In this document: positions 1 to 64,000 of the stretch, in pieces
How positions within the stretch are numbered: position 1 is the stretch's first letter
How the letters are laid out: each line of letters begins with the position of its first letter
From: Candidatus Zixiibacteriota bacterium
Lineage (GTDB): Bacteria > Zixibacteria > MSB-5A5 > JAABVY01
Length of the DNA: 64,000 nucleotides
Direction of reading: 5' to 3'
Assembly (NCBI GenBank): GCA_011056555.1
Contig: DSEQ01000032.1
Span: forward strand, 1,257 to 65,256
Made by a program: the position numbers and the translations under genes
The notes under the pieces: generated by a model
What the model was told of the DNA's origin: nothing
The model's input: the letters and a program-made list of their open reading frames with translations, nothing else
Database searches by the model: none

Positions 1-466
1 TGTCAATCTCCGGAATTCTGATCATGACATTAGCTACCTGAAATGGCTCATCGCCAATTAATTCCACGTAATCATGATTCTCCCGGTTGTTGCGCATGAT
101 CTTCAATATAAGTTCCGGATGATCTGAAAAGAATGTGGCCAGGTTGACAATCTCCGGCGTTTCGCCCTCGGAGCCGTCGGCCGCAAGGTAAGCGACCTCC
201 TCATCATAGGCCGATTTTATAAGCTTCAAGGGTATAGACATCCGTTCAAGGGCTCTAATATGAAGCGTCCTGACCTGCTGATAGGCGCGAAGGGGCATTT
301 CGGATTCCTCTTCTTCGTAAAGCAAATCAAGGTATTGCTTGAATTCCTCAGCAATTTCACCGCAGAACTCACATTCTTTCAGGTGTTCCGCGATCTCGAA
401 ACCTTTTTTATCATCATCCAGCCTCCCGGCCAGATACATCTCTATCTCAGAGCGGGAAGGGTGCAC
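1..466 (-). CDS. zf-HC2 (anti-sigma-type zinc finger) protein; C-terminus lies beyond the window edge
   Basis: Absent from the ORF track because it runs off the window. The reverse-strand frame from GTG 466 (or ATG 439) reads VHPSRSEIEMYLAGRLDDDKKGFEIAEHLKECEFCGEIAEEF..., which contains the H-x3-C-x2-C motif at the usual N-terminal position. There is an in-frame TAA at 470-472. It starts 27 nt downstream of the 494..1567 ORF. Confidence 0.5.
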   Translation of the reverse strand, partial: MHPSRSEIEMYLAGRLDDDKKGFEIAEHLKECEFCGEIAEEFKQYLDLLYEEEESEMPLRAYQQVRTLHIRALERMSIPLKLIKSAYDEEVAYLAADGSEGETPEIVNLATFFSDHPELILKIMRNNRENHDYVELIGDEPFQVANVMIRIPEID

Positions 467-493
467 AAATTACCGCCTTTCTCCACACATATA

Positions 494-1567
494 TCAATAG
501 TCCCTAATTCCGTTGATTGTAGAATCATTTCTCAATAAATCTATAAAATAATCTCTGGCAGAATTTATCATTGTTTCAAACGGATATTTATGGTTTTTCA
601 GGTAAAAATTCTGGTCCTTATCAGGAAAAAGCACAAAATAATAGCGGGGATATTTGTCATGAGAGCCATCACAGCCAAAATCCCAAAGATATAATTCAAT
701 CGCCTTCAGGAATAATTCGGATTCCTCTTTGGTTATTCTCTCTTTTTCCACAAATCCCCTGCTAACATTTTCACTAACCCAATCAAGGGTCTTTGGAATC
801 GCCCTCTCCACAGCCTGCCTGATCAATGCTAACTCGATCGAGGATAGATTGTCGCGCTCGCCAAAATTAATTTCCATATGCTTGCTGCTTATTTCAATTG
901 CTGCCTGAAGAAGTTCATGGCGGAAAATGCCGTTTTGATATTCTCCGCATTTATCTATCGCTTCAAATATCTTTAGGCACCATTTGACATAGCTGATATT
1001 TTCATGGTATGTGTTTTCGACAATCTGCAAAAGTTTCTCGTAGGGTATAACCGGCTTGTCCTGCCGGAGATTCCCGGTAGCTTCAAGCGTGAAGAATTCT
1101 CTACCGCCAATAATACTCTCGTGATAACCTGGGCCTTTCAATATATCCTTGAAACGCCTTTTGATTTTTCTGGTCTGGGGATTTTCGTAACCACGGATTT
1201 TATACAACTCCCGGTTGGCAAAACCCCTTATCAGGATGGTAAACCGATGATAGATCAAGAATCCATCCTGGTTTTTTTCCGGACTTATGCCATGCTTCGT
1301 AAAGTAATCAAAGACTATATTGTAGGGCGCCCTGGCGCTACTGAGTAATATGCCGAGTATGTCGTTTGTAATGTCATCCAGGTTTGTTTCGGGATTGGAT
1401 CCTATCTTGGGAAGCACAGCCCCACGACGTTTGAGAGAGCAAAGGTGCTTTTTTGTGTAGTGAAAGCAGAGCTTATAGAATTGCATGAAATGCTTGTGGG
1501 GCGATTTCAAAAATTCTACAATTATTCCCGCATCATGGTTAATCCTGTCTTGGTATCTGATCCCCAT
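494..1567 (-). CDS. hypothetical protein, 357 aa, no recognisable family
   Basis: Long uninterrupted ORF with its own promoter-like element upstream. It is basic and helix-rich. I could see no Walker, HExxH, sigma r2/r4 or nuclease motifs. Confidence 0.6.
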   Translation of the reverse strand: MGIRYQDRINHDAGIIVEFLKSPHKHFMQFYKLCFHYTKKHLCSLKRRGAVLPKIGSNPETNLDDITNDILGILLSSARAPYNIVFDYFTKHGISPEKNQDGFLIYHRFTILIRGFANRELYKIRGYENPQTRKIKRRFKDILKGPGYHESIIGGREFFTLEATGNLRQDKPVIPYEKLLQIVENTYHENISYVKWCLKIFEAIDKCGEYQNGIFRHELLQAAIEISSKHMEINFGERDNLSSIELALIRQAVERAIPKTLDWVSENVSRGFVEKERITKEESELFLKAIELYLWDFGCDGSHDKYPRYYFVLFPDKDQNFYLKNHKYPFETMINSARDYFIDLLRNDSTINGIRDY

Positions 1568-1645
1568 CAGGTATGATCCCCAATTATTTGACCTGGACTG
1601 CAGCCCGCCAATTTAATGTTTTATTGGCCCTATATGGTCAACAGA

Positions 1646-1673
1646 AATATACAAAAATCTGGGCACGTGTCAA
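1646..1673 (-). promoter_or_regulatory. sigma70-like promoter candidate for the 494..1567 operon
   Basis: The reverse strand reads TTGACA-N16-TATATT (-35 at 1668-1673, -10 at 1646-1651), about 80 nt upstream of the ATG at 1567. Confidence 0.4.
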
Positions 1674-2038
1674 TAATGGACATTTACTGACGTTTCGCTT
1701 TGTGAAAAGCCTCTGCTGACGGCGGAAACACCGGTGCAGACCTTTATAGACGGAAAAGGCCTGGTCAGGAAGGCAAAGCGGATGAATCACAAAAACATTA
1801 GCTTAAAGAATACCAGCTAAGAAATACTTGCCTTAAATCCGGCCTGGTGCAGATAAGCATGCCATTGCTCCAACAAAAGTCCGGAATCTCCACGATTAAT
1901 TGTGACCAGATTGCAAGCACCGGCGTCGTAAGTGGTAGCATGATACTTGACGATATAGCCAACGGGTGGAGGGGTATATGCAAATGACCCAGCACTCTTG
2001 CCGTTGTAATCTATTAATTTGTAATGAATTATAATAAT

Positions 2039-2400
2039 TGGAGGTGGGGGGAATCGAACCCCCGTCCGAAAGCGACGCAACCAAGCCATCTACGTGCGTA
2101 GCCATTATGTTATTTTCTCGATCAACCCAGGACATAACGGCGAACCGCAGATTGACCCAGCCTGATTAGTCTTTTCTCCGTCGGGTCAGGCGGTCCCTAA
2201 GGAGAGCACCTTCCTAATCGACGCTGACATCCGGTCCCGAAAGGTAAAAACCGGAGCAACGGGCACCTAATCTAAGTTAGGCAGCCATGGCAAAGTTGTT
2301 TTCGCCATTTATTTTAGTTTTCCGACTTTTTTACGAGATCGTCGGAGACCTCGGCACGCAGGCCTAATCCCGCTCACTCCGTCGAAACCGGGTCACCCCC
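2039..2400 (-). ncRNA. ssrA: tmRNA (SsrA)
   Basis: The reverse strand starts GGGGGTGACCCGGTTTCGACGG and ends GGGGGTTCGATTCCCCCCACCTCCA. This gives a tRNA-Ala-like acceptor stem with a G3:U70 wobble plus a T-arm. The internal tag frame GGC GAA AAC AAC TTT GCC ATG GCT GCC TAA encodes GENNFAMAA*. CCA is not encoded. Confidence 0.9.
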
Positions 2401-2580
2401 ATGCTTCATATCGCGAGTTAAGGCAAGCTACTTGATTTCCAAGAACTTGAACGATTTTACTGCCCAAATGTTCCCCGAAATCAGACTATAATATAGCATC
2501 TAATTGAGCGGAATGCAAATATCCGTTACATTTTCATTTTCGGGCGTTTTGCCGGGATCTGTAAGGCAAATCTCATTAAT

Positions 2581-2616
2581 AAAAAAAGAGATTTCTGCAA
2601 TTGCAGAAATCTCCCT
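2581..2616 (-). terminator. rho-independent terminator downstream of the tRNA-Lys pair
   Basis: Perfect palindrome GAGATTTCTGCAATTGCAGAAATCTC at 2588-2613, followed on the minus strand by a T7 run (A-run at 2581-2587). Confidence 0.65.
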
Positions 2617-2828
2617 GGTGGCATTCCATTAAAATAGGGACGAAAAAGAGGATTTATACAAAATACTGCATTTGGTAATCCAGCTAATCTCTATTCCACA
2701 TCTGTTTTTATCTACGATGTTTCATGAAATAAGTTACACAAAAATCAATAAAAACGGGCATCAAAAGAGAATAATACTATTCAGCTAAATTGGGAGGAAA
2801 CTAATTGAGAGAAAAAGCAGTCAAAAAA

Positions 2829-2902
<74 letters not shown>

Positions 2903-2917
2903 ATCTGTGTTATGTAT

Positions 2918-2974
2918 GTAGGTCAAAACTCTTTGAGTTTTGATATCGTCAAATCCCTTCAGGATTTGACCTAC
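2918..2974. repeat. structured palindromic element between the two tRNA-Lys genes (GTAGGTCAAA...TTTGACCTAC family, copy 1)
   Basis: The outer 10-nt arms GTAGGTCAAA/TTTGACCTAC enclose two inner hairpins: CAAAACTC-TTT-GAGTTTTG and CAAATCC-CTTCA-GGATTTG. The same 10-mer arms recur at 23845..23875. Confidence 0.6.
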
Positions 2975-2991
2975 GGCCGATCGATTCAAAA

Positions 2992-3066
2992 TGGTGAGGG
3001 TGGAAGGGATCGAACCTTCGACCCTCTGCTTAAAAGGCAGATGCTCTACCACTGAGCTACACCCCC
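2992..3066 (-). tRNA. tRNA-Lys (anticodon UUU), CCA encoded
   Basis: The reverse complement reads GGGGGTG-TA-GCTCAGTGGTAGAGC-A-TCTGC-CTTTTAA-GCAGA-GGGTC-GAAGGTTCGATCCCTTC-CACCCTC-ACCA. The anticodon loop is C-T-TTT-A-A. Confidence 0.9.
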
Positions 3067-3240
3067 ATCCAAATCAGACCCCAAATATATATAAATACTC
3101 GGCCTTGTCAATTATATTGACGATAAATTTCAGCCCTGTCAAGAGCTTTCTAACAACTTTGACTTAAATAGGTTGCATCAAAATGAACCTTTGCTTATTT
3201 TCTACCAATAATTGTAAAAACCAAGCCACAGGAGGCAAAA

Positions 3241-5247
3241 TTGAAAATCAGGTACCTGTTAGCCGCTGTTTCAATCATGCTATTTTGTTTCTCGATGGGG
3301 CCCGCCCAGAACGTCGAAGAGGTTCAAAATCTGCTGACCGATATCGATGCCTGGGTGACATCAGATACAGTCAAGATCAAAGCATTCATCGACAGCACCA
3401 ATGCTGTCGCCAAGGAGACCCTGAAATCCTCGGAATACTGGGATAAGGTCGAGGGCGATCTCTCGTTCCTGCTGGGAATCGACCTGATAACATCCCCCCA
3501 GATCGACAATACCGGCAGGATTTATTTTATGATGCGTCTTACCGGCGATCAGAGCGCTCTGTTCCATGTCGACGAACCTATGGGCTGGCCGATCCAGGTT
3601 ACACCAAACAACTGGCCCAAAGAGGGAATTATTATTTCCGCCTATGCGGTTCATCCTTCCGGTGATTTCATGATCGTCCGAACCAACAAGTTCGGTGATG
3701 AGATGCATGACCTCTGGCGCTTCGAACGCGACGGTTCCTTTAAGCCTCTCCTGGTGAGCCGTGAACGTCGTTACTACGGGCCTATTTATGATGAGGAGAA
3801 TCCGGAACATTTCTTTCTGTTTATTATGCAAGGGCCTAATATTCATGTGGCCGAGTACAATATGACCACCGGCGCGCTCGATACGCTCTATCATGAGCCG
3901 GGAGCGTTTTATGCTATCGATTATTATGACGGCAAAATCTTATTATATCGCTCGATCTCATTTTCCGAAACACAGCTGGCAATGTATGACATTGCCACTC
4001 AAGAAGTGACGGACCTGACCGATTTAACCCAGATTAATAATGCAGTATTCACAGGCGCTGGTCAGGTCCTGTTACTGACCTCGGCAGAATCCACTGAAAA
4101 AGAATTTATGAAATTCTGCCTTATCGATCTGGCCAAACCGAAGGAATACAAAGTCATTTATGATCCCATGATGGAGGCTGATGGCATGACCTTCAACCGC
4201 GAGACTGGAGTTGTAATTGCGGTGCTCAATAAAGACGGCTATTCCACGCTTAAGGGTTTCGATCTGGAAGGCAATGATATTGCGGTACCGAAGACAGATA
4301 TTGGTGTGATCAGTGAATATGCAGCCTCCGCTATTACCAGCAATGATTATGACGACTATGTTTTCAGCTTCACATCACCAACCACTCCACCCACGGCATT
4401 CTACTTCAAGCTGGGCGAAAACAGACCGCAGCAGATCGGCAAGGTCTCGACATTTGGATTCGATTTTTCCGACATTGAGGTTGATGTCATCCGTTATGAA
4501 TCTGAGGATGGCACCATGATACCCTCGCTGATTTATAAACCGGCCGATATCATTCGTGACGGCGGCAATCCGGCCATAATCCAGTATCATGGCGGCCCGC
4601 CCTCGCAGAGCCGTCCATACTTCCAGCGCAATATCGCCTTCGCACTCAGCCAGGGATTCATCGTGATGTTTCCCAATGTGCGCGGTTCCACCGGTTATGG
4701 TCCCGCCTGGGAGGAAGCTGACAACCGCGAAGGCAGATTCGCCGCCCTCAAGGATGCCGAGGGCGCTATTGATTATCTGATCAATGAAGGTTTTTCAAGC
4801 CCGGACAAGATTGCCATCTGGGGTGGATCATACGGTGGCTATACAGTGAACTGGCTTGCGGGTAATGCCTCCGATAAGATCGCCTGCGTGGTCTCGCAGA
4901 TTGCGGTCTCGGACTTTGAGCATAACCTGGAATACACCGGCGTGCAGACATTTATCGAGGGCTATGAAAAGGAATATGGTAAACGCGGAAGTGATCTCCT
5001 GGTCAAGCTCTCGCCCATATATTATGCCGGGGATGTTAATGTCCCGGTCTTTTTCAAGACCGGATTCTACGACCCGCGTGTACCCCCCTCGGATTCCAGG
5101 AGATTTGCTTCGGTGCTCAAGAAGATGGGTAAGGATGTTCTCCTGTACGAGGAGATGGAGGCCGGGCACGGCGGCTCCAGCAAGGAGCAGGTCATCTGGG
5201 ATTTGACAAGCTCCTACGTATTTACGATGATGCATGTGATGGATTAA
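3241..5247 (+). CDS. secreted S9-family serine peptidase (prolyl oligopeptidase / acylaminoacyl-peptidase type)
   Basis: N-terminal signal peptide, a long beta-propeller-like N-terminal half and a C-terminal alpha/beta-hydrolase domain with the nucleophile elbow WGGSYGGY. The start codon is TTG. Confidence 0.85.
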   Translation: MKIRYLLAAVSIMLFCFSMGPAQNVEEVQNLLTDIDAWVTSDTVKIKAFIDSTNAVAKETLKSSEYWDKVEGDLSFLLGIDLITSPQIDNTGRIYFMMRLTGDQSALFHVDEPMGWPIQVTPNNWPKEGIIISAYAVHPSGDFMIVRTNKFGDEMHDLWRFERDGSFKPLLVSRERRYYGPIYDEENPEHFFLFIMQGPNIHVAEYNMTTGALDTLYHEPGAFYAIDYYDGKILLYRSISFSETQLAMYDIATQEVTDLTDLTQINNAVFTGAGQVLLLTSAESTEKEFMKFCLIDLAKPKEYKVIYDPMMEADGMTFNRETGVVIAVLNKDGYSTLKGFDLEGNDIAVPKTDIGVISEYAASAITSNDYDDYVFSFTSPTTPPTAFYFKLGENRPQQIGKVSTFGFDFSDIEVDVIRYESEDGTMIPSLIYKPADIIRDGGNPAIIQYHGGPPSQSRPYFQRNIAFALSQGFIVMFPNVRGSTGYGPAWEEADNREGRFAALKDAEGAIDYLINEGFSSPDKIAIWGGSYGGYTVNWLAGNASDKIACVVSQIAVSDFEHNLEYTGVQTFIEGYEKEYGKRGSDLLVKLSPIYYAGDVNVPVFFKTGFYDPRVPPSDSRRFASVLKKMGKDVLLYEEMEAGHGGSSKEQVIWDLTSSYVFTMMHVMD

Positions 5248-5273
5248 AAATTAGCTTGTTCTGTGGTACTTAT

Positions 5274-5305
5274 AGCGCTGTCCCGACAGGGATGGCGCTT
5301 TTTTT
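5274..5305 (+). terminator. rho-independent terminator
   Basis: An 11-bp stem AGCGCTGTCCC / GGGATGGCGCT (with two G:U pairs) and a GACA loop, followed by T7. Confidence 0.7.
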
Positions 5306-5334
5306 ATGACAACAATTCCAGGGCCACATATTGC

Positions 5335-5364
5335 TTGACATCCAGATATAGCCGGATGTATATT
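5335..5364 (+). promoter_or_regulatory. sigma70-like promoter candidate for FISUMP paralog 1
   Basis: TTGACA (5335-5340) - N18 - TATATT (5359-5364). Confidence 0.4.
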
Positions 5365-5492
5365 TTTTGAAAGGCCTTCTATTTATGGGGGGAAACAACT
5401 TTCAGTTATCAGGAATCCTGATAACATCTCTTCGAATTAGTTTAACAGAGTGACTCTCAAACAACTTATATGCATATTTGGGGGATATCTTT

Positions 5493-6437
5493 ATGCCTGA
5501 TAGAATCTATTTCATTCTTTCTGCGGTCTTGATCACATTAATTAGCCTGATGGTGGCTGATCTACATGCTGATCATATCTGCGGCGATACCAATAGCGAC
5601 AGCGCGCTTAATATCAGCGATGCGGTCTGGGTGATGAATTATGTTTTTACCTCCGGCGCTCCGCCCGATCCGACAGGCGTAGGCGATTGTAACTGCGATG
5701 CCGCCTGCAACATAAGCGACGCTATCGTGATCATAAACTATGTTTTCACAGACGGATACCTGCCCTGCGATCCCGATGAAGATGGCAGTCCGGATTGCGA
5801 CCCGGATTGTCCCCTGATAATGGATGTAGATGGGAATCTATATCAGACAATTCTAATTGGTGAGCAGTGCTGGATGGCTGAGAATTTGAAAGTGACTCAC
5901 TACCGTAATGGCGATCCCTTACCGAATGTGACCGATGCAGGTGCATGGAATGGGCTCACATCGGGGGCTTACTGCGACTACAATAATGACGATGGACAGG
6001 TTGAGGTTTATGGAAGGCTATATAACTGGTATGCCCTGATTGACAGCCGCAATATCGCGCCGGAAGGCTGGCACCTGCCGACTGATGCCGAGTGGAAGCA
6101 ATTGGAAATGTTTCTTGGTATGAGCCAGGCTGATGCCGATGCCACCGGATGGAGAGGCACCGACGAAGGCGGAAAGCTTAAAGAGGCCGGCATGGTGCAT
6201 TGGAATTCTCCCAACACCGGTGCCACAAATGAGAGCGGCTTTACCGCCCTGCCCGGCGGCTATCGGGTCAACACTGGCGCCTTTCTCAATATGGGAACCT
6301 ACGCCTACTTGTGGTCTTCCACCGAAAGCGGCGCCTATACGGTATGGGGTCGTCTCCTCAGTTCCGGTGTCGCAACCATTTACCGCTATGCCGATTCCAA
6401 AGCGGCGGGATTTTCGGTTCGCTGTATCAGGGATTGA
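5493..6437 (+). CDS. secreted dockerin-like + single FISUMP-domain protein (paralog 1)
   Basis: Signal/TM segment followed by two EF-hand-like dockerin repeats (GDTNSDSALNISDAVWVMNYVF and GDCNCDAACNISDAIVIINYVF). Next comes a Cys/Asp-rich linker and then a Fibrobacter succinogenes major paralogous domain (DGNLYQTILIGEQCWMAENLKVTHYRNGD...YGRLYNWYA...GWHLPTDAEWKQLE...GFSVRCIRD). I prefer the ATG at 5493 over the track start at 5478. Confidence 0.8.
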   Translation: MPDRIYFILSAVLITLISLMVADLHADHICGDTNSDSALNISDAVWVMNYVFTSGAPPDPTGVGDCNCDAACNISDAIVIINYVFTDGYLPCDPDEDGSPDCDPDCPLIMDVDGNLYQTILIGEQCWMAENLKVTHYRNGDPLPNVTDAGAWNGLTSGAYCDYNNDDGQVEVYGRLYNWYALIDSRNIAPEGWHLPTDAEWKQLEMFLGMSQADADATGWRGTDEGGKLKEAGMVHWNSPNTGATNESGFTALPGGYRVNTGAFLNMGTYAYLWSSTESGAYTVWGRLLSSGVATIYRYADSKAAGFSVRCIRD

Positions 6438-6695
6438 TGAGAACCGGTATGCCGGGTCTGTTTGTCGGTTCTCGGCGCGCGCATATTCAGACCCTGAGAA
6501 TTGGGATTGAAAAGCCGTTTGACAAAACGGAATATTATAATATATTAATGTGAGACAAAATGTTGAAGCCCTCAGTGGCGGAAACACCATGAAAATCGGA
6601 AATGTGACATTTAAAAAAGAATCATATTCTTATCTTGATATGGACATGCCGCAAATTTCTAACCTGATTTTTTACGGAACTCGAGGGATATCGTT

Positions 6696-8123
6696 ATGAA
6701 AAAAAATTTTTATTTGTTTGCGCTCGCGATAATTATCGCATTTATGGGCATAACCACAACTGAGTCAGGGGCTTATTATATCTGCGGTGATGCCAATAGC
6801 GATGGGGGTGTGAATGTCAGTGACGCAGTCCACATCGTAAATTATGTTTTCGTGGGCGGAGATGCGCCTGATCCGGTAGCAACCGGCGATTGTAACTGCG
6901 ACGGCAGCTGCAACGTTAGTGATGCGGTGGCTGTTATAAACTTCGTTTTTGTCGGGGGGTATGACCCCTGCGATCCTGACAATGACGGCATTCCGGAATG
7001 CGATCCAAACAGCCCGATGATTATAATCGATCCTTCACCTGACCTGCTCGACGCACCCTGGTCACTTGCGGGCCCCGAAGGTTTCAGCGCCGGCGGTAAT
7101 GGCGATGATACCCTTATCAGCCTCGAAGTCGGCGAGTACACGATCACCTGGGGTGAGGTGTTCGGCTGGTTGACTCCGCCGGATTCTACACATACCCTGA
7201 CCTCGGAGGACACGGTAACGTTCAGTGGTATCTATATTGAAGCGGGCCCGGGCACAATCGTAATCGACCCTTCACCTGACTCCCTCAATGCTACCTGGTC
7301 ATTGCTGGGTCCTGAGGGATATCTGGCCGATGGTAACGGGGATGACACACTGCCTGATCTTGATCCGGGTGATTACACGATAACCTGGGGATATATATTT
7401 GAGTGGATAAAACCGTCTGATTCAACACTGACCTTGCCCCCGGAAGATACCATGACTTTCATTGGGACTTACATCGAGGCAATCGATTCCACCGGCACCG
7501 TAACCGATTTTGATGGTAATATTTATCAGACCATCAAAATCGGCGATAAATGGTGGATGATGGAGAATCTGAAGGTGACGCATTACAGAAATGGTGATGA
7601 GATTCCGAACATAACCAGCAATTCCACATGGGAAAATCTTATAAGCGGAGCTTATTGCAATTATGATAATGATGAAGGTAATGTCAACACCTATGGGCGA
7701 TTGTATAACTGGCATGCTGTAAATGACAGCCGTGGTATATCCCCGCAGGGCTGGCATGTGCCGACCGATGAAGAGTGGAAAGAACTGGAGATGTATCTTG
7801 GGATGAGCAGGACCGATGTCGATGCCAGCGGCTGGCGCGGTACCAATGAGGGCGGCATGTTAAAAGATACAGGCACAACGTACTGGACCAGTCCAAACGG
7901 AGGCGCCACCAATGAAAGCGGTTTTACCGCCTTGCCCGGAGCTTATCGCAACTATGATGGGAGTTTCAATAATTTGGGAAGTGTTGCCAGTTTTTGGACA
8001 GCCACGGAATACTCCAGTGAGCGTTCATGGACCCGGCGTCTGCATTACCAATTCTCACAATGCGCTCGCCTGAACTACGGCAAAACCTACGGCTCATCGA
8101 TTCGCTGTGTGAAAGATTATTAG
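6696..8123 (+). CDS. secreted dockerin-like + 2 Ig-like spacer repeats + FISUMP-domain protein (paralog 2)
   Basis: Signal peptide, a dockerin-like repeat pair and two ~90-aa repeats (IDPSPD.L.A.WSL.GPEG....GNGDDTL..L..G.YTITWG). The C-terminal FISUMP domain contains FDGNIYQTIKIGDKWWMMENLKVTHYRNGD...GWHVPTDEEWKELE...SIRCVKDY. Confidence 0.8.
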   Translation: MKKNFYLFALAIIIAFMGITTTESGAYYICGDANSDGGVNVSDAVHIVNYVFVGGDAPDPVATGDCNCDGSCNVSDAVAVINFVFVGGYDPCDPDNDGIPECDPNSPMIIIDPSPDLLDAPWSLAGPEGFSAGGNGDDTLISLEVGEYTITWGEVFGWLTPPDSTHTLTSEDTVTFSGIYIEAGPGTIVIDPSPDSLNATWSLLGPEGYLADGNGDDTLPDLDPGDYTITWGYIFEWIKPSDSTLTLPPEDTMTFIGTYIEAIDSTGTVTDFDGNIYQTIKIGDKWWMMENLKVTHYRNGDEIPNITSNSTWENLISGAYCNYDNDEGNVNTYGRLYNWHAVNDSRGISPQGWHVPTDEEWKELEMYLGMSRTDVDASGWRGTNEGGMLKDTGTTYWTSPNGGATNESGFTALPGAYRNYDGSFNNLGSVASFWTATEYSSERSWTRRLHYQFSQCARLNYGKTYGSSIRCVKDY

Positions 8124-8199
8124 ATATTTTTCTTGAAAATAATGACAGGGTGGCCTGCTTAAACTTGCTTTGGCAGGCCTGCAAAAAACACGCCCAAGG

Positions 8200-8362
8200 T
8201 GAATTCGGGTGTGCCACCCGGCAAATTTTTACTGAGGGTGCCCCATCCCTAGGGCCGATTTCGGCCCAAAAGAGGTGGGATAAAGTTACGCTCGATGAAA
8301 AAATTGCACAGCTGCGCTGTGGGGCACCCTGATGCGGCGCACCCGGAGGTACGCCGCACACG
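8200..8362. repeat. intergenic palindromic repeat cluster (family A copy 1 at 8236-8282, family B copy 1 at 8334-8362)
   Basis: The family A copy is GGGTGCCCCATCCCTAGGGCCGATTTCGGCCCAAAAGAGGTGGGATA. AGGGTGCCCCA (8235-8245) pairs with TGGGGCACCCT (8319-8329). The family B copy is the GCGGCGCACCCGGAGGTACGCCGCA hairpin. Related copies occur at 31811, 33250 and 40410. Confidence 0.7.
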
Positions 8363-8412
8363 AATAATTCCAGCTACAATTTCAGGAATCCTTTCCTGCC
8401 ATCACAATTCTA

Positions 8413-9933
8413 TCAATCCAGATACAAAGGCGAGAATTTCTTCTCGAGATATTCCATAAACGGTTTATGCGATAATGGCTTGCCGGTAACTTCTTTTACA
8501 AGTTCGGTCGCCGGGTAACGCTTGCCCTGAAAATGTATCTTCTCATTCAACCATTTCTTCAAACTCGAGAAATTACCCTTCTCGAACTCATCATGCAGAT
8601 TCGGCATATCCTTCAATGCTTTGGCATAAAATTGCGCCGCATAAAGATTCCCCAGAGCATAAGTCGGGAAATATCCCAGCGCACCCATACTCCAGTGAAT
8701 ATCCTGCAGACACCCCTGGGCATCATCCGGAGGAGTGATACCAAAATACTCGGTAAACTTCTCGTTCCAGATACCGGGAATATCCGCAACCTTGATCTCC
8801 TTGTGAATAATACCCTGCTCGATCTCGAATCGAAGGAGAATATGCAGGCAGTATGTCACCTCATCTGCATCGACACGAATGAATGAAGGACGTACGTCAT
8901 TGATCGCAAAATAGAAATCATCGAATTTCACATCGCCTAGAATCTCGGGATATGTCTGCTGGGCGCGCGGGAAGAAATGCTTCCAGAACGGTTTGCCGCG
9001 GCTGACAATATTCTCCCAGCACAATGACTGCGATTCATGAATTCCGAGTGAAACCGACTGGCCCATCGGAAGCCCGAAATTCTCGTCCTTGCGCAGGCCC
9101 TGTTCATAGATGCCATGCCCCGATTCATGGATCACACCGAAGAAAGCTTGGCCGAAATGTTTGGGATTGTAGCGGGTCAGAATCCTGGTATCGCCATATC
9201 CGATTCCGGTGCAGAATGGATGAGTGGTTTCGTCCAGACGGCCTTTGGAATAGTCGAATCCGATTGCCGCCGAGGCCGCTTTGGCAAATAATTTCTGGCG
9301 ATGAATGTCGTAGTCGTTTTCGATAATGGACATGTCCGGATGTTTGCCCGAATCCTTGATCTTCTCCACAAACGGTACCAGATCATCACGCAGTCCCGCA
9401 AAAACCCTTGCCACTTCTTCAGTGGTGGCATGAGGCTCGTAATCATCCAGAAGCGCGTCATATGGGTCTTTTTCGTAGCCGTAGGCTTCCGCCACGCGGA
9501 AATTCAGCTCGAAGACTTTACCGAGAATGTCTTTGAAAATGCTGAAATCTGCTTTCTTGCGGGCATCCTGCCAGATTCCCTGAGCTTTCGTGGTGGTCGA
9601 GGAAATCTCCTCCACCAGTTCTCTGGGCAGCTTTGTGTCTTTGTTGTAAGAACGTCTGATCTCCCTGATATTTGCCGCTTCCGGGGAAGTCCGCTCCTTG
9701 ACCAATTCGGAATCCTCCAGCTTCGAAAGCAATTCCCCGATCTCGGGAGAGGTGAACATCTCGTGCGCCATGCCGGAAATGAGAGCCATCTGATTGGCGC
9801 GATGTTCCACACCTCCGCGCGGCATATATGTGCGCTCATCCCATCCCAGAATACTTCCGGCCGAACCCAAAAGCGCAGCTTTGCGCCTTTTTTCTATCAG
9901 CTCCTCATACAGCTTCTTTGCATCTTCTGCCAT
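8413..9933 (-). CDS. M32 carboxypeptidase (carboxypeptidase Taq family)
   Basis: HESGHGIYEQG (HExxH), HPF, IHESQS and DIHWS.GALGYFPTYALG motifs. The ~500-aa length is typical of M32. Confidence 0.9.
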   Translation of the reverse strand: MAEDAKKLYEELIEKRRKAALLGSAGSILGWDERTYMPRGGVEHRANQMALISGMAHEMFTSPEIGELLSKLEDSELVKERTSPEAANIREIRRSYNKDTKLPRELVEEISSTTTKAQGIWQDARKKADFSIFKDILGKVFELNFRVAEAYGYEKDPYDALLDDYEPHATTEEVARVFAGLRDDLVPFVEKIKDSGKHPDMSIIENDYDIHRQKLFAKAASAAIGFDYSKGRLDETTHPFCTGIGYGDTRILTRYNPKHFGQAFFGVIHESGHGIYEQGLRKDENFGLPMGQSVSLGIHESQSLCWENIVSRGKPFWKHFFPRAQQTYPEILGDVKFDDFYFAINDVRPSFIRVDADEVTYCLHILLRFEIEQGIIHKEIKVADIPGIWNEKFTEYFGITPPDDAQGCLQDIHWSMGALGYFPTYALGNLYAAQFYAKALKDMPNLHDEFEKGNFSSLKKWLNEKIHFQGKRYPATELVKEVTGKPLSHKPFMEYLEKKFSPLYLD

Positions 9934-10061
9934 GAATCTATCCTTTCCTTTTTTTAAATACTCGCACCTGTAGCACTAAGTTTAATTTACGAATGTAACA
10001 AAAGAAGCTGTGTTTTTCAAGGAAAACCGCCCTGCTGATGTGATGACGGCGTTATTGCGGG

Positions 10062-11264
10062 TTATTCCTGGTCCCCGGTATCCAGAGTATCGATCAGCTT
10101 GCTGGCTTCAATCGAATCTATGATCCGCTGCTGATTTATGCGGTCATACTCAAAGTCCGGCTCTGATCGGTAAACTTTTTCGCCGTAGAGGGTTTCAGAG
10201 AAATCTGCGATCTCGTCAATTGCCTCATAAGCCGGATTGCCAGTCTCGAAACCAACAGCAAATGGATCGACTTCACCCATATAAAGAAGGCTGCTGTCAC
10301 TTCCAAACACTAAATGATAGTCTATTCTGGAAAATGGCCTACTGCCGTGCAGCGCGTCCGGTCTATGCCCGAAAATTTCAAATGAGATGTATGATCTCCC
10401 GGTCTTCTGAGGAATCATCTGGAAAGAGGCCTCGAATCTGTTGATATTTTCAGGCATTGTTCCCGGAGAAGGAGAGAGGGAATCGATTTGAAGATTAGTC
10501 GCCCCGATAATCTGGTATTGCAGATCGGCAACATCTGAAATCAGCGGCGATATTGTAAACTCGACTTTGGATCTTTTGCCGACCTCAGGTGAAGGGGAGA
10601 ATGTCATATCAATATCAAATGGTTCCGGCCAGGTTTGTCTTTGTATCCCGGTTCTTACTGCCCTGCCTTCAACATGGGCACGGATTTCCCCGCCGAATAC
10701 ATAGTGATGTGCCTTTAGCGGATTTTTATCAGGCGGCGGATATTGGCCCAGATAATGAAGTTCGCCTTTCTCGTCGATCACGACCGAGACCATCATCCTG
10801 ATCATATCCTTGGTATTGTCCATCTCCAGGAGTTGCACGATGAATTCACCCACCCCATTGAATTTGATTGGAATCTCAGCGGTCAGGGTGTCTCCGATTT
10901 CAATCGGCGGCACCCAGCTGATAATAGTATCGGGTGCCCTCACATAGCTCTCTGGCCCGGCTATAAAGTTTAAATCCAGTTCCTTCCCGGCTACAAAAAT
11001 CTCCGGCCTTATCGAGCCAGGTTTTTTCCTTTCAATTGCCGGGGTTTTGAAAGCGTGCGCATTGACTTCCTCGCTTCGAGAAATCAGTCTGACTGTTAGT
11101 GTGCAAATCTGGTCGTAACGCGGCAGGGGAGAAAAATGAAATTCCGCATGCAGCAGGCTGTCGGTATCCTCGACAGAGAATATGACGGGATTGTTAACCT
11201 GTGAGTACAAAGCCGCGGGAGATAAAAGAAATATTACCAAGGCCGCATAAATTGCTTTTCTCAT
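10062..11264 (-). CDS. secreted hypothetical protein (~400 aa)
   Basis: I prefer the internal ATG at 11264, which is preceded by GGAGGAGG and gives the signal peptide MRKAIYAALVIFLLSPAALYSQV. It overlaps the upstream stop as ATGA. No recognisable catalytic motif. Confidence 0.7.
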   Translation of the reverse strand: MRKAIYAALVIFLLSPAALYSQVNNPVIFSVEDTDSLLHAEFHFSPLPRYDQICTLTVRLISRSEEVNAHAFKTPAIERKKPGSIRPEIFVAGKELDLNFIAGPESYVRAPDTIISWVPPIEIGDTLTAEIPIKFNGVGEFIVQLLEMDNTKDMIRMMVSVVIDEKGELHYLGQYPPPDKNPLKAHHYVFGGEIRAHVEGRAVRTGIQRQTWPEPFDIDMTFSPSPEVGKRSKVEFTISPLISDVADLQYQIIGATNLQIDSLSPSPGTMPENINRFEASFQMIPQKTGRSYISFEIFGHRPDALHGSRPFSRIDYHLVFGSDSSLLYMGEVDPFAVGFETGNPAYEAIDEIADFSETLYGEKVYRSEPDFEYDRINQQRIIDSIEASKLIDTLDTGDQE

Positions 11265-11830
11265 CTTGACCTCCTCCTGCTTTTGGCCGACCAGTACAGC
11301 TTCAATTTGTATCGGGGATCGTAACCGCGAATGGAGCATATTCCGCAGGAGCAATTGTACATGCGCCTGTGGCGATAGTATTTTTGGCCGCAGCTGGGGC
11401 AAATATAGATATATTTATGGGGGCTTTTGCCTCCCGGATACTCCTTGGCGTAGCGTGTTGCCCCCAGGCGTTCAGCCTCGCGTTTGAATTCTTTGCCATG
11501 ATTGGGATAGAGAATATGTATCATTTCATGTTTGAGAGTATCCTCCACCTCATCCGGAAAATACTCGTGATATTTTCTGCCCAGCTTGATAAGCCTATGT
11601 TCCACATAGCATTTTCCCGCGATCCGCATACGGCTCGACCATTCGATCTTCACTTTCGGGAGTTTGCCGTCGAAATATCGATAGTTTAGAGTATCATATA
11701 TCCTGCTGAGCGCTTTTTCGTCCGGAAGTCTAACTGTTTGTTGGGTTTCGATGTGTTGTACCGGCAGATCGAAAAACATGTCGACATTAGTTGCTTGTAG
11801 TGCTTTTTGCTGTTTTTTGCTCAATTTCAT
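11261..11830 (-). CDS. SprT-like zinc metalloprotease domain protein with C-terminal zinc ribbon
   Basis: The N-terminal region YFDGKLPKVKIEWSSRMRIAGKC is followed by an HExxH motif (TLKHEMIHILY). A Cys-rich tail follows (CPSCGQ...CSCGIC). Confidence 0.75.
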   Translation of the reverse strand: MKLSKKQQKALQATNVDMFFDLPVQHIETQQTVRLPDEKALSRIYDTLNYRYFDGKLPKVKIEWSSRMRIAGKCYVEHRLIKLGRKYHEYFPDEVEDTLKHEMIHILYPNHGKEFKREAERLGATRYAKEYPGGKSPHKYIYICPSCGQKYYRHRRMYNCSCGICSIRGYDPRYKLKLYWSAKSRRRSR

Positions 11831-11904
11831 GCCCTGAATTTATTACTATTCTATCTTGCATACAAGCCGAAATTAGCTTAGATTCAAAAAATCCGGGAGG
11901 GTTC

Positions 11905-13170
11905 ATGAAATCTGTCTATCTGATTATGTTTCTGTGCTTACCGGCAGTTTTATTCGTTTCCTGCGCAGAAAAAATTGAAATTGCAGGCAGCCGTACTATC
12001 ATTGTGGATGCCTCTTCTGAAGTGGAAGAGCCTGATGGAAGTGAATATGCACCTTACAGTTCGCTGGAAGCTGCGATCGCCGGAGCCGATGACGGCGACG
12101 AAATATATATTCTGCCCGGACAATACGAGGCCGAGCCGCAATTATTCGTTGAACCGCTCTGCGGCAACTGCACCGAACATAGAACCGAGGTCAGGGCGAC
12201 CTCCGGGTTTCATATCAAAAACAAGGCTCTGACCATAATTGGAAAAGATGCCGACAGCGTCATCCTGATTACCAATGCGGGCTACGGAATCCTGTTTGAC
12301 CACAGCCGGGGCTCGAGCTTAACAAATGTAACAATCACCGGCGGAAAGCGTGATCCTGACGGAAATGCTACAGATGCTGCGGTTGTTGTCAGGTTCTCTC
12401 AGGTTATCGTAGAAAACTGTAAGATTATAAACAACGATCATCAGCTCGATACGGTCGTGGTTGGAATCGGCGGCGTTTTCGGCCGGGAAAGTTCCCAAAT
12501 CACGATCAGGGGCAATTTGATAGAGAATAACGGATGGGACGGTATCGCTCTTTATAGAGGCGCAAGCGCATTCACATCGGACAATATCATAAACAAGGGC
12601 AGAGGGGCAGGGATCGGTATTACCTGGGATTCAAAAGCAATCGTGATCCGTAATGATGTATCCAATTACTGGAAAGGAATCGGCACATTCGGAAATTCGT
12701 ACGCAGTGGTATTGAACAATGTGGTCCACGACAATCTCGGATGGGGTGTAATCGCCACAGGTTTTTCCATGATGGAGGTGCGTAACAATACGATCGTGCA
12801 AAATGGCAACTGCGGGTTTGCCGCCTGGTCAAATGAGGCGCGCGGATATTTGAAGAACAATATTATCGCCTTCAACGGCTGGCGCGAGGAATGGGTATGT
12901 CCCTGTGTGGGTGTCTGGATGAATGGCAAGCTGGCCAATTTCCCGGTATCATACAATGATGTTTATGATAATGCGGCCGGGCAGTACTTGGGCATGCCCG
13001 AATGGACTGGACGATATGGCAATATTTCTGTCGATCCGCTCTTCATCGACTCGCTGGATTTTCGTCTTTCGCCTGAATCTCCTCTGAATGCTGCAGGGGA
13101 TCCATATTACACCAATCCTGACGGCAGTCGATCTAACATTGGCGCTTATGGCGGCCAGGAATCAAAATAA
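11905..13170 (+). CDS. lipoprotein with right-handed parallel beta-helix (PbH1) repeats
   Basis: I prefer the ATG at 11905 after GGGAGG. It gives a lipobox signal (MKSVYLIMFLCLPAVLFVSC). About seven ~22-aa repeats follow, for example IENNGWDGIAL, IINKGRGAGIGI, VHDNLGWGVIA and IVQNGNCGFAA. Confidence 0.7.
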   Translation: MKSVYLIMFLCLPAVLFVSCAEKIEIAGSRTIIVDASSEVEEPDGSEYAPYSSLEAAIAGADDGDEIYILPGQYEAEPQLFVEPLCGNCTEHRTEVRATSGFHIKNKALTIIGKDADSVILITNAGYGILFDHSRGSSLTNVTITGGKRDPDGNATDAAVVVRFSQVIVENCKIINNDHQLDTVVVGIGGVFGRESSQITIRGNLIENNGWDGIALYRGASAFTSDNIINKGRGAGIGITWDSKAIVIRNDVSNYWKGIGTFGNSYAVVLNNVVHDNLGWGVIATGFSMMEVRNNTIVQNGNCGFAAWSNEARGYLKNNIIAFNGWREEWVCPCVGVWMNGKLANFPVSYNDVYDNAAGQYLGMPEWTGRYGNISVDPLFIDSLDFRLSPESPLNAAGDPYYTNPDGSRSNIGAYGGQESK

Positions 13171-13201
13171 ATCTGACGATAATCTGGCTTTTCAAAATGA
13201 G

Positions 13202-13238
13202 AAAAAAGGGGAGACCATTAATCTGGTTTCCCCTTTGT
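13202..13238. terminator. bidirectional rho-independent terminator between convergent genes
   Basis: A ~13-bp stem (AAAGGGGAGACCA / TGGTTTCCCCTTT) with a TTAATC loop. It is flanked by an A-run on the left and a T-rich stretch on the right. Confidence 0.65.
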
Positions 13239-13264
13239 CGCTTGAATCGAATTTGCGCCTGATC

Positions 13265-13702
13265 CTACTGCTTTTTCAGCGGACAGACAAAGCTGTCACC
13301 CAAACCATCCCTGACCAGATGACCCAGGTCTATGTGCTGTTTTACCTGTTCCCAGCTTGTCAATATGAGATCGCTTTCCCCGTCATTATCGGGATCATGG
13401 ACACCAAGACCCTCGGGGGTGAAGCTGAGAAGAATCACCTGCCAGCGGCCGCCATTATAATCAGTATCACCCGGCTTGGACTCTGATACAGGCACCTGGC
13501 CGCCCAGATTCTGGAAGACAAAGAGGCTGTCCTTGGGGCCATGATCGGGCAGGCTCGTCGGCGTGCCCACCGTCGAATAAAGAACATCATCTGCCCAGAT
13601 CGCATCCGGGGCCGGTGGCCCCACCTGCGCTGAACCGGTCGCGCTTAGCCCCGCTGCCAGCAAAAATGCTGAAACCACGATGATAAGCTTGTGCTTAAAC
13701 AT
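13265..13702 (-). CDS. small secreted hypothetical protein (145 aa)
   Basis: Clear signal peptide (MFKHKLIIVVSAFLLAAGLSATGSAQ), RBS-like AGGAGG upstream. No recognisable family. Confidence 0.6.
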   Translation of the reverse strand: MFKHKLIIVVSAFLLAAGLSATGSAQVGPPAPDAIWADDVLYSTVGTPTSLPDHGPKDSLFVFQNLGGQVPVSESKPGDTDYNGGRWQVILLSFTPEGLGVHDPDNDGESDLILTSWEQVKQHIDLGHLVRDGLGDSFVCPLKKQ

Positions 13703-13874
13703 ACATCCTCCTTTTTAAGAATGTGGTTTTTTGATAAGTATTCTGACTGCAACCGTCATGCTGCATGCAAACTAAAACGTACCGCTATAAACAGGACAAC
13801 AATTGTAGTGTATTATATGTTCCGCAGCGATTATATTGCTGCCGGAGAAATTATGAATCGAGTCGATTCTAAAC

Positions 13875-13902
13875 TTGATTGTTTCAGTTTTGTTTGTATT
13901 AT
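13875..13902 (+). promoter_or_regulatory. sigma70-like promoter candidate for the ABC transporter operon
   Basis: TTGATT (13875-13880) - N16 - TATTAT (13897-13902). Confidence 0.35.
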
Positions 13903-13940
13903 ATTAGCATGTATTGGCTTAGATAGAAAATGAGGTCGTC

Positions 13941-14864
13941 TTGCAGCAGAAATTCGTGGAAGTAAAAGGGCTCAGGAAAAACTATAATTCTCTTAAGGCT
14001 GTCGATGATGTCTCCTTTTATATAGAAAAAGGTGAGGTATTTGGGCTTCTTGGGCCTAATGGAGCAGGCAAGACCACCACTGTTGAGATAATGGAAGGGC
14101 TGCGGTGTGCCACCAGCGGTGAGGTCAGGATCGCCGGATTCGACCCGCGAAAAAACGATTTCAGATTCAAGCAAATCCTTGGTGTTCAGCTTCAAAAGTC
14201 AGCCATGGAGGAGAGAATAAAAGCTCGCGAAGCATTGCAGCTCTATGGATCATATTATAAAAAGTCTATGCCAGCTGACGAACTTCTGGAATTAGTCGGC
14301 CTCTCAGAAAAGAAGAACACTTATTATCAGAACCTGTCCGGGGGTCAGCAGCAAAGGTTGTCTCTTGCCATAGCGCTTGTCAATGATCCCGAGATGGTGT
14401 TCCTCGACGAGCCTACTACCGGGCTTGATGCCCAGGCCCGGCGGAGTATCTGGGAGATCATCAATAAGCTCCGCAGCGAAAAGAAAACCATTCTTCTTAC
14501 AACACATTACATCGAGGAAGCTGAACATCTCTGCGACCGTGTTTCGATCATCGACCACGGCAGGATCATCGCCGAGGGTACGCCACGGGAACTGATCGAC
14601 AACTCAGGTATCTCACATCACATAGAATTCAAAACTGAAAACCCGGTAAGTGACCAGACAATTAAGCAGCTTTCTGAAAAACATGGAAATATTAATCTCG
14701 ATGGGGATATCTACAGTATGAAATCCGATCAAGCCGGAAAGCCATTAATACATCTTATTAAGCTGCTTGAAAAAGAAGCCAATGAGCTGATCGACCTTCA
14801 TCTGGAACGTCCCACACTCGAGGATGTGTTCATCAAGCTGACCGGAAGGAGAATCAGAGATTGA
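13941..14864 (+). CDS. ABC transporter ATP-binding protein (ABC-2 / drug-exporter type)
   Basis: Walker A GPNGAGKTT, signature LSGGQQQRL, Walker B VFLDEPTTGLD and an H-loop. The start codon is TTG. Confidence 0.9.
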   Translation: MQQKFVEVKGLRKNYNSLKAVDDVSFYIEKGEVFGLLGPNGAGKTTTVEIMEGLRCATSGEVRIAGFDPRKNDFRFKQILGVQLQKSAMEERIKAREALQLYGSYYKKSMPADELLELVGLSEKKNTYYQNLSGGQQQRLSLAIALVNDPEMVFLDEPTTGLDAQARRSIWEIINKLRSEKKTILLTTHYIEEAEHLCDRVSIIDHGRIIAEGTPRELIDNSGISHHIEFKTENPVSDQTIKQLSEKHGNINLDGDIYSMKSDQAGKPLIHLIKLLEKEANELIDLHLERPTLEDVFIKLTGRRIRD

Positions 14865-15607
14865 GACAGTTTTTCATGTTTACATGGGTGGCCACCAAGA
14901 TTCTCTTTCGGTCACGCGAGGCGGTCTTCTGGAATTTCCTTTTTCCTGTGGCGCTTTTTATCCTGTATGTCACCGTTTTCTCCGGAGTCTATCCAAGTGA
15001 AATTCCTGAATCCCGAACTGTGGCCGATAACTTCTCTAAAATCCTGACAATTACGATCATGTCAGGCGGGCTGTTTTCGCTTGCAATCTCGGTTTCTGTC
15101 ATGAAAGAAAAGGGCATTCTCAGGAGATACAAAGTAACTCCCGTGAGGCCGATTACGATTGTCTCCGGCATCGTTGTGCGCCAGTACTTCTTTATGCTCC
15201 TAGTAACCGCGGTCCTGTTTTTGATGGCCATTATTCCGTATAATGCCGATTTCGGCGGCGGCGTTCTGGAGTTATTCATAATCGCCAGCCTGGGCATTCT
15301 TGTCTTCAGCAGCCTGGGCTTTTGTATTGCCGGTATAATGAAGACAAATCAGGGAACTATCGGTGCCGCCAATCTGCTTTTCATGCCCATGCTGTTCCTG
15401 AGCGGGGCAGCAATTCCGGTATTCTTATTCCCGAAATGGCTGAAAGATATTGCCAGTGTCTTTCCGGCCACACATCTATTGAATATCCTGCAGCGTACAC
15501 TTTTCGAGGGCAAGGCGCTTGCACAGGATTTGAAGAGCCTGCTGATCCTCATTGGATTCGGAATAGTGTTTCTGATCGTAGCCGCCTTTGTCTCCCGCTG
15601 GAATTAA
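14861..15607 (+). CDS. ABC-2 type transporter permease
   Basis: It overlaps the ATPase gene by 4 nt. The 248-aa product has about six hydrophobic helices. Confidence 0.8.
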   Translation: MRQFFMFTWVATKILFRSREAVFWNFLFPVALFILYVTVFSGVYPSEIPESRTVADNFSKILTITIMSGGLFSLAISVSVMKEKGILRRYKVTPVRPITIVSGIVVRQYFFMLLVTAVLFLMAIIPYNADFGGGVLELFIIASLGILVFSSLGFCIAGIMKTNQGTIGAANLLFMPMLFLSGAAIPVFLFPKWLKDIASVFPATHLLNILQRTLFEGKALAQDLKSLLILIGFGIVFLIVAAFVSRWN

Positions 15608-15931
15608 TTAATCCCTCAGCGCATCAATTTTGGCAGCCATGATGAAATCATTCTCAGAAAGGCCATTTATCGCATGGGTCCAGATCTCAAATTCGGTCTT
15701 GTTGTAGTGCACACAGAAATCCGGATGATGCCCCTCGTTCTCGGCTAAGTCCGCAACCCTATTCAGAAAATCCATATTCCGGACAAAATCCCTGAATTTA
15801 TATTCTTTATAGAGATGCCCATTCTTAACTCTCCAGCCCTCCACCTGCTTGAGCATCTGCGTGATCTTCTCTTCATCAAACGGTTCCACACCGCCCTCGC
15901 AGGGCACACACTTTTTATCTGTCAAAGCCAT
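15608..15931 (-). CDS. pterin-4-alpha-carbinolamine dehydratase (PCD/DCoH family)
   Basis: The EGHHPD....YN.....W.TH motif is present. I prefer the ATG at 15931, which is preceded by AGGAGG. Confidence 0.85.
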   Translation of the reverse strand: MALTDKKCVPCEGGVEPFDEEKITQMLKQVEGWRVKNGHLYKEYKFRDFVRNMDFLNRVADLAENEGHHPDFCVHYNKTEFEIWTHAINGLSENDFIMAAKIDALRD

Positions 15932-16048
15932 TTTATTCCTCCTTTTTAGCTTCACAATATTGAAGAACATTTCTGAGAATGCAATGTTTCTAAACAGCCC
16001 AATAAAAAAACCCGGCAGGAGCCGGGCCTGTCAGGGATATTCATATCA

Positions 16049-17317
16049 TCATGGTATCACAATCGTGTCCTCGCGTCCCGCACCGGTGGAGATAATAGTC
16101 GCTTTGCAGGCAACATAATCCTCTATGAATTTTATGTAGTCCCTGGTTTCCCGGGGAAGTTCCTCGTAGGCAGTCATTCCCTTAATCGGCTTTTTCCAGC
16201 CCTTGAGTGTTTTGTAAATTGGTTTGACAACATCAAGGTTCGAAATTAAAAATTCCCCTCTGTCCTCGGGAAGCTCATAGCGCGTGCAGACTTTGATCTC
16301 ATCCAGATCATCCAGGACATCCAGCTTGGTAATGGCCAGATCGGTCATACCGTTGATACGGACAGAATATTTTAAAAGCACAAGATCGAGCCATCCGGTG
16401 CGCCGGGGACGGCCGGTTGAGGCGCCGAATTCTTTGCCGGCTTCGCGCAGCGCCTCCCCCTGAGAGTTATCCAGCTCGGTAGGGAAGGGGCCGTTACCCA
16501 CACGGGTCTGGTATGCTTTGACAATACCAACTGTCTTGTGAATATAGCTGGGAGGCACACCCAGACCGGTCAATGCTCCGGCAATAGTTGTGTTGGATGA
16601 GGTAACGTAAGGAAAAGTGCCGTAGTCAATATCCAGAAGAGTTCCCTGGGCGCCCTCGAACAGGATTCTCTTATTGTCGCGGTTGGCCTTTTCCATGAAA
16701 ATTGGACCATCCACAACCATCGGCTTAAGTTTTTCTCCGAAAGCCAGCAGCTGATCATACAATTTATACAAGTCTTTAAATTGGCCTTCGCCATATTCCG
16801 AAATTGTAGCGGCTTTCAATTTATAGTTCATTTCCAGCCGCGATTTCAGAACTTCCGGGAAGAAAAGATCGTACGCCCTGATGCCAAAGCGTGAGTATTT
16901 ATCAGTATATGTCGGCCCGATACCTCTTAGAGTCGTTCCCACACAGTTCTTGCCCATCATCGTTTCATTATGCTTTTCCATCCATTTATGGTATGGCATC
17001 ACCAGATGTGACAGTCCCGATATAAACAGGCGCCCTTGCGTACTGATGCTCCTTTTCTCCAGGCCCTCGATCTCGTCAAAAAGACGCCATAGATCGGTAA
17101 CGACCCCGTTGCCGATCAGGCAGGTTTTGTCGGGGTGCAATATGCCCGAGGGTATCAGGTGCAGTATAAACTCCTCACCATTGATGATTACAGTGTGACC
17201 GGCGTTGGCGCCGCCCTGGGAACGCGCCACTATATCCGCTTTTTCCGAGAGCAGATCAACAATCTTGCCCTTGCCCTCGTCACCCCACTGGCTTCCAACC
17301 ACTGCTGTGTGCTTCAT
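16049..17317 (-). CDS. purA: adenylosuccinate synthetase
   Basis: N-terminal GSQWGDEGKGKIVD P-loop, GTT.RGIGP and GAQG.LLDID motifs. The length is 422 aa. Confidence 0.95.
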   Translation of the reverse strand: MKHTAVVGSQWGDEGKGKIVDLLSEKADIVARSQGGANAGHTVIINGEEFILHLIPSGILHPDKTCLIGNGVVTDLWRLFDEIEGLEKRSISTQGRLFISGLSHLVMPYHKWMEKHNETMMGKNCVGTTLRGIGPTYTDKYSRFGIRAYDLFFPEVLKSRLEMNYKLKAATISEYGEGQFKDLYKLYDQLLAFGEKLKPMVVDGPIFMEKANRDNKRILFEGAQGTLLDIDYGTFPYVTSSNTTIAGALTGLGVPPSYIHKTVGIVKAYQTRVGNGPFPTELDNSQGEALREAGKEFGASTGRPRRTGWLDLVLLKYSVRINGMTDLAITKLDVLDDLDEIKVCTRYELPEDRGEFLISNLDVVKPIYKTLKGWKKPIKGMTAYEELPRETRDYIKFIEDYVACKATIISTGAGREDTIVIP

Positions 17318-17321
17318 GATC

Positions 17322-17921
17322 CTATCCTTTGCATTCCTTTATTCTCCACTCTATCCACTGCAAGACCTGTTTCTTTCCGGTTCCCTTGACTGCCGAGAAC
17401 GGCACCGGGTAGAGGTCAGGCGGAAGACCAAATTTTTCTCTCGACTTTTTTACTGACTGTGCCAGCTGATTATTGGAAAGTTTATCAGCTTTGGTCAGCA
17501 CGATTATATAATATATACCATAGCTTTCGAGCATTTCATGCATCTGCAAATCCAGCTCAGTGGGATTGTGGCGGGCGTCCACGAGCTGTACCACCCCGGC
17601 TAGTTTCTGTGAGTTGGTGAAATAATCCTCCATCAGCCGGCTCCAGTCATCCCGCATTTTTTTTGATACCCGGGCGTAACCGTACCCGGGAAGATCGACG
17701 AAATAAAATCTGTTGCTGATGATGAAGTAATTTATTGAGCGGGTCTTTCCCGGAGTCTGTGAGGTCTTGGCCAGATTCTTCCGTCCCATGAGCCTGTTCA
17801 TCATTGAGGATTTGCCCACATTGGAACGCCCGGCAAATGCGATTTCGGGTAAATTGCGTCCTTTGAATTGTCTGAGATCGAAAACGGAAGTAACGAATTC
17901 AGCGTTTTTTAGTTCGAGCAT
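17322..17921 (-). CDS. engB: ribosome biogenesis GTPase EngB/YsxC (YihA)
   Basis: G1 GRSNVGKSS, DLPGYGYA and TKADK motifs. Confidence 0.9.
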   Translation of the reverse strand: MLELKNAEFVTSVFDLRQFKGRNLPEIAFAGRSNVGKSSMMNRLMGRKNLAKTSQTPGKTRSINYFIISNRFYFVDLPGYGYARVSKKMRDDWSRLMEDYFTNSQKLAGVVQLVDARHNPTELDLQMHEMLESYGIYYIIVLTKADKLSNNQLAQSVKKSREKFGLPPDLYPVPFSAVKGTGKKQVLQWIEWRIKECKG

Positions 17922-20283
17922 TGCGCTTCTTTTTTGGAAATACCAGCGACAAGACCTGGTCCGCGTCCTTGACCAGCTTGATATCCAGGCCGTCTGTAAT
18001 CTCTGTGGGAAGTTCCTCTATCTCCGCCTCATTTTTGCTGGGGCAGATTATCGTTTTGATTTTGGCCCTTTTGGCCGCTATAAATTTTTCGTTCAATCCG
18101 CCCACTGGAAGCACCTGTCCGGTCAATGTCAGCTCGCCGGTCAGGGCAATATCCGATGGAACCGGAATGTCGGTAACGGCCGACAGCATGGCTGCCAGTA
18201 ATGTTATGCCGGCCGAGGGACCATCTTTCGGCACAGCCCCCTCGGGAATATGAACATGGATTTCCTGTCTTTCGTAAAACTCTTTTTCCAGATGAAGTTT
18301 CTGGTAGTTGCTGCGGATGAATGAGAGTGCCGCCGCGGCAGATTCCTTCATCACATCTCCCAGCTTGCCGGTGAGATTCAATTTGCTTTTACCGGGCATC
18401 AGCGAGACCTCAACCGGAAGAATCTCGCCTCCGCTTTCGGTCCAGGCCAGCCCGTAGGCACGCCCCACGACGTTGTCTTTTATCCGCTCCATCTCAATGA
18501 ACCTGGGCGCGCCCATAATCTGCCTTACCTTGGCCCTGGTTATCTTGAAAGTTCTCTTCCTGGGATGTGTCAGGACATCCTCTGCGATTTTCCTGAAAAT
18601 CGCCGCTATCTTTCGTTCCAGCTCACGCACTCCGGATTCACGCGTGTAATCCCGGATGATTTGCAGTAGAACAGCCTGGTCCAGGTTAATAGTATATTTG
18701 GCAAGCCCCATCTCTTTTTTCAGGCGGGGAATGAGGTAATCCTGGGCAATATTGACTTTTTCAAAGTCAAGATATCCGGGAAGCCTGATAACCTCCATGC
18801 GGTCGATTAGCGCGGGAGGTATTCCTTGAAGCGTATTGGCGGTGGTCAAAAATAAAACCTGCGAGAGGTCATAATCGACCTCAAGGAAGTTATCCGAGAA
18901 ATTCTTGTTCTGTTCCGGGTCCAGGGCTTCCAGCAGTGCCGCCGCCGGATCGCCCTTGTAATCGGCGCCGACTTTGTCGATTTCATCTAACATGAATACC
19001 GGATTTGATGATCCCGCTCTTTTTATGGATTGAATCAGCCGCCCGGGAAGTGAGCCGATATAGGTTCTTCTGTGGCCCCTGATTTCGGCTTCGTCTTTCA
19101 TCCCGCCCAGCGACATACGGACGAACCTTCGGTTCAATGCCCTCGCCACCGATCTGCCGATGGAGGTTTTTCCGACTCCCGGAGGCCCCACCAGGCAGAG
19201 GATCGGCCCGCGCACCTTGCCGGCCAGACGGATTACCGCCAGATGTTCCATTATGCGCCGCTTTGGTTTTTTAAGCCCGTAATGATCCTCGTCCAGAATC
19301 GCCTTAACCTTGTCAAAGTCCTCATTGTCCCTGGTATAGTTCAGCCAGGGCAATCCCAGAATCCAGTCCAGATAGCCCCTGATAACTGCGGCCTCGGCTG
19401 AAAATGGATGCATCTTCTGGAGACGTTCGATTTCATCCCGGGCCTTTTTCTTGACTTCCCTGGGGGCCTTGAGCTTCCTCAGCTTATTTTCATACTTCTG
19501 AATATCCGCTCCGCCCTCTTCATACTGTCCCAGCTCCTCCTTGATAGCTTTGAGCTGATGTTGCAGGTAATATTCGCGCTGGCTCTTGAGCAGGGATTCC
19601 TTGACACTGGTGTCAATTGAATCCTGTATTTTAAGGATCTCGATTTCATTTTTCAGAATACCATCCAGCATTTTGAGCTGCTCGAAGACAGTGGATGCCT
19701 CCAGAATAGTCTGCCTGACTTTTAATTTGACCTCGAGATGAGCCGCCACAGTGTCGGCCAGTTTTTGATTGTCATCGATCTGTCCCAGATACATCAATAC
19801 CTCATCCGGTATCCGGTGGGACAGGCGCACATATTCCTCAAAATAGCGCGAGACCTGGCGTGAAAGTGCTTCAATATCGTTCTTCTGCGCTCCCAGGGAT
19901 ATTTTGGAAAATTCCAGTTCCGCGGTATAGCAGTTTTCATCCAGGTACATATCCGCGAGGTTCGCCCTGACCAGCCCTTCTATCAGCACCTTGATCATCT
20001 GGTTGGGGAGCTTCATCACCTGAAGCACGCGAGATACCATACCCACTTTGTACAGATCTTCCTGCTCGGGCTCTTCGACCTCGGCCTTGCGCTGCGTACA
20101 AAGAAAAATCAGCTTTTCCCCGACCATAGCTTCCTGCAGAGCATCGATAGAGAATTGACGTCCCAGGAGAAGAGGCACAACCATATTGGGAAAAATCACC
20201 ATATCACGCAGGGGCAAAAGCGGCAGAGAGTGGGGAATCTCGATCTTCTCGCCATTATGGCCTATGGTAATACCTTTATGCAC
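17899..20283 (-). CDS. lon: ATP-dependent Lon protease (LonA), copy 1
   Basis: LON N-terminal domain, AAA+ Walker [10 protein letters not shown] and the proteolytic serine motif PKDGPSAG. It sits immediately downstream of clpX. Confidence 0.95.
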
Positions 20284-21514
20284 TGCGTCTCTCTTTATGG
20301 ATCAGCTTTGGCTGGGATGCATTTCGAATCACATCTTCGGTGATGATGCATTTTACGATGTCTTCTTTTGAGGGCAGGTCGTACATAATTTCGAGCATGG
20401 CCTCTTCCATGATTCCTCTCAATGCACGCGCTCCGGTCTTCCTCTGCTGGGCTTTTTCGACTATCGCATCGAGTGCGTCTTCCTCGAATTCCAGCTCAAT
20501 ATTATCCATCTTGAAGAGCTTTTCGTACTGCTTGACCAGCGCATTGGCAGGCTCGGTCAATATTCTTCTCAGCGCAACAGTGGTAAGCTCATGCATACTG
20601 CTGATGACCGGCATGCGCCCCACCAGTTCGGGAATTAGTCCGTAATTTAGCAGGTCCTCCGGCTGGCACAGGTCCAGAATTTCACCGGTTTTCTTGCTGT
20701 CGATACTGGCCTTCTCGGCCTGAAATCCCAGGGCTTTCTTTCCCACTCTCCGCAGAATAATATTTTCCAGGCCGTCGAAGGCTCCCCCGCAGATGAACAG
20801 GATGTTCCTGGTATTGATCTTTATAAATTGCTGTTCGGGATGTTTGCGTCCACCCTTGGGGGGAATATTGGCCTCGGTACCCTCAAGCATCTTAAGTAGC
20901 GCCTGCTGTACACCCTCCCCGGAGACATCACGGGTAATCGAGGGATTGGCGTCACGACGCGAGATTTTATCGATCTCGTCGATATAGACAATACCGTACT
21001 CAGCCAGCTTGACATCATAGTCGGCTGCCTGAACCAGGCGCACAAGTATATTCTCTACATCCTCGCCCACATAACCGGCCTCGGTCAGCACGGTGGCATC
21101 AGCAATACAGAACGGCACTGAAAGCATTCGTGCCAGTGTCTGGGCGGCGAGTGTTTTGCCTGTACCTGTGGGCCCCAGGACAAGGATATTTGATTTATCC
21201 ATCTCCACATCATCTTTTTCATGCGGAGCCATCACTCTTTTGTAATGATTATAAACTGCAACCGAGATGGTCTTCTTGGCCTTTTCCTGCTCGATAATAT
21301 ACTTATCAAGGAAGGCCTTGATATCCGCTGGCTTCAGGAGTTTGAAGTCACGCGATATCTTGACCCGGCGCTCCTCTTCCTGCAGGATACGGTTGCAGAG
21401 CGTGATACATTCATTGCAGATAAGCGCATTGTCCCCGGAAAATAGTCTTGCCACCGGCGGGCTGGTGCGGCCGCAAAATGAACATCTTTTATCGACAAGT
21501 GGTGGTTTGGTCAT
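20276..21514 (-). CDS. clpX: ATP-dependent Clp protease ATP-binding subunit ClpX
   Basis: N-terminal zinc finger CSFCGR...CNEC, Walker A GPTGTGKT and [10 protein letters not shown] prefer the ATG at 21514, which has an upstream GGAG. Confidence 0.95.
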
Positions 21515-21584
21515 AAATAATCTCCAAAAAAATTGGGCTTTCCAGAAGCCCAACTTGCGAATTTATATTCTCTGCGAATTTAAA

Positions 21585-22169
21585 TCAAGCTCTTTTTTCA
21601 TAGACTTCATCGATCACGCCATAATTTTTGGCCTCCTCGGCGGACATCCAGTAATTTCGGTCTGTATCCTTCTCGATCTTCTTCAAATCCTGGCCGGTAT
21701 GTTTCGATAAAATCTGGTTTAAGATTTTCTTATGTGTTTGATACTCTTTGGTTTGTATCTCTATGTCGGTTACCTGACCCTGCACGCCGCCCCAGGGCTG
21801 ATGAATCATCACACGGGCATGGGGCAGGATCGAGCGCTTGCTCTTGGCGCCTGCTGTCAAAAGCAGCGCGCCCATACTGGCTGCCATACCCATACAGGTT
21901 GTGGCAACATCAGGTTTGATAAATTGCATCGTATCATATATAGCCATTCCGGCAGTAACCGAACCGCCGGGTGAATTGATATACATAAAGATATCTTTAT
22001 CCGGATCTTCCGCTTCCAGGAACAAAAGCTGCGCGATTACCAGGTTGGCAACATGATCATCTATGGGGGTGCCGATAAATACAATTCGATCCTTTAAAAG
22101 CCGTGAAAATATATCCCATGAGCGCTCGCCGCGTCCTGTCTGTTCTACTACTATGGGAACTAAAGGCAT
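21585..22169 (-). CDS. clpP: ATP-dependent Clp protease proteolytic subunit ClpP
   Basis: Motifs [16 protein letters not shown] (catalytic Ser) and IHQP (His). Confidence 0.95.
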
Positions 22170-22186
22170 AAGCTTCCTTTCTCTTT

Positions 22187-23455
22187 CTAATCCATTTCCT
22201 TGATCTCGGAATTTTCTATAATATAGTTTAAAACCTTCTCTTCCAGAATCGTTTCTTTTATATCCTGGATTTTTTTCTGGGCGGCCAGAAATTCCCTGGC
22301 CTTTTCCAGCTCCATATTTGCTCTATCGGCAAATCTCTGCAGCCACTTATCTGTGTCCTCTTTGGTGACAGTGATATTTTCCTTCTCGGCGATCTTGTGG
22401 TACAACAGGTTCCAGCGAATAAAGCGGATTCCGGTAGCCCGGTATTTTTCACGAATCTCGGCCTCATCGGCCTCCTGATCCGGGTACTGCTGCTTAACAT
22501 CTTCTACAACTGAATCCAGGTAATTATCCAGCAGCGACTTCGGCAGCTCGAAATCATTGGCCGCTATCACTGATTTTACCGCCTGATCCTTGATATCGCC
22601 CTCGATTTCCTGTTTGCGGCGTTCCAAAAGATCGGCCCGGATTTTTTCCTTCAGCTCTTTTTCATCTTTGGCGCCGTCGAATTGCTTGAAAAACTCCTCA
22701 TTCAACTCTGGACGAACTATCTCCTTGATTTCCTTGACCTTAACATTAAACCCCAGGCTCTTTCCGGCCATGCTTTTATCATAATAATCCTCGGGATAGG
22801 TGACGCTGATCTGACGTTCGTCGCCCGGTTTGGTGCCAATCAGATTCTCGGTAAACTCGGGTAAGGTAACTTCCTTGTTGAGCTCAAAGGTGAAATCGGT
22901 CATCTTTTCGTCATCTATGATATTATCAGGATCGGAGGTTTTCTCCATGTCCACAATCACAATGTCGCCTTCCTCGGCCGCGGCGCCCTCATCTTTGGCT
23001 TTCATTGATGAATGCTGGTCAATTATGCGGTTATAAGCCTTGTCAACATCGCCTTCATTAATAGTGGCCGGCTCTTTTTTCAATGTGAACCCTGTATATT
23101 TTTCGACCCCGAATTCCGGCTTTACATCAAATTCGGCCGAAAATTCGATCGGTTTGCCCTCTTCGATTGTAATCGTGGAAAATTCCGGCTCGCTGATCGG
23201 AAAGACGCCCGATTCCTTGATAGCATCGGTATAGGCGTCCGGGACCATAGTCTCCAGCACCTCTTTTTCGGCCAGTTTTCCGTAACGGGATTTGATTATA
23301 TTCAGAGGAGCTTTGCCGGGACGGAATCCGGGGATTTTGGCTTCACGTCTGAGGACTTTGTAAACCTCGTCAAATTTGCTGCTGACATCTTCTTCGGGAA
23401 TTGTGATTGTTATTTTCCTGCGCCAGTTCTGTTCTTCTTTGATATCGTATTTCAA
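22187..23455 (-). CDS. tig: trigger factor
   Basis: The ribosome-binding signature GFRPGKAP is present. The protein is acidic, 422 aa long and sits upstream of clpP-clpX. Confidence 0.9.
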
Positions 23456-23530
23456 TTATCCTCCTGGGAGATTAATTTGTTTCACTTTCACAATATGTCA
23501 TAAAGGGACAATTTGTTCCAAATTAAAATA

Positions 23531-23615
<85 letters not shown>

Positions 23616-23725
23616 AAAAATGGTCAAATTTCAACTGGTCAATATATAAAAATAGGCTATCACGGGCAAGGTTTTTCACTCATTGGCGGGAGAATGTGAT
23701 ATTGGTAGAGGCGGCCAGCCTTCCT

Positions 23726-23875
23726 GTAGGGCATGATCCCTGTGATCATGCCTGTCTTTATGGGTGCCGCCGACAAACTTGTTTGTCGGCGATGGCAGGT
23801 TCGCAGGGAACCTGCCCTACTATCCTTTCGGCGTGAGAGATTTTGTAGGTCAAATCTCACAGACTTTTGACCTAC
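23726..23875. repeat. intergenic cluster of four consecutive perfect hairpins, including GTAGGTCAAA family copy 2
   Basis: Four hairpins are present. (1) GGCATGATC-CCTGT-GATCATGCC. (2) GCCGACAA-ACTTGT-TTGTCGGC, preceded by TGGGTGCCGCC. (3) GGCAGGTT-CGCAGGG-AACCTGCC. (4) GTAGGTCAAA-TCTCACAGACT-TTTGACCTAC at 23845-23875. Confidence 0.7.
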
Positions 23876-23923
23876 GCTTTCCCATTTTTTCAAGCAAACT
23901 GCCGCAAGTTATCAAATAGTCAA

Positions 23924-26900
23924 CTAGTCTTTGACACAACGAACAGAAAAACCGTTCCGCTTATAATTGCCGTAACGGTGGGTCTGGGAATAGTCGTAAT
24001 CCAGGCCACGGTACCATGCGTAGTCACTGCCGCCCTCTGTAGACGACCAATAGTGAGCGTAGATACCCAGACCGTTGAAGGCGCCATCGATGGAACTGTA
24101 TCCGCCAGGCAGCGCGGTAAAACCACTTTCATTGGTTGCGCCAGTGTTAGGACTCTGCCAGTGCGTTGTGCCTGTTTGCTTTAACTTGCCTCCTTCATCG
24201 GTACCTCGCCAGCCAATAGCATCAGCCTCTGCCTGACTCATGCCAAGATACATCTCCAATTGCTTCAGCTCCGCATCGCTGGGAACATGCCAGCCTTCGG
24301 GTGAGATATTTCTACTGTCATTTACGGCATACCAATTATACAATCTCCCATAAATAGCAACATTGGCCGGATCATTATTATAGTCGCAATAGGCCCCGGT
24401 GGAAAGTCCTGACCAGGTGCCGCCGTCTGTCACATTCGGAATAGAGTCGCCATTGCGATAATGAGTGACCTTCAAATTTTCACACATCCACCATTGATCG
24501 CCGATTTTTATGGTTTGATATACATTACCGTCGTAGTCGGTAACAGTTCCGGTTGAATCGGGAGCCTCCATGTAATTTCCATCGAAATTTGCTGTATCGC
24601 CCCAGCTTATTGTGTATCGAAGATTTGCAGGTTTTATCCAGTCCGGGACAATTCCCCAGGTGATCGTATAATCTCCGATTTCAAGATTGGTCAAGGTATC
24701 GTCCCCATTTCCGCTTGAAGTATAACCGTCAGGTCCTGAAATCGACCATGGTGCATTGATTGAATCCGGTATTGAATTTATAAATATCGTGCCAGGTGTG
24801 TCTTTAATACAGCGTATGGATAATCCGGCTTCCTTCGTATACATGAGTGCGCATCCGCGACCGATTTGCGACATCCCGCAATGCAGGAATCTAAACAACC
24901 CATGGTCAATATCGCATTCGGAGAAAGACCAGAAGCGGGCCATCTCATGCAAAAAAGTGTATTCTCCCGTGTCAAGCCTGTAACCTCCCGGGAGTGCTGT
25001 GAAAGCAAATTCATTGGTGGCACCTGTATTGGGATCGAGCCAGTGCGTTGTGCCGATTTGCTTTAACTTGCCTCCTTCATCGGTACCACGCCAGCCGGAA
25101 GAATCAGTCGATTCCTGGCTCATGCCCAGAAACATCTCAAGCTGTTTCCACTCGGCATCAGTGGGCACATGCCAGCCATCAGGGGCGACATTGCGGCCGT
25201 CATTTACAGCATGCCAGTTATATAGTCTGCCATAGACAGGTACATGGTCCGTATCGTTGTTATAGCTGCAATATGCTCCCGTTGTTAGATTTTCCCAGTC
25301 TATATCATCGGTCACATTTGGTATGGAATCGCCATTGTGATAATGCGTGACCTTCAGATTCTCACACATCCACCATTGATCGCCGATTTTGATTGTTTGA
25401 TATACATTGCCGTCATAGTCGGAAACCGTTCCGGTTGAGTCGGGAGCTTCCATGTAATTTCCATCAATATTTATCGTTTCGCCCCACGTTATTGTGTATC
25501 GAAGATTTGCAGGTCTTATCCAGTCGGGGACAATTCCCCAGGAGATCGTATAATCTCCGATTTCAAGATTGGTCAATGTGTCGTCTCCGTTTCCGCTTGA
25601 AGTATAACCGTCAGGTCCTGTGATTGACCATGGTGCATTAATGGAATCCGGTATTGAATTTATAAATATCGTGCCGGGTGTATTTTGGATGCAGCGTATT
25701 GAATAACCATACCTACAATGGATGCTGTTGCGGCGAACTTGAGCATATTGATAATATAGCTGTCGATACCATGCGCTATAATCACCCGCAATTGTGGACG
25801 ACCAAAAAGCTGCATACCAGCCCCAAGCATGGAGGAAGCTTCCATTGTCATGACGATACACCCCGGGTAAAGCTGTAAAGCCACTTTCGTTGGTCGCTCC
25901 AGAGTTAGGGTTATCCCAATATACTGTTCCGGTGTCCTTCAATTTGCCGCCTTCATTAGTGCCGCGCCAATCTAATCCATCGGCTTCTGCCTGGGGCATT
26001 CCAAGAAACATCTCCAATTGTTTCCATTCAGCATCGGTAGGCACATGCCATCCTTCCGGCGCAATACTGCGGCTGTCATCTACGGCAAACCAATTATATA
26101 GCCTTCCAAAAACGGGAACGTTTTCTTCATTATTGTCGTAGTTGCAATAGGCTCCGGTTGATAGATTCACCCAGGTGGCACTGTCTGGAATATGGGATAT
26201 AGGATCACCGTTGCGATAGTGAGTGGCCTTCAGGTTTTCAGCCATCCACCATTGATCGCCGATTTTGATGGTTTGATAGACATTACCATCAAAATCGGAT
26301 ACTGTTCCGGTCGAATCTGGCGCTTCGGAATATGTACCTGCAAAAATCATGGTATGATTTGGCACGAAATTACGAGTTGAGCCGCAGGGCCGCAGCCATC
26401 CGAACACGGGTTCCCATGTTAGTATATATTCGCCGGCTTCAAGGTTAGATAACGTATCATCACCATTTCCACTTGCGGTATATCCATTTGGGCCTGAGAG
26501 TGACCATGGGGCGTTGATAAAATCAGGCGAAGGGTTGACTGCGATCCTGCCTGGGCTGTCTTTCACGCATCGAACAGATAGTCCGAAAATTTCAAAGACA
26601 TCCTCGCGTTGAATCTGTGAGTAGGAGTAAGCAAGTGCACGTATAATAATTTCACCACTAAAGTCCACCGTAGAGCACCAAAATGCGATAACATTATAAA
26701 TATCGTGGAATTGACTGAATTCGCCCCGGTAGCCTGCAGGAAGAGCGGTAAAACCACTTGAGTTAGTGGCTCCTTCATTGGGGCTTGCCCAATGATCAGT
26801 TCCGGCTTCTTTCAACTTGCCGCCTTCATCCGTGCCGCGCCAGTCCCATGAATCCGCCTGTGCCTGATCCATGCCGAGATACATTTCCAGTTGTTTCCAT

Positions 26901-27502
26901 TCACCATCAGTCGGCACATGCCATCCTTCCGGTGCCAACTTGCGGCTGTCATCTACTGCATACCAGTTGTATAATCTGCCATACGTTTCGACATGATCTT
27001 CATTATTGTCGAAGTTGCAGTAGGCACCGGATGTCAAATCCTGCCAGGTCGCGCTGTCGGGCGCATGGGATACGGGGTCGCCATTGCGGTAATGGGTAAC
27101 CTTTAGATTTTCCATCATCCAGCATTGATCACCGATCAAAACTGTCTGATAGACATTTCCATCGTAATCGGTTATTGTGGATGGACAGTTGGGATCGCAG
27201 TCTGGAAAACCGTCGCCATTGACGTCGCACGGATCATTTCCTTCTATAAATACATAATTGATTATCCACACCGCGTCACTGATATTTACTGATCCGTCGC
27301 AATTTACCTCACCAGATAAGAAGGGGTCAGGCTCAGGTCCACCAATAAATACATAATTAACAATCCAGACTGCATCACTGACATTAACAGAGGCATCATT
27401 GTTCGCATCTCCGCAAATATCTTGAGCCGGCAAATTTTTAGTGCTTAATCCAATAAAGACGATTATTGTGGCAAGGGCGAGGAGATGAAAATTGATCCGC
27501 AT
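23924..27502 (-). CDS. secreted 1,192-aa protein: dockerin-like repeat pair + four FISUMP domains separated by three Ig-like spacers
   Basis: I prefer the ATG at 27502 after GGGAGGAGGGATATC. It gives the signal peptide MRINFHLLALATIIVFIGLS. The dockerin-like repeats are GDANNDASVNVSDAVWIVNYVF and VNCDGSVNISDAVWIINYVF. The FISUMP consensus (DGNVYQT..IGDQ.WM.ENLK.THY.NGD / YGRLYNW.AV.D.R / GWHVPTD.EWKQLE / S.RC.KD) occurs four times. Confidence 0.85.
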   Translation of the reverse strand: MRINFHLLALATIIVFIGLSTKNLPAQDICGDANNDASVNVSDAVWIVNYVFIGGPEPDPFLSGEVNCDGSVNISDAVWIINYVFIEGNDPCDVNGDGFPDCDPNCPSTITDYDGNVYQTVLIGDQCWMMENLKVTHYRNGDPVSHAPDSATWQDLTSGAYCNFDNNEDHVETYGRLYNWYAVDDSRKLAPEGWHVPTDGEWKQLEMYLGMDQAQADSWDWRGTDEGGKLKEAGTDHWASPNEGATNSSGFTALPAGYRGEFSQFHDIYNVIAFWCSTVDFSGEIIIRALAYSYSQIQREDVFEIFGLSVRCVKDSPGRIAVNPSPDFINAPWSLSGPNGYTASGNGDDTLSNLEAGEYILTWEPVFGWLRPCGSTRNFVPNHTMIFAGTYSEAPDSTGTVSDFDGNVYQTIKIGDQWWMAENLKATHYRNGDPISHIPDSATWVNLSTGAYCNYDNNEENVPVFGRLYNWFAVDDSRSIAPEGWHVPTDAEWKQLEMFLGMPQAEADGLDWRGTNEGGKLKDTGTVYWDNPNSGATNESGFTALPGVYRHDNGSFLHAWGWYAAFWSSTIAGDYSAWYRQLYYQYAQVRRNSIHCRYGYSIRCIQNTPGTIFINSIPDSINAPWSITGPDGYTSSGNGDDTLTNLEIGDYTISWGIVPDWIRPANLRYTITWGETINIDGNYMEAPDSTGTVSDYDGNVYQTIKIGDQWWMCENLKVTHYHNGDSIPNVTDDIDWENLTTGAYCSYNNDTDHVPVYGRLYNWHAVNDGRNVAPDGWHVPTDAEWKQLEMFLGMSQESTDSSGWRGTDEGGKLKQIGTTHWLDPNTGATNEFAFTALPGGYRLDTGEYTFLHEMARFWSFSECDIDHGLFRFLHCGMSQIGRGCALMYTKEAGLSIRCIKDTPGTIFINSIPDSINAPWSISGPDGYTSSGNGDDTLTNLEIGDYTITWGIVPDWIKPANLRYTISWGDTANFDGNYMEAPDSTGTVTDYDGNVYQTIKIGDQWWMCENLKVTHYRNGDSIPNVTDGGTWSGLSTGAYCDYNNDPANVAIYGRLYNWYAVNDSRNISPEGWHVPSDAELKQLEMYLGMSQAEADAIGWRGTDEGGKLKQTGTTHWQSPNTGATNESGFTALPGGYSSIDGAFNGLGIYAHYWSSTEGGSDYAWYRGLDYDYSQTHRYGNYKRNGFSVRCVKD
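24425..24799. repeat. tandem duplication unit, copy A (spacer plus start of FISUMP module 4)
   Basis: By eye, about 115 of 125 encoded residues are identical to copy B, with high nucleotide similarity. It is offset exactly 882 bp (294 codons) from copy B. Confidence 0.8.
25307..25681. repeat. tandem duplication unit, copy B (spacer plus start of FISUMP module 3)
   Basis: Encodes TPGTIFINSIPDSINAPWSITGPDGYTSSGNGDDTLTNLEIGDYTISWGIVPDWIRPANLRYTITWG...DGNVYQTIKIGDQWWMCENLKVTHYHNGDSIPNVTD, which is nearly identical to copy A. Confidence 0.8.
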
Positions 27503-27679
27503 GATGATATCCCTCCTCCCGGGATAAAAATTAGATTGTAGATTCAGAAGGGTGCGCCCCATTTGGCTGCAGATTACAAAGGTGTTTTAAGAAACTAAAA
27601 ACCCCTCGTGGAGGTAAAGTCAAAATATCTAATGATTAGAAGCATGACCCTCCCAATAATTTGTGAAGTTCTCAAAAAT

Positions 27680-27707
27680 ACTATACCGCACTTCTCACAG
27701 ATGTCAA
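27680..27707 (-). promoter_or_regulatory. sigma70-like promoter candidate for the four-module FISUMP gene
   Basis: The reverse strand reads TTGACA (27702-27707) - N16 - TATAGT (27680-27685). This implies a ~170-nt 5' UTR. Confidence 0.45.
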
Positions 27708-27823
27708 GGGATTTTTCAGATTTCTCGGGTCCATCTCGGGCAGGCTGTCCTCTGATTTCATAATCACCAAAAAAATACCCCCGCAATTAACGAGGGTACA
27801 ATTCCCGGATCAAAATTCTATGT

Positions 27824-28186
27824 TCAGACAGTAATCGGATTTAAAAGTTCCTGTATCTTGGTCTTGAGCTCATCCAGATCTCCCGACTTGGTGACATAAG
27901 CATCAGCCAGCCAGGAGGTGAACTCGTTTTTGTAATGGGAGTAGGCAGAGTTTAGTATCACCGGCTTGTCCTTGCGCAGTTCCTTGAGTTTCTGTAAGAC
28001 CTCCAGCCCCTCCATGCCGCCCAGCTTGATATCGAGTATCACCAGGTCGGGCTTGAATGAGCCGGCCATGTCGAGAGCCGTCGGTCCATCCCTGGCGACC
28101 TCAACATGATAGCCCTCATCCTCGAGCTCCATACGATAGAGATCGAGAAGATGGGGCTCGTCCTCAACAACTAATACCCTGGACAT
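27824..28186 (-). CDS. single-domain response regulator (CheY-like receiver only)
   Basis: I prefer the ATG at 28186. The product reads MSRVLVVEDEP...DLVILDIKLGGM...KPVIL, with acidic pocket, phospho-acceptor Asp and Lys signatures. There is no output domain. It starts 2 nt after the kinase stop. Confidence 0.85.
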   Translation of the reverse strand: MSRVLVVEDEPHLLDLYRMELEDEGYHVEVARDGPTALDMAGSFKPDLVILDIKLGGMEGLEVLQKLKELRKDKPVILNSAYSHYKNEFTSWLADAYVTKSGDLDELKTKIQELLNPITV

Positions 28187-28187
28187 T

Positions 28188-29843
28188 TTATAACTCCTTC
28201 CCCAGCTTTTCGTTTTTGCATGGCAGATTGATCGTGAACGCCGTGCCCTTGTTCGGTTCGGACTCGACAACTATGTTTCCGCCATGATCATCAATAATCT
28301 TCTTCGAAACCGGCAGCCCCAGTCCGGTCCCGTTTCTTTTGTTGGTGAAAAACGGCGTGAATAGTTTTTGCATCACGTCACTCTCCATGCCACAGCCATT
28401 ATCCTCAATCCGGAGGAAAACATAATCGCCCTTCCTCCCGGTCTGTATCTTTATCTTTCCGCCATTGGCCATAGCCTCGGCGGCATTATGTATCAAATTG
28501 TAGAGGACCTGCTTTAACCTGTCTTTATCTGAAAGCAGTTGCAGCTTCTCGGGGTAGAAATCCGTTTCGAAATTGATGTTCTGATATTTCAGTTTACCCG
28601 CTTCCAGATGTAATGTTTCAGATATAATCTGGTTAAGGTCATTCTGCTCTAAATTTAACTGAGATTTTTGAGAATAATCAAGCATTTCTTTGCAAATTCT
28701 TTCCAATCGCATTATCTCATCATGCATTGTCTTCATGCTCTGAAGATCGATTTGCCCTGCCTCGGCCTTTTTCAGCACGCGATCGGCATATCCTCCTATA
28801 GTGATAAGGGGAGTTTTGATTTCATGGGCCACTGTGGTCGCCAGACGCCCCAGGTCGGCCAGCCGTTCAGATTTCACAAGATATTTCTGGTTGTCCATCA
28901 GAAGTGCGTGTATATGTTGGAGTTCCGCAAATCTGACCTCAAGCTTATTCTGCAGGATAGCATTCTCGATCTTGGAAGCTGCCTGGTTGGCCAGAGTCTC
29001 GAGTGTGGCAATATCCTCGGCGGTGATAGGCTTGTGATTTATGGAATTATCGACCAGGATCACTCCCAGGGGCGAACCCTCGTAAATCAGGGGAATGGCT
29101 GCAAAGGGCGTGTCCTTCATAATCAGCCTCAAGCCCCTGTCCACTATGATATCGCCCTCAAAGCTCTCCACGAAATAGGACTGTTTATCTATTATAGTCC
29201 TGGGCAAAATCCCGTATTCTGGCCGCAATGGTATCGAGATCTTTTCAATTGCTGTGGTCAGCCTGTTGGGAGGAAGGTCGGGACCGTTCAAAATGCGGTC
29301 GATCAGGTCGTCAAAAGTGAGCTTTTGACTGCTGATCTGGCTCCAGACCATAGGGGCCTCGTCACGCTCCAGATGCCCCAGTCCGATCTGGCCGTCGATC
29401 GTCTTCGTATCGGTGTTGACCAGGAAAACCATGCCGCGGTTGAAACCAAAAGCCTCACCCGAGGTCACCCCGGTCAGGGTAATCAGCATGACCTTCCTGA
29501 GATCCTGGGTTTTCAGGAGCGCCTCGGAGACGGATTTCAATACGGCCAGCTCCTCGACTTTTTTCTGAAGCGAACCCGTGATCGAAACCAGCTCGGTATC
29601 GTAATCCACCAGCTGCCCCAGAAGCCTGTGCAGCGTCAATGTCAAGAGCTTGTCGGATTTGCGCCTGCCGGTGGAACGCCTGATCGCTTCATCAAATACA
29701 GGACATTTCAAGCACCGGGCGATAGTTTCCCGCAATGAAAGTGTAAGCTCCTCCTGGTCAAACTTGTCCGGCTGAAATACCCAGCAGAGCTCCTCGGTAT
29801 CACCCAGATACTTGCAATGAACTTCCTGCGTTTTATCTGTCAT
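28188..29843 (-). CDS. cytoplasmic sensor histidine kinase: N-terminal 4-Cys region + GAF + HisKA + HATPase_c
   Basis: H-box HEIKTPL, N-box NLIHNAAEA, G1 DNGCGM and G2 GTGLGL. A GAF-like region lies in the middle and there are no TM helices. I prefer the ATG at 29843, which is preceded by GAGGAG. Confidence 0.85.
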   Translation of the reverse strand: MTDKTQEVHCKYLGDTEELCWVFQPDKFDQEELTLSLRETIARCLKCPVFDEAIRRSTGRRKSDKLLTLTLHRLLGQLVDYDTELVSITGSLQKKVEELAVLKSVSEALLKTQDLRKVMLITLTGVTSGEAFGFNRGMVFLVNTDTKTIDGQIGLGHLERDEAPMVWSQISSQKLTFDDLIDRILNGPDLPPNRLTTAIEKISIPLRPEYGILPRTIIDKQSYFVESFEGDIIVDRGLRLIMKDTPFAAIPLIYEGSPLGVILVDNSINHKPITAEDIATLETLANQAASKIENAILQNKLEVRFAELQHIHALLMDNQKYLVKSERLADLGRLATTVAHEIKTPLITIGGYADRVLKKAEAGQIDLQSMKTMHDEIMRLERICKEMLDYSQKSQLNLEQNDLNQIISETLHLEAGKLKYQNINFETDFYPEKLQLLSDKDRLKQVLYNLIHNAAEAMANGGKIKIQTGRKGDYVFLRIEDNGCGMESDVMQKLFTPFFTNKRNGTGLGLPVSKKIIDDHGGNIVVESEPNKGTAFTINLPCKNEKLGKEL

Positions 29844-29885
29844 GGTGTGCTCCTCAATATACAATCTAACACACCTCATTTTCTG

Positions 29886-29908
29886 GTCAAATGTTTTTTC
29901 CATTTGAC
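29886..29908. promoter_or_regulatory. perfect 8-bp inverted repeat in the kinase / nadC-birA divergent intergenic region (operator candidate)
   Basis: GTCAAATG-N7-CATTTGAC. The right arm overlaps a TTGACA hexamer. Confidence 0.3.
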
Positions 29909-29939
29909 AGATTTAAGATTACGATTATTCTTAGGAGCC

Positions 29940-30794
29940 ATGAAGATAAGTAAAAAAAATCTCTCCTCCATTATTAATAACGCTCTTTCGGAGGATATAG
30001 GTTCCGGAGATATTACAACAGGGGCGGTAATTTCCAAAGATAAGCCTGCCCAAGGTGTCATAAGAGCCAAGCAGGAGGGAGTCGTCTTCGGCCATGAGGC
30101 GGCCCGCGAGGTGTATAACCAGTTGGATGCCAAAGCAAAATACACCGCAAAAGCCCGAGATGGCGCCAGGGTCGGAAAGGGGGAGGTTATTGCCGAGATC
30201 AGCGCCGGCATGAAAACGATTCTGTCCGGTGAACGGGTGGCGCTCGATTTTCTGATGCATCTCTCTGGCATTGCGACACTTACAAATAGATTTGTGTCCG
30301 CTGTGGATGGTATAAATGTAAAAATACTGGACACCCGCAAGACTATTCCGGGGCTGAGATTATTGGAAAAAGCGGCGGTGAAAGCGGGCGGAGGAGAGAA
30401 TCATAGAATCGGTCTTTTCGATATGTTTCTGATCAAGGATAACCATATCGAGGCCGCCGGATCGATCAGCAAAGCTATCGAAAGCTGCCTCCAATGGAGG
30501 GGAAGAAAGAAACTGAAGATCGAAGTTGAGACAAAATCCATAGAGGAAATCCAAGAGGCTTTGAAATACAAAATCGACCGGATCATGCTCGATAATATGA
30601 GCTTAGATCAGATGAAGAAAGCCGTTGAATATATTCGCTCTAAAAATTCTGATGTGGAAATCGAGGCCTCCGGCAATGTCAGTCTTGGAAGCGTGCGACG
30701 AATCGCCAACACTGGCGTTGATTATATTTCGATCGGGAAGCTCACTCATTCGGCGCCCGCTCTCGATCTCAGCATGGAAATAGTACCGCTATGA
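29940..30794 (+). CDS. nadC: nicotinate-nucleotide pyrophosphorylase (quinolinate phosphoribosyltransferase)
   Basis: Motifs L.EDIGSGDITT, ILDTRKT.PGLR, KAGGG.NHR.GL.D..LIKDNH and LDNM. I prefer the ATG at 29940 after AGGAG. Confidence 0.9.
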   Translation: MKISKKNLSSIINNALSEDIGSGDITTGAVISKDKPAQGVIRAKQEGVVFGHEAAREVYNQLDAKAKYTAKARDGARVGKGEVIAEISAGMKTILSGERVALDFLMHLSGIATLTNRFVSAVDGINVKILDTRKTIPGLRLLEKAAVKAGGGENHRIGLFDMFLIKDNHIEAAGSISKAIESCLQWRGRKKLKIEVETKSIEEIQEALKYKIDRIMLDNMSLDQMKKAVEYIRSKNSDVEIEASGNVSLGSVRRIANTGVDYISIGKLTHSAPALDLSMEIVPL

Positions 30795-31801
30795 CAAACA
30801 AAATATCACATGACTCACAGGAGTTGCTCGACCCGGTTATGCGTCTCCTGCGCGACAATCCGGAGAAGACCTATTCGATCAGGGATATCGCAAAGAAGAT
30901 CGACATCCCGGATAAGACTGCCCGTGAGGTGATTGGCGGGCTTTCGGCATGGGGATATCGGTTCGAACTCGATGACCGCTCGCGGTTCAGATTTCTCTCT
31001 GCCCCGGATGCCATCTTTCCCTTTGAGATCCAATACGGCTTGAAAACCAAATATCTCGGCAGCGAAATATCGTCCCATTATACAGTGACTTCCACCAATA
31101 CCATTGCGCATCAGATGGCTGAAAGCGGTGCGCCTGAGGGGACGCTGGTGATTGCCGAACGGCAGCGCGGGGGCAAGGGACGTCTGGGACGGGTATGGCA
31201 TTCGCCGCCCAAACTCGGGTTATGGTTTTCGCTGATACTGCGTCCCGATATCGATCCGGCAGCAGCTCCCAGCCTGTCGATTTTGTCCGCGCTGACCCTG
31301 AGTGAGATATTGCGCTCGAAATATAAACTGCAATCATTCATCAAATGGCCCAATGACTGCCTGATCGACAACCACAAGGTGACCGGAATCCTGACCGAAC
31401 TTTCGGCCGAGAATCATAAGATCGATTTTGTGATAGTGGGGATGGGGATCAATGTCAACCTTGCGGCAAAAGATTTTCCGCCCTTTTTAAGGTCAACCGC
31501 AACCTCGCTCTATCTCGAAACCGGCGATAAGATCAGGCGGGTGGATCTCCTGCGGAGATATCTCGAGGCTTTCGAGAAAAATTATGATATTTTCAAAACG
31601 AAGGGCCTGAAGCCGTTCCTTCCGCGCATCAAAAGACATTCGCTCTTACTGGGCAAGAAGATCAAGCTCAAGATCGGGCGCAAGATTATTCAGGCGGAGG
31701 CGCATGATATTGATTCCGACGGCGCGCTTCTGGCCAGGCACCGCAAGGAAATCCTGCGGGTCACCGCCGGCGAGGTCACTGTGATCGAGCACAGTAAATA
31801 A
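30791..31801 (+). CDS. birA: bifunctional biotin-[acetyl-CoA-carboxylase] ligase / repressor BirA
   Basis: N-terminal wHTH segment, GRGRLGR-type motif (QRGGKGRLGRVWHSPP) and KWPND. It overlaps nadC by 4 nt. Confidence 0.9.
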   Translation: MTNKISHDSQELLDPVMRLLRDNPEKTYSIRDIAKKIDIPDKTAREVIGGLSAWGYRFELDDRSRFRFLSAPDAIFPFEIQYGLKTKYLGSEISSHYTVTSTNTIAHQMAESGAPEGTLVIAERQRGGKGRLGRVWHSPPKLGLWFSLILRPDIDPAAAPSLSILSALTLSEILRSKYKLQSFIKWPNDCLIDNHKVTGILTELSAENHKIDFVIVGMGINVNLAAKDFPPFLRSTATSLYLETGDKIRRVDLLRRYLEAFEKNYDIFKTKGLKPFLPRIKRHSLLLGKKIKLKIGRKIIQAEAHDIDSDGALLARHRKEILRVTAGEVTVIEHSK

Positions 31802-31810
31802 TGTGATTTT

Positions 31811-31989
31811 GGGTGCCCCCATCCCCGGTGGGCCGATCTCGGCCCATAAGGGATGGGATATTTTTTTCGAATCCTTGAATCAACCATCGGTTAGAAAATG
31901 AATTTGTGGCGGGCACCCATGCGGAAATCTAATTCCGCGTTGAGGCAGATCCTCAGATCTGCCGTCCGTCAGGTCTGAGGACCTGACGG
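31811..31989. repeat. intergenic palindromic repeat cluster (family A copy 2 plus three back-to-back perfect hairpins)
   Basis: The family A copy is GGGTGCCCCCATCCCCGGTGGGCCGATCTCGGCCCATAAGGGATGGGATA (31811-31860). Its head is complementary to GGGCACCCA at 31911-31919. Three hairpins follow: GCGGAA-ATCTAA-TTCCGC (31921-31938), GGCAGATC-CTCA-GATCTGCC (31944-31963) and CCGTCAGGTC-TGAG-GACCTGACGG (31966-31989). Confidence 0.75.
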
Positions 31990-32016
31990 AACGGGGATTA
32001 TTCACTGATACACTTA

Positions 32017-33219
32017 TCAATCTTCCCAGACAGGTCTTTTTATTTTGCCAATGAATAGAATGCCGTGTGTATAATTGTCTCTGATGACAAGGAGAAACGG
32101 TCTGTCCACATAGAACTTGGCACCGCTGTTGGGTTCCCTTATGGAATCCAAGCGAATAGAGGAAAACGCTGCCGCGATTGTGCCCTCCTCATCCATCTGG
32201 AAAGAGGTCTTGTGTAATGCCTGACCGATATATAACGCACCCGGGAAACATGCTGTGCCGCCATTGAATGCCTTACTCATCCCCATATTTGCAAGAATAC
32301 CGCCAATGTCTCCGCCATATATTACCTTGATTTTCGGGAGGAATAGGGTCACAGAGTCAGTCTCCATTCGTGATGTCCAGCTCTCTAGGCTGTCCTGGAT
32401 GAATGATTTTGCGAGTTCGTCAATGTCACTGGGATTGGGCGGAACAAAGACCAGCAGACTGAATACTCCTTTTCCATAGGGGATTTCGATTCCACGCAAG
32501 TCTTCATTGATAAAATACGAATAGCTACTCTTTTGGCTCATTGTTTCCCATTGCAGGCTTTCTTCGTTTGTGACAAAGAATTTACCCGTCAAATTATTTT
32601 CTATCGAAAATTGTGACGACCATAATGCCTCCAGATATACAGTATTCATTAGGTACATTACTGCACCCCCCGGGATGGGTTTTTCCAATGCGAATTTGAT
32701 TTTGCCGTGCGTTTTTTTTGAAACCCAATCGTTTATTTCCTCCCTGGTTTTGGGGTCGTCAAAATCCCTAGTGTTCACGTCTGCGTTGAATCTCCTTGTG
32801 AACAGGTCACTGTATTCTTTTGCAATACCCCCTCTTACCCAGATCGAGTTTGCAATTTCGAGAATTACATTAGAATCCAGAGCAGGCATCTTTTCCATCA
32901 AACCAAAGTATCTGTTATTAACAAGACGTACATTTGTCCCAGATACGCAAAGAACCTCATCTATTGAGTCTTTTGTGTCAGAAAACGCCAAATTATTGGT
33001 CATCCCCAGGGCATAATGCATGCTGAATGGCGAGATCACGATATTATCGGCGGTGTCGAGCTCGCAGAATGTGTGGAAGAACTTGAAGCCGAAGCAGTTG
33101 ATTGCTTCGATTTGCTCCAATTCATCATTGGTAAAACTCACCTTTGCCTGATCCTGTCCTGCCAATATCGGACTCAGAACTAAGATAACGGCAACAATTA
33201 ATGTCAGTACCCCTCGCAT
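32017..33219 (-). CDS. secreted serpin (copy 1)
   Basis: Signal peptide, serpin core, hinge/RCL EEGTIAAAFSSIRLDSIREPNSGAKFYVDRPF and C-terminal FLLVIRDNYTHGILFIGKIKRPVWED. Confidence 0.85.
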   Translation of the reverse strand: MRGVLTLIVAVILVLSPILAGQDQAKVSFTNDELEQIEAINCFGFKFFHTFCELDTADNIVISPFSMHYALGMTNNLAFSDTKDSIDEVLCVSGTNVRLVNNRYFGLMEKMPALDSNVILEIANSIWVRGGIAKEYSDLFTRRFNADVNTRDFDDPKTREEINDWVSKKTHGKIKFALEKPIPGGAVMYLMNTVYLEALWSSQFSIENNLTGKFFVTNEESLQWETMSQKSSYSYFINEDLRGIEIPYGKGVFSLLVFVPPNPSDIDELAKSFIQDSLESWTSRMETDSVTLFLPKIKVIYGGDIGGILANMGMSKAFNGGTACFPGALYIGQALHKTSFQMDEEGTIAAAFSSIRLDSIREPNSGAKFYVDRPFLLVIRDNYTHGILFIGKIKRPVWED

Positions 33220-33249
33220 TTTACACCTCCAATGTTTTTATTTTAAGTA

Positions 33250-33318
33250 CTGTGCCGGGCGTACCTCCGGGTGCGCCCGGGATTTATCGCGGCGCACGAG
33301 ACGTACGTCGCGCACAGT
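33250..33318. repeat. intergenic palindromic repeat (family B, inverted pair)
   Basis: GGCGTACCTCCGGGTGCGC is the reverse complement of GCGCACCCGGAGGTACGCC at 8338. It is followed by a direct-orientation relative, GCGGCGCACGAGACGTACGTCGCGCACA. The outer arms are ACTGTGC...GCACAGT. Confidence 0.65.
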
Positions 33319-33321
33319 TTT

Positions 33322-34560
33322 TTAATCTTCCCAGACAGGCTGCATGATCTTGCCCATGAAGATTATCGCTCCGGTGGTCTTTTCATGGATGACGAACACG
33401 AACGGCCGATCGAAACGGATTTCCTTTGACTGGGGCATGGCCTTGGTCATCATCTCAACTGCGGTGACAGCCGCCGCCTCGGTGCCTTCCTCATCAACCT
33501 GCACAAAAGTCTTGTGCAGGACACGACTGATGAAAAGCTCGCCCTCCGGCTCCATGCCGCTGAAATCGGCAGCATCCATATCAAAGGCCACTCCCATGCC
33601 CATGGACGCCAGTGGATCATTCATAGTTTTGCTGTAACGCATCTTGAACTTCGGCAGGTAGAGCCTGACCTCTTCCGTATCGAAGCTGTCTGACCAGTCG
33701 CCCCATTTCTCGGAGGTCAAAGTTTTGATGATATCATTCGGCGTCTTGTCTTCTGCAGGCAGGATTGCAGTCATGGCAAAATTCTCATCGCCATAGGGCA
33801 GTTCAACAGCCCGAAAATCCTCATTTTCCAGAATCGTGAATTCATTTTTCTGGTACATCATATCCACCGTAGTGTCTTTTTCGGCGGTTATATGAAACGG
33901 CATCGGGCTCGTACGCTCGGGATCGAATTCGTAGGTCCAGGTGCCCTTGAAATAGATGGCGTTAATCAAGTAGAGCATAATATTGGGATGAACAGGGTAG
34001 GAGATGATCTCTGTAATCTTGCCGTTGGTTTTTTCAGAGACCCAGTTGTTGATGATATCAATTGATTCCTCAGCATCGAGATTTATCCCCTCCACACGGG
34101 AATCAAAATATTTTCTGTTCAACTCCAGAAATTCCGGTTTGAGCTGGTAGTTTTACCTGAACCAGATTGAATTGGCGATTTTCATGATTACGCTGGTGTC
34201 AAGTGTTGTCAGCTTGTCAATCAATGACTTGTAAAATTCGTTGATTTCGATATTCTCTCTTTCACCGTATTTCAGTACCTCACGCATAGCCGTCTCAGTC
34301 TGACCCTGGGCGCCGTTGTAGGTCATACCCAGCGCAAGAGATATGCTCATGGGCGAGATGAATATATTTTTGTCGGGTTCGGTCTGATCTGTCTGCTGGA
34401 ACAGCTCGAATGAGAATTGATTGATATCAACGACCATAGCCTGATCGATGAGGACTTCTTCCGGCTTTTCTTCTTCTTCTGCGTCATCAGCATTACCGTT
34501 GCCGCATGCGCTCAGAAAAAACACGGCCAGGAAAATAGATATTAATGAGATTAACCTCAT
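33322..34560 (-). pseudogene. serpin (copy 2, lipoprotein signal) interrupted by one in-frame TAA
   Basis: Track ORFs 34153..34560 and 33322..34122 are in the same frame. Read through, the sequence is ...IANSIWFR-TAA-NYQLKPEFLELNRKYFDS.... The paralog at 34743 has Gln at this position (SIWYRQGFEVEQEF). The N-terminus MRLISLISIFLAVFFLSAC carries a lipobox. The RCL is EEGTEAAAVTAVEMMTKAMPQSKEIRFDRPF. Confidence 0.65.
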
Positions 34561-34688
34561 GCTACTCCTCCTTTGATAATTTTATTCCATGTGCATTACA
34601 ATCTACAAATAATATTATTCCCGTCAAATTGGTATAAAAAATAAAAGATCCTGCGGGACTGGTAACGGGTAAATAGTCTATACTGAGT

Positions 34689-34725
34689 AAAAAAAGAAAA
34701 AGCCCGCTGGAAAAGCGAGCTTTTT
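34689..34725 (-). terminator. rho-independent terminator after serpin copy 3
   Basis: The reverse strand reads GCTCGCT-TTTCC-AGCGGGC followed by TTTTTCTTTTTTT. A T-run is also present on the plus side, so it may act in both directions. Confidence 0.6.
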
Positions 34726-34742
34726 ATTAGAAATTGCAAGCT

Positions 34743-35981
34743 CTAATCTTCCCAGACTGGATTTGAGATTTTACCCATAAACAGGATGGCATCGGTATAT
34801 TGGTCGTGGATCACGAAGAAGAACGGCCGGTTTATGTGCATTAAATTTTCATTGGGATCGATGGAGGTGGTTCCGATTTCCACCACTGTGACAGCGGCAG
34901 CCTCGGTGCCCTCCTCATCGACCTGCACGAAAGTGCTGTGCAGGACTGAAGTTATATAAAGGTCAATTTCGGGATTTATACGGCTGAAATCGGCATCGTA
35001 TGGCTCAAATGCTATTCCCATACCAAGGGCGGCAAGATCGGGTTTCAGTTCTCGATCATATTTCAGTTTGAATTTGGGCATTTTGATAATGGTTGTATCC
35101 GCTGTAAAATTCCCCATCCAATCCGACCAGGCGTCATCATCCATCTGGTCGATAAGATCATCGAGTGGATGCCCCTGGCGAGGCAGAAAGATCGACATAC
35201 AAAAGCCCGCATCCCCATAGGGAAGCTGTACCGCCTGGAAATTGTCATTGAAATATCTGAAAAGCTCATTTTCCTGATGCATCATATCGCAGTCGACCGC
35301 AGCGCCGCCGGACAGATAAAAATCTTCTACCTCTGTGTCGTCGGGATCGAATTCATATTTCCATGCGGCTTTGAAATACACAGCATTGACTAAAAACATC
35401 ATGGTCAGGGGATCTATTTGCTTGATGACATCCTGGATTTTGTCATGTGTCTTTTCTTCGATCCAGTCGTTTATTATATCTTTGGCGCCGGGATTATTGA
35501 AATTGAGCGCGGCGACATAAGCATCGAAATATTCCTGGTTAATGTCGATGAATTCCTGCTCTACCTCGAATCCCTGGCGATACCAGATCGAATTTGCGAT
35601 TTCCATTATGACTTCCGGATCGATTGTTATCAGCGTCTTTGTCAGATCACGGTATGATTCATTGATCTCTAAATCATCCATACCCGCAAATCCGAGAACA
35701 TCAGCCATCGCCTCTTTGGTCTCACCCTCGGCGCCGTTGTACGTCATCCCCAGTGCATAGGAGATACTCAATGGGGAGATAAAGATATTGGTATCGGCCT
35801 CGTTGTTGACAATTTCCTTGAAGATATTGAATGCAAAGCTGTTTGACGCTGTTATAACTTCTCTTTGCGCCGGTGTCAGATTGGGCGGATCGATCGGGCC
35901 GGGCTTCATAGCTGTGTCGCTGCATTGCATGATCAGCAGCAGGAATATCGAATAAAATAAAATCAATGCTTTCCTATACAT
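34743..35981 (-). CDS. exported serpin (copy 3)
   Basis: I prefer the ATG at 35981, which lies 7 nt after GGAGG. It gives MYRKALILFYSIFLLLIMQC. The product has a full serpin core, RCL EEGTEAAAVTVVEIGTTSIDPNENLMHINRPF and the C-terminus ILFMGKISNPVWED. Confidence 0.85.
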   Translation of the reverse strand: MYRKALILFYSIFLLLIMQCSDTAMKPGPIDPPNLTPAQREVITASNSFAFNIFKEIVNNEADTNIFISPLSISYALGMTYNGAEGETKEAMADVLGFAGMDDLEINESYRDLTKTLITIDPEVIMEIANSIWYRQGFEVEQEFIDINQEYFDAYVAALNFNNPGAKDIINDWIEEKTHDKIQDVIKQIDPLTMMFLVNAVYFKAAWKYEFDPDDTEVEDFYLSGGAAVDCDMMHQENELFRYFNDNFQAVQLPYGDAGFCMSIFLPRQGHPLDDLIDQMDDDAWSDWMGNFTADTTIIKMPKFKLKYDRELKPDLAALGMGIAFEPYDADFSRINPEIDLYITSVLHSTFVQVDEEGTEAAAVTVVEIGTTSIDPNENLMHINRPFFFVIHDQYTDAILFMGKISNPVWED

Positions 35982-36256
35982 AATAGCCTCCATGTCATCG
36001 GGACAGTAATATATTCACTATATCGTTCAGTTTCCGATATAATTGATATAGTCCCGGATATCATTTCGGTTTGAATTCTACTCTGTTGTCCCTTCCAGTA
36101 AATCTAAACGCAATAGAGGGGATATTGTCAAATAATATCTTCAGGAATTATAGAATTTATGTGGAGAAAAAAACGTAATATATTGAAATGCAATAGATTA
36201 GCCGCAGCAGACACGCCGGCGACATTTTTTTGGCGGCTAAAAACGGCTGAAACAGC

Positions 36257-36284
36257 TTGACTTATGGCGATTCGGGATTAAATT
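36257..36284 (+). promoter_or_regulatory. sigma70-like promoter candidate for rpmG
   Basis: TTGACT (36257-36262) - N16 - TAAATT (36279-36284). Confidence 0.35.
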
Positions 36285-36376
36285 ATGCAATCCGGTGAAC
36301 GGTTCCGCCGTATGGATGTTATTACTGTCACCGGCCGACAATATTTGTAAATGTCGCTTAGTATAGTGAGGTTCTT

Positions 36377-36544
36377 ATGGCCAAGAAGAAAAAAGATATT
36401 CGCACGCATATAAAGATGCGCAGTACCGAGAGTACATACGTTTATCATACTTTCAAGAACCGGCGTAACGATCCGGATCGCCTGCAGTTCAAGAAGTATG
36501 ATCCGATTCTGCGCAAGCATGTGCTTTTTAAAGAAGAGCGCTAA
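36377..36544 (+). CDS. rpmG: 50S ribosomal protein L33 (Cys-less type)
   Basis: Below the ORF-track size cutoff. It translates to [55 protein letters not shown]. Compare the E. coli L33 C-terminus ...[33 protein letters not shown]. Confidence 0.85.
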
Positions 36545-38547
36545 TCTTTTGCTTCGATATCTACATCGATCGATAATTCCGAGGTGCCTGATTCTGTGAT
36601 TTCAACGGGCACCTTTACTTTTATATCGTCGATCATACATACGCCCGACTTATCACTGCAGAAATATACCACAGCATCAAAATCCAGTTCTGTCGTACCG
36701 GGCATGCCTGTAGTTGCAAGAGTCAATGGCAGACTTTTCGGGGATATATTCAGTTCTGACGGTTTTTGAGTGAACTCCAGGCTGCCGTTGTCTGATTTAT
36801 AATCTATCGAAAATGGAGAGTTTTCGATGTATTTGTAGCCCTCGGGAAGTCTGAGGTTGAATATTACTTTGCTGTCGCCCGCCTTGAGATTCTGTTTGGG
36901 CAGTTCCACAATACGTCCGGTGAATTCAGCCTCTTCTTCACGCTGCAGTCTTTCCAGATTCGAAAATTGCAGTGTGCTGACTGTACCGGCTTTTGTATCG
37001 ATTACCCTGATAGCATGATTATTCACATCGGCCACATATAATTTCCCATTGAGATATGTTATCCCGCCCGACTCATAAAATTTCGCATCATTCAATCTGC
37101 CGTCTTGATGGCCCGGTTCGCCGGTACCGGCATATGTGTAGCTTGTCCGCTTCTCTGGATCGATTTTCTTGATCTTGGAATTATAAGTGTCGGCGACATA
37201 CAGGATTCCATCATGGTAGACTATTCCCAATGGATGCTGGAGGCGAGCTTTGGTATGATCGCCGTCAATATCACCATATTCGAAAAGATCTTCGCCTACG
37301 ATAGTTCTGATCTCACCATCCGGATCTATATCTGCTGATCTTATCGAGCTGATTTCGCTGTCGGTGAAATAAAGTTTCCTGCCGTCGGTCGCAATTCCGC
37401 TGGGCTGAGCCAGGGCGGCCTCAGCCAGAGGACCGTCTATACGTGCCTCACGGGCCGAGCCGGCGAATGGTTTGGCTTGCAGTGTATTCAGATCGGCTGT
37501 CCATAGTTGATGTGATCCCGCCATGGCGATATATAAAATATCGCCAACCTTGACCAGATCCCAGGGAGAATTGAGACAAACATCGGTGCCTATACCGGGA
37601 ATATTGTAACGGTCGGCCTGCTCTCCGCATCCAAGGATTGTCTCCACAGTTCTATTGTCTAAGTCGGCCCTGCGGATCAAATGGTTTTCTGTATCGGCGA
37701 TATAGAGGATGTTATCTTCCATATATGTTCCCTGGGGACGATTAAATTCCGCTTCCTCGAATGAGCCATCTTCCTGACCGTTATTGCCCGAGCCGATAAC
37801 CTCAAAAATCCTGCCGTCAGGATCAGTTATAATAATTCTGTCATTATTGGAATCCGTGATAATAAGCCTGCCCGATGCGGAATCAGCTTTCACCTTGCCG
37901 GGGAATGAGAGAAGCGTGTTCAGCATTTCGGCTTTCTCAAGATCAAGCTTCAATGGCCGCGGTTCAAGTTCACCGCGGGCGGAAAAGTATTCAACTGCCT
38001 GTCCGATGATTTTATCAAACGGTTCATATATCCCCTCACCGGAATGGACCCCGATAATTTTGCCTTTGGGATTGATCAGGACGAATGAGGGCCATGCGCT
38101 GACTCCATATTTCCGCCATATCTTGAAGTCCCTGTCGTTGACAACCGGATGCTCTATACCATAGCGAAGTATCGCCTGACGGATTGCCTCGGTGCCTTTT
38201 TCATTTGTAAATTTGGCTGAATGAACTCCTATTACGACCAGTTCCTCGTCGTATTTTTCTTCGAGTTTTTTTAAATCGGGGATGACATGCATGCAGTTGA
38301 TGCAGCAGAATGTCCAGAAATCAAGAAGTACCATCTTACCGCGAAAATCCTTCAGTGCAAAAGCGCGATCAGAATTCAGCCAGTCCATCCCCTCGGGAAA
38401 ATCCGGAGCGTTAGTATTTCCTTCCAGAAAATCATCTATCATAACTTTCACACTTTCTACATCATTCTGCGCCTGAGCATCACACGCGATGACCAGGGCG
38501 GCTGAAATCAATGCCAGAAGCATAATTGTACTCGTGAAAAATCTCAT
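36541..38547 (-). CDS. secreted thioredoxin-like (TlpA/redoxin, CxxC) + NHL-repeat beta-propeller protein (NHLRC2-like architecture)
   Basis: Signal peptide, then [19 protein letters not shown] (redoxin CxxC). Multiple NHL-type repeats follow ([38 protein letters not shown] and [13 protein letters not shown]). A beta-sandwich-like tail ends the protein. Confidence 0.85.
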
Positions 38548-38635
38548 TTCTTAATCTCTCTCTCTTATTTTGTTGCCTGTATATCATACAACAATTGTCA
38601 GGATTAGTTGTTCTATTTGTTCATATGGTGGAAAT

Positions 38636-38664
38636 AAAAAAACTCCCGGCTATTTACCGGGAGT
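38636..38664 (-). terminator. rho-independent terminator, probably for gdh
   Basis: The reverse strand reads ACTCCCGG-TAAATAG-CCGGGAGT followed by T7. The repeat cluster at 38690..38817 lies between the gdh stop and this terminator. Confidence 0.6.
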
Positions 38665-38689
38665 CTTTGCTTTTACTAACGAATTAGAT

Positions 38690-38817
38690 CCTTCACTTTG
38701 TTCAGGATGACGCAACATTTGAATTGTCATTCTGAGAGAGTCCCGCCGCAGGCGAGGACGACCGAAGAATCTTTCCGATTAAACCATATCCTTCAGTGCG
38801 TTCAGGATGACGATAAT
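38690..38817. repeat. intergenic repeat cluster (family C copy 1 flanked by a direct repeat)
   Basis: The family C copy is GTCATTCTGAGAGAGTCCCGCCGCAGGCGAGGACGACCGAAGAATCT (38726-38772). It is flanked by CCTTCACTTTGTTCAGGATGACG (38690) and CCTTCAGTGCGTTCAGGATGACG (38790). Confidence 0.7.
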
Positions 38818-38824
38818 CGTCGTA

Positions 38825-40240
38825 TTACGGGAATATTCCCAGTTCCATATATGCCTGTGCTATCAGGTCAATTGCATTTATGAATGAGGCCGTCCTGAGA
38901 TCGATCTCATCATTATGCTGCTTTTTTATCTCCCTGATTTTTCGGTATGAGCCGATCATGGTCTCTTCCAGTCCGGAGTTGACCAGATCCTCTTCATCTG
39001 CGCCATGCAAAAGCGACTGCCATTCTTTGTCCGTAAATGCTTTACCGGTAGCACTTTCGATCGCCATCAAAATTCGCCTCTGGGTGGTTTCCTCGAAACG
39101 CTTGCCCATGCGTCCGAAACGGACATGCGAGAGGTTCTTCAGCCACTCAAAATATGAAACGGTAACACCGCCGGCATTGAGGTATGTATCCGGAATGATC
39201 ATTGTATTTCTTTTTTGCAGTATTTCATGGGCCTTGGCCGTAACAGGACCATTGGCAGCCTCAGCAACTATCTTGGCTTTGATCCCTGAGGCGTTTTCCT
39301 CAGTGATCTGATTTTCCAGTGCGGCGGGTACAAGGATATCGCACTCGAGTTCGAGCGCATCGTGGGTCTTCTCAATGTTTTTGGAGCCCGGGAAGTTCAG
39401 GATTGAGCCGGATTCCTTGCGATGCGCCACCACAGCATCAACATCCAGACCCTTCTCATCATAAATTGCGCCTTCATATTCCGCCAGGCCGATGATCTTT
39501 GCTCCGCCCGCCTGAAGGAATTTGGCGGCATGATACCCGACATTGCCAAGCCCCTGCACAACCACTGATTTTCCGATCAGTCCAAATGAGAGCCCGAGGC
39601 GTTTCATATCATCGGTATCGGAACAGGCCTCACGAATACCGAAGAAGACACCACGGCCAGTTGCCTCGACACGTCCCTTGACACCACCCTGGGTGATCGG
39701 CTTGCCGGTTACACATGCCGGCGCATCAAGGGTATCGGTTGAGATCGCACGATACGTATCCGCGATCCAGGCCATCTCCTGCTGGCCGGTGCCGTAATCG
39801 GGTGCGGGCACATCAACACCCGGCCCGATAAAATTCTTTTTAATAAGCTCATACGTATAGCGACGGGTGATTCTTTCCAGTTCCGCCTGCGAATACTGGC
39901 GGCGGTCGATCTTGATTGCGCCCTTGGCGCCTCCGAAGGGCACGCTTACGATTGCGCATTTGTATGTCATCAAGGCCGCCAGCGCCATAACCTCGTCCTC
40001 GTTGGCATGAGGACTGTAGCGGATTCCGCCCTTGACCGGAAGACGGTGGTGGCTGTGTTCGGCGCGCCAGGAATGGATCACCTCGATCTCGCCATTATCC
40101 CGCTTGACCGGAAACATCATATGGTAGACGCTGTTGCAGATTTTGATCTGGCGCAGAAGCCCGCGTGGATGTTTGGTGTATTGTGCGGCTTTTTCGAAAT
40201 AGTCGTTGACCTGCTGATAGAAGCTCACATTATCAGGCAT
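38825..40240 (-). CDS. gdh: glutamate dehydrogenase (Glu/Leu/Phe/Val dehydrogenase family)
   Basis: The active-site region is [40 protein letters not shown]. The Rossmann motif is GLGNVG. I prefer the ATG at 40240 after AGGAGG. Confidence 0.9.
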
Positions 40241-40409
40241 CGAATCTCCTCCTTTTATGCCCGCAAACGGCTGCATTTATGGCCGTAATAATCTACGTTT
40301 TCAACATTTTCAATATAACATCAAATTATAACAAATGTTGCCGGTATTTAGATTTTTTTGGGAGAAAATGGGAAGGAGTGGTGAAGCTTGGAGCCGGGAA
40401 AGCTGATGT

Positions 40410-40760
40410 GGGTGCCCCATCTCCGTCGCGCCGATTTATCGGCCCGTAAGGGGTGGGATTATTGAAAACAGGAAATCCATCAGTTGTCGGGCGCCCCAAG
40501 CTTTGGGGCCTGCTGAAAAAGCCTCAATATCAGGAAAGTGTGTATTACGTCATTCCGAGGGAGTCCCGACCTTTGGTCGAGGACGACCGTGGGAATCTCC
40601 GCGTTTGCCCTTAGAATGACCGCGGAGATCGCCACGTCGCTTCGCTCCTCGCGATGACGTATTCCGGTACATTCAGGTTTATTAACAAGTCCTGACGATT
40701 GGGTCACCCGAGCCGTCGGGAATGCGTTTTCGTCATTGGCCGGATCAAAGACCCGACGGC
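40410..40760. repeat. large intergenic repeat cluster (family A copy 3, family C copies 2-4, additional hairpins)
   Basis: Family A copy: GGGTGCCCCATCTCCGTCGCGCCGATTTATCGGCCCGTAAGGGGTGGGATTA (40410-40461). Hairpin: CCCCAAGCTTTGGGG. Family C copy: GTCATTCCGAGGGAGTCCCGACCTTTGGTCGAGGACGACCGTGGGAATCT (40549-40598). On the reverse strand: GTCATCGCGAGGAGCGAAGCGACGTGGCGATCTCCGCGGTCATTCTAAGGGCAAACGCGGAGATTC (40594-40660). Paired arms: GCCGTCGGG...CCCGACGGC (40711/40752). Confidence 0.75.
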
Positions 40761-40792
40761 ACAGGGATATATTCAATACCCTAAATCTATTT

Positions 40793-43159
40793 CTACTTCC
40801 GGCTCTTTTTCTTCGGTGGTTCTAAGATAAGCTTTATGGCTTCGTCTATGGTTTTGACAAATTTGTACGTCAGCTTCTTTTTGAGTTCTTCCGGGATCTC
40901 ATCAATATCTTTTTTGTTTGCCTCTGGAAGGATAATAGTCTTGATACCTGCCCTGTAAGCGCCCAGCGACTTTTCCTTCAGCCCGCCGATTGGCAGGAGC
41001 ATACCGCGTAACGTTATCTCGCCGGTCATGGCAATTCTCGGCTTCACTGGCCTTCCGGTAAAGAGCGAGGCAATAGCCGAGGCCATCACGATTCCAGCCG
41101 AGGGACCGTCCTTGGGAACTGCACCCGAGGGCACATGAACATGAACATCGACATTTTCAAATGCCGACTCATCCAGATCGAGCTTCTTTGCAATCGTGCG
41201 GATATACGAATAAGCCGCCTGCACCGACTCCTTCATAACATCACCCAGATGACCGGTCAATGACAGGTTGCCCTTGCCCTTCATCTTGGTAGCCTCGATA
41301 AAGAGTACATCACCGCCGGTCGGGGTCCATGCCAGCCCGGGCGCTACGCCCACACGGGCCACACGTTCCGCCAACTCGCGCACGAATTTGGGCGCGCCCA
41401 GATATTTCTGGACATCCTCCGGATTGACCGTAACTTTGCCCTTCTTGCCCATTGCCACATCCTTGGCGACCTTACGGCAAACAGTGGCAAGCTCACGGTC
41501 GAGATTTCTGAGGCCGGACTCGCGGGTGTAGTTGTTGATTATATTTCTCAATGCTTTCGAGGTGAAACTCAGATCACTTTTTTTCAATCCATGTTCTTCG
41601 AGCTCACGAGGTATCAGGAATTTCTTCGCAATCTGCACCTTTTCGAGATCGGTATACCCGGGAATTCGGATGACCTCCATACGATCCAGGAGCACATCCG
41701 GAATTGTATCGAGCATATTGGCGGTGGTGATAAACATCACCTTGGAAAGATCAAAGGGCACATCGAGGTAATGATCCGAAAATGTGTCGTTCTGTTCCGG
41801 GTCGAGCACCTCCAGAAGAGCGCTGGCCGGATCACCGCGGAAATCCTTGCCGACCTTATCGATCTCATCCAGCATGAAGACCGGATTTTTTGTGCCGGCA
41901 CGTTTCAAACCCTGAATGATCCTGCCCGGCAGTGATCCGATATAGGTTCTTCTATGTCCCCTGATCTCAGCCTCATCATGCATGCCCCCCAGGGAAATCC
42001 GCTCGAACTTTCGTCCCAGGGCGCGCGCAATCGACCGTCCCAGGGAGGTCTTGCCAACTCCGGGAGGGCCGACAAAACAGAGGATAGGTCCTTTAAGATC
42101 GGTCTTTAACTTGCGTACCGCCAGATATTCCAGAATTCGATCCTTGACCTTCTCCAGATCGTAATGATCCTCATCCAGAATCTTCCTGGCGGGTTTGATC
42201 TCGAGCTTATCCTCGCTTTCTTTGCGCCACGGAAGCGAAACCATCCAATCGAGGTATGAACGCGAAACAGTATATTCCGCCGACGATGGATTCATCTTCG
42301 AAAGGCGGTCAAGCTCTTTTATAGCGGCTTCTTCAGCAACTTCCGGCATCCGTGCATCTCTGATCTTATTCTCGAATTCATTGATCTCCTCCGTGCGCTC
42401 ATCGGTCATCCCCAGTTCCTTCTGGATCGCCTTGAGCTGTTCCTTGAGGATATATTCTTTCTGGAGCTTGCCCATCTCGCTGGCCGCCTCGGCCTGGATT
42501 TTTCTGGAGAGCTCCAGCACTTCGTATTCTTTGTTCAGATGAGCGAGGAGTTTCTCGAGACGTTCACGAACACCGCTTGTCTCCAGCATCTCCTGTTTCT
42601 GCTCGACATTAAGATTCAGATTGGAGGCCACAAAGTCTGCCAGCTTGGAAGGATTCTCCTGATTTATGGCGGAGATATAATTTTCTTCCGACAGATACGG
42701 CGCAAGCTCGGTGACCTTTTTCAGAATTTCGTGCACATTGCGCGTCAGCGCTTCCAGCTTGACATCGGACCTGCTGTCTTCCTCCAGTTCCTCAACCTCG
42801 GCGGTCAGATAGGGCTCACTCGATATTATTTTCCTGAGCCGGATACGTGACAGACCCTGGACCAGAAAACGCACCGAACCGTCAGGAAACCGCAGCATCT
42901 TCAAAATTGAGGCGCTGGTGCCGATTCTGTATATATTGTCCTCATTTTCGTCAGCACTTTCGCCGGGTTTCTGGGTGAATAAGCCGATTGTTTTCCCCTC
43001 CAGAAGAGCCTCATCGACCATCTTGGCATATTTCTGGTTGCTGATCATAAGGGGCATAACCAGGTATGGGAAAACGACCATACCCTTGAGCGGCAGAAGT
43101 GTGACTTCCTTTATATTTTTCTTAAGTTCGCTTTTTACCATCTGCATTCTACCATCCAT
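40793..43159 (-). CDS. lon: ATP-dependent Lon protease (LonA), copy 2
   Basis: Same domain plan as copy 1. The Walker A is GPPGVGKTS and the protease motif is PKDGPSAG. The start could instead be one of the Met codons a few residues further in. Confidence 0.9.
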   Translation of the reverse strand: MDGRMQMVKSELKKNIKEVTLLPLKGMVVFPYLVMPLMISNQKYAKMVDEALLEGKTIGLFTQKPGESADENEDNIYRIGTSASILKMLRFPDGSVRFLVQGLSRIRLRKIISSEPYLTAEVEELEEDSRSDVKLEALTRNVHEILKKVTELAPYLSEENYISAINQENPSKLADFVASNLNLNVEQKQEMLETSGVRERLEKLLAHLNKEYEVLELSRKIQAEAASEMGKLQKEYILKEQLKAIQKELGMTDERTEEINEFENKIRDARMPEVAEEAAIKELDRLSKMNPSSAEYTVSRSYLDWMVSLPWRKESEDKLEIKPARKILDEDHYDLEKVKDRILEYLAVRKLKTDLKGPILCFVGPPGVGKTSLGRSIARALGRKFERISLGGMHDEAEIRGHRRTYIGSLPGRIIQGLKRAGTKNPVFMLDEIDKVGKDFRGDPASALLEVLDPEQNDTFSDHYLDVPFDLSKVMFITTANMLDTIPDVLLDRMEVIRIPGYTDLEKVQIAKKFLIPRELEEHGLKKSDLSFTSKALRNIINNYTRESGLRNLDRELATVCRKVAKDVAMGKKGKVTVNPEDVQKYLGAPKFVRELAERVARVGVAPGLAWTPTGGDVLFIEATKMKGKGNLSLTGHLGDVMKESVQAAYSYIRTIAKKLDLDESAFENVDVHVHVPSGAVPKDGPSAGIVMASAIASLFTGRPVKPRIAMTGEITLRGMLLPIGGLKEKSLGAYRAGIKTIILPEANKKDIDEIPEELKKKLTYKFVKTIDEAIKLILEPPKKKSRK

Positions 43160-43229
43160 AGCTTTAATGTATAAAGAAATCCTTTTTTCAATGTATAGAT
43201 ACTTAATTTAACCGGAATGTTCCATAGAA

Positions 43230-45197
43230 TTAGTATCGGAGATTCCGCAGAATCTTTTCAACTTCATTTCTGAATTCGCCGTCGGGGAATTTTTGCAGAT
43301 ACTGAGAGTAATAATCGATAGCCTTCTGATTTTGTCCGGTTTGCCTGTAGATATGGCCGAGCATAACATATGCTTTACTGTACCCGGGATCGAGTTCGAT
43401 TATTTTCAGAAATTCTTTTTCTGCTCCACGCAGGTCATTCATGTTCAGGAAAATGGCCGCTCGTTTATACCTGAATTCGGCCTCATTCTCCTTTTCGACG
43501 AAACGCAGGACCCGGTTGCTGTATTCCAGCGCCCTTTCAAAATCCTCTCGATACATGCTCGCCATGGTCAGGTATTCAAAAGCGGAATGCAGTGAATCAT
43601 TGTATTTCAAGGCTTGCTTCGAATAATATTCTATGGAGTCAATAAATCTTCTGCTGATGCTTTGATCGGTGTAGCTATTGTAGTAGAGATTATAGACCGA
43701 GGCGATATCCGTCAAGTAGCGTGGATTCTCAAGAAGCTCGAAAGCTCTTTTGTAGTTTTCGATTGCCCTGCGCAGATCTTCTTTATTGCGGTAAAAACGC
43801 TTGTAGTGACCGCCCAGTGATTCATATCCGAAAGCGCTTCGCTCGGCATGGAATTGCAGGATATGTTCAAAACGCCGATAGCTGCTTTCCAGATTCTGGT
43901 TGACCGCTATAAATGAGGCTGAGAAGATCATGGGTAGCAGGACCGCTATGCTGATTTCAGCGCGATAATCGGCTGTAATTTCTTTCGCTCTGTGCGCCAT
44001 GCGAACCGCGATAATCGCAATTACCGCCCCGGCAGGCACAAACAGATCCCAGTCCCGGGCAAATCCCAGCTTGGGGTCAATGAAAACCAGGAAGCCCAGT
44101 GATCCGCAAACGAGCAGAAATGAAAATATTCTTGCGGGAATATTGATATTATTCCAGAGCTTATGCTTTATGATGACTGGTAGCAGCAATAGCCCAAATG
44201 TTGAGGAAAGAAGTAAGTTATTTAATATATCCAGCAGGTGTGCGGGATCGAGAATCCAGTAGCCATCAGGAGTGAATGATAGAAGAAATCCCACCTCGAT
44301 ATGACCGAATGCAGGAACATAGATATAATGGAAGTAAACAAATACTGCCCCCATTACAATTAATGATATAATCCCGGTAATTTTATGCGATGGTTTAAGC
44401 TCGGGATTTCGCAGACCAAAATAGAGGAATACAAGAAATGCAGGCAATGTGAAGATGGTTGAAAAATGAGAAATAAACACTATCATGTAGACTATGCAGG
44501 CAGCGGCGAATGCTTTTCCGGTCGAGAAATATTTGTAGCTGAGCCAGACAAAAATCAGGAGGCCGATGTAAGGTATTATATAACTTTCGACATAACCGAA
44601 AAAGAACTGGATTCCGCTGATTCCGATAACAGCCAGGAGCGGGGAGAATCCTGATTCTTTTTTGGGTTTAAAAATATTGATAGCCAGTAGAATAAAGGCG
44701 CCGCCCAGCAGGCAGCTGAAAATCTGTATGCTGGCATGATTCTGGACGCCGAACAGCGGGTTCACTATTTTATAAAACAGATAGTGCAGGATTGAGGTTA
44801 ACGGCTCGGTGGATAAAGGCAGATAACCGAAACCATAGGTCAGTTCATCCCCGCGAAGCAAACCATCGCCCAGTAGATGAGTTGAGTTGCGGAATAGATA
44901 GAAGATCCCGATCGAAACTATGAATATCAGTGCTGAGACCAGGACTTTTTTGATGCTTTTAAGCTTCAAATACCTGCTCTGAATAGAATTAACCCCGCCA
45001 TTGATTCTGCCCGCAATTCCCGGCATGAAGCACAAGATAACAAGCCCGATAAAGATGATTTTGCCGTAATCGCTGAGAAATTTGAGATGGTTTATTCCCC
45101 ACAGGCGGGCATGGCCGAGAAATGGTGAGAGTGCGAAGACGAGAGCAAATAATGCCAGCCAGATTAACAGGGGCTTGTTTTTATATTTTGAATCCAA
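43230..45197 (-). CDS. polytopic membrane protein with C-terminal TPR repeats (possible PMT/ArnT-like glycosyltransferase; function uncertain)
   Basis: About 430 N-terminal residues carry at least 10 hydrophobic helices. The C-terminal ~220 aa has TPR-like repeats (AIENYKRAFEL, ALEYSNRVLRF and AEKEFLKIIELDPGYSKAYVMLGHIY). Confidence 0.65.
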   Translation of the reverse strand: MDSKYKNKPLLIWLALFALVFALSPFLGHARLWGINHLKFLSDYGKIIFIGLVILCFMPGIAGRINGGVNSIQSRYLKLKSIKKVLVSALIFIVSIGIFYLFRNSTHLLGDGLLRGDELTYGFGYLPLSTEPLTSILHYLFYKIVNPLFGVQNHASIQIFSCLLGGAFILLAINIFKPKKESGFSPLLAVIGISGIQFFFGYVESYIIPYIGLLIFVWLSYKYFSTGKAFAAACIVYMIVFISHFSTIFTLPAFLVFLYFGLRNPELKPSHKITGIISLIVMGAVFVYFHYIYVPAFGHIEVGFLLSFTPDGYWILDPAHLLDILNNLLLSSTFGLLLLPVIIKHKLWNNINIPARIFSFLLVCGSLGFLVFIDPKLGFARDWDLFVPAGAVIAIIAVRMAHRAKEITADYRAEISIAVLLPMIFSASFIAVNQNLESSYRRFEHILQFHAERSAFGYESLGGHYKRFYRNKEDLRRAIENYKRAFELLENPRYLTDIASVYNLYYNSYTDQSISRRFIDSIEYYSKQALKYNDSLHSAFEYLTMASMYREDFERALEYSNRVLRFVEKENEAEFRYKRAAIFLNMNDLRGAEKEFLKIIELDPGYSKAYVMLGHIYRQTGQNQKAIDYYSQYLQKFPDGEFRNEVEKILRNLRY

Positions 45198-45244
45198 TTA
45201 TCTTAATATCTGCTCCATCAAGAAATTGAGATTATGCAGCCCAA

Positions 45245-46066
45245 TCAAAATATCTCGAACTCGGAGAGTTCGCGGTTCAGGCGCTGTACCTCCTCGCGCG
45301 CCTTTTCGGCGAAGTCCACGCCATCGGATGCGTAGATAACCGAACGGCTGACATTGATGAGCGCGATCGATTTTCCATTGTCGGTGCCGAACCTGGCGGA
45401 TGCCTCCAGGTCGCCTCCCTGGGCTCCGACCCCCGGGATCAGGAAGGGAAGATTGCCGGAAATGTTGCGCATCTCTTTGATCTTGTCCGGATGCGATGCC
45501 CCTACCACAAGACCGAGGTTATCACTTTTATTCCATTTCTGCACATTTTCAGCCACAATCTCGTAAAGCGGCTTGCCTTCAACATTTCGAAGCTGGAAAT
45601 CCTGAGAGCTGGGATTGGAAGTCAGCGCCAGCACAAACGCAAATTTGTCCTTATATTCGAAAAACGGTGCCAGCGAATCCTCTCCCAGATAGGGTGAGAC
45701 TGTAACCGCATCTCCTTCCAGGTATTCGAAGACCGCCCTGGCATACATGCGCGAGCTGTTGCCGATGTCGCCGCGTTTGGCATCCACAATTACGGGGACC
45801 TCCGAAGGGACGGCCGTAATTGTCGCCTTCAGTATTTCCATCCCATTCGGCCCCAGCGCTTCGTAGAAAGCGGAGTTTGGCTTATACGCCACGCAAATGT
45901 CGGAGGTAGCCTCGATGATAAGTTTGTTGAATTCCAGTACGGGATTTTCTGTCGATTTCAGATGATCTGGAATTTTATCCGGGTCGGTGTCAAGCCCGAC
46001 ACATATCAGGCTCTTACGTTCCTTGACAAGCTGGGAAATTCTTTCCTTGAATTTCATGATTACCAC
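45245..46066 (-). CDS. pyrF: orotidine 5'-phosphate decarboxylase (type 2)
   Basis: Motifs LICVGLDTD, VIVDAKRGDIGNS and PGVGAQGG. Confidence 0.9.
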   Translation of the reverse strand: MVIMKFKERISQLVKERKSLICVGLDTDPDKIPDHLKSTENPVLEFNKLIIEATSDICVAYKPNSAFYEALGPNGMEILKATITAVPSEVPVIVDAKRGDIGNSSRMYARAVFEYLEGDAVTVSPYLGEDSLAPFFEYKDKFAFVLALTSNPSSQDFQLRNVEGKPLYEIVAENVQKWNKSDNLGLVVGASHPDKIKEMRNISGNLPFLIPGVGAQGGDLEASARFGTDNGKSIALINVSRSVIYASDGVDFAEKAREEVQRLNRELSEFEIF

Positions 46067-46976
46067 CCAATTTTCCTATTAATTCGGATATATCAGATAT
46101 ACCCGTTTGTTTTAAATAATCGGTCAGACCTTCGGCAGCTTTTACCGTGCAGTCGGGATTTATGAAATTGGCCGTTCCGAACTGAACCAGCGAGGCTCCC
46201 ACGATCATGAATTCGGCCACATCAAAATGGTTCATTATCCCGCCAATTCCGATCAACGGGATCTTCACAGCATTATAGACCTGCCATACCTTTGCCAGGG
46301 CTACGGGTTTTATTGCCGGACCCGATAATCCTCCGGTAATATTGGTTAAAATCGGCTTGAAAGTCCAATGATTTACTCCCATGCCGACCAGAGTGTTAAT
46401 GAGCGAGAGACAATCGGCTCCGCCTTCCTCGGCCGCTCTGGCGATCTCCGCTATGCTGGTGACATTGGGAGAAAGCTTTATTATCAGCGGATAGCGTGAA
46501 ATCTTTTTGAGCGCGGTCGTTAATTCGCTGGCCCGTCTGACGCTGGACGAAAACTCCAGGCCGTCAGCGCCGACATTGGGACAGGAGATATTGATCTCAA
46601 GCATATCGATGCCGTCTGTGTCATTCAGCCGTTCCACTGTATAAGTATATTCCTCAATAGAGAAACCGGCCACATTAACGATAATGCGCGTATCCAGAGT
46701 CTTCAGAAAGGGGATTTTTTCCTCGATGAATTTATCCACGCCCACATTGGCAAGACCGATGGCATTAAGCATACCCGCTGCGGTTTCATGTGTTCGCGGC
46801 GGGGGATGGCCGGGTCGGGGATGTTTGGTTATTGATTTTGTAACTATCCCGCCCAGTTTGGAAAGGTCGATGATCTGGTTGAACTCTTCGCCGTAGCCGA
46901 ATGTGCCCGAGGCGGTCAAAATCGGGTTTCTGAACCTGATTCCGCAAATTTCGATCGAAAGATTGGCAATACTCAT
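46014..46976 (-). CDS. pyrD: dihydroorotate dehydrogenase, catalytic subunit (class 1B)
   Basis: Motifs F.NPILTASGTFGYGEEF, EINISCPN and LIGIGGI. An ATGA overlap joins it to pyrK, and its 3' end overlaps pyrF. Confidence 0.9.
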   Translation of the reverse strand: MSIANLSIEICGIRFRNPILTASGTFGYGEEFNQIIDLSKLGGIVTKSITKHPRPGHPPPRTHETAAGMLNAIGLANVGVDKFIEEKIPFLKTLDTRIIVNVAGFSIEEYTYTVERLNDTDGIDMLEINISCPNVGADGLEFSSSVRRASELTTALKKISRYPLIIKLSPNVTSIAEIARAAEEGGADCLSLINTLVGMGVNHWTFKPILTNITGGLSGPAIKPVALAKVWQVYNAVKIPLIGIGGIMNHFDVAEFMIVGASLVQFGTANFINPDCTVKAAEGLTDYLKQTGISDISELIGKLGGNHEIQGKNFPACQGT

Positions 46977-47767
46977 AATTCCACCTCTTCGGCATCAAAA
47001 ACCGGTCCCTCCTGGCAGACACGGTAGTAATCATTCCTGCCGCGCATCTTAACAGCGCATCCCAGGCAGGTGCCGACCCCGCAGGGCATCGCGCCCTCCA
47101 GGGAAAGCTGGCAGGGAACTTTGAAACTGAGGGCAATCTGGCCCAGCCGTCTCATCATCGCGTTGGGGCCGCAGGAATAAATCCTGATCTTCTCATGTCT
47201 CAGCTTTTTAGCATAATGGGCCTCGAATAAATCCGTGACAAAACCGTGAAAACCAAAACTCCCGTCATCGGTTGAGAACTCTAAGGGAATATCGAGTTTG
47301 AGCAGATCATCGGCCATTGGTTTTTCTGAGACGGTTTTCATGCCGAGCAGAAAGAGGATATTCTCTTTCGGGAAGTTATGCTTTTCTACCAGAAACCTGC
47401 TGAAAAAATAGAGTGGGGGAAAACCGACTCCGCCCGCCACCATAACTGCCCGTTCCCCATCCTCCGGCAGTTTAAAGCTGTTTCCGAGAGGACCGATACA
47501 GTCGAATTCCTGATCTATTTCAGCTTGTGAGAGGATATGGGTGCCCCTCCCGACTGTCCTGAAAACCATCTCGAAGGTTTTCCCGTCAGCGTAATGAATG
47601 CTCATGGGGCGCCGGAATATTGGATCCAGACCTTTGGAAACCTTAATCTGCACGAAATTGGCGGGAACAGCACGAGAAGCGAGGCTTTCTCCCTCGAACT
47701 TCAGATGAAACAGGTCAGGAAGAAGCTGTTTTTTCTCTACCACCCTCACACCGGGATTAAAGATCAT
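46973..47767 (-). CDS. pyrK: dihydroorotate dehydrogenase electron-transfer subunit
   Basis: The FAD/NAD-binding fold carries RPMS and GGVGFPP motifs. The C-terminal 2Fe-2S ligands are CGVGTCLGCAV. I prefer the ATG at 47767, which overlaps the upstream stop as ATGA. Confidence 0.85.
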   Translation of the reverse strand: MIFNPGVRVVEKKQLLPDLFHLKFEGESLASRAVPANFVQIKVSKGLDPIFRRPMSIHYADGKTFEMVFRTVGRGTHILSQAEIDQEFDCIGPLGNSFKLPEDGERAVMVAGGVGFPPLYFFSRFLVEKHNFPKENILFLLGMKTVSEKPMADDLLKLDIPLEFSTDDGSFGFHGFVTDLFEAHYAKKLRHEKIRIYSCGPNAMMRRLGQIALSFKVPCQLSLEGAMPCGVGTCLGCAVKMRGRNDYYRVCQEGPVFDAEEVEL

Positions 47768-49887
47768 TGTCGTCCCTTGATCTCGGGCGGCAGCTCCACC
47801 TTTATTCTGTAAAACTGCCATTGCTCAATATACTCCGGCGGTATTTGTCCAACATCGAATTCTGTGTATCTTAATGCTTCGACAGCCGCTTCGTCAATCT
47901 CTTTTATCCCCGAGGGCTGCAAAATCCGCCAATCGGTGGGCTTGCCCAGAAAGTCAATCCTGACCATGAAGCCGACATAACCTTCGAAGCGCGAGTAATA
48001 TGCAGAGGGCGGATAAACAAAATCTCCCTCTTTTATCGGATCTCCATCAACCACATGCAGGGTGTCAATCAAAGTGGCGATTTCATTGGCAATGAGGGTG
48101 TCCTGCCCAATTATGACCATATCGCGGTCATCTTCAATTTCATCCTGATCCCCCGCCAATAATGTGTCCTGGGGAATTGTGTCCTGCTGCTGCTGAGGGA
48201 CCTTGGGCTTGGGAACCACCTTTTTGCCCAGTTTGACCAATGCGGAATCCCCGTATGGTGTGCCGGCATATTGATCGGCCACATTCTGATAGGCGATGAT
48301 AATAGTCGAATCAGGCACAGAAGTCGAGTCATTCGGATCCCATTCATCCGGTGCAACATGCTTCTCGGTCAGCCAGGCTTTGGCATAAGCCGCTTTGGGA
48401 GCATATCTGGAGTTGGGGAACTCATCGATTATGCTCTGCAGGATGACCAGGGCCGAATCGACATTGCCCTCATTGAATATAAGCTTCTCTGCGTTTTTGT
48501 ATCTCTGCCCGGCAAAATCGGTATCAATGCTTTCCAGATTTATATTCAGCTCCTTGGCGGCTTCCTCCACCTGGTCACTGGTGGGATATTTTTCAATTAT
48601 TTTTCTGTATTCGGCACGGGAGCTGTCCTGCATACCCAGATGCTTGTCGAAGATATAGCCTCGCGCCAGAAGTGCCTTAGGGGCATATTCACTTTCAGGG
48701 AAGCTGTCGATTACGACCTGGAACTCATGCAGGGCGGTATCCGGGTTCTCGAGCTCGAAGACATACAGCTCCGCCAGTTGAAACTGGCTTCGGGCAGCAC
48801 TTTCCAGGTCTTCCGCCGATGCTTCCTGGCGGTACTGAGAGAGCTTGCTGATATTAGTGCTTCTTTCTAATGCCATCTGATATATCTCAGAACGGCGGTT
48901 GGCGGTTATGGAGGAATCATACATCGCCTTTGCAGTTTCCAGGTCGCTGAGCTCGAGCATGTAAATCTCGCCCATTCTGTAAAAGGCGCGGGCCGCAGGA
49001 TCAGACCTTTGAAACTCCTCTGTGATTTTGGCATATTCCTCGATCGCCGCTTCCAGCTCGCCCTTCATCTCCAGCGCTTCCGCCAGCTTGAGCCTGATCA
49101 TCCCGGCCGAGCTGTAGTATTTTTCATCTTTGGATAATTTTTCAAATATCGCGTAGCCCGAATCAATCATGTCGATAGCATAATAAGATTCTCCCGCTTC
49201 AAACTGCGATTCAAAATACAGGCTGTCTGAAGGACCATAATCGGCCACATTCAGGTAGGCGTCTTTTGATGCTTCATAGTTTTCCAGGGAGTCATATGCC
49301 TGGCCGATTTTGAATTGCACCTGGGCTGCCATGCTGGCGTCAGCAAATTTTTCAAGATAACTTGAAAAGTATTTCACGGCCTGTTCGAAATTGCGCTCAT
49401 TGAATTCAATCTCGCCAATCATGTACTGCGCCTCGGCCTTCCATTTCCTGTTTTTTGTCACCGAATCGACTTGTATGAATGACTGGCGGGCGAGGATATA
49501 TTCTTCCTGTTTAAGGCGGCATTTGCCCAGGTAGAAGAGGGCCCGGTCATAATAATCCGATTCGGGATAGGCTGCCAGTAATTCACGGAATTTGCGTTCC
49601 GCCTTGGAGAAATCCCCCAGGTGATAGTAGGATTTGCCGATAATGAAAAGTGCATCATCGACATATTTGCTGTCCGGATGATCGGTTATTACCGTCAGTG
49701 ATTTCTCTATTGCCGCCTGGTACTGTGCGGACGATCCGCCGACCGCCTCCTCGGAGCCCTGCTTTTCCCGTTTACTCTCGGCCTCATTGAAATTCTTCTT
49801 GGCCAGATAGAAAGTGTTGAAATAAACACATCCCGAGAACAGGAGCATTATCGCTAATGCTATTGCTGTAATCTTAAAGAATCTCAT
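47764..49887 (-). CDS. lipoprotein with multiple TPR repeats and a C-terminal TonB_C-like domain
   Basis: I prefer the ATG at 49887, which gives MRFFKITAIALAIMLLFSGC with a lipobox. About eight YbgF/TPR-like repeats follow, then a Pro/Gln-rich linker. The C-terminus YPPSAYYSRFEGYVGFMVRIDFLGKPTDWRILQPSGIKEIDEAAVEALR resembles TonB C-terminal domains. Confidence 0.7.
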   Translation of the reverse strand: MRFFKITAIALAIMLLFSGCVYFNTFYLAKKNFNEAESKREKQGSEEAVGGSSAQYQAAIEKSLTVITDHPDSKYVDDALFIIGKSYYHLGDFSKAERKFRELLAAYPESDYYDRALFYLGKCRLKQEEYILARQSFIQVDSVTKNRKWKAEAQYMIGEIEFNERNFEQAVKYFSSYLEKFADASMAAQVQFKIGQAYDSLENYEASKDAYLNVADYGPSDSLYFESQFEAGESYYAIDMIDSGYAIFEKLSKDEKYYSSAGMIRLKLAEALEMKGELEAAIEEYAKITEEFQRSDPAARAFYRMGEIYMLELSDLETAKAMYDSSITANRRSEIYQMALERSTNISKLSQYRQEASAEDLESAARSQFQLAELYVFELENPDTALHEFQVVIDSFPESEYAPKALLARGYIFDKHLGMQDSSRAEYRKIIEKYPTSDQVEEAAKELNINLESIDTDFAGQRYKNAEKLIFNEGNVDSALVILQSIIDEFPNSRYAPKAAYAKAWLTEKHVAPDEWDPNDSTSVPDSTIIIAYQNVADQYAGTPYGDSALVKLGKKVVPKPKVPQQQQDTIPQDTLLAGDQDEIEDDRDMVIIGQDTLIANEIATLIDTLHVVDGDPIKEGDFVYPPSAYYSRFEGYVGFMVRIDFLGKPTDWRILQPSGIKEIDEAAVEALRYTEFDVGQIPPEYIEQWQFYRIKVELPPEIKGRQ

Positions 49888-50773
49888 CTTGGAACCAACC
49901 ATTGCTTAGATTATACTTTTCCATTAGCTTTTTGGCAACAGCATACTCCTTTTTAGTTATACGTCTCGAAATCTGCGGATATTCATTAGCCCTGAAGGCC
50001 GGAAAATACTGCGACATCAGTGAGATATACGTATCGGGCGATATTTTTTCTGAAATAAACTTGAATATCTCCTCCGAGCGGGAGAGATTATTGGGAAGCA
50101 CAAGATGCCTGATCAGGAGCCCCCGGGTGGCGACTTCGTTTTCGTCAGTCTGCAAATCTCCTACCTGCCGGTGCATCTCAGCAACAGCCGCGCGGTTGAT
50201 CCGGGGATAATCAGCGGCGGACGAATAGCATTGAGCCGCATTTTCATCCCCGTACCGCATATCCGGCATGTATATCTCTATCAGGCCCTCCATCATACGC
50301 AAAACTTCGACCCTGTCATATCCCGAAGAATTATAGACTATCGGTATCTTCAATCCTCGATCTCTGGCAGCAACGATGGCATCTGCTATTTGCGCATTGA
50401 AATGGGTGGGGGTCACGAAATTGATATTATGCGCTCCAAGTTCCTGCAGCCGGAGCATTGAGTCGACCAGGGTCAGAGGGGATACCTCACGCCCGTTCTG
50501 CATCTGGCTGATCGGATAATTCTGGCAGTAGACGCAATTCAAATTACAGCCGGTCAGGAAGATAGTCCCGCTGCCGTTAAAGCCGGATATGGGCGGTTCC
50601 TCGCCGAAGTGCAGATTGGCCGAAGAAACCTTAATTTTGTCGGTCTGCCCGCATATGCCCGTTTCGCCCATGGTCCTGTCCACATGACATTCACGAGGAC
50701 ATAGATCACAGTCTTTCAGGCGATCGAGCAGTATTTTTGTATTTTTCCGATGAGTCAAGATCATGGTTTTCAA
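49874..50773 (-). CDS. radical SAM protein, PflX-like (COG1313-type homolog of pyruvate formate-lyase activase)
   Basis: The N-terminus is CDLCPRECHVDR..GETGICG, followed by HFGEEPPISG. The radical-SAM cluster motif is CNLNCVYCQN. Confidence 0.8.
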   Translation of the reverse strand: MKTMILTHRKNTKILLDRLKDCDLCPRECHVDRTMGETGICGQTDKIKVSSANLHFGEEPPISGFNGSGTIFLTGCNLNCVYCQNYPISQMQNGREVSPLTLVDSMLRLQELGAHNINFVTPTHFNAQIADAIVAARDRGLKIPIVYNSSGYDRVEVLRMMEGLIEIYMPDMRYGDENAAQCYSSAADYPRINRAAVAEMHRQVGDLQTDENEVATRGLLIRHLVLPNNLSRSEEIFKFISEKISPDTYISLMSQYFPAFRANEYPQISRRITKKEYAVAKKLMEKYNLSNGWFQDEIL

Positions 50774-50775
50774 AA

Positions 50776-51510
50776 TTATATGTCGATTCCGGCGGCCATT
50801 AGGAGTTTAGGAAGGATTTCTCCCGAAGGTCCCAGCAGAACCTCATCAGCATAAGTGGAAAGCTCCGTTTCCTGGACATTAATTTCTACCAGATAAGCTC
50901 CCCTCTGTTTGGCGGCAATCGGAAGGCCCGCAGCGGGATAGACTATGGCCGAGGTTCCGATCGATAAAAACAGCTCACACTGGAAAGATTTTTTGTTGGC
51001 CTCGGCAAAAACATCCGCCGGCAGCATCTCTCCAAACCAGACTACATCGGGACGAATCATCCCGCCGCACTCACATCTGGGGATATCATCACCCTCCTTA
51101 AAATCCAGCCTGTTTACAGGCTTACCGCAGGTCAGGCATTTGTTGCGCATTATGTTGCCATGCACCTCGAGCACATGCTCGGAGCCGGCTTTTCTGTGAA
51201 GGGCGTCGACATTCTGGGTAACCAGGCAGAAGTCGGAGAAATGCTTTTCCATTTTCGCCAGTGCGTAATGCCCCGGGTTGGGTTCAATATTATCGATTAT
51301 ATCCCGCCTGTGCTGATACCATGCCAGGACAAGCTCCGGATTTGAGAGAAAAGCGTCAACTGTGGCAAGTTCCTCGGCCCTGAACTTTTTCCAGATTCCC
51401 TCTTTGCCGCGAAATGTGGGCACACCGGATTCAGCCGAGACCCCCGCTCCGGTGAGTACACAGATTTTGGGATCTTTTTTCAGCAGTTCAATTAAAGTCT
51501 CTGAAAACAT
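50776..51510 (-). CDS. cobB: NAD-dependent protein deacylase (Sir2/CobB family)
   Basis: Motifs GAGVSAESGVPTFRG, TQNVDALH and HG. The zinc ribbon is CLTCGK...CECGG. Confidence 0.9.
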   Translation of the reverse strand: MFSETLIELLKKDPKICVLTGAGVSAESGVPTFRGKEGIWKKFRAEELATVDAFLSNPELVLAWYQHRRDIIDNIEPNPGHYALAKMEKHFSDFCLVTQNVDALHRKAGSEHVLEVHGNIMRNKCLTCGKPVNRLDFKEGDDIPRCECGGMIRPDVVWFGEMLPADVFAEANKKSFQCELFLSIGTSAIVYPAAGLPIAAKQRGAYLVEINVQETELSTYADEVLLGPSGEILPKLLMAAGIDI

Positions 51511-51626
51511 AGCAGAACAATATGCTTCATGTGAATTATTTAGTCAAGTTATTTACAGAATTGCATTTTATACAAAAATTACAGTTTTATAGTTTATACA
51601 CATTTATTATTGTATAATCAGGTGAA

Positions 51627-52133
51627 ATGGGAAAAAAATCGAAAAATATGGCGATTATACTCCTGATGTCGGGGATAATCATTATTTCCGCTGTCTCTGT
51701 GTCCGCTCAGGACAGTTTAGTAATCGAGAAGCGCAAAAGGCACTCCCCCACAGGTGCATTACTTCGTTCGCTGGTTATTCCCGGCTGGGGCCAGCTCTAC
51801 AATGATAAATATATCAAGGCCGGATTAATTGCCGGGCTGGAATCATTTTTAATCTATCAGACCGCCTATTACTGGGATAAGACCTCCACCTATGAGGATC
51901 TCTATACCAGCGACACCAACTCTGTCAGCAGGTATGATAAATTTCTGCAGTTTGACCGTTATCGCGACTTGCGCAATCAGCATATATGGTTTTTGGGAAT
52001 AACCGTCGTTTATTCAATTTTCGATGCTTATGTGGATGCCCACTTGAAGAATTTCGATGTTGATATTACGCCCGATTTTGATGAAAATCGGCAGGATTTG
52101 ACCCTGTGGCTCAATTTGTGCATTAAATATTAG
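51627..52133 (+). CDS. small membrane protein (DUF5683-like)
   Basis: Signal/TM segment plus SLVIPGWGQLYNDKYIKAGLIAG, a motif I associate with DUF5683. This assignment is from memory only. Confidence 0.55.
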   Translation: MGKKSKNMAIILLMSGIIIISAVSVSAQDSLVIEKRKRHSPTGALLRSLVIPGWGQLYNDKYIKAGLIAGLESFLIYQTAYYWDKTSTYEDLYTSDTNSVSRYDKFLQFDRYRDLRNQHIWFLGITVVYSIFDAYVDAHLKNFDVDITPDFDENRQDLTLWLNLCIKY

Positions 52134-52386
52134 TCCCGCATTGTCGCAGATTCTGCATTTTGATCCCCTAATTTTTGATTATGGCTTGCCTCCTTTCGGC
52201 ATGGAACTATATTGCGCAGAATTGTTATACTATTTGGCGAATTCCAAAAGGGGACCGTATTTTCGGGATATGCAGCTTTGGTTATCCTAAACTGCGATAA
52301 AGTGCTGTTGATTACATACGATAAGTAAGGTATGGGGTATATTTTGCGGGAATGTTGCCCGCTTTGGATGAAATAGGATTTAATGA

Positions 52387-53061
52387 ATGAACGACAAGCC
52401 AGTATTCAGCATTAAGGACTGCGCCCTGATCACCCGAATGGCCGGCCTGGATTCGGCCCTTAACATTCGCGAAATGCGAGAACGGGTGGCGGTTTGTCCT
52501 ATTGAATGTCTCTACCATCATTTCTGTGAAACGGTAATCCGCCCGACATTTGATGACCCCGAGTTCCGCAACGATTTCTCCATCTGGTGCTCTACCAATC
52601 TGGGGGAGAAGAAACTGGCAGAGCAGCTCGGAATATTGAATCCCTACGATTTCAATAATCTGGAGGAGCTGCGGGCGAAGATGATGGAAATCATCGATGA
52701 ACGTTTGAGCGAGCTTTATTATATTCCCTCGGCCCAGATCGGCGAGGATTTTCAATTCATGCGGGCCGTAACTGTGGTATTCGATACCGGCAAGCAGATT
52801 CATTCTCCCGACGACCTGATCCGCCATATTCCCTTTATGAGCGACAGCAGCCTTTATTATCATTTTGTTGAGGCTCACCGCAGGACTCCCGAAAGTACTG
52901 ACGACTTTACCGTATTTCTGAAGGATTTCAATCATGAATACCAGCCCTTAATTGAGGAATTCGCGAGAATAGATTTTTACTTTTTGAATCTTCATGAACT
53001 CCGTTTAGCCTTGAAGAAGGCTATCGAGTCAATTGTCGGCGCGGAGGTTCCTGGTGCCTAA
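52387..53061 (+). CDS. conserved-looking hypothetical protein with an internal ~100-aa duplication, first gene of the trehalose cluster
   Basis: It is co-oriented with the treT-like gene and overlaps it. Residues ~35-105 and ~140-215 align weakly (..LY.HF.E......DF.....L.ELR...). The antisense 207-aa ORF is judged spurious. Confidence 0.6.
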   Translation: MNDKPVFSIKDCALITRMAGLDSALNIREMRERVAVCPIECLYHHFCETVIRPTFDDPEFRNDFSIWCSTNLGEKKLAEQLGILNPYDFNNLEELRAKMMEIIDERLSELYYIPSAQIGEDFQFMRAVTVVFDTGKQIHSPDDLIRHIPFMSDSSLYYHFVEAHRRTPESTDDFTVFLKDFNHEYQPLIEEFARIDFYFLNLHELRLALKKAIESIVGAEVPGA

Positions 53062-54292
53062 ATCGCTACTGGATTATGAAGAGATAGTTGGTAAGATCAA
53101 TATCTCGATCCTGCGTCAACTGGCGGAAAATTTAAAGGGCGCCAGGGTGGTGCATGTCAACTCGACCCGTGTGGGCGGGGGAGTGGCGGAAATACTGGAC
53201 TGGCTCATCTCCCTCATGAATGAGCTGGGCCTGGAGGCATCATGGGAGGTGATCTCGGGACCTCCGGAATTCTATTTTACCACCAAGACATTTCATAATG
53301 CTCTGCAGGGCAAACCCGCTTCCCTTACCAAGACAATGGTTGAGGCCTATGAAGAGACCAACAGGCAGACTGCCGATAAACTGCGGGGTACGCTTGAAGA
53401 TGCGGATTTCGTATTTGTTCATGATCCTCAGCCGGCGGCTCTACTGGAGTATTGTCCCAATCGCAAGGGAAAGTGGATCTGGCGCTGTCACATTGACGCC
53501 AGCAGGCCCTACAGGCGGGTCTGGAAATACCTGGAGGAGAAAGTGGAGAAATATGATGCCAGTATCTTTTCCATGCCCAGCTTCGCCCAGCGCCTTCCCC
53601 ATCCGCAATTCATCATCGCGCCCAGTATTGACCCGCTCTCGAATAAAAACTGCGAACTCGATCCGACCGAGATAAGATCGGCCCTGGAAACCTACGGTAT
53701 CGAAAATTCAAAACCGGTCCTGACCCAGATATCCCGTTTTGACCGTTTCAAAGACCCCATCGGAGTCATTCAGGCTTTCAATATGCTCCGGGAGACGATC
53801 GATGCCGACCTGATTTTAGCCGGAGGCGGCGCCAGCGATGACCCGGAGGGACAGATGGTTCTGGAAGAAGTCCTGGAGGCGGCCAACGGCGACAGGCAGA
53901 TTCATATCCTGAATCTTCCCGGGGATGCGCACAGGATGATTAACGCCCTTCAGAGGGCATCGACCATAGTCCTTCAAAAGTCCCTGCAGGAGGGTTTCGG
54001 GTTGACCGTGACTGAGGCTCTGTGGAAGGAAAAACCGGTTATCGGCGGAAATGTGGGCGGAATCAGGCTGCAGGTGCATAATCATCACACCGGTTTTCTT
54101 GTAAATACCCCCGAGGGCGCGGCCCTGCGCATGCGTTACCTTCTCAGGCATCCGGAGGAACTTGAATATATGGGCAAAACCGGAAAACGCTTCGTGCAGG
54201 AGAATTTTCTGCTAACCCGTCATCTGCGTGAATACCTCACTTTGATGCTTGGTTTGAGAAGAGGGCTTGCCAACTACCTGATTACTGAGTAA
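53033..54292 (+). CDS. treT: GT4 glycosyltransferase of the trehalose glycosyltransferring synthase (TreT) type
   Basis: It carries motifs I recall from archaeal TreT. These are VHVNSTRVGGGVAEIL, KTFHNALQG, VHDPQPAAL, WRCHID, SIDPLS.KN.EL, SRFD..K, DDPEG, EGFGLTVTEALWK.KPVIG and VGGI. The start (TTG 53033 or GTG 53054) is uncertain. Confidence 0.75.
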   Translation: MSARRFLVPKSLLDYEEIVGKINISILRQLAENLKGARVVHVNSTRVGGGVAEILDWLISLMNELGLEASWEVISGPPEFYFTTKTFHNALQGKPASLTKTMVEAYEETNRQTADKLRGTLEDADFVFVHDPQPAALLEYCPNRKGKWIWRCHIDASRPYRRVWKYLEEKVEKYDASIFSMPSFAQRLPHPQFIIAPSIDPLSNKNCELDPTEIRSALETYGIENSKPVLTQISRFDRFKDPIGVIQAFNMLRETIDADLILAGGGASDDPEGQMVLEEVLEAANGDRQIHILNLPGDAHRMINALQRASTIVLQKSLQEGFGLTVTEALWKEKPVIGGNVGGIRLQVHNHHTGFLVNTPEGAALRMRYLLRHPEELEYMGKTGKRFVQENFLLTRHLREYLTLMLGLRRGLANYLITE

Positions 54293-54302
54293 ATTACCGC
54301 AA

Positions 54303-55091
54303 ATGCAGGTTTTAAGGGACAACTTCGATTTAGATCAGTTCTTCTCCGATCTCAGCGGAGCCATAAAGCCAATTCTTCTGCTGGATTATGACGGTACTCT
54401 TGCCCCCTTCCAGGTAAAAAGAGACGAGGCCGTTCCCTATCCCGGTGTGAGAGAGATCCTGAATCAGATTTTGAGAGCAGATCATACCCATATTCTCGTC
54501 ATAAGCGGCAGGCGTGTGGACGATTTGACCGCATTGCTGAAACTCGAAAAACAGCCCGAAATCTGGGGCTCGCATGGAAATGAGAGGCTGCTCCGAGATG
54601 GGAGATATATTCTGTCAAAATTGTCTGAACGAGAATCCCGGGGTCTGGATCTGGCCCGGAAGTGGGCAAAAGAACAGGGTCTTGACGCTAATCTGGAGGA
54701 GAAGCCCGCAAGTCTGGCCTTTCACTGGCGCGGATTGGACAAGAGCCGGGCCGATGAAATCAGGAAAAATGTCCGGGACACATGGGAGCCTGTAAAGGAT
54801 TATTATAATCTCAAGCTGTTGGATTTTGATGGCGGGATCGAAATAAAGGTTGCCGGACGGAATAAAGGTGATGCGGTGCAAAGAATTCTGACGGAAATCG
54901 ATGAAATCGAGGAAGTCGCCTACCTGGGCGATGATTTTACTGATGAGGATGCTTTTAGGGCGTTGCAGGGCAAGGGGCTACGTGTTCTGGTAAGGCAGGA
55001 GCGGCGCGAAACGTTGGCTGATCTGTGGATAATCCCGCCCGATGAGCTCCTCTATTTCTTGCGACGTTGGCATGAAGCTCGCAGCAGATAG
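54303..55091 (+). CDS. otsB: trehalose-6-phosphate phosphatase (HAD-IIB)
   Basis: Motifs LLLDYDGTLAP (DxDGT), ISGR and YLGDD.TDEDAF. Confidence 0.85.
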   Translation: MQVLRDNFDLDQFFSDLSGAIKPILLLDYDGTLAPFQVKRDEAVPYPGVREILNQILRADHTHILVISGRRVDDLTALLKLEKQPEIWGSHGNERLLRDGRYILSKLSERESRGLDLARKWAKEQGLDANLEEKPASLAFHWRGLDKSRADEIRKNVRDTWEPVKDYYNLKLLDFDGGIEIKVAGRNKGDAVQRILTEIDEIEEVAYLGDDFTDEDAFRALQGKGLRVLVRQERRETLADLWIIPPDELLYFLRRWHEARSR

Positions 55092-55312
55092 ATGCCATAA
55101 AATTTTTTTTAACGAACAATAATTTTTAAGGGGCGTTACATTTAGTAAAGGGTTATATTACGATTTAGAAGTGATTCGAATGCCATTTTACATCTTTATG
55201 CATAGTCGTCCTCCGGCATTGACCTGACAGCAACATTTTTTAGCTCTTTTACAGTCATATTTATTTGTATTTAAAAGGATTTTTATTGCTCTAATTAATA
55301 AAGGGAGAAAAT

Positions 55313-55338
55313 TGACAAAAACATGGACTGTTTTGTCA
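55313..55338. promoter_or_regulatory. 8-bp inverted repeat overlapping a TTGACA hexamer upstream of otsA (operator candidate)
   Basis: TGACAAAA-N10-TTTTGTCA, located 23 nt upstream of the otsA ATG inside a 269-bp AT-rich gap. Confidence 0.3.
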
Positions 55339-55360
55339 TTTAATAAAGGGAAGCAGGAAA

Positions 55361-56914
55361 ATGAGCGGAATAACATGGAGGAGAAGCAAAAGGAGGCTGC
55401 TGGTTGTCTCGAATCGGTTGCCGATCTGTATCAAGTCCGATGGCGGACGTATGGAGATTCAATCGGGATCGGGGGGACTGGTAACAGCGCTGGCGCCGAT
55501 AATCAGGAATACCGGCGGGGTGTGGATCGGGTGGCCGGGATGTGAAGTGACTTCCGAAGTAGAAAGACTTATTAGCGACTACAACATCGAAAACCTCTTC
55601 AACCTGCAGGCCATAAACATCTCCACGGAGGAAGTAGAAAATTATTATCGCGGTTTTTCCAATGAGGCTATCTGGCCGCTTTTTCATGACTTGCTGGGAC
55701 AATGCAAGTTTGAGGGGGAACATTGGGAATACTACAGAAATGTCAATCGGAGATTCGCGGAAAAAATCGTGGAGAGCGCGGAACCCGGCGATCTTATCTG
55801 GATTCATGATTATCATCTCATATTGGTGGCCCATTACCTGAGACAGATGAATGTGCAGCATCCCCTGGCTTTCTTTCTGCACATCCCCTTCCCCAATTAC
55901 GACCTTTTACGCCGACTGCCCTGGAAGGATCACATTATCGGGGGACTCCTGGATTATGATCTGGTCGGATTCCAGACCCGGCGGGACAGGCGGAATTTTT
56001 GCCGCTGCGCCAAGGAATTGATGCCCAGCCTCGATATCAAGGCTTATTACCGGCACTCGAATGTGCGCTTTGGGCGGCGCGAGATCAAGGTTGGTAATTT
56101 TCCCATCAGCATCGATTTCTCCGAGTTCAGTGACGGCGCTCAAACCGAAGAAGTTGAGAAGGAAGCGAATTATCTTAAACAGAAATGTCAGTCCAAAAGT
56201 CTCATGCTGGGGGTCGACCGTCTCGATTACACCAAGGGAATACCCGAACGTTTTTTGGCCTACGAACGTGCGCTGGAAAAGTATCCTGAATTGCGGGGAA
56301 ATATCTGCCTCTTACAACTGGCTGTCCCCAGCCGCTCACATTTATCGGCTTACCAGGATATTCGCGAAACGCTGGAATGGATGGTGGGCCGGATTAACGG
56401 CCGTTTCTCGGAATTCGGATGGCAGCCGATCCAGTATATCTACCGTTCGGTCAGCCGCACAGAGCTGCTGGGATTTTACCGCGCCAGCGATATCGGGCTT
56501 CTGACACCTTTACGGGATGGTATGAATCTGGTGGCCAAGGAATTTTGCGCCAGCACTGTCGATAATAACGGTGTCTTGATTTTGAGCGAGTTCGCCGGAG
56601 CCTCCGAGCAGCTTTCCAAAGGTGCGATAATGGTAAATCCTTATAACAGGGAGGAAACCGCTGATGCAATCTACCAGGCCTTCCACATGGACCTGGCTGA
56701 ACGCGAAAGAAGGATGACTCTCCTGCGATCCGAAGTCAAGCGCAACGATATATTTCGCTGGGTGGAATGGTTCCTGTCATCGTTCAGGGAGTCCGAGAGG
56801 GAAGGTGCCGCCAGTGCAATTCATCCCGCTAACAGCCAGTCGGTCCGGAGCCGAGTTGAGTCGGCAGTGATGGAATCGATAAAAAACGGCGGCAATTCGT
56901 ATACGGACGATTAA
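55361..56914 (+). CDS. otsA: alpha,alpha-trehalose-phosphate synthase (GT20)
   Basis: Motifs LLVVSNRLP, GGLV.AL, IWIHDYHL, GVDRLDYTKGI and RDGMNLVAKE. Confidence 0.9.
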   Translation: MSGITWRRSKRRLLVVSNRLPICIKSDGGRMEIQSGSGGLVTALAPIIRNTGGVWIGWPGCEVTSEVERLISDYNIENLFNLQAINISTEEVENYYRGFSNEAIWPLFHDLLGQCKFEGEHWEYYRNVNRRFAEKIVESAEPGDLIWIHDYHLILVAHYLRQMNVQHPLAFFLHIPFPNYDLLRRLPWKDHIIGGLLDYDLVGFQTRRDRRNFCRCAKELMPSLDIKAYYRHSNVRFGRREIKVGNFPISIDFSEFSDGAQTEEVEKEANYLKQKCQSKSLMLGVDRLDYTKGIPERFLAYERALEKYPELRGNICLLQLAVPSRSHLSAYQDIRETLEWMVGRINGRFSEFGWQPIQYIYRSVSRTELLGFYRASDIGLLTPLRDGMNLVAKEFCASTVDNNGVLILSEFAGASEQLSKGAIMVNPYNREETADAIYQAFHMDLAERERRMTLLRSEVKRNDIFRWVEWFLSSFRESEREGAASAIHPANSQSVRSRVESAVMESIKNGGNSYTDD

Positions 56915-59100
56915 ATAAGCTTTAGATTGGCGTATTTCGCAAACAGCTTTTTTTTACCTCCCCACCTGAAACGCACTTCCACTGTGGTGTTGTCGGATGA
57001 TCCGGTTCGTGAGACAATTTTGCCTTCTCCCCAGGTAGGATGAATAATTCTTTTTCCAACTTTCAAATCCCTGTATTTATCATTCGGGGCGACATAGTTT
57101 TGTTCATCATAATGGGCCCGCTCTGAACCGGTGTAGGTTCCGGGATAGGATGAGCTAAAAGTCTGATCTTCAAATTCAATGCATTCCTCCGGAAGTTCAT
57201 CGATAAAACGGGATTTGATGGAGAGCATCTCGCCGAATCTCATGCGCCTTTGTGCATAGCTCAACGTCAGGCTCTTCTCGGCGCGGGTAATACCGACATA
57301 AAAGAGACGGCGTTCTTCCTCCAGCTCCTCCGGCTTCTCCATGCTGCGTGAGAGCGGAAAAAGTCCCTCCTCGAGGCCGGTAATAAAGACTTTCGGAAAT
57401 TCCAGTCCCTTGGCGCTATGCAGGGTCATCAGCGTCACCACGTCCTGTGAGCTGTCCCAGGTATCGACATCGGTGTAAAGCGCGATCTCCTCCAGGAAGC
57501 CCTCGAGTGTGGCATTTTCGACCTTATCGCAATACTCCTGTACCGCCGCTATCAACTCGTCAATATTTTCTTTTCTGGATTCAGCCTCGATCTGATCGTA
57601 TTCGCTGAGGCTGTCCACAATCCCTGAGATTCGCGCGGCGGTCTCAGCAAGTTCCACCGGCGACTGCTCCTTTTTGGCCCTGACCAGTTCTTTATATATT
57701 CTTTGAAATTGTTTTGCACCATTCAAGGCCGCGCCCTTGAGGAAATCGAGCTCCTCGGCGTTTAAGAGCAGTTCAAGAGGCGAAGTCGAGCGGCGGACTG
57801 CCGCCTGCTCGATACGCGCGATATTGACCGGACCAATGCCTCGTTTGGGGAAGTTTATTATTCTTCTAAAAGATATAATATCATAAGGATTCACCAGCAT
57901 CTTCAAATACGCTAGAATATCCTTGATCTCCTTGCGCTGATAAAAACGGATGCCCCCGACAATGGTGTAGGGAATGAACCTGTTTTTGAGCGATTCTTCC
58001 AGCGCGCGGGACTGGGCGTTGGTGCGGTATAAAATTGCGATATCACGTCTCTTATACTTGTCTGAGGCAACCATGTTTTCTATATCTTCGCAGATCATCT
58101 CGGCCTCGTTGCGGTCGGAGTTGACCTTGATCAGTTTGATAAGCTCCCCTTCTTCTCCTTCGGTCCATAATGTCTTGCCTTTACGGGAGCGGTTATATTT
58201 TACCACCTCGGAGGCGGTCCTCAGGATCATCTTTGTGGAGCGGTAATTCTGTTCCAGTTTTATGATCCTGCAGTCCGGAAAGCTGGCTTCGAAATCCAGG
58301 ATATTTCTGATATCCGCTCCCCGCCAGCCATAGATAGACTGGTCATCATCCCCCACCACCGTGAGCATGCGTGATTTTTCAGCCAGGATTTTCACCAGCA
58401 GGAACTGGACGTGGTTGGTGTCCTGGTATTCATCAACCAGAACATGCTGAAAATGATTCTGCAGTTTTTCGCGCACGTCCTCATGATTCTGCAGAATGTA
58501 AACTGTCCAGAATAGGAGATCGTCGAAATCGAAGACATTGCTTTTGCGCAATTGCTGCTGATACACTTTGTAGACTTTTGAGACTATTTTATTAAAATAG
58601 GCTGCGGCTGTTTTTTCGTATTCCTCCGGGTCGACCATGATTTCCTTGGCCCGACTGATATATTCCGCCACCGCCCGAGGAGCATGAGTTTTTACGGATA
58701 TATCCAGTGATTCCATGCAGCGCTTGATCAGGTTCAGCGAGTCATCCTGATCATAGACTCCGAAGCTCTTCTCATATCCGATTCGGTCGGCATAACGTCT
58801 CAACACCCGCAGGCAGAATGAATGAAACGTGGATACCCGCATCTGATCTGCAGAGGGACCTGCCAGGTCAATAAGCCGGGTTTTCATCTCATTGGCGGCC
58901 TTATTTGTAAATGTCACCGCCAGGATGCGATATGGAGGGATGTTCTTTTCATGCACCAGGTAAGCCGCCTTGTAGGTAAGTACCCGGGTCTTGCCCGATC
59001 CGGCGCCGGCCAGTATCAAGAGCGGGCCGTCGGTATAGACCACCGCCTTCAATTGCTCGGGATTCAAGTCGGATTTGATTTTTTCCAGGAACTTATTCAT
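56911..59100 (-). CDS. pcrA: ATP-dependent DNA helicase PcrA/UvrD (SF1)
   Basis: Motif I AGAGSGKTRVL, DEYQDTN, VGDDDQSIYGWRGA, YRS and T.H.AKGLEF, plus a C-terminal Tudor-like tail. Confidence 0.9.
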   Translation of the reverse strand: MNKFLEKIKSDLNPEQLKAVVYTDGPLLILAGAGSGKTRVLTYKAAYLVHEKNIPPYRILAVTFTNKAANEMKTRLIDLAGPSADQMRVSTFHSFCLRVLRRYADRIGYEKSFGVYDQDDSLNLIKRCMESLDISVKTHAPRAVAEYISRAKEIMVDPEEYEKTAAAYFNKIVSKVYKVYQQQLRKSNVFDFDDLLFWTVYILQNHEDVREKLQNHFQHVLVDEYQDTNHVQFLLVKILAEKSRMLTVVGDDDQSIYGWRGADIRNILDFEASFPDCRIIKLEQNYRSTKMILRTASEVVKYNRSRKGKTLWTEGEEGELIKLIKVNSDRNEAEMICEDIENMVASDKYKRRDIAILYRTNAQSRALEESLKNRFIPYTIVGGIRFYQRKEIKDILAYLKMLVNPYDIISFRRIINFPKRGIGPVNIARIEQAAVRRSTSPLELLLNAEELDFLKGAALNGAKQFQRIYKELVRAKKEQSPVELAETAARISGIVDSLSEYDQIEAESRKENIDELIAAVQEYCDKVENATLEGFLEEIALYTDVDTWDSSQDVVTLMTLHSAKGLEFPKVFITGLEEGLFPLSRSMEKPEELEEERRLFYVGITRAEKSLTLSYAQRRMRFGEMLSIKSRFIDELPEECIEFEDQTFSSSYPGTYTGSERAHYDEQNYVAPNDKYRDLKVGKRIIHPTWGEGKIVSRTGSSDNTTVEVRFRWGGKKKLFAKYANLKLI

Positions 59101-59194
59101 AGATCGCCTAATATATCTAAATACGATTAGTAGTCAATCATGAAGCGCATAAATTAATTGCCAGTAAGGAAAATTTGTAGTATTTACATGCATT

Positions 59195-60019
59195 ATGCCT
59201 GAATTACCGGAAGTTGAGACAGTGGTCAGGGGTCTGCAGGGCTGCGTTGCCGGAAAGACCATAAGTGAAATAGAATATTGCGCACCGCATCTGCGTAAAC
59301 TGAACCTGCGCGGCTTTGCGGGCAAAGTTGCGGGAAGAATTATTGATTCGATCGACCGAATCGGGAAAAACATATTTATTAATCTTGATGACGGCGCGGT
59401 GTTTCTTGTCCATCTCAGGATGACCGGCCAGCTTCTGTATTGTTGCCAGCAGGTCCCGGAAGATAACCACAATCACCTGAAAATGAACTTTGTGGGTAAC
59501 GGCGAGGCGCTTCTCTTTCGCGATGTGCGTAAATTCGGGCATTTCATCCATATTCCAGCCAAGAAAAAATCGGCATACATAGAGAGCATGGGCCTGGGAG
59601 AGGACGCCTTGAAAATTGAGGCGGACAGTTTTGTTGAGGTACTGAAATCAAAAAAGCGGATGATCAAACCGCTGCTTTTGGATCAATCTGTCGTGGCCGG
59701 CCTGGGGAATATCTATGTTGATGAAATCCTGCACAGGAGCAAAGTACACCCGCAAAAAATATCCTCAGGCATAGCCTCCCGGAAATTGCGTGAGATGTAT
59801 GACCATATGCAAAGGATTCTGAGATTCTCGATCGAAAATATGGGTACAACATTTGACTCATTCTCCGGCGTCAACTCGGAGCCGGGCAGGAATCAGAATT
59901 ATCTGCTGGCCTATAATAATGCCGGAAAGCTATGTAGTCTCTGTGGTAAAAGGAAGATCAAGCGGATTGTAGTGGCGCAGAGAGGTACTTTCATCTGCAC
60001 AAACTGTCAGCGACCTTAG
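59195..60019 (+). CDS. mutM: formamidopyrimidine-DNA glycosylase
   Basis: The N-terminus is MPELPEVETV, a GLGNIY H2TH motif is present, and the C-terminal zinc finger is CSLCG...CTNCQ. Confidence 0.9.
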   Translation: MPELPEVETVVRGLQGCVAGKTISEIEYCAPHLRKLNLRGFAGKVAGRIIDSIDRIGKNIFINLDDGAVFLVHLRMTGQLLYCCQQVPEDNHNHLKMNFVGNGEALLFRDVRKFGHFIHIPAKKKSAYIESMGLGEDALKIEADSFVEVLKSKKRMIKPLLLDQSVVAGLGNIYVDEILHRSKVHPQKISSGIASRKLREMYDHMQRILRFSIENMGTTFDSFSGVNSEPGRNQNYLLAYNNAGKLCSLCGKRKIKRIVVAQRGTFICTNCQRP

Positions 60020-60054
60020 CCCCTTTTAGCTTATTTGATGTAGATCCCCGAAAA

Positions 60055-60870
60055 TCAGTTGGCAAAGTGCGATCTGAAATCAAGCATCAGATCATCATCC
60101 GCATCACCTGTCGCCACATACCAGTACTTGCTGCAATTCCAGAGCAGAAGCCTGTGTTCGCCCATTTTATAATAGTATGTGCCCTCGTCACCGGGGAGCT
60201 TCTGCAAACCGGCGGGTCGGGTAAAATCCCCAAGATTCATAACGAAAATAGATATCGGATGCCCCTGGACACTATATACTATCTGGGCACATGGTCTCTC
60301 GTTATCGTCAGCGACTTTCCCGCCATTGGGCTGAAAACCCATTTCCCGCAGGAAAATGCCCTTGGGCAGGCTCATCTTGGCCGAAAGACATGAATCGATC
60401 ATGTGTGGGTCATGAGTGGTAATGTCCAGCAGATTTTCTCCCCTGACGGCTAAGTCATGGTTCTTTATGAAGTCATCTGCCCAGGCTGTCTGATTCGAAT
60501 TGCCGATATAAAGGGCAAATGATATGATAGCGATTATCGCAAAGAACCCCACAGCAAAAACCGGCCGTCTAAATAGAAAAAAACGCTGGGAGTTTCCTTC
60601 GGTTTCCTCAGGATTCTCTTCCGGCTCTTCTTCCAATTGTTCAATGCGATGCTTAACCTGCTGTTTCAGACGATCAACAGCGCTGAGCTGTTCCTGCTCC
60701 TGATGGCAGCATTTTGTTCTGATGAACTGATTGAGATGTTCCTCGAAGGTGTAAGTCTCGAAGCAATGCTTACATTGGGACAGATGTTCTTTCACTTCTT
60801 CAACTGACTTGTTATCAAGCTGGTTGTCAAGGAAATCATAGAGTAATTTCAATGCTTGACGGCACTTCAT
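60055..60870 (-). CDS. anti-sigma factor (zf-HC2, single TM)
   Basis: The N-terminus carries the H-x3-C-x2-C motif (HLSQCKHC) and there is a central TM helix (VFAVGFFAIIAIISFALYI). It overlaps the ECF sigma gene by 4 nt. Confidence 0.75.
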   Translation of the reverse strand: MKCRQALKLLYDFLDNQLDNKSVEEVKEHLSQCKHCFETYTFEEHLNQFIRTKCCHQEQEQLSAVDRLKQQVKHRIEQLEEEPEENPEETEGNSQRFFLFRRPVFAVGFFAIIAIISFALYIGNSNQTAWADDFIKNHDLAVRGENLLDITTHDPHMIDSCLSAKMSLPKGIFLREMGFQPNGGKVADDNERPCAQIVYSVQGHPISIFVMNLGDFTRPAGLQKLPGDEGTYYYKMGEHRLLLWNCSKYWYVATGDADDDLMLDFRSHFAN

Positions 60871-61472
60871 TTTTCTTCACCCTTCACAGATTTATTCTTT
60901 GTTTTCAAAAAACCATTTCTCACTGCATAATCCCATAAGCTCTTCTGCAAAAGCTTGCGCCCCCTATGCAACCTGGACTTGACGGTGCCAAGTTGAAGAC
61001 CCGCTATTTCTGCGATTTCCTGGTAAGAGAATTCCTCCAAAAATGCCAGTACCACCACAATTCGGAAGTCGTCAGGGAGCTCTTCGATGGCCCTTTTGAC
61101 ATCGTCGTCAAAAATCCTCGAAAATAGAGATCCCTCCGGATCGCCGTCCTCCGTTTTCTGGAATTTCAACTGGTGGTAAAGATAGTTATCATCAACATCC
61201 TCATAAGACATGGAGGTTGGTTTTTTGCTCTTCTGCCGATAATCATTGATGAAAATGTTCATCATTATCTTGAAGAGCCAGGCCCTTATGTTAGTGCCTT
61301 TTTCAAATCTGTCGAAGAATCTGTAGGCCTTTAACAAAGTCTCCTGTACCAAGTCCTCCGCATCTTTAGTATTCTTTGTCATCCTGAGGGCGGTTCGATA
61401 CAGCGCATCGGTATGATCCATGGCTGTCTCTTCGAATTCCCTCTGTTTCTTGTGATCGTCCGACTTACTCAC
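60867..61472 (-). CDS. ECF-type RNA polymerase sigma-70 factor
   Basis: Region 2 is DAEDLVQETLLKAYRFFDRF and region 4 is LAFLEEFSYQEIAEIAGLQLGTVKSRLHRGR. The start is GTG 61472 or an internal ATG. Confidence 0.85.
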   Translation of the reverse strand: MSKSDDHKKQREFEETAMDHTDALYRTALRMTKNTKDAEDLVQETLLKAYRFFDRFEKGTNIRAWLFKIMMNIFINDYRQKSKKPTSMSYEDVDDNYLYHQLKFQKTEDGDPEGSLFSRIFDDDVKRAIEELPDDFRIVVVLAFLEEFSYQEIAEIAGLQLGTVKSRLHRGRKLLQKSLWDYAVRNGFLKTKNKSVKGEEK

Positions 61473-61824
61473 AAATTTCTAAGTTGTTTTCAGCCAGAGT
61501 GAAGAGTCACACTTCTGACTAAAATAACAACTCCTCCAAGTTTTAAGTTCCCAAAATATGCTCTATAAAGATAAAACCATAGCTAACTTAATCAAGCCAT
61601 TTCTTTTATTGGTATTCTCAGGATGAGTGGTTACAGCCCGTGCTTTTATTGTCTCACCCTCGCCAGCCGCTTAAACACGATAAATTTGTCAAGAATATTA
61701 TACTGCAATACTCCTTGTTTCGCAATCTTATTTTTTATACTCACCAACCCCCAAAAAGGTCAGAGTAATCTTCATAAAATAAGTCCTATTTCCCCTGCAG
61801 AAATCGTATATACTCGCAAATTGT

Positions 61825-62700
61825 TTACTTTATTGCCCTTACAAGCTCCGGTACGAATTCCTCCAGGGTCTTTGGGGAGTAATCGAATTCTGACGGCATG
61901 CTCTGTGGATCGTAATTGAAATCCCCTTCTTCAAAATATCTAAACATAGCCAGGTAATCATCACAAAATTTATCGGAGATTCCGAATCCAGTGAAAACTT
62001 CACGGAACTGATCATCCGAAACACGCATATACTTTATCATTCTGTTCAACTTTTCCGAAATTTCCATGGCAATGTCGAAGAAACTGTATTCAATTCCGGG
62101 CATATCGATTATTTCCCATCCGTTGGGTCCGCGCCGGAAAGCCTTGAAAGCAATCTCGGCGATATCATCGACAGAAACATGCGGAATCTTGATATTGCCC
62201 GGCATGGGATAGGTGAAGAATCCGGCTGATGAAATAGTCTCAAAGAAATTATACATATTCTCCAGAAAATTCCCGGGGCGAATCACGGTTACCGGAATCC
62301 CCGTATCTTTAAGATCGGCTTCGATCTGTATTTTGGAATCGATCAATGCTGACCCGGTACCCTTCTCAACCCCGAGGGAGCTGATGAATATTGCATGCTC
62401 GATATCCGTGGTCCGCAGCGCTTCCGCGTAATTTTTGCCGATCTGGACTTCCTCTTCGTAATGTCTGCCGCTGGCTGGATCCCCCTGCACCAGAAGAAAG
62501 GCACGGCCACATCCATCGAAAGCCCTGAGACAGAAATCCCGATCGAGCAGATTTCCAACCGCCGGTTCGGCCCCTTTTTTCTTAAAATCCTCGATTTTTT
62601 CCTCGCTCCTGGATACTACCCGGATCCGGTTTCCTGATTCCATGAGATGTTTTGCCAGGCGGCTCCCGATTTTACCGGTGGCTCCGGTTACCAAAATCAT
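61825..62700 (-). CDS. NmrA-like / atypical SDR NAD(P)-binding protein
   Basis: I prefer the ATG at 62700, which gives MILVTGATGKIGSRL, a Rossmann GxxGxxG motif. Confidence 0.8.
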   Translation of the reverse strand: MILVTGATGKIGSRLAKHLMESGNRIRVVSRSEEKIEDFKKKGAEPAVGNLLDRDFCLRAFDGCGRAFLLVQGDPASGRHYEEEVQIGKNYAEALRTTDIEHAIFISSLGVEKGTGSALIDSKIQIEADLKDTGIPVTVIRPGNFLENMYNFFETISSAGFFTYPMPGNIKIPHVSVDDIAEIAFKAFRRGPNGWEIIDMPGIEYSFFDIAMEISEKLNRMIKYMRVSDDQFREVFTGFGISDKFCDDYLAMFRYFEEGDFNYDPQSMPSEFDYSPKTLEEFVPELVRAIK

Positions 62701-62876
62701 TTCAGCGCTCCTGTTTAAGGGTAATCTGATCCGCAGCGAAATATCAAAGCCAAGGTAAGCAATAAAATTCGCCAGGCAAGCGAAAATGGACACATCCTGC
62801 CCGGATGAGAAGTTGAACCTCCGGAAAAGTATCACAAAGACTATTAAAACTTGGAATTATATAGCCGATAAGATCA

Positions 62877-63158
62877 ATGATAACTATAGACGTGCATGAG
62901 GCTTTTAAAATGCTTATCTGGTGTGTTATATTGTTTTCACTGGGAATTGCGGCCTTTCTGGATAGTCTCTTTAATTACGGGGATATATTCAGGCGTGTAA
63001 ATTCTGTTCTTTTTATGCTGATTGCTCTGGGTCTCCTTGTCCGCACCACCACGAAAATGAAAACACGCAGGATGGAAAACTATATTGAAAAGGTCGATGA
63101 CCTCAGGGCTGAAATCAAGGATCTCAGAAATAAAAAAGGGTCGCAAGCAGGCATCTGA
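62877..63158 (+). CDS. small two-TM hypothetical protein
   Basis: The 93-aa ORF has two hydrophobic helices and a charged coiled-coil-like tail. There is no other support. Confidence 0.4.
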   Translation: MITIDVHEAFKMLIWCVILFSLGIAAFLDSLFNYGDIFRRVNSVLFMLIALGLLVRTTTKMKTRRMENYIEKVDDLRAEIKDLRNKKGSQAGI

Positions 63159-63215
63159 CGAGAATCATATTAGCCGGCCTGCAAATTGATCCTGGTCAAA
63201 TGAGGATATACAGCT

Positions 63216-63593
63216 GTGGATAACATCAAAAGAAAGTCACGAGAAGTTCCCAACGATTACTTTCTGGTTTATGAACATCAAAAAAATGAATTCATGGGGC
63301 GCCTCTTGAATATGTCCCTGGGCGGTATGATGCTGGTCTCCGAGGGTCCGGTGGAAATCGAGAAGCTCTTCAGCTGCCGAATGAAACTGCCTGAGGTGAT
63401 ATACGGGCATGATTATATCGTCTTCGAGGCCGAGAGCAGATGGTGCAAGATGAATAACAATACCAAGATGTATGAGACCGGATACCAGCTAAAAAATGTC
63501 TCGGATGAAGTCGAGAAGATGATCGCTATCCTTATGAAAATCTGGAGTTCTGCGAACGACAACAGTCCGAAAACATGGCCCATGAAATTCTAG
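63216..63593 (+). CDS. PilZ-like domain protein
   Basis: KRKSRE is followed about 25 aa later by NMSLGGM, which resembles the (D/N)xSxxG motif. The arginine motif spacing is not canonical. The start codon is GTG. Confidence 0.55.
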   Translation: MDNIKRKSREVPNDYFLVYEHQKNEFMGRLLNMSLGGMMLVSEGPVEIEKLFSCRMKLPEVIYGHDYIVFEAESRWCKMNNNTKMYETGYQLKNVSDEVEKMIAILMKIWSSANDNSPKTWPMKF

Positions 63594-63639
63594 TAGAGTA
63601 CATTCTTTTATTCTATTGTATCCCGAAAATGAACTTTTT

Positions 63640-63668
63640 CCCGCAATCTTTTTTGCGGGATTTTTTTT
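63640..63668 (+). terminator. rho-independent terminator
   Basis: CCCGCAA-TCTTTT-TTGCGGG followed by T8. Confidence 0.7.
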
Positions 63669-63747
63669 GAAAATGCGGGCCGCTTTTTCCATTATATTGT
63701 AAAACAGTATAACGATCGATGGCCATTTAAAAGGCGGATTGAATATC

Positions 63748-64000
63748 ATGTGTCCTCGATTCATGATTGCTCTTCTGTTTATCTCGGCTCTATATGGAGG
63801 ATACCTTTGTGCGCAGGATAGCGAGCTTGGTGAAAGTGAAGCGGCGCCTGAGGACTCAATCATACAGGATACTGCATTTATTGATTCGAGTGCCAGTTCC
63901 GGCCGCGAGGTCAATCTGCTCATTGAGGAATTCACCGGCACCAACAAGATAGGCCAGTTTCTTCAGCAACAGAGATACAGGTTGAATTACAGTCTGGACA
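63748..64000 (+). CDS. secreted hypothetical protein, N-terminal fragment (continues beyond the window)
   Basis: The frame from ATG 63748 is open to the window end. It reads MCPRFMIALLFISALYGGYLCAQDSELGESEAAPED... and has a signal peptide. It is absent from the ORF track because there is no stop codon in the window. Confidence 0.5.
   Translation, partial: MCPRFMIALLFISALYGGYLCAQDSELGESEAAPEDSIIQDTAFIDSSASSGREVNLLIEEFTGTNKIGQFLQQQRYRLNYSLD

Follow-up and report, generated by a model that had tools for sequence, protein, structure and literature searches.

The stretch of DNA analysed here (the window, 64 kb, numbered from its first letter) carries three genes whose products combine type I dockerin repeats with FISUMP domains. 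Gene callers start gene A at 27502, which gives 1192 aa; the longer open reading frame is listed here. The two repeats of gene C are the same module as the linkers of gene A. The cassettes given are the C-terminal parts of the domains, equivalent to the variable region (VR) in targets of diversity-generating retroelements (DGRs).

23924–27562 (−): gene A, 1212-aa ORF; signal peptide, type I dockerin and four FISUMP domains with 87-residue linkers between them
27251–27412 (−): type I dockerin repeats of gene A (PF00404, E 1e-8, 35.7 bits, above the cut-off)
26558–27169 (−): FISUMP domain A1, VR-equivalent cassette 26558–26746
26297–26557 (−): A1–A2 linker, with a weak Big_3 (Ig-like) match, the only Pfam match in any linker
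25682–26296 (−): FISUMP domain A2, VR-equivalent cassette 25682–25873
25421–25681 (−): A2–A3 linker, 90.7% identical in nucleotides to the A3–A4 linker
24800–25420 (−): FISUMP domain A3, VR-equivalent cassette 24800–24997, with a 3-codon insertion
24539–24799 (−): A3–A4 linker, 90.7% identical in nucleotides to the A2–A3 linker
23927–24538 (−): FISUMP domain A4, the C-terminal one of the four in gene A
23927–24115 (−): A4 cassette, candidate DGR-type variable region (ALPGGYS ... GFSVRCVKD)
23913–23923 (−): post-stop flank of A4, TTGACTATTTG, immediately 3' of its stop codon
5478–6437 (+): gene B, 319-aa ORF (314 aa by gene callers); one FISUMP domain behind a dockerin
5583–5744 (+): type I dockerin repeats of gene B (PF00404, E 3.9e-4, 21.0 bits, just under the cut-off of 22.9)
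5823–6434 (+): FISUMP domain B, cassette 6246–6434
6696–8123 (+): gene C, 475 aa; dockerin, two linker-type module repeats and one FISUMP domain
6786–6947 (+): type I dockerin repeats of gene C (PF00404, E 1.9e-7, 31.6 bits, above the cut-off)
7506–8117 (+): FISUMP domain C, cassette 7929–8117

FISUMP proteins number in the thousands and occur in Zixibacteria, Bacteroidota, KSB1 and related groups. Exactly six FISUMP domains, spread over the three genes, were found in the window by a six-frame hmmsearch and by Pfam PF09603 and TIGR02145. PF09603 matched all six with E 1e-50 to 5e-57 over profile positions 1–187 (3–187 in B), and TIGR02145 scored 127–466 bits (cut-off 41.65 bits). The six domains were aligned with MAFFT. 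Mean pairwise identity was 71% (amino acids) and 70% (nucleotides) in the scaffold, about columns 1–149, against 30% and 45% in the cassette, columns 150–199; the terminal G.S.RC.KD tail returned to 67% in amino acids. The 50-column window of lowest conservation began at column 149, and an equally low window was reached in 0 of 10,000 column shuffles. The conserved scaffold and variable cassette claimed by the initial annotation are thus borne out and evenly spread variability is ruled out; its cassette coordinates lie within a few codons of the domain coordinates given here. The proportion of non-synonymous differences (pN) rose from 0.18 in the scaffold to 0.50 in the cassette, and pS was ~0.76 in both, that is, synonymous sites are saturated, and dN/dS along the domain was therefore dropped. 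A conserved skeleton exists within the variable cassette: W164, R177, L179, R188 and G196 are invariant in 6/6 domains, and G152, F/Y154 and the S/T165–167 run are mostly retained. The statement that the cassettes differ almost completely was to this extent too strong.

Related loci were compared for retroelement components. The L004 locus comprises a FISUMP target, GIY-YIG, bAvd, a template repeat (TR) and RVT_1, and 33 of the 34 TR/VR mismatches fall on TR adenines; L006 is the same locus from another sample, with a different VR and 34/37 mismatches on adenines. L021 and L022 are two independent DGRs (37/39 and 34/35 mismatches on TR adenines, respectively), and L004, L021 and L022 each carry a FISUMP target, Avd, TR and reverse transcriptase (RT). 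In these relatives the TR/VR repeat begins at ALPGGYR and finishes at the stop codon, which is the cassette delimited by the initial annotation. Among 162 related domains, all 24 AAY codons of the L004 template (TR_L004) fall in the 26 most variable columns, and a clade of ~275-aa homologs has scaffolds 89–97% identical with cassettes only ~50% identical. Judged from these sequences, the cassette is the counterpart of the VR of DGR targets in homologous proteins. Fib_succ_major and DUF1566 domains are an established class of DGR target (PMC5758913, PMC4159848). FISUMP genes at the P0087, P0083 and P0064 loci have no RT nearby, so not every member of the family sits in a DGR.

The cassette of A4 was compared codon by codon with TR_L004, whose only full-length alignment in the window is at A4 (E 2e-33). 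A4 has NNY codons at all 24 columns that are AAY in the template, and its third bases equal those of TR_L004 in 22 of them (binomial tail P ~1e-4). Identity is 81% at non-adenine TR positions and 48% at adenine positions, with 78% in the scaffold. This VR codon signature (NNY where the TR has AAY, the rest conserved) was found in A4 only, and the A4 scaffold is also the nearest of the domains to the DGR-target clade (87–88% identical). Gene A was compared at the protein level with its ortholog, P0122. A4 and its ortholog are 93% identical in the scaffold and 28% in the cassette; they differ at 22/24 AAY columns and at 10/141 scaffold columns. Since 13/39 non-AAY cassette columns differ as well, pure adenine mutagenesis from one shared TR is insufficient for A4.

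Downstream of the stop codon, the flank TTGACTATTTG has its single match in the window directly after A4, and TAG followed by this flank stands in A4 at the same offset as in the L004/L006 target. In the form of octamer repeats, the same flank stands behind the VRs of L004/L006, L021 and L022, as it does behind L001 gene 3, L009 and L010; it was absent after B, C and A1–A3, and after the TRs. The consensus after the stop codon of verified targets is a tandem (R/C)CTATTTG; these targets have two to four perfect octamers and A4 has one, so the target site of A4 may be decaying. The co-occurrence of flank and VR suggests that the flank is functional. A GC-rich cruciform after the VR was rejected as a criterion, since some verified targets lack it and A4 shows no clear one. 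From its codons, its flank and the divergence from its ortholog, A4 is most likely a live or recent remote target of a DGR lying outside the 64 kb, and it may be diversified today; DGR targets at distances above 100 kb have been described (PMC5758913, PMC4159848).

Three RTs and one Avd taken from related DGRs were used as tblastn queries and found no RT or Avd in the 64-kb window or in the 9.5 kb past its left end on the 185-kb contig, and a scan of the window for the Y/F-x-DD motif was negative. No template repeat was found in the window, the only copies of the cassettes there being the six themselves. The initial annotation had pointed to an RT and a template with adenine-specific mismatches as things to look for; both are present in the relatives, but the window holds no RT, Avd or TR. 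Pattern scans of genome and metagenome contig collections (the window's own contig apparently not among them) for a cognate TR or allelic VRs of A4 returned only the unrelated FISUMP loci L009 and L010. No within-population variation was seen, all available assemblies of the contig being 100% identical.

The other five cassettes were examined in the same way. The cassette of B is 79% identical in orthologs (scaffold 85%), with 72–81% conservation across P0005, P0018, P0020 and P0022, and C compared with its ortholog P0061 is 91% identical in cassette and scaffold alike; A1 compared with P0122 is 74% identical in the cassette and 97% in the scaffold. These values suggest that the cassettes of B and C are fixed and under purifying selection and that of A1 is largely fixed. 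A2 is 38% identical in the cassette and 88% in the scaffold, with indels and W/Q residues, which indicates fast divergence without a clean DGR pattern. Thus the cassettes of A4 and A2 outpace their scaffolds, and the change is DGR-like in A4 only. The A3 unit is missing from P0122, and the comparison gave no ortholog for A3. NNY codons stand at 16/24 columns in each of A1 and A3 and at 22/24 in B, where third bases match TR_L004 in 14/24. K, E, Q, M or W occupies 7/26 hypervariable positions in A3 and 0/26 in B, and the A1 cassette contains E and Q, which NNY codons cannot encode. The cassettes are therefore hypervariable among paralogs, as the initial annotation had it, but not uniformly over time, given the conservation of B and C and, largely, of A1 in orthologs.

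The fold was predicted with AlphaFold2. A first model from a shallow alignment (71 sequences, 60–78% identical) had a pLDDT of 69 and gave meaningless Foldseek matches, and was replaced by a domain model from a diverse 65-sequence alignment with a pLDDT of 98. The best PDB match of the A4 model in Foldseek was 8q4e, the Lcl C-terminal/DUF1566 domain (E 3.5e-3, probability 0.98, TM 0.31/0.46), which its authors term C-type-lectin-like (PMC11162425); the second was 4eps (probability 0.75), and ~25 C-type lectin domains matched weakly (E 1–4, probability <0.1). Phage FISUMP and DUF1566 proteins had a TM of 0.84 to the model. The Pfam Lcl_C match of A4 was below threshold (25.3 bits, cut-off 34.9), and a profile search of PDB sequences gave no match. 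Taken together, the predicted model is consistent with the C-type-lectin-like fold that had been proposed for the FISUMP domain, with statistically weak matches. Conserved and variable residues alternate along the predicted beta-strands, which suggests that the cassette is surface exposed.

We consider it probable that the locus holds DGR-derived cassettes at different stages, with A4 a remote target, B and C fixed, A1 largely fixed, and A2 changing fast in a non-DGR manner. The six domains would be secreted, dockerin-tethered, C-type-lectin-like binding modules, and the cassette, from ALPGGYR to the C-terminal G-x-S-V/I-R-C, is the counterpart of the VR that DGRs rewrite in this family. In the relatives, a template with ~24 AAC or AAT codons in the VR stretch is copied by an RT–Avd–TR cassette, its adenines are randomised, and the product replaces the 3' end of the FISUMP gene. 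A4, which keeps every sequence hallmark of a VR, would be served, now or very recently, by a DGR encoded beyond the 64 kb; B and C would hold cassettes fixed under purifying selection and A1 one that is largely fixed. The five cassettes other than A4 are probably descended from formerly diversified VRs, fossils that would have lost the 3' target flank on becoming internal or being duplicated. In all six domains the cassette may set ligand specificity, and the locus would then encode a repertoire of binding specificities. More tentatively, the locus could represent a life cycle of DGR VRs, in which a distant retroelement still acts in trans on A4, the paralogs of A4 are frozen VRs kept as fixed specificities, and the (R/C)CTATTTG octamers are a previously undescribed target-recognition element whose loss freezes a cassette; this wider reading is less likely than not.

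Ordinary divergence of paralogs appears unlikely as the explanation. By this account, point mutation together with relaxed or positive selection on a binding surface shaped every cassette, A4 included, and no DGR ever acted in the genome. It agrees with a window devoid of RT, Avd and TR, with saturated synonymous sites, which imply old paralogs, with the non-NNY codons, K/E/Q/M/W residues and indels of A1–A3, and with the stability of B and C in orthologs. Tyr, Ser, Gly, Asp and Asn tend to be abundant at binding surfaces anyway, as in antibody binding loops, and such a preference, instead of DGR ancestry, could account for the NNY excess in B and C. It is no explanation for A4, which agrees with a foreign TR at 22 of 24 synonymous C/T choices (tail P ~1e-4). 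The post-stop flank of A4 is moreover exactly that of verified targets, the AAY columns of A4 and its ortholog have changed almost throughout while the scaffold has changed little, and the variable columns of the family coincide with the AAY codons of the TR.

Shuffling of cassettes or domains by homologous recombination (gene conversion or unequal crossing-over, as in antigenic-variation systems) is in our judgement improbable as the source of the variability. Recombination would suit the linkers A2–A3 and A3–A4, 90.7% identical in nucleotides where the domains are ~70% identical, as well as the lack of the A3 unit in P0122 and the varying number of FISUMP genes at a related locus (L001 compared with L003). 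These observations concern the number of domains, however, and not the sequence content of the cassettes: no pair of cassettes in the window shares sequence above background (the closest match is 59% in nucleotides), and no silent donor copies were seen. A live six-fold repertoire, with every cassette an active target of a DGR or DGRs located elsewhere, is very hard to credit even though as many as seven remote targets are on record for some DGRs (PMC5758913) and the VR-type architecture is present in 6/6 domains, because the five cassettes other than A4 are only 57–68% identical at non-adenine TR positions (their own scaffolds 71–75%) and differ from one another at synonymous sites, so that no single TR is homogenising them, because they have no 3' flank, because those of B and C are conserved across orthologs 64–91% identical overall, and because A1–A3 are internal with coding linkers downstream.

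The sharply variable segment of the FISUMP family is explained by these results as the place where a widespread DGR clade inserts its products, and VR-like cassettes far from any retroelement can be sorted by sequence alone into probable live targets and fixed ones. Three criteria proved useful: agreement with a TR at synonymous C/T choices, the 3' flank and the comparison with orthologs. Should the more tentative ideas of frozen VRs and an octamer element also hold, they would yield testable rules on the range of lectin-like genes within reach of a DGR and on the way products of hypermutation turn into permanent paralogs, and by the life-cycle reading stable multi-domain binding repertoires would be seeded by DGRs.

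Lectin-like FISUMP/DUF1566 DGR targets are already known as a kind. Variable proteins with DUF1566, DUF823 or Fib_succ_major domains, for example Legionella LdtA, were classed by Wu et al. 2018 as 'category d', with VRs of the CLec2 type (PMC5758913), and Fib_succ_major targets in human microbiomes were described by Ye 2014 (PMC4159848). The present domains share with this class the Pfam domain family, the predicted lectin-like fold, a VR at the C-terminal end of the domain and a skeleton W...R.L...R...G.S.RC between variable positions; their relatives have the canonical RT–Avd–TR arrangement with adenine-specific mismatches, and A4 has the VR codons and the 3' flank. They differ from it in that RT, Avd and TR are all missing from the 64-kb window and only one of the six cassettes behaves like a VR, in that the domains stand in tandem behind a dockerin and not singly at the C-terminus of a lipoprotein, and in the host, which by the names of close homologs looks to be of Zixibacteria type and not a gut Bacteroides or Legionella. 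In Treponema denticola, one DGR serves several scattered paralogous lectin-fold targets of the TvpA type (FGE-sulfatase-type CLec, PDB 2Y3C; PMC5758913, PMC4891356), a precedent for A4 as a remote target; TvpA, however, belongs to the FGE-sulfatase CLec subfamily and not to FISUMP/DUF1566, and the remote VRs of Treponema all match the TR at non-adenine positions, whereas here plausibly only A4 does. The C-terminal domain of Legionella pneumophila Lcl (DUF1566/Lcl_C, 8Q4E) is part of a glycan-binding surface adhesin and is C-type-lectin-like (PMC11162425). It is the top solved structural match to the A4 model, with a sequence identity of 12% and the modest TM values given above, the FISUMP domain being ~70 residues longer; the Lcl domain is a glycosaminoglycan-binding trimeric head, conserved and not diversified. 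The prototype DGR target is Mtd of Bordetella phage BPP-1, a CLec1 phage tail-fibre protein. Its principle is that of the FISUMP targets: a lectin fold displays AAY-templated variable residues C-terminally, with a target-specific element downstream of the VR. In Mtd this element is the IMH (homing-initiation site) with a GC-rich cruciform, whereas in the verified FISUMP targets the stop codon is followed by tandem (R/C)CTATTTG octamers and, in some cases only, a small hairpin.

The FISUMP family (Fibrobacter succinogenes major paralogous domain, PF09603/TIGR02145) is represented in the window by exactly six domains, on three genes designated A, B and C.

23924-27562, minus strand, gene A, four FISUMP domains
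26558-27169, minus strand, domain A1 of gene A
25682-26296, minus strand, domain A2 of gene A
24800-25420, minus strand, domain A3 of gene A
23927-24538, minus strand, domain A4 of gene A
5478-6437, plus strand, gene B, single FISUMP domain
6696-8123, plus strand, gene C, single FISUMP domain
27251-27412 (A), 5583-5744 (B) and 6786-6947 (C), N-terminal type I dockerins

At the N-terminus of each protein (3/3) a signal-peptide-like segment is followed by a type I dockerin; the dockerins imply a cohesin-bearing partner at the cell surface. Their close homologs in public records come from candidate division Zixibacteria. Domains of gene A are joined by linkers of 87 residues each; the same module occurs twice in gene C. 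A tRNA-Leu gene (anticodon TAG; 23530-23615, minus strand) separates gene A from the next ORFs, which from their sequence resemble trigger factor (nearest the tRNA gene) and ClpP; with these neighbours the gene A region looks like ordinary chromosome. A hairpin with a 10-bp stem is located at ~23846-23877, between the gene A stop codon and the tRNA gene.

The initial annotation had described a conserved scaffold with a variable C-terminal cassette in all six domains, and per-column analysis of the domain alignment bore this out. Mean pairwise amino acid identity was 71% over residues 1-148 (scaffold), 30% over the next ~50 residues (cassette; 45% at the nucleotide level) and 67% over the G.S.RC.KD tail. 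Variability was concentrated in a 50-column window that begins at column 149 and is the least conserved of the domain; 0/10,000 column shuffles gave a value as low. Across 162 related domains, the cassette segment was likewise the most variable part (column entropy 2.6 vs 1.2 bits), with a conserved skeleton retained inside it (G152, F154, A161, W164, S/T165-167, W175, R177, L179, R188, K193, G196). Non-synonymous difference per site (pN) rose from 0.18 for the scaffold to 0.50 for the cassette, while pS was ~0.76, i.e. synonymous saturation, in every part of the domain; the six paralogs are therefore old and dN/dS is unusable.

Among the homologs, a clade of ~275-aa single-domain proteins has scaffolds that are 89-97% identical but cassettes that are only ~50% identical; the residues found at the variable positions are Y, S, G, D, N, F and H. 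One member, P0091, is the target in a canonical diversity-generating retroelement (DGR) at locus L004, arranged as FISUMP target, small GIY-YIG ORF, bAvd, template repeat (TR; translation ALPGGYRNNNGNFNNMGNNANFWSSTENNSNNAWNRNLNYNNSQVNRNNNNKQNGFSVRCVRD) and RVT_1 reverse transcriptase (RT). The GIY-YIG ORF (85 aa, 10815-11072, between target gene and bAvd) is of a type outside the standard DGR component set. Mismatches between TR and variable region (VR) fell on TR adenines in 33/34 cases at L004 and in 34/37 at L006, the same locus in a different sample, whose VR differs from that of L004. Two more independent DGRs, L021 (37/39 adenine-specific mismatches) and L022 (34/35), have related RTs and the L004 layout. 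The TR/VR repeats start at ALPGGYR and end at the stop codon, the same limits that had been drawn for the cassette from sequence alone, and all 24 AAY codons (AAC or AAT) of the L004 TR fall within the 26 columns that vary most across the family. Given these shared boundaries and the position of the AAY codons on hypervariable columns, the alignments indicate that the cassette corresponds to the DGR variable region; the DGR-type mechanism suggested earlier was the right class, as the adenine-specific mismatches in relatives attest. In L021 (5576-6049) and L022 (5599-5988) gene calling has turned the TRs into ORFs of 157 and 129 aa that match Fib_succ_major in Pfam; these protein-coding calls are an annotation artefact, and TRs miscalled in this way inflate database counts of small 'FISUMP proteins'.

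Neither RT, Avd nor TR was found in the 64 kb window or in the 9.5 kb past its left end (185-kb contig Ga0212127_10000006, JGI), and all assemblies of the window's contig were identical. The heterologous L004 TR aligned over its full length to A4 only (24117-23921, E 2e-33). At the 24 AAY columns of this TR, A4 carries NNY codons in 24/24 cases, and its third base (C/T) is the same as in the TR in 22/24, vs 9-14 in the other five domains (binomial tail for A4 ~1e-4). Identity of A4 to the TR was 81% at non-adenine positions (scaffold 78%) and 48% at adenine positions. Compared with its closest ortholog, the third domain of P0122, A4 is 93% identical in the scaffold and 28% in the cassette (protein level), and the residue changes affect 22 of the 24 AAY columns, 13 of the 39 that remain in the cassette and 10 of the 141 in the scaffold. 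Directly 3' of the A4 stop codon lies TTGACTATTTG (23913-23923, minus strand), the one such site in the window.

Tandem (R/C)CTATTTG octamers start 0-3 nt from the end of all verified or VR-like FISUMP cassettes: they follow the stop codon in 3/3 verified DGR targets and are also present at the VR-like FISUMP genes or domains of L001 (gene 3), L009 and L010. None was found after TRs or after cassettes of non-VR appearance, and a small GC hairpin lies 3' of the octamers in some loci only.

Window, 23913-23923, minus strand, octamer flank of A4
L004, 10769-10800, octamer flank
L006, 10769-10810, octamer flank
L021, 5117-5150, octamer flank
L022, 4727-4750, octamer flank
L001, 12975-12996, octamer flank
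L009, ~2370-2393, minus strand, octamer flank
L010, 336-360 and 1662-1686, octamer flanks in frame within a multi-domain ORF

As a local finding, this conserved octamer-repeat flank appears to mark targets of the L004-type DGR clade, and the octamers may be its target-recognition element. A 277-aa FISUMP protein, P0064 (L013-L018), has a VR-like, Y/S/G/D-rich cassette that is identical across eight contigs, which derive from several samples; within 6 kb of its gene no RT was found, and its stop codon is followed by a truncated flank only (TAGTTGACTTGAC). This protein could be a further target, either frozen or remote.

From codon pattern and flank, A4 looks like a VR in its behaviour, the sole one of the six cassettes still target-like, and it is probably a current or recent DGR target. 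Ordinary divergence of paralogs in which a DGR was never involved is improbable, since it leaves unexplained both the synonymous match of A4 to the TR and the A4 3' flank.

Recombinational shuffling was weighed as another source of the diversity. The A2-A3 linker (25421-25681, minus strand) and the A3-A4 linker (24539-24799, minus strand) are 90.7% identical in nucleotides vs ~70% for the flanking domains, and the closest gene A ortholog, P0122 (901 aa), has three domains and is without the A3 unit; together these suggest unequal recombination or gene conversion between the linkers. Shuffling thus accounts for domain number but leaves cassette content unexplained, and as the source of the differences between copies it is unlikely. 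At a related Zixibacteria-type locus, two FISUMP genes flank a third of 264 aa in one assembly (L001, 10001-12977), which another assembly (L003, 420-2409) lacks, so that gene content of the family is polymorphic; ENA sample ERZ27245474 is common to L001 and one copy of the window's contig.

The five cassettes other than A4 look fixed and un-VR-like in behaviour. Their identity at non-adenine TR positions is 57-68%, below that of their own scaffolds (71-75%), and the octamer 3' flank was found at 0/5. Between B and four orthologs (overall identity 64-81%) cassette identity is 72-81%, and the C cassette is 91% identical to that of its ortholog P0061, which equals the scaffold value; both are clearly under purifying selection. 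Cassette and scaffold identities to the P0122 ortholog (protein level) are 74% and 97% for A1, and 38% and 88% for A2, whose cassette has indels and W and Q residues; the A3 cassette, for which no ortholog was found, has a three-codon insertion and is rich in K/E/Q/M. VR-like composition persists in B (22/24 NNY, 0/26 K/E/Q/M/W) and C (21/24 NNY), which would fit descent from diversified VRs, although it could also come from the usual make-up of binding surfaces; we regard the chances that the five are fossil VRs as evenly balanced. That all six cassettes are live DGR targets is very improbable: the cassettes have not been homogenised at non-adenine sites, and their conservation in orthologs speaks against it as well.

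The picture that we consider likely overall is one of secreted proteins that array lectin-like binding modules and are tethered by their dockerins. In it, mutagenic retrohoming would generate cassette diversity in the FISUMP family, A4 would most likely be targeted remotely by a DGR in another part of the genome, and the remaining five cassettes would be fixed. Ligand contact is presumed to be made by the cassette, as it is in Mtd, TvpA and LdtA, a role drawn from established knowledge of DGR variable proteins.

A first structure model, built on a shallow alignment, was dropped as poor; a second, from a more diverse alignment, reached pLDDT 98.1 and pTM 0.93. Four beta-strands are predicted in the cassette (160-168, 173-180, 186-192 and 196-198). 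Around strand 173-180, conserved W175, R177, L179 and Y181 alternate with hypervariable 176, 178, 180 and 182, so one face of this strand would be packed and the other exposed. The best solved-structure match was 8q4e, the C-terminal (DUF1566) domain of Legionella Lcl (E 3.5e-3, probability 0.98), which is C-type-lectin-like according to its authors (PMC11162425), followed by the Bacteroides fimbrial protein 4eps and then many C-type lectin domains with weak E-values; phage proteins that carry a FISUMP or DUF1566 domain gave strong structural matches (TM 0.84). Fib_succ_major, DUF1566 and DUF823 domains are a known class of DGR targets ('category d', CLec2), exemplified by Legionella LdtA (PMC5758913, PMC4159848), and the feature belongs to this known kind, DGR-type VRs in FISUMP/DUF1566 lectin-like domains.

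Follow-up and report, generated by a model that had tools for sequence, protein, structure and literature searches.

Few prokaryotic serpins have been characterized, and why some free-living lineages keep them is an open question (PMC8233489). We examined a 64-kb stretch of DNA (hereafter the window) from a hot-spring bacterium not yet in culture; metagenome-assembled genomes labeled Zixibacteria, Ignavibacteria, or Aliifodinibius are its nearest relatives. Three co-oriented serpin genes, termed here c1, c2, and c3, lie on the minus strand of the window (Table 1). Are all three inhibitors, and of what? The open reading frames proposed in the initial annotation were matched by profile searches against the serpin superfamily (PF00079; MEROPS I4), which covered c1 (2e-80, profile positions 2-370 of 370) and c3 (7.6e-114, 2-370) over their full length and c2 by two separate matches (1.4e-23 and 1.7e-86, profile positions 3-91 and 105-370). 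The annotation quotes the three loops and the PVWED C-termini without error, position 35981 is the correct start of c3 (GGAGG 7 nt upstream; orthologues begin MYRK), and the thioredoxin-NHL protein mentioned as a neighbor is found at 36541-38547. The count of three serpin genes stands for c1 and c3, which are intact, and falls short for c2, which is broken by an in-frame TAA that had gone unnoticed; in the sequence as given, two of the three serpins are thus intact.

Table 1. Features of the serpin array and its flanks (window positions; core and P1 assignments by alignment to alpha1-antitrypsin M358/S359)
Feature	Positions	Strand	Basis or remark
Intrinsic terminator of convergent birA-like gene, nested 19-nt-arm hairpin, then T-run	31818-31857	+	
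Three consecutive perfect hairpins (6, 8, 11 bp) downstream of c1 stop, convergent junction with birA	31921-31990	-	z -5.3
Serpin c1, 400 aa, TGA stop	32017-33219	-	ORF and PF00079 match
c1 loop EEGTIAAAFSSIRLDSIREPNSGAKFYVDRPF; P1 Ile360 (32140-32142), P1' Arg	32095-32190	-	alpha1-antitrypsin alignment
c1 signal peptide, residues 1-21	33157-33219	-	type I
c2-c1 spacer, GC-rich stem-loops without U-tract	33250-33318	-	-41 kcal/mol; z -3.9 vs shuffles
Serpin c2, 412 codons, stop at codon 136 in window	33322-34560	-	ORF and PF00079 match
c2 loop EEGTEAAAVTAVEMMTKAMPQSKEIRFDRPF; P1 Lys373 (33442-33444), P1' Ala	33400-33492	-	alpha1-antitrypsin alignment
In-frame TAA, codon 136 of c2	34153-34155	-	window sequence vs public data
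c2 signal	34504-34560	-	lipobox
Promoter-like site upstream of c2, TTGACG, 16 nt, TAGATT	34600-34627	-	consensus match only
Canonical intrinsic terminator after c3, 12-bp stem, then U-run	34697-34725	-	
Serpin c3, 412 aa, TAG stop	34743-35981	-	ORF and PF00079 match; start backed by SD and orthologues
c3 loop EEGTEAAAVTVVEIGTTSIDPNENLMHINRPF; P1-P1' Thr372-Ser	34821-34916	-	alpha1-antitrypsin alignment
c3 signal	35922-35981	-	lipobox-like

The array had been called unusual, a description that a survey of related genomes does not sustain. The thioredoxin-NHL/rpmG/three-serpin arrangement is found again at five or more further metagenomic loci (L002, L011/L012, L014, L015, L016, and L019), other multi-serpin loci exist (e.g., L013), and serpin homologues in metagenomes number in the thousands. 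The recurring genes form three orthologous clades, each with the same two sub-lineages; judged from these sequences, the three clades are older than the split of the relatives. Ratios of dN/dS between 0.06 and 0.19 across the three clades indicate purifying selection, and c2 orthologues are 84-90% identical.

Core residues were mapped by alignment to alpha1-antitrypsin, whose residue numbers are used for core positions; the reference sequence was validated by M358, S359, and E342 landing correctly. The shutter and breach residues (S53, S56, N186, W194, K290, H334, F384, G386, and P391) match the reference in all three copies and in the orthologues, and E342, G344, T345, and the small P12-P10 residues on the hinge side are likewise conserved in the three copies. 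With these residues intact, the shutter and hinge regions are compatible with the serpin fold on alignment, and the earlier description of the array as exported proteins with a serpin core is upheld. Compared with the hinge consensus ExGTEAAAA, which has Glu at P13 (Spence et al., PMC8233489), the hinge shared by c2 and c3 (EEGTEAAAVT) differs solely by Val at P9; that of c1 (EEGTIAAAFS) agrees at P17, P15, P14, and P12-P10 but not at P13 (Ile) and P9 (Phe). Strong sequence matches link c2 and c3 to solved serpins, and the fold was modeled for c1 only: the AF2 model (pLDDT 80.4, pTM 0.80) has a serpin fold, and its top Foldseek matches are all serpins (E ~1e-35, TM ~0.8).

The reactive-centre loops were proposed to differ so much that different target proteases are implied, and the comparison agrees with this proposal. 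The aligned P1 (Ile/Val in c1, Lys in c2, Thr-Ser in c3) is conserved within each clade, with the proviso that P1 was assigned by counting and may be one or two residues off. Orthologues of c1 keep Arg at P5, Leu/Phe at P4, and Ile/Val at P1, and the EMMT-K-A segment of the c2 loop is invariant in four orthologues. From P3 to P1', c3 reads G-T-T-S and c2 M-T-K-A. Identity is lower in the loop than in the rest of the protein both for c1 (38% vs 55%) and for c3 (56% vs 80%). Because the loops have diverged from one another and yet stay the same within each orthologous group, the three serpins probably differ in protease specificity.

The export signals match the initial annotation of one signal peptide and two lipobox-like signals. 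In c1, a type-I signal peptide (...ILAG/QDQ) is found and no lipobox; since the signal is of this type, the protein is probably a soluble periplasmic or secreted form. The c2 signal, MRLISLISIFLAVFFLSA/C, ends in a canonical lipobox (FLSAC; L-S-A-C) at Cys19 and is followed by an acidic linker. At the corresponding place c3 has a lipobox-like LIMQ/C (Cys20) and then a Pro-rich linker; its Gln at -1 is noncanonical, yet it is kept in most close c3-type relatives. Bacteroidota lipoprotein export signals read SDDDD or C-X-K-(D/E)2 (PMC5080379), which the mature N-termini (CSDTAM in c3, CGNGNADDAEEEE in c2) resemble only loosely. All three proteins are thus predicted to be exported, c2 and c3 as lipid-anchored proteins held by their N-terminal Cys and a flexible linker of ~20 residues.

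Taken together, these features make it likely that we are dealing with a conserved chromosomal cluster in which three exported, miropin-like inhibitory serpins of different specificities arose by ancient duplication. We infer the inhibitory activity, target classes, cellular location, and physiological role of c1-c3 from sequence. By the suicide-substrate mechanism of serpins, the exposed loop would be cut by a protease at P1 or close to it, after which the hinge would insert into beta-sheet A and the protease would be trapped as a covalent acyl-enzyme. With Lys at P1, c2 may act on Lys-specific, trypsin-like enzymes; c3, with the Thr-Ser pair also found in miropin, may act on elastase- or subtilisin-like enzymes, and c1, with P1 Ile/Val and a hydrophobic P4, on subtilisin- or elastase-like ones. 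Acting together, the three serpins would probably protect proteins of the envelope against secreted proteases, whether foreign or self-made.

Whose proteases these are bears on an alternative that we regard as possible but rather unlikely, namely, that the organism uses the serpins to regulate secreted or envelope proteases of its own, governing zymogen activation or averting self-damage, and not as a defense against foreign ones. At the more distant locus L013, genes for type IX secretion cargo, among them a peptidylarginine deiminase, alternate with three serpin genes, and dockerin and Fib_succ_major surface proteins are encoded in the window. However, no cognate endopeptidase gene is adjacent to the serpins in the window or in any syntenic locus, and the conserved neighbors are housekeeping genes (GDH, rpmG, birA, and nadC). 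The 64-kb window contains no gene for an S1 or S8 endopeptidase. An exported S9 peptidase had been put forward as a target, a suggestion that we do not follow: its gene is 29 kb away, and enzymes of the prolyl-oligopeptidase family exclude large protein substrates. Two published cases point toward this alternative: Tannerella potempins are surface-anchored lipoprotein inhibitors paired with the bacterium's own secreted peptidases (PMC9890683), and the serpins of Clostridium thermocellum are thought to protect its own extracellular cellulosome, albeit from protease attack generally (bioRxiv 10.1101/2020.04.21.053413).

On another reading, c1 would be a non-inhibitory serpin (e.g., a decoy substrate or a protein of the binding or chaperone type), leaving c2 and c3 as the only inhibitors. 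Its clade is the deepest and fastest evolving: identity between sub-lineages is 54% vs 78-84% for c3 and c2, and its dN/dS is two- to threefold theirs (0.18-0.19 vs 0.06-0.09); only three close relatives were found among 5.8 billion proteins. Besides the two non-consensus hinge residues, P13 Ile and the bulky P9 Phe, c1 carries the core substitutions G67L, F190L, K191E, V218W, and M220T. The positions that decide insertion, however, are canonical (P17 Glu, P15 Gly, P14 Thr, P12-P10 Ala-Ala-Ala, P8 Ser, P6 Ile, and P4 Leu), and the inward-facing even positions are without proline or charge. P13 and P9 face outward after loop insertion, and P13 is tolerant in proven inhibitors, the potent inhibitor PAI-1 having Val there. 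The earlier suggestion that c1, with Ile at this position, may be less inhibitory or non-inhibitory is consequently not supported, P17, P15, P14, and P12-P10 being kept along with the shutter and breach residues. The c1 model takes a loop-inserted conformation, and its best superpositions are with structures in that state, cleaved miropin among them (1.9 A rmsd); sterically, at least, the hinge can therefore accommodate insertion. Among orthologues the GTIAAxFSS hinge is kept along with the P5 Arg and P1 Ile-Val already noted, which argues that the loop is a selected bait. With shutter, breach, and hinge intact in every copy, no particular feature singles out c1 as non-inhibitory, and we consider that reading improbable.

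For c2, the concern is the stop codon, which splits the gene into two ORFs of 135 and 266 aa. Base 34155 of the window is A on the plus strand, where public data have C, restoring GAA (Glu). A public JGI contig (L001) is identical to the window over 21,251 bases except at this base and carries c2 as an intact 412-aa gene; two independent assemblies of hot-spring metagenome read sets also have C (word depth 175x and 18x). The orthologue in L002 has Glu at the position of codon 136 (FRENYQLK), and the orthologues all have a sense codon. An uninterrupted reading frame is therefore lacking for c2 in the window only and present in c1, c3, the JGI copy of c2, and the orthologues. The premature stop is an isolated single-base difference of the window, and c2 is intact in the natural population consensus. 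As assembled contigs drop rare variants, a minor nonsense allele of c2 may still occur in the population.

It is correspondingly doubtful that c2 is a genuine pseudogene in the window's strain and that the array is decaying in some lineages. The TAA does stand in the sequence as given, natural SNPs exist between assemblies of the organism (e.g., the synonymous 56269 T/C), and the c1 copy of the relative L015 is split into three ORFs. Against this, beyond the sense codon in the JGI contig, both read-set assemblies, and all orthologues, the truncated 135-aa product is absent from all public gene calls. Two perfect 151-nt metatranscriptome contigs, weak evidence of c2 transcription, also speak against it, since transcript fragments from beyond the stop match c2 perfectly. 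Elsewhere c2 does not differ from the intact allele, and an inactivation would thus have to be extremely recent.

Palindrome clusters at 31811-31989 and 33250-33318 had been described as bounding and separating the array. They are real and fold far better than shuffled sequences (z scores in Table 1), but they bound no unit, share no sequence, and sit at transcript ends. The spacer stem-loops between c2 and c1 lead into an A-rich stretch and then the Shine-Dalgarno sequence of c1 (GGAGGUG), and the hairpins downstream of c1 are conserved in L014, with changes mostly in loops. Because an intrinsic terminator follows c3, this gene would form its own transcription unit; c2 has the Shine-Dalgarno sequence AAGGAGG before its ATG. 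Rfam covariance models gave no match to 33220-33321 or 31880-32016, the sole matches being sub-threshold leader-family hits on the c3 terminator hairpin. Palindromes as mobile-element boundaries were rejected, as the hairpins lie at gene ends and neither matching terminal repeats nor mobility genes were found. That the array came in by horizontal transfer, as a cassette with such clusters at its ends, is very hard to credit: palindrome-rich DNA does lie on both sides of c1, but the two clusters have no repeat in common, the spacer motif occurs nowhere else in the window, GC content shows no marked anomaly (0.44-0.47 in the array vs 0.43-0.51 across the window), synteny is conserved in six relatives with the three copies forming old orthologous clades, and no integrase or transposase lies nearby.

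The locus adds new members to a known kind of bacterial serpin, resembling miropin. Miropin from Tannerella forsythia (PDB 5NCS/5NCT/5NCU/5NCW) is the closest solved structure to c3 and c1, with 5NCS the best PDB sequence match of both (1.2e-77 and 2.5e-50, respectively). Its hinge, EEGTEAAAVT, is identical to that of c2 and c3, its P1-P1' pair (Thr369-Ser370) is that of c3, and it is a lipoprotein-type export product, as predicted for c2 and c3, with similar length and C-terminus; c1 differs in its type-I signal. The main reactive bond of miropin is P2-P1, and its key Lys at P2 is missing from c3, while c2 carries Lys at P1 instead. To our knowledge, miropin is known only as a single characterized gene of a host-associated oral bacterium, whereas here three diverged paralogues occur in a free-living hot-spring organism. 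As a surface lipoprotein, it uses the bonds V367-K368, K368-T369, and T369-S370 (bioRxiv 10.1101/2025.09.05.674453).

Bacterial genomes with two or more serpins that act protectively outside the cell have precedents in Eubacterium siraeum, with siropin 1 and 2 (PMC8201313), and in C. thermocellum, with its cellulosomal serpins (bioRxiv 10.1101/2020.04.21.053413). These Firmicutes proteins are secreted or dockerin-borne and 25-30% identical to c1-c3 (L007-L009), and a conserved three-gene tandem array is not described for them. Thermopin, tengpin, and Pnserpin are inhibitory serpins from hot environments, with tengpin among the PDB matches (2VH4/2PEE/2PEF); they are single genes, more distant in sequence, and their stabilizing N- or C-terminal extensions are not evident in c1-c3, which have only a short conserved PVWE[DE] tail. 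The logic of duplication followed by loop divergence, with the loop outpacing the scaffold, is that of the animal SERPINA/SERPINB clusters and of insect serpin-1 with its alternative loop exons, although these eukaryotic systems are linked to c1-c3 by superfamily membership only.

A more elaborate picture, which we regard as a long shot, would make the thioredoxin-NHL/rpmG/three-serpin locus a lineage-wide envelope protease shield: two lipid-anchored serpins of stable specificity, a secreted, clade-restricted c1 whose fast-evolving bait loop is in an arms race with particular foreign proteases, and an unusually conserved structured spacer upstream of c1 acting as a new cis-regulatory element that controls it. 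In the window, the middle gene is broken by a single base without support in public data, and later work is best done from the Glu136 form. Three co-inherited scaffolds with distinct loops in a miropin-like frame could be useful for comparing specificity and possibly thermostability, and multi-serpin arrays prove to be regularly present in a group of uncultured bacteria, not a curiosity.

Three neighboring, co-oriented serpin genes, designated c1, c2, and c3, constitute a conserved cluster of miropin-like, exported, probably inhibitory serpins with distinct, lineage-stable bait loops. All three gene products match the Pfam Serpin profile PF00079, with E-values of 2e-80 for c1 and 7.6e-114 for c3, each spanning essentially the whole 370-position profile. 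Miropin from Tannerella forsythia is the best solved-structure relative of both c3 (1.2e-77) and c1 (2.5e-50), followed by conserpin and animal serpins, and the paralogues share 33–44% identity. The loop strings, PVWED C-termini, and N-terminal signals quoted in the initial annotation are exact, and its end coordinate for c3 is likewise right: the c3 start is assigned to the ATG at 35981 because a GGAGG lies 7 nt upstream, the alternative ATG at 35993 overlaps that Shine-Dalgarno (SD) sequence, and orthologues begin with MYRK.

Coordinates of the serpin genes and associated signals (window positions unless a locus is named)
Feature	Position	Strand	Remarks
serpin c1	32017-33219	minus	ORF, 400 aa, stop TGA
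serpin c2	33322-34560	minus	appears as two ORFs, stop TAA
serpin c3	34743-35981	minus	ORF, stop TAG; longer ORF call to 35993
canonical intrinsic terminator after c3	34697-34725		
c2-c1 spacer	33220-33321	minus	
c2-c1 spacer in L002	12774-12900		
c2-c1 spacer in L015	3736-3845		
c2-c1 spacer in L016	1679-1758		
three perfect hairpins after c1	31921-31990		z -5.3; conserved in L014
canonical terminator of convergent birA gene	31818-31857		

Incompatibility of the hinge or shutter with the serpin fold had been raised as a possible refutation of this assignment. The copies were aligned to human α1-antitrypsin, a reference sequence in which M358, S359, E342, and other residues fell at their expected positions. 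Residues S53, S56, N186, W194, K290, H334, F384, G386, and P391 are kept in all three copies and their orthologues, as are E342 (P17), G344 (P15), and T345 (P14). The consensus hinge is ExGTEAAAA according to Spence et al. (PMC8233489). The hinge of c2 and c3 reads EEGTEAAAVT and that of c1 EEGTIAAAFS, with a canonical P14 Thr and P12–P10 Ala-Ala-Ala; the c1 deviations, P13 Ile and P9 Phe, both face outward, and neither charge nor proline occurs at its even positions, which face inward (P8 Ser, P6 Ile, P4 Leu). Val at P13 is tolerated in inhibitors such as PAI-1. An AlphaFold model of c1 displays a complete serpin (pLDDT 80.4, pTM 0.80) whose closest superpositions are with loop-inserted forms, cleaved miropin among them (1.9 Å rmsd), weakly suggesting that the c1 hinge can insert. 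The c1 core carries more substitutions (G67L, F190L, K191E, V218W, and M220T) than that of c2 or c3. Given the largely canonical hinge, the tolerance at P13, and the model, there is no specific reason to call c1 non-inhibitory, a possibility raised earlier.

Codon 136 of c2 is TAA (34153-34155), which splits the gene into two ORFs. The window aligns with a public JGI contig of 185 kb from a hot-spring metagenome, and over the 21,251 bases fetched (24743-45993) the two differ only at 34155, where the window has A and the contig C, yielding GAA (Glu) rather than TAA on the coding strand of c2. Two independent hot-spring runs, when assembled, likewise give C at position 34155 (word depth 175x in one and 18x in the other), and the c2 orthologue of the related metagenomic locus L002 possesses Glu in the same FRENYQLK context. 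The truncated 135-aa product is absent from the public gene calls in the assemblies looked up. The middle gene is broken by a single base shown in no public data set: the window as supplied encodes two intact serpins and one nonsense-interrupted copy, and the population consensus three intact serpins. Recoding is not indicated, since TGA, TAA, and TAG all end genes here (c1, c2, and c3, respectively). The stop may represent a minor natural nonsense allele; contigs drop rare variants. Between the window and an ENA assembly of the same organism there is no difference over 6049-27317 and just one over 45361-64000, a synonymous T/C at 56269 in the trehalose-6-phosphate synthase (Glyco_transf_20) gene; genuine SNPs thus occur between assemblies at roughly the density of the c2 stop. 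In a sediment metatranscriptome, no gene in 28–42 kb other than c2 had perfect full-length matches to contigs of read size, and c2 had two (151 nt each), a thin signal. Several metatranscriptome contigs match only ~33 nt within 40625-40663, between the GDH and Lon genes, and then continue into unrelated sequence.

The P1-P1′ pairs aligned to M358-S359 of α1-antitrypsin are Ile-Arg in c1, Lys-Ala in c2, and Thr-Ser in c3, assignments made by counting that may be one or two residues off, since miropin, whose canonical pair is Thr369-Ser370, also employs the two bonds before it, Val367-Lys368 and Lys368-Thr369 (bioRxiv 10.1101/2025.09.05.674453). From P1 chemistry, c2 would be predicted to target Lys-specific enzymes, and c3 and c1 elastase- or subtilisin-like enzymes. 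The c2 bait EMMT-K-A is invariant in four loci, T-S is kept among c3 orthologues, and c1 orthologues keep P5 Arg, P4 Leu/Phe, and P1 Ile/Val. Such conservation within each orthologous group supports the earlier proposal that different loops serve different targets. Over the deeper split, loop sequences have changed faster than the scaffold in c1 (38% vs 55% identity) and c3 (56% vs 80%), but not in c2. The export signals also differ. A type I signal ending in (A/F)G|QDQ is conserved in c1 orthologues; c2 possesses the canonical lipobox L-S-A-C and then an acidic linker; and in c3 a proline-rich linker comes after L-I-M-Q-C, whose unusual Gln at -1 recurs in close relatives. Miropin is itself a surface-exposed lipoprotein (bioRxiv 10.1101/2025.09.05.674453), and the mature N-termini of c2 and c3 bear only a loose resemblance to the lipoprotein export signals of Bacteroidota (PMC5080379).

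The array had been described as unusual, and a survey of related genomes was proposed. Equivalent arrays were found in the public metagenomic loci L002, L011/L012, L014, L015, L016, and L019, and the arrangement is not rare in the lineage. L002 displays the same order (c3-like, c2-like, c1-like) and the same flanks, with GDH and thioredoxin-NHL genes on one side and birA, nadC, and a histidine kinase on the other; L014, L015, and L016 contain the array plus those flank parts that their contigs reach, and in L011/L012 and L019 at least three tandem serpins accompany thioredoxin-NHL and rpmG. Metagenomes contain very many serpin homologues: 6,289 of 8,000 scored candidates passed an E-value of 0.001. 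The c1 type is rare, with three close relatives (94%, 54%, and 53%) and then none above 38%. A neighbor-joining tree recovered three orthologous clades, c1 branching deepest, each with the same two sub-lineages, so the duplications predate that split. All copies are under purifying selection (dN/dS of 0.06–0.09 for c2 and c3 and 0.18–0.19 for c1). A literature search combining serpins with Zixibacteria, Ignavibacteria, and similar groups found no paper linking both; the array is therefore uncharacterized, though conceptually familiar.

Other loci provided further observations. L013 (4300-15676), from a more distant organism, constitutes a different genomic setting for a multi-serpin locus, with three serpins of recent duplication interspersed among genes for type IX secretion cargo, one of them a peptidylarginine deiminase. 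The c1 orthologue of L015 (3825-5007) appears as three separate ORFs, called at 114, 213, and 75 aa, reflecting either a frameshifted pseudogene or assembly errors. Similarity to L014 is 85% over window 33404-36600 (c3 and c2; dS 0.66–0.74) and 93% over 31604-33299 (c1 and downstream; dS 0.19). The jump falls at the c2-c1 spacer, exactly where L014 has a run of N, and reflects either recombination at this point or a chimeric join in the scaffold of that MAG.

The palindromic clusters previously taken to bound the array are real (z about -4 for the spacer) but do not delimit a mobile unit: the two share no sequence, and the spacer motif occurs only once in the window. They are best interpreted as structures of transcript ends and leaders. 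A dispersed REP-like family was rejected on the same single-copy occurrence, with no family among window-wide short inverted repeats. GC content displays no marked anomaly. A promoter-like site of its own and a strong SD precede c2. In the c2-c1 spacer, GC-rich stem-loops that lack a U-tract come first, then A-rich sequence and the c1 SD. Over the 3′ part of the spacer, the window and L002 share about 96% identity, vs about 79% for neighboring coding DNA, and the spacer may be a c1 promoter or leader. Its predicted folds differ across four orthologous loci (L016 lacks hairpin 2, and the 5′ arm is divergent in L014/L015), and covariation for one hairpin across four loci gave no clean or consistent support. 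An Rfam search of the palindromic spacers returned no family match, only sub-threshold terminator-like hits. TAnnTTTG, the -7 promoter motif of Bacteroidota, shows no enrichment (29 matches vs 35 expected).

The surroundings are ordinary chromosome, with tmRNA, tRNAs, purA, two Lon genes, ClpXP, trigger factor, nadC, birA, rpmG, GDH, pyr genes, trehalose synthesis genes, and uvrD. The tmRNA gene (tag GENNFAMAA) adjoins two tRNA-Lys genes (2039-3066, minus). Ribosomal protein L33 (rpmG, 55 aa; 36377-36544, plus) lies between the thioredoxin-NHL gene and c3, as in L011, L014, L015, and L019; an 80-aa ORF called opposite it in the public record (36278-36520, minus) is probably spurious. The thioredoxin-NHL protein (36541-38547, minus) has its own lipobox, VIAC, and is a conserved upstream neighbor of the array in L002, L011, L014, and L019, a linkage that is either functional or just synteny. 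No S1 or S8 endopeptidase that could be a cognate protease is encoded in the 64-kb window, only S9, M32, Lon, and ClpXP. The S9 peptidase at 3241, nominated earlier as a target, is an unlikely one because it belongs to the prolyl-oligopeptidase family, whose members exclude large protein substrates. Several large exported proteins contain Fibrobacter succinogenes major paralogous domains (5478-8123, plus, and 23924-27562, minus), and two also carry dockerin type I modules. These proteins hint at an elaborate cell-surface protein apparatus that the serpins might protect.
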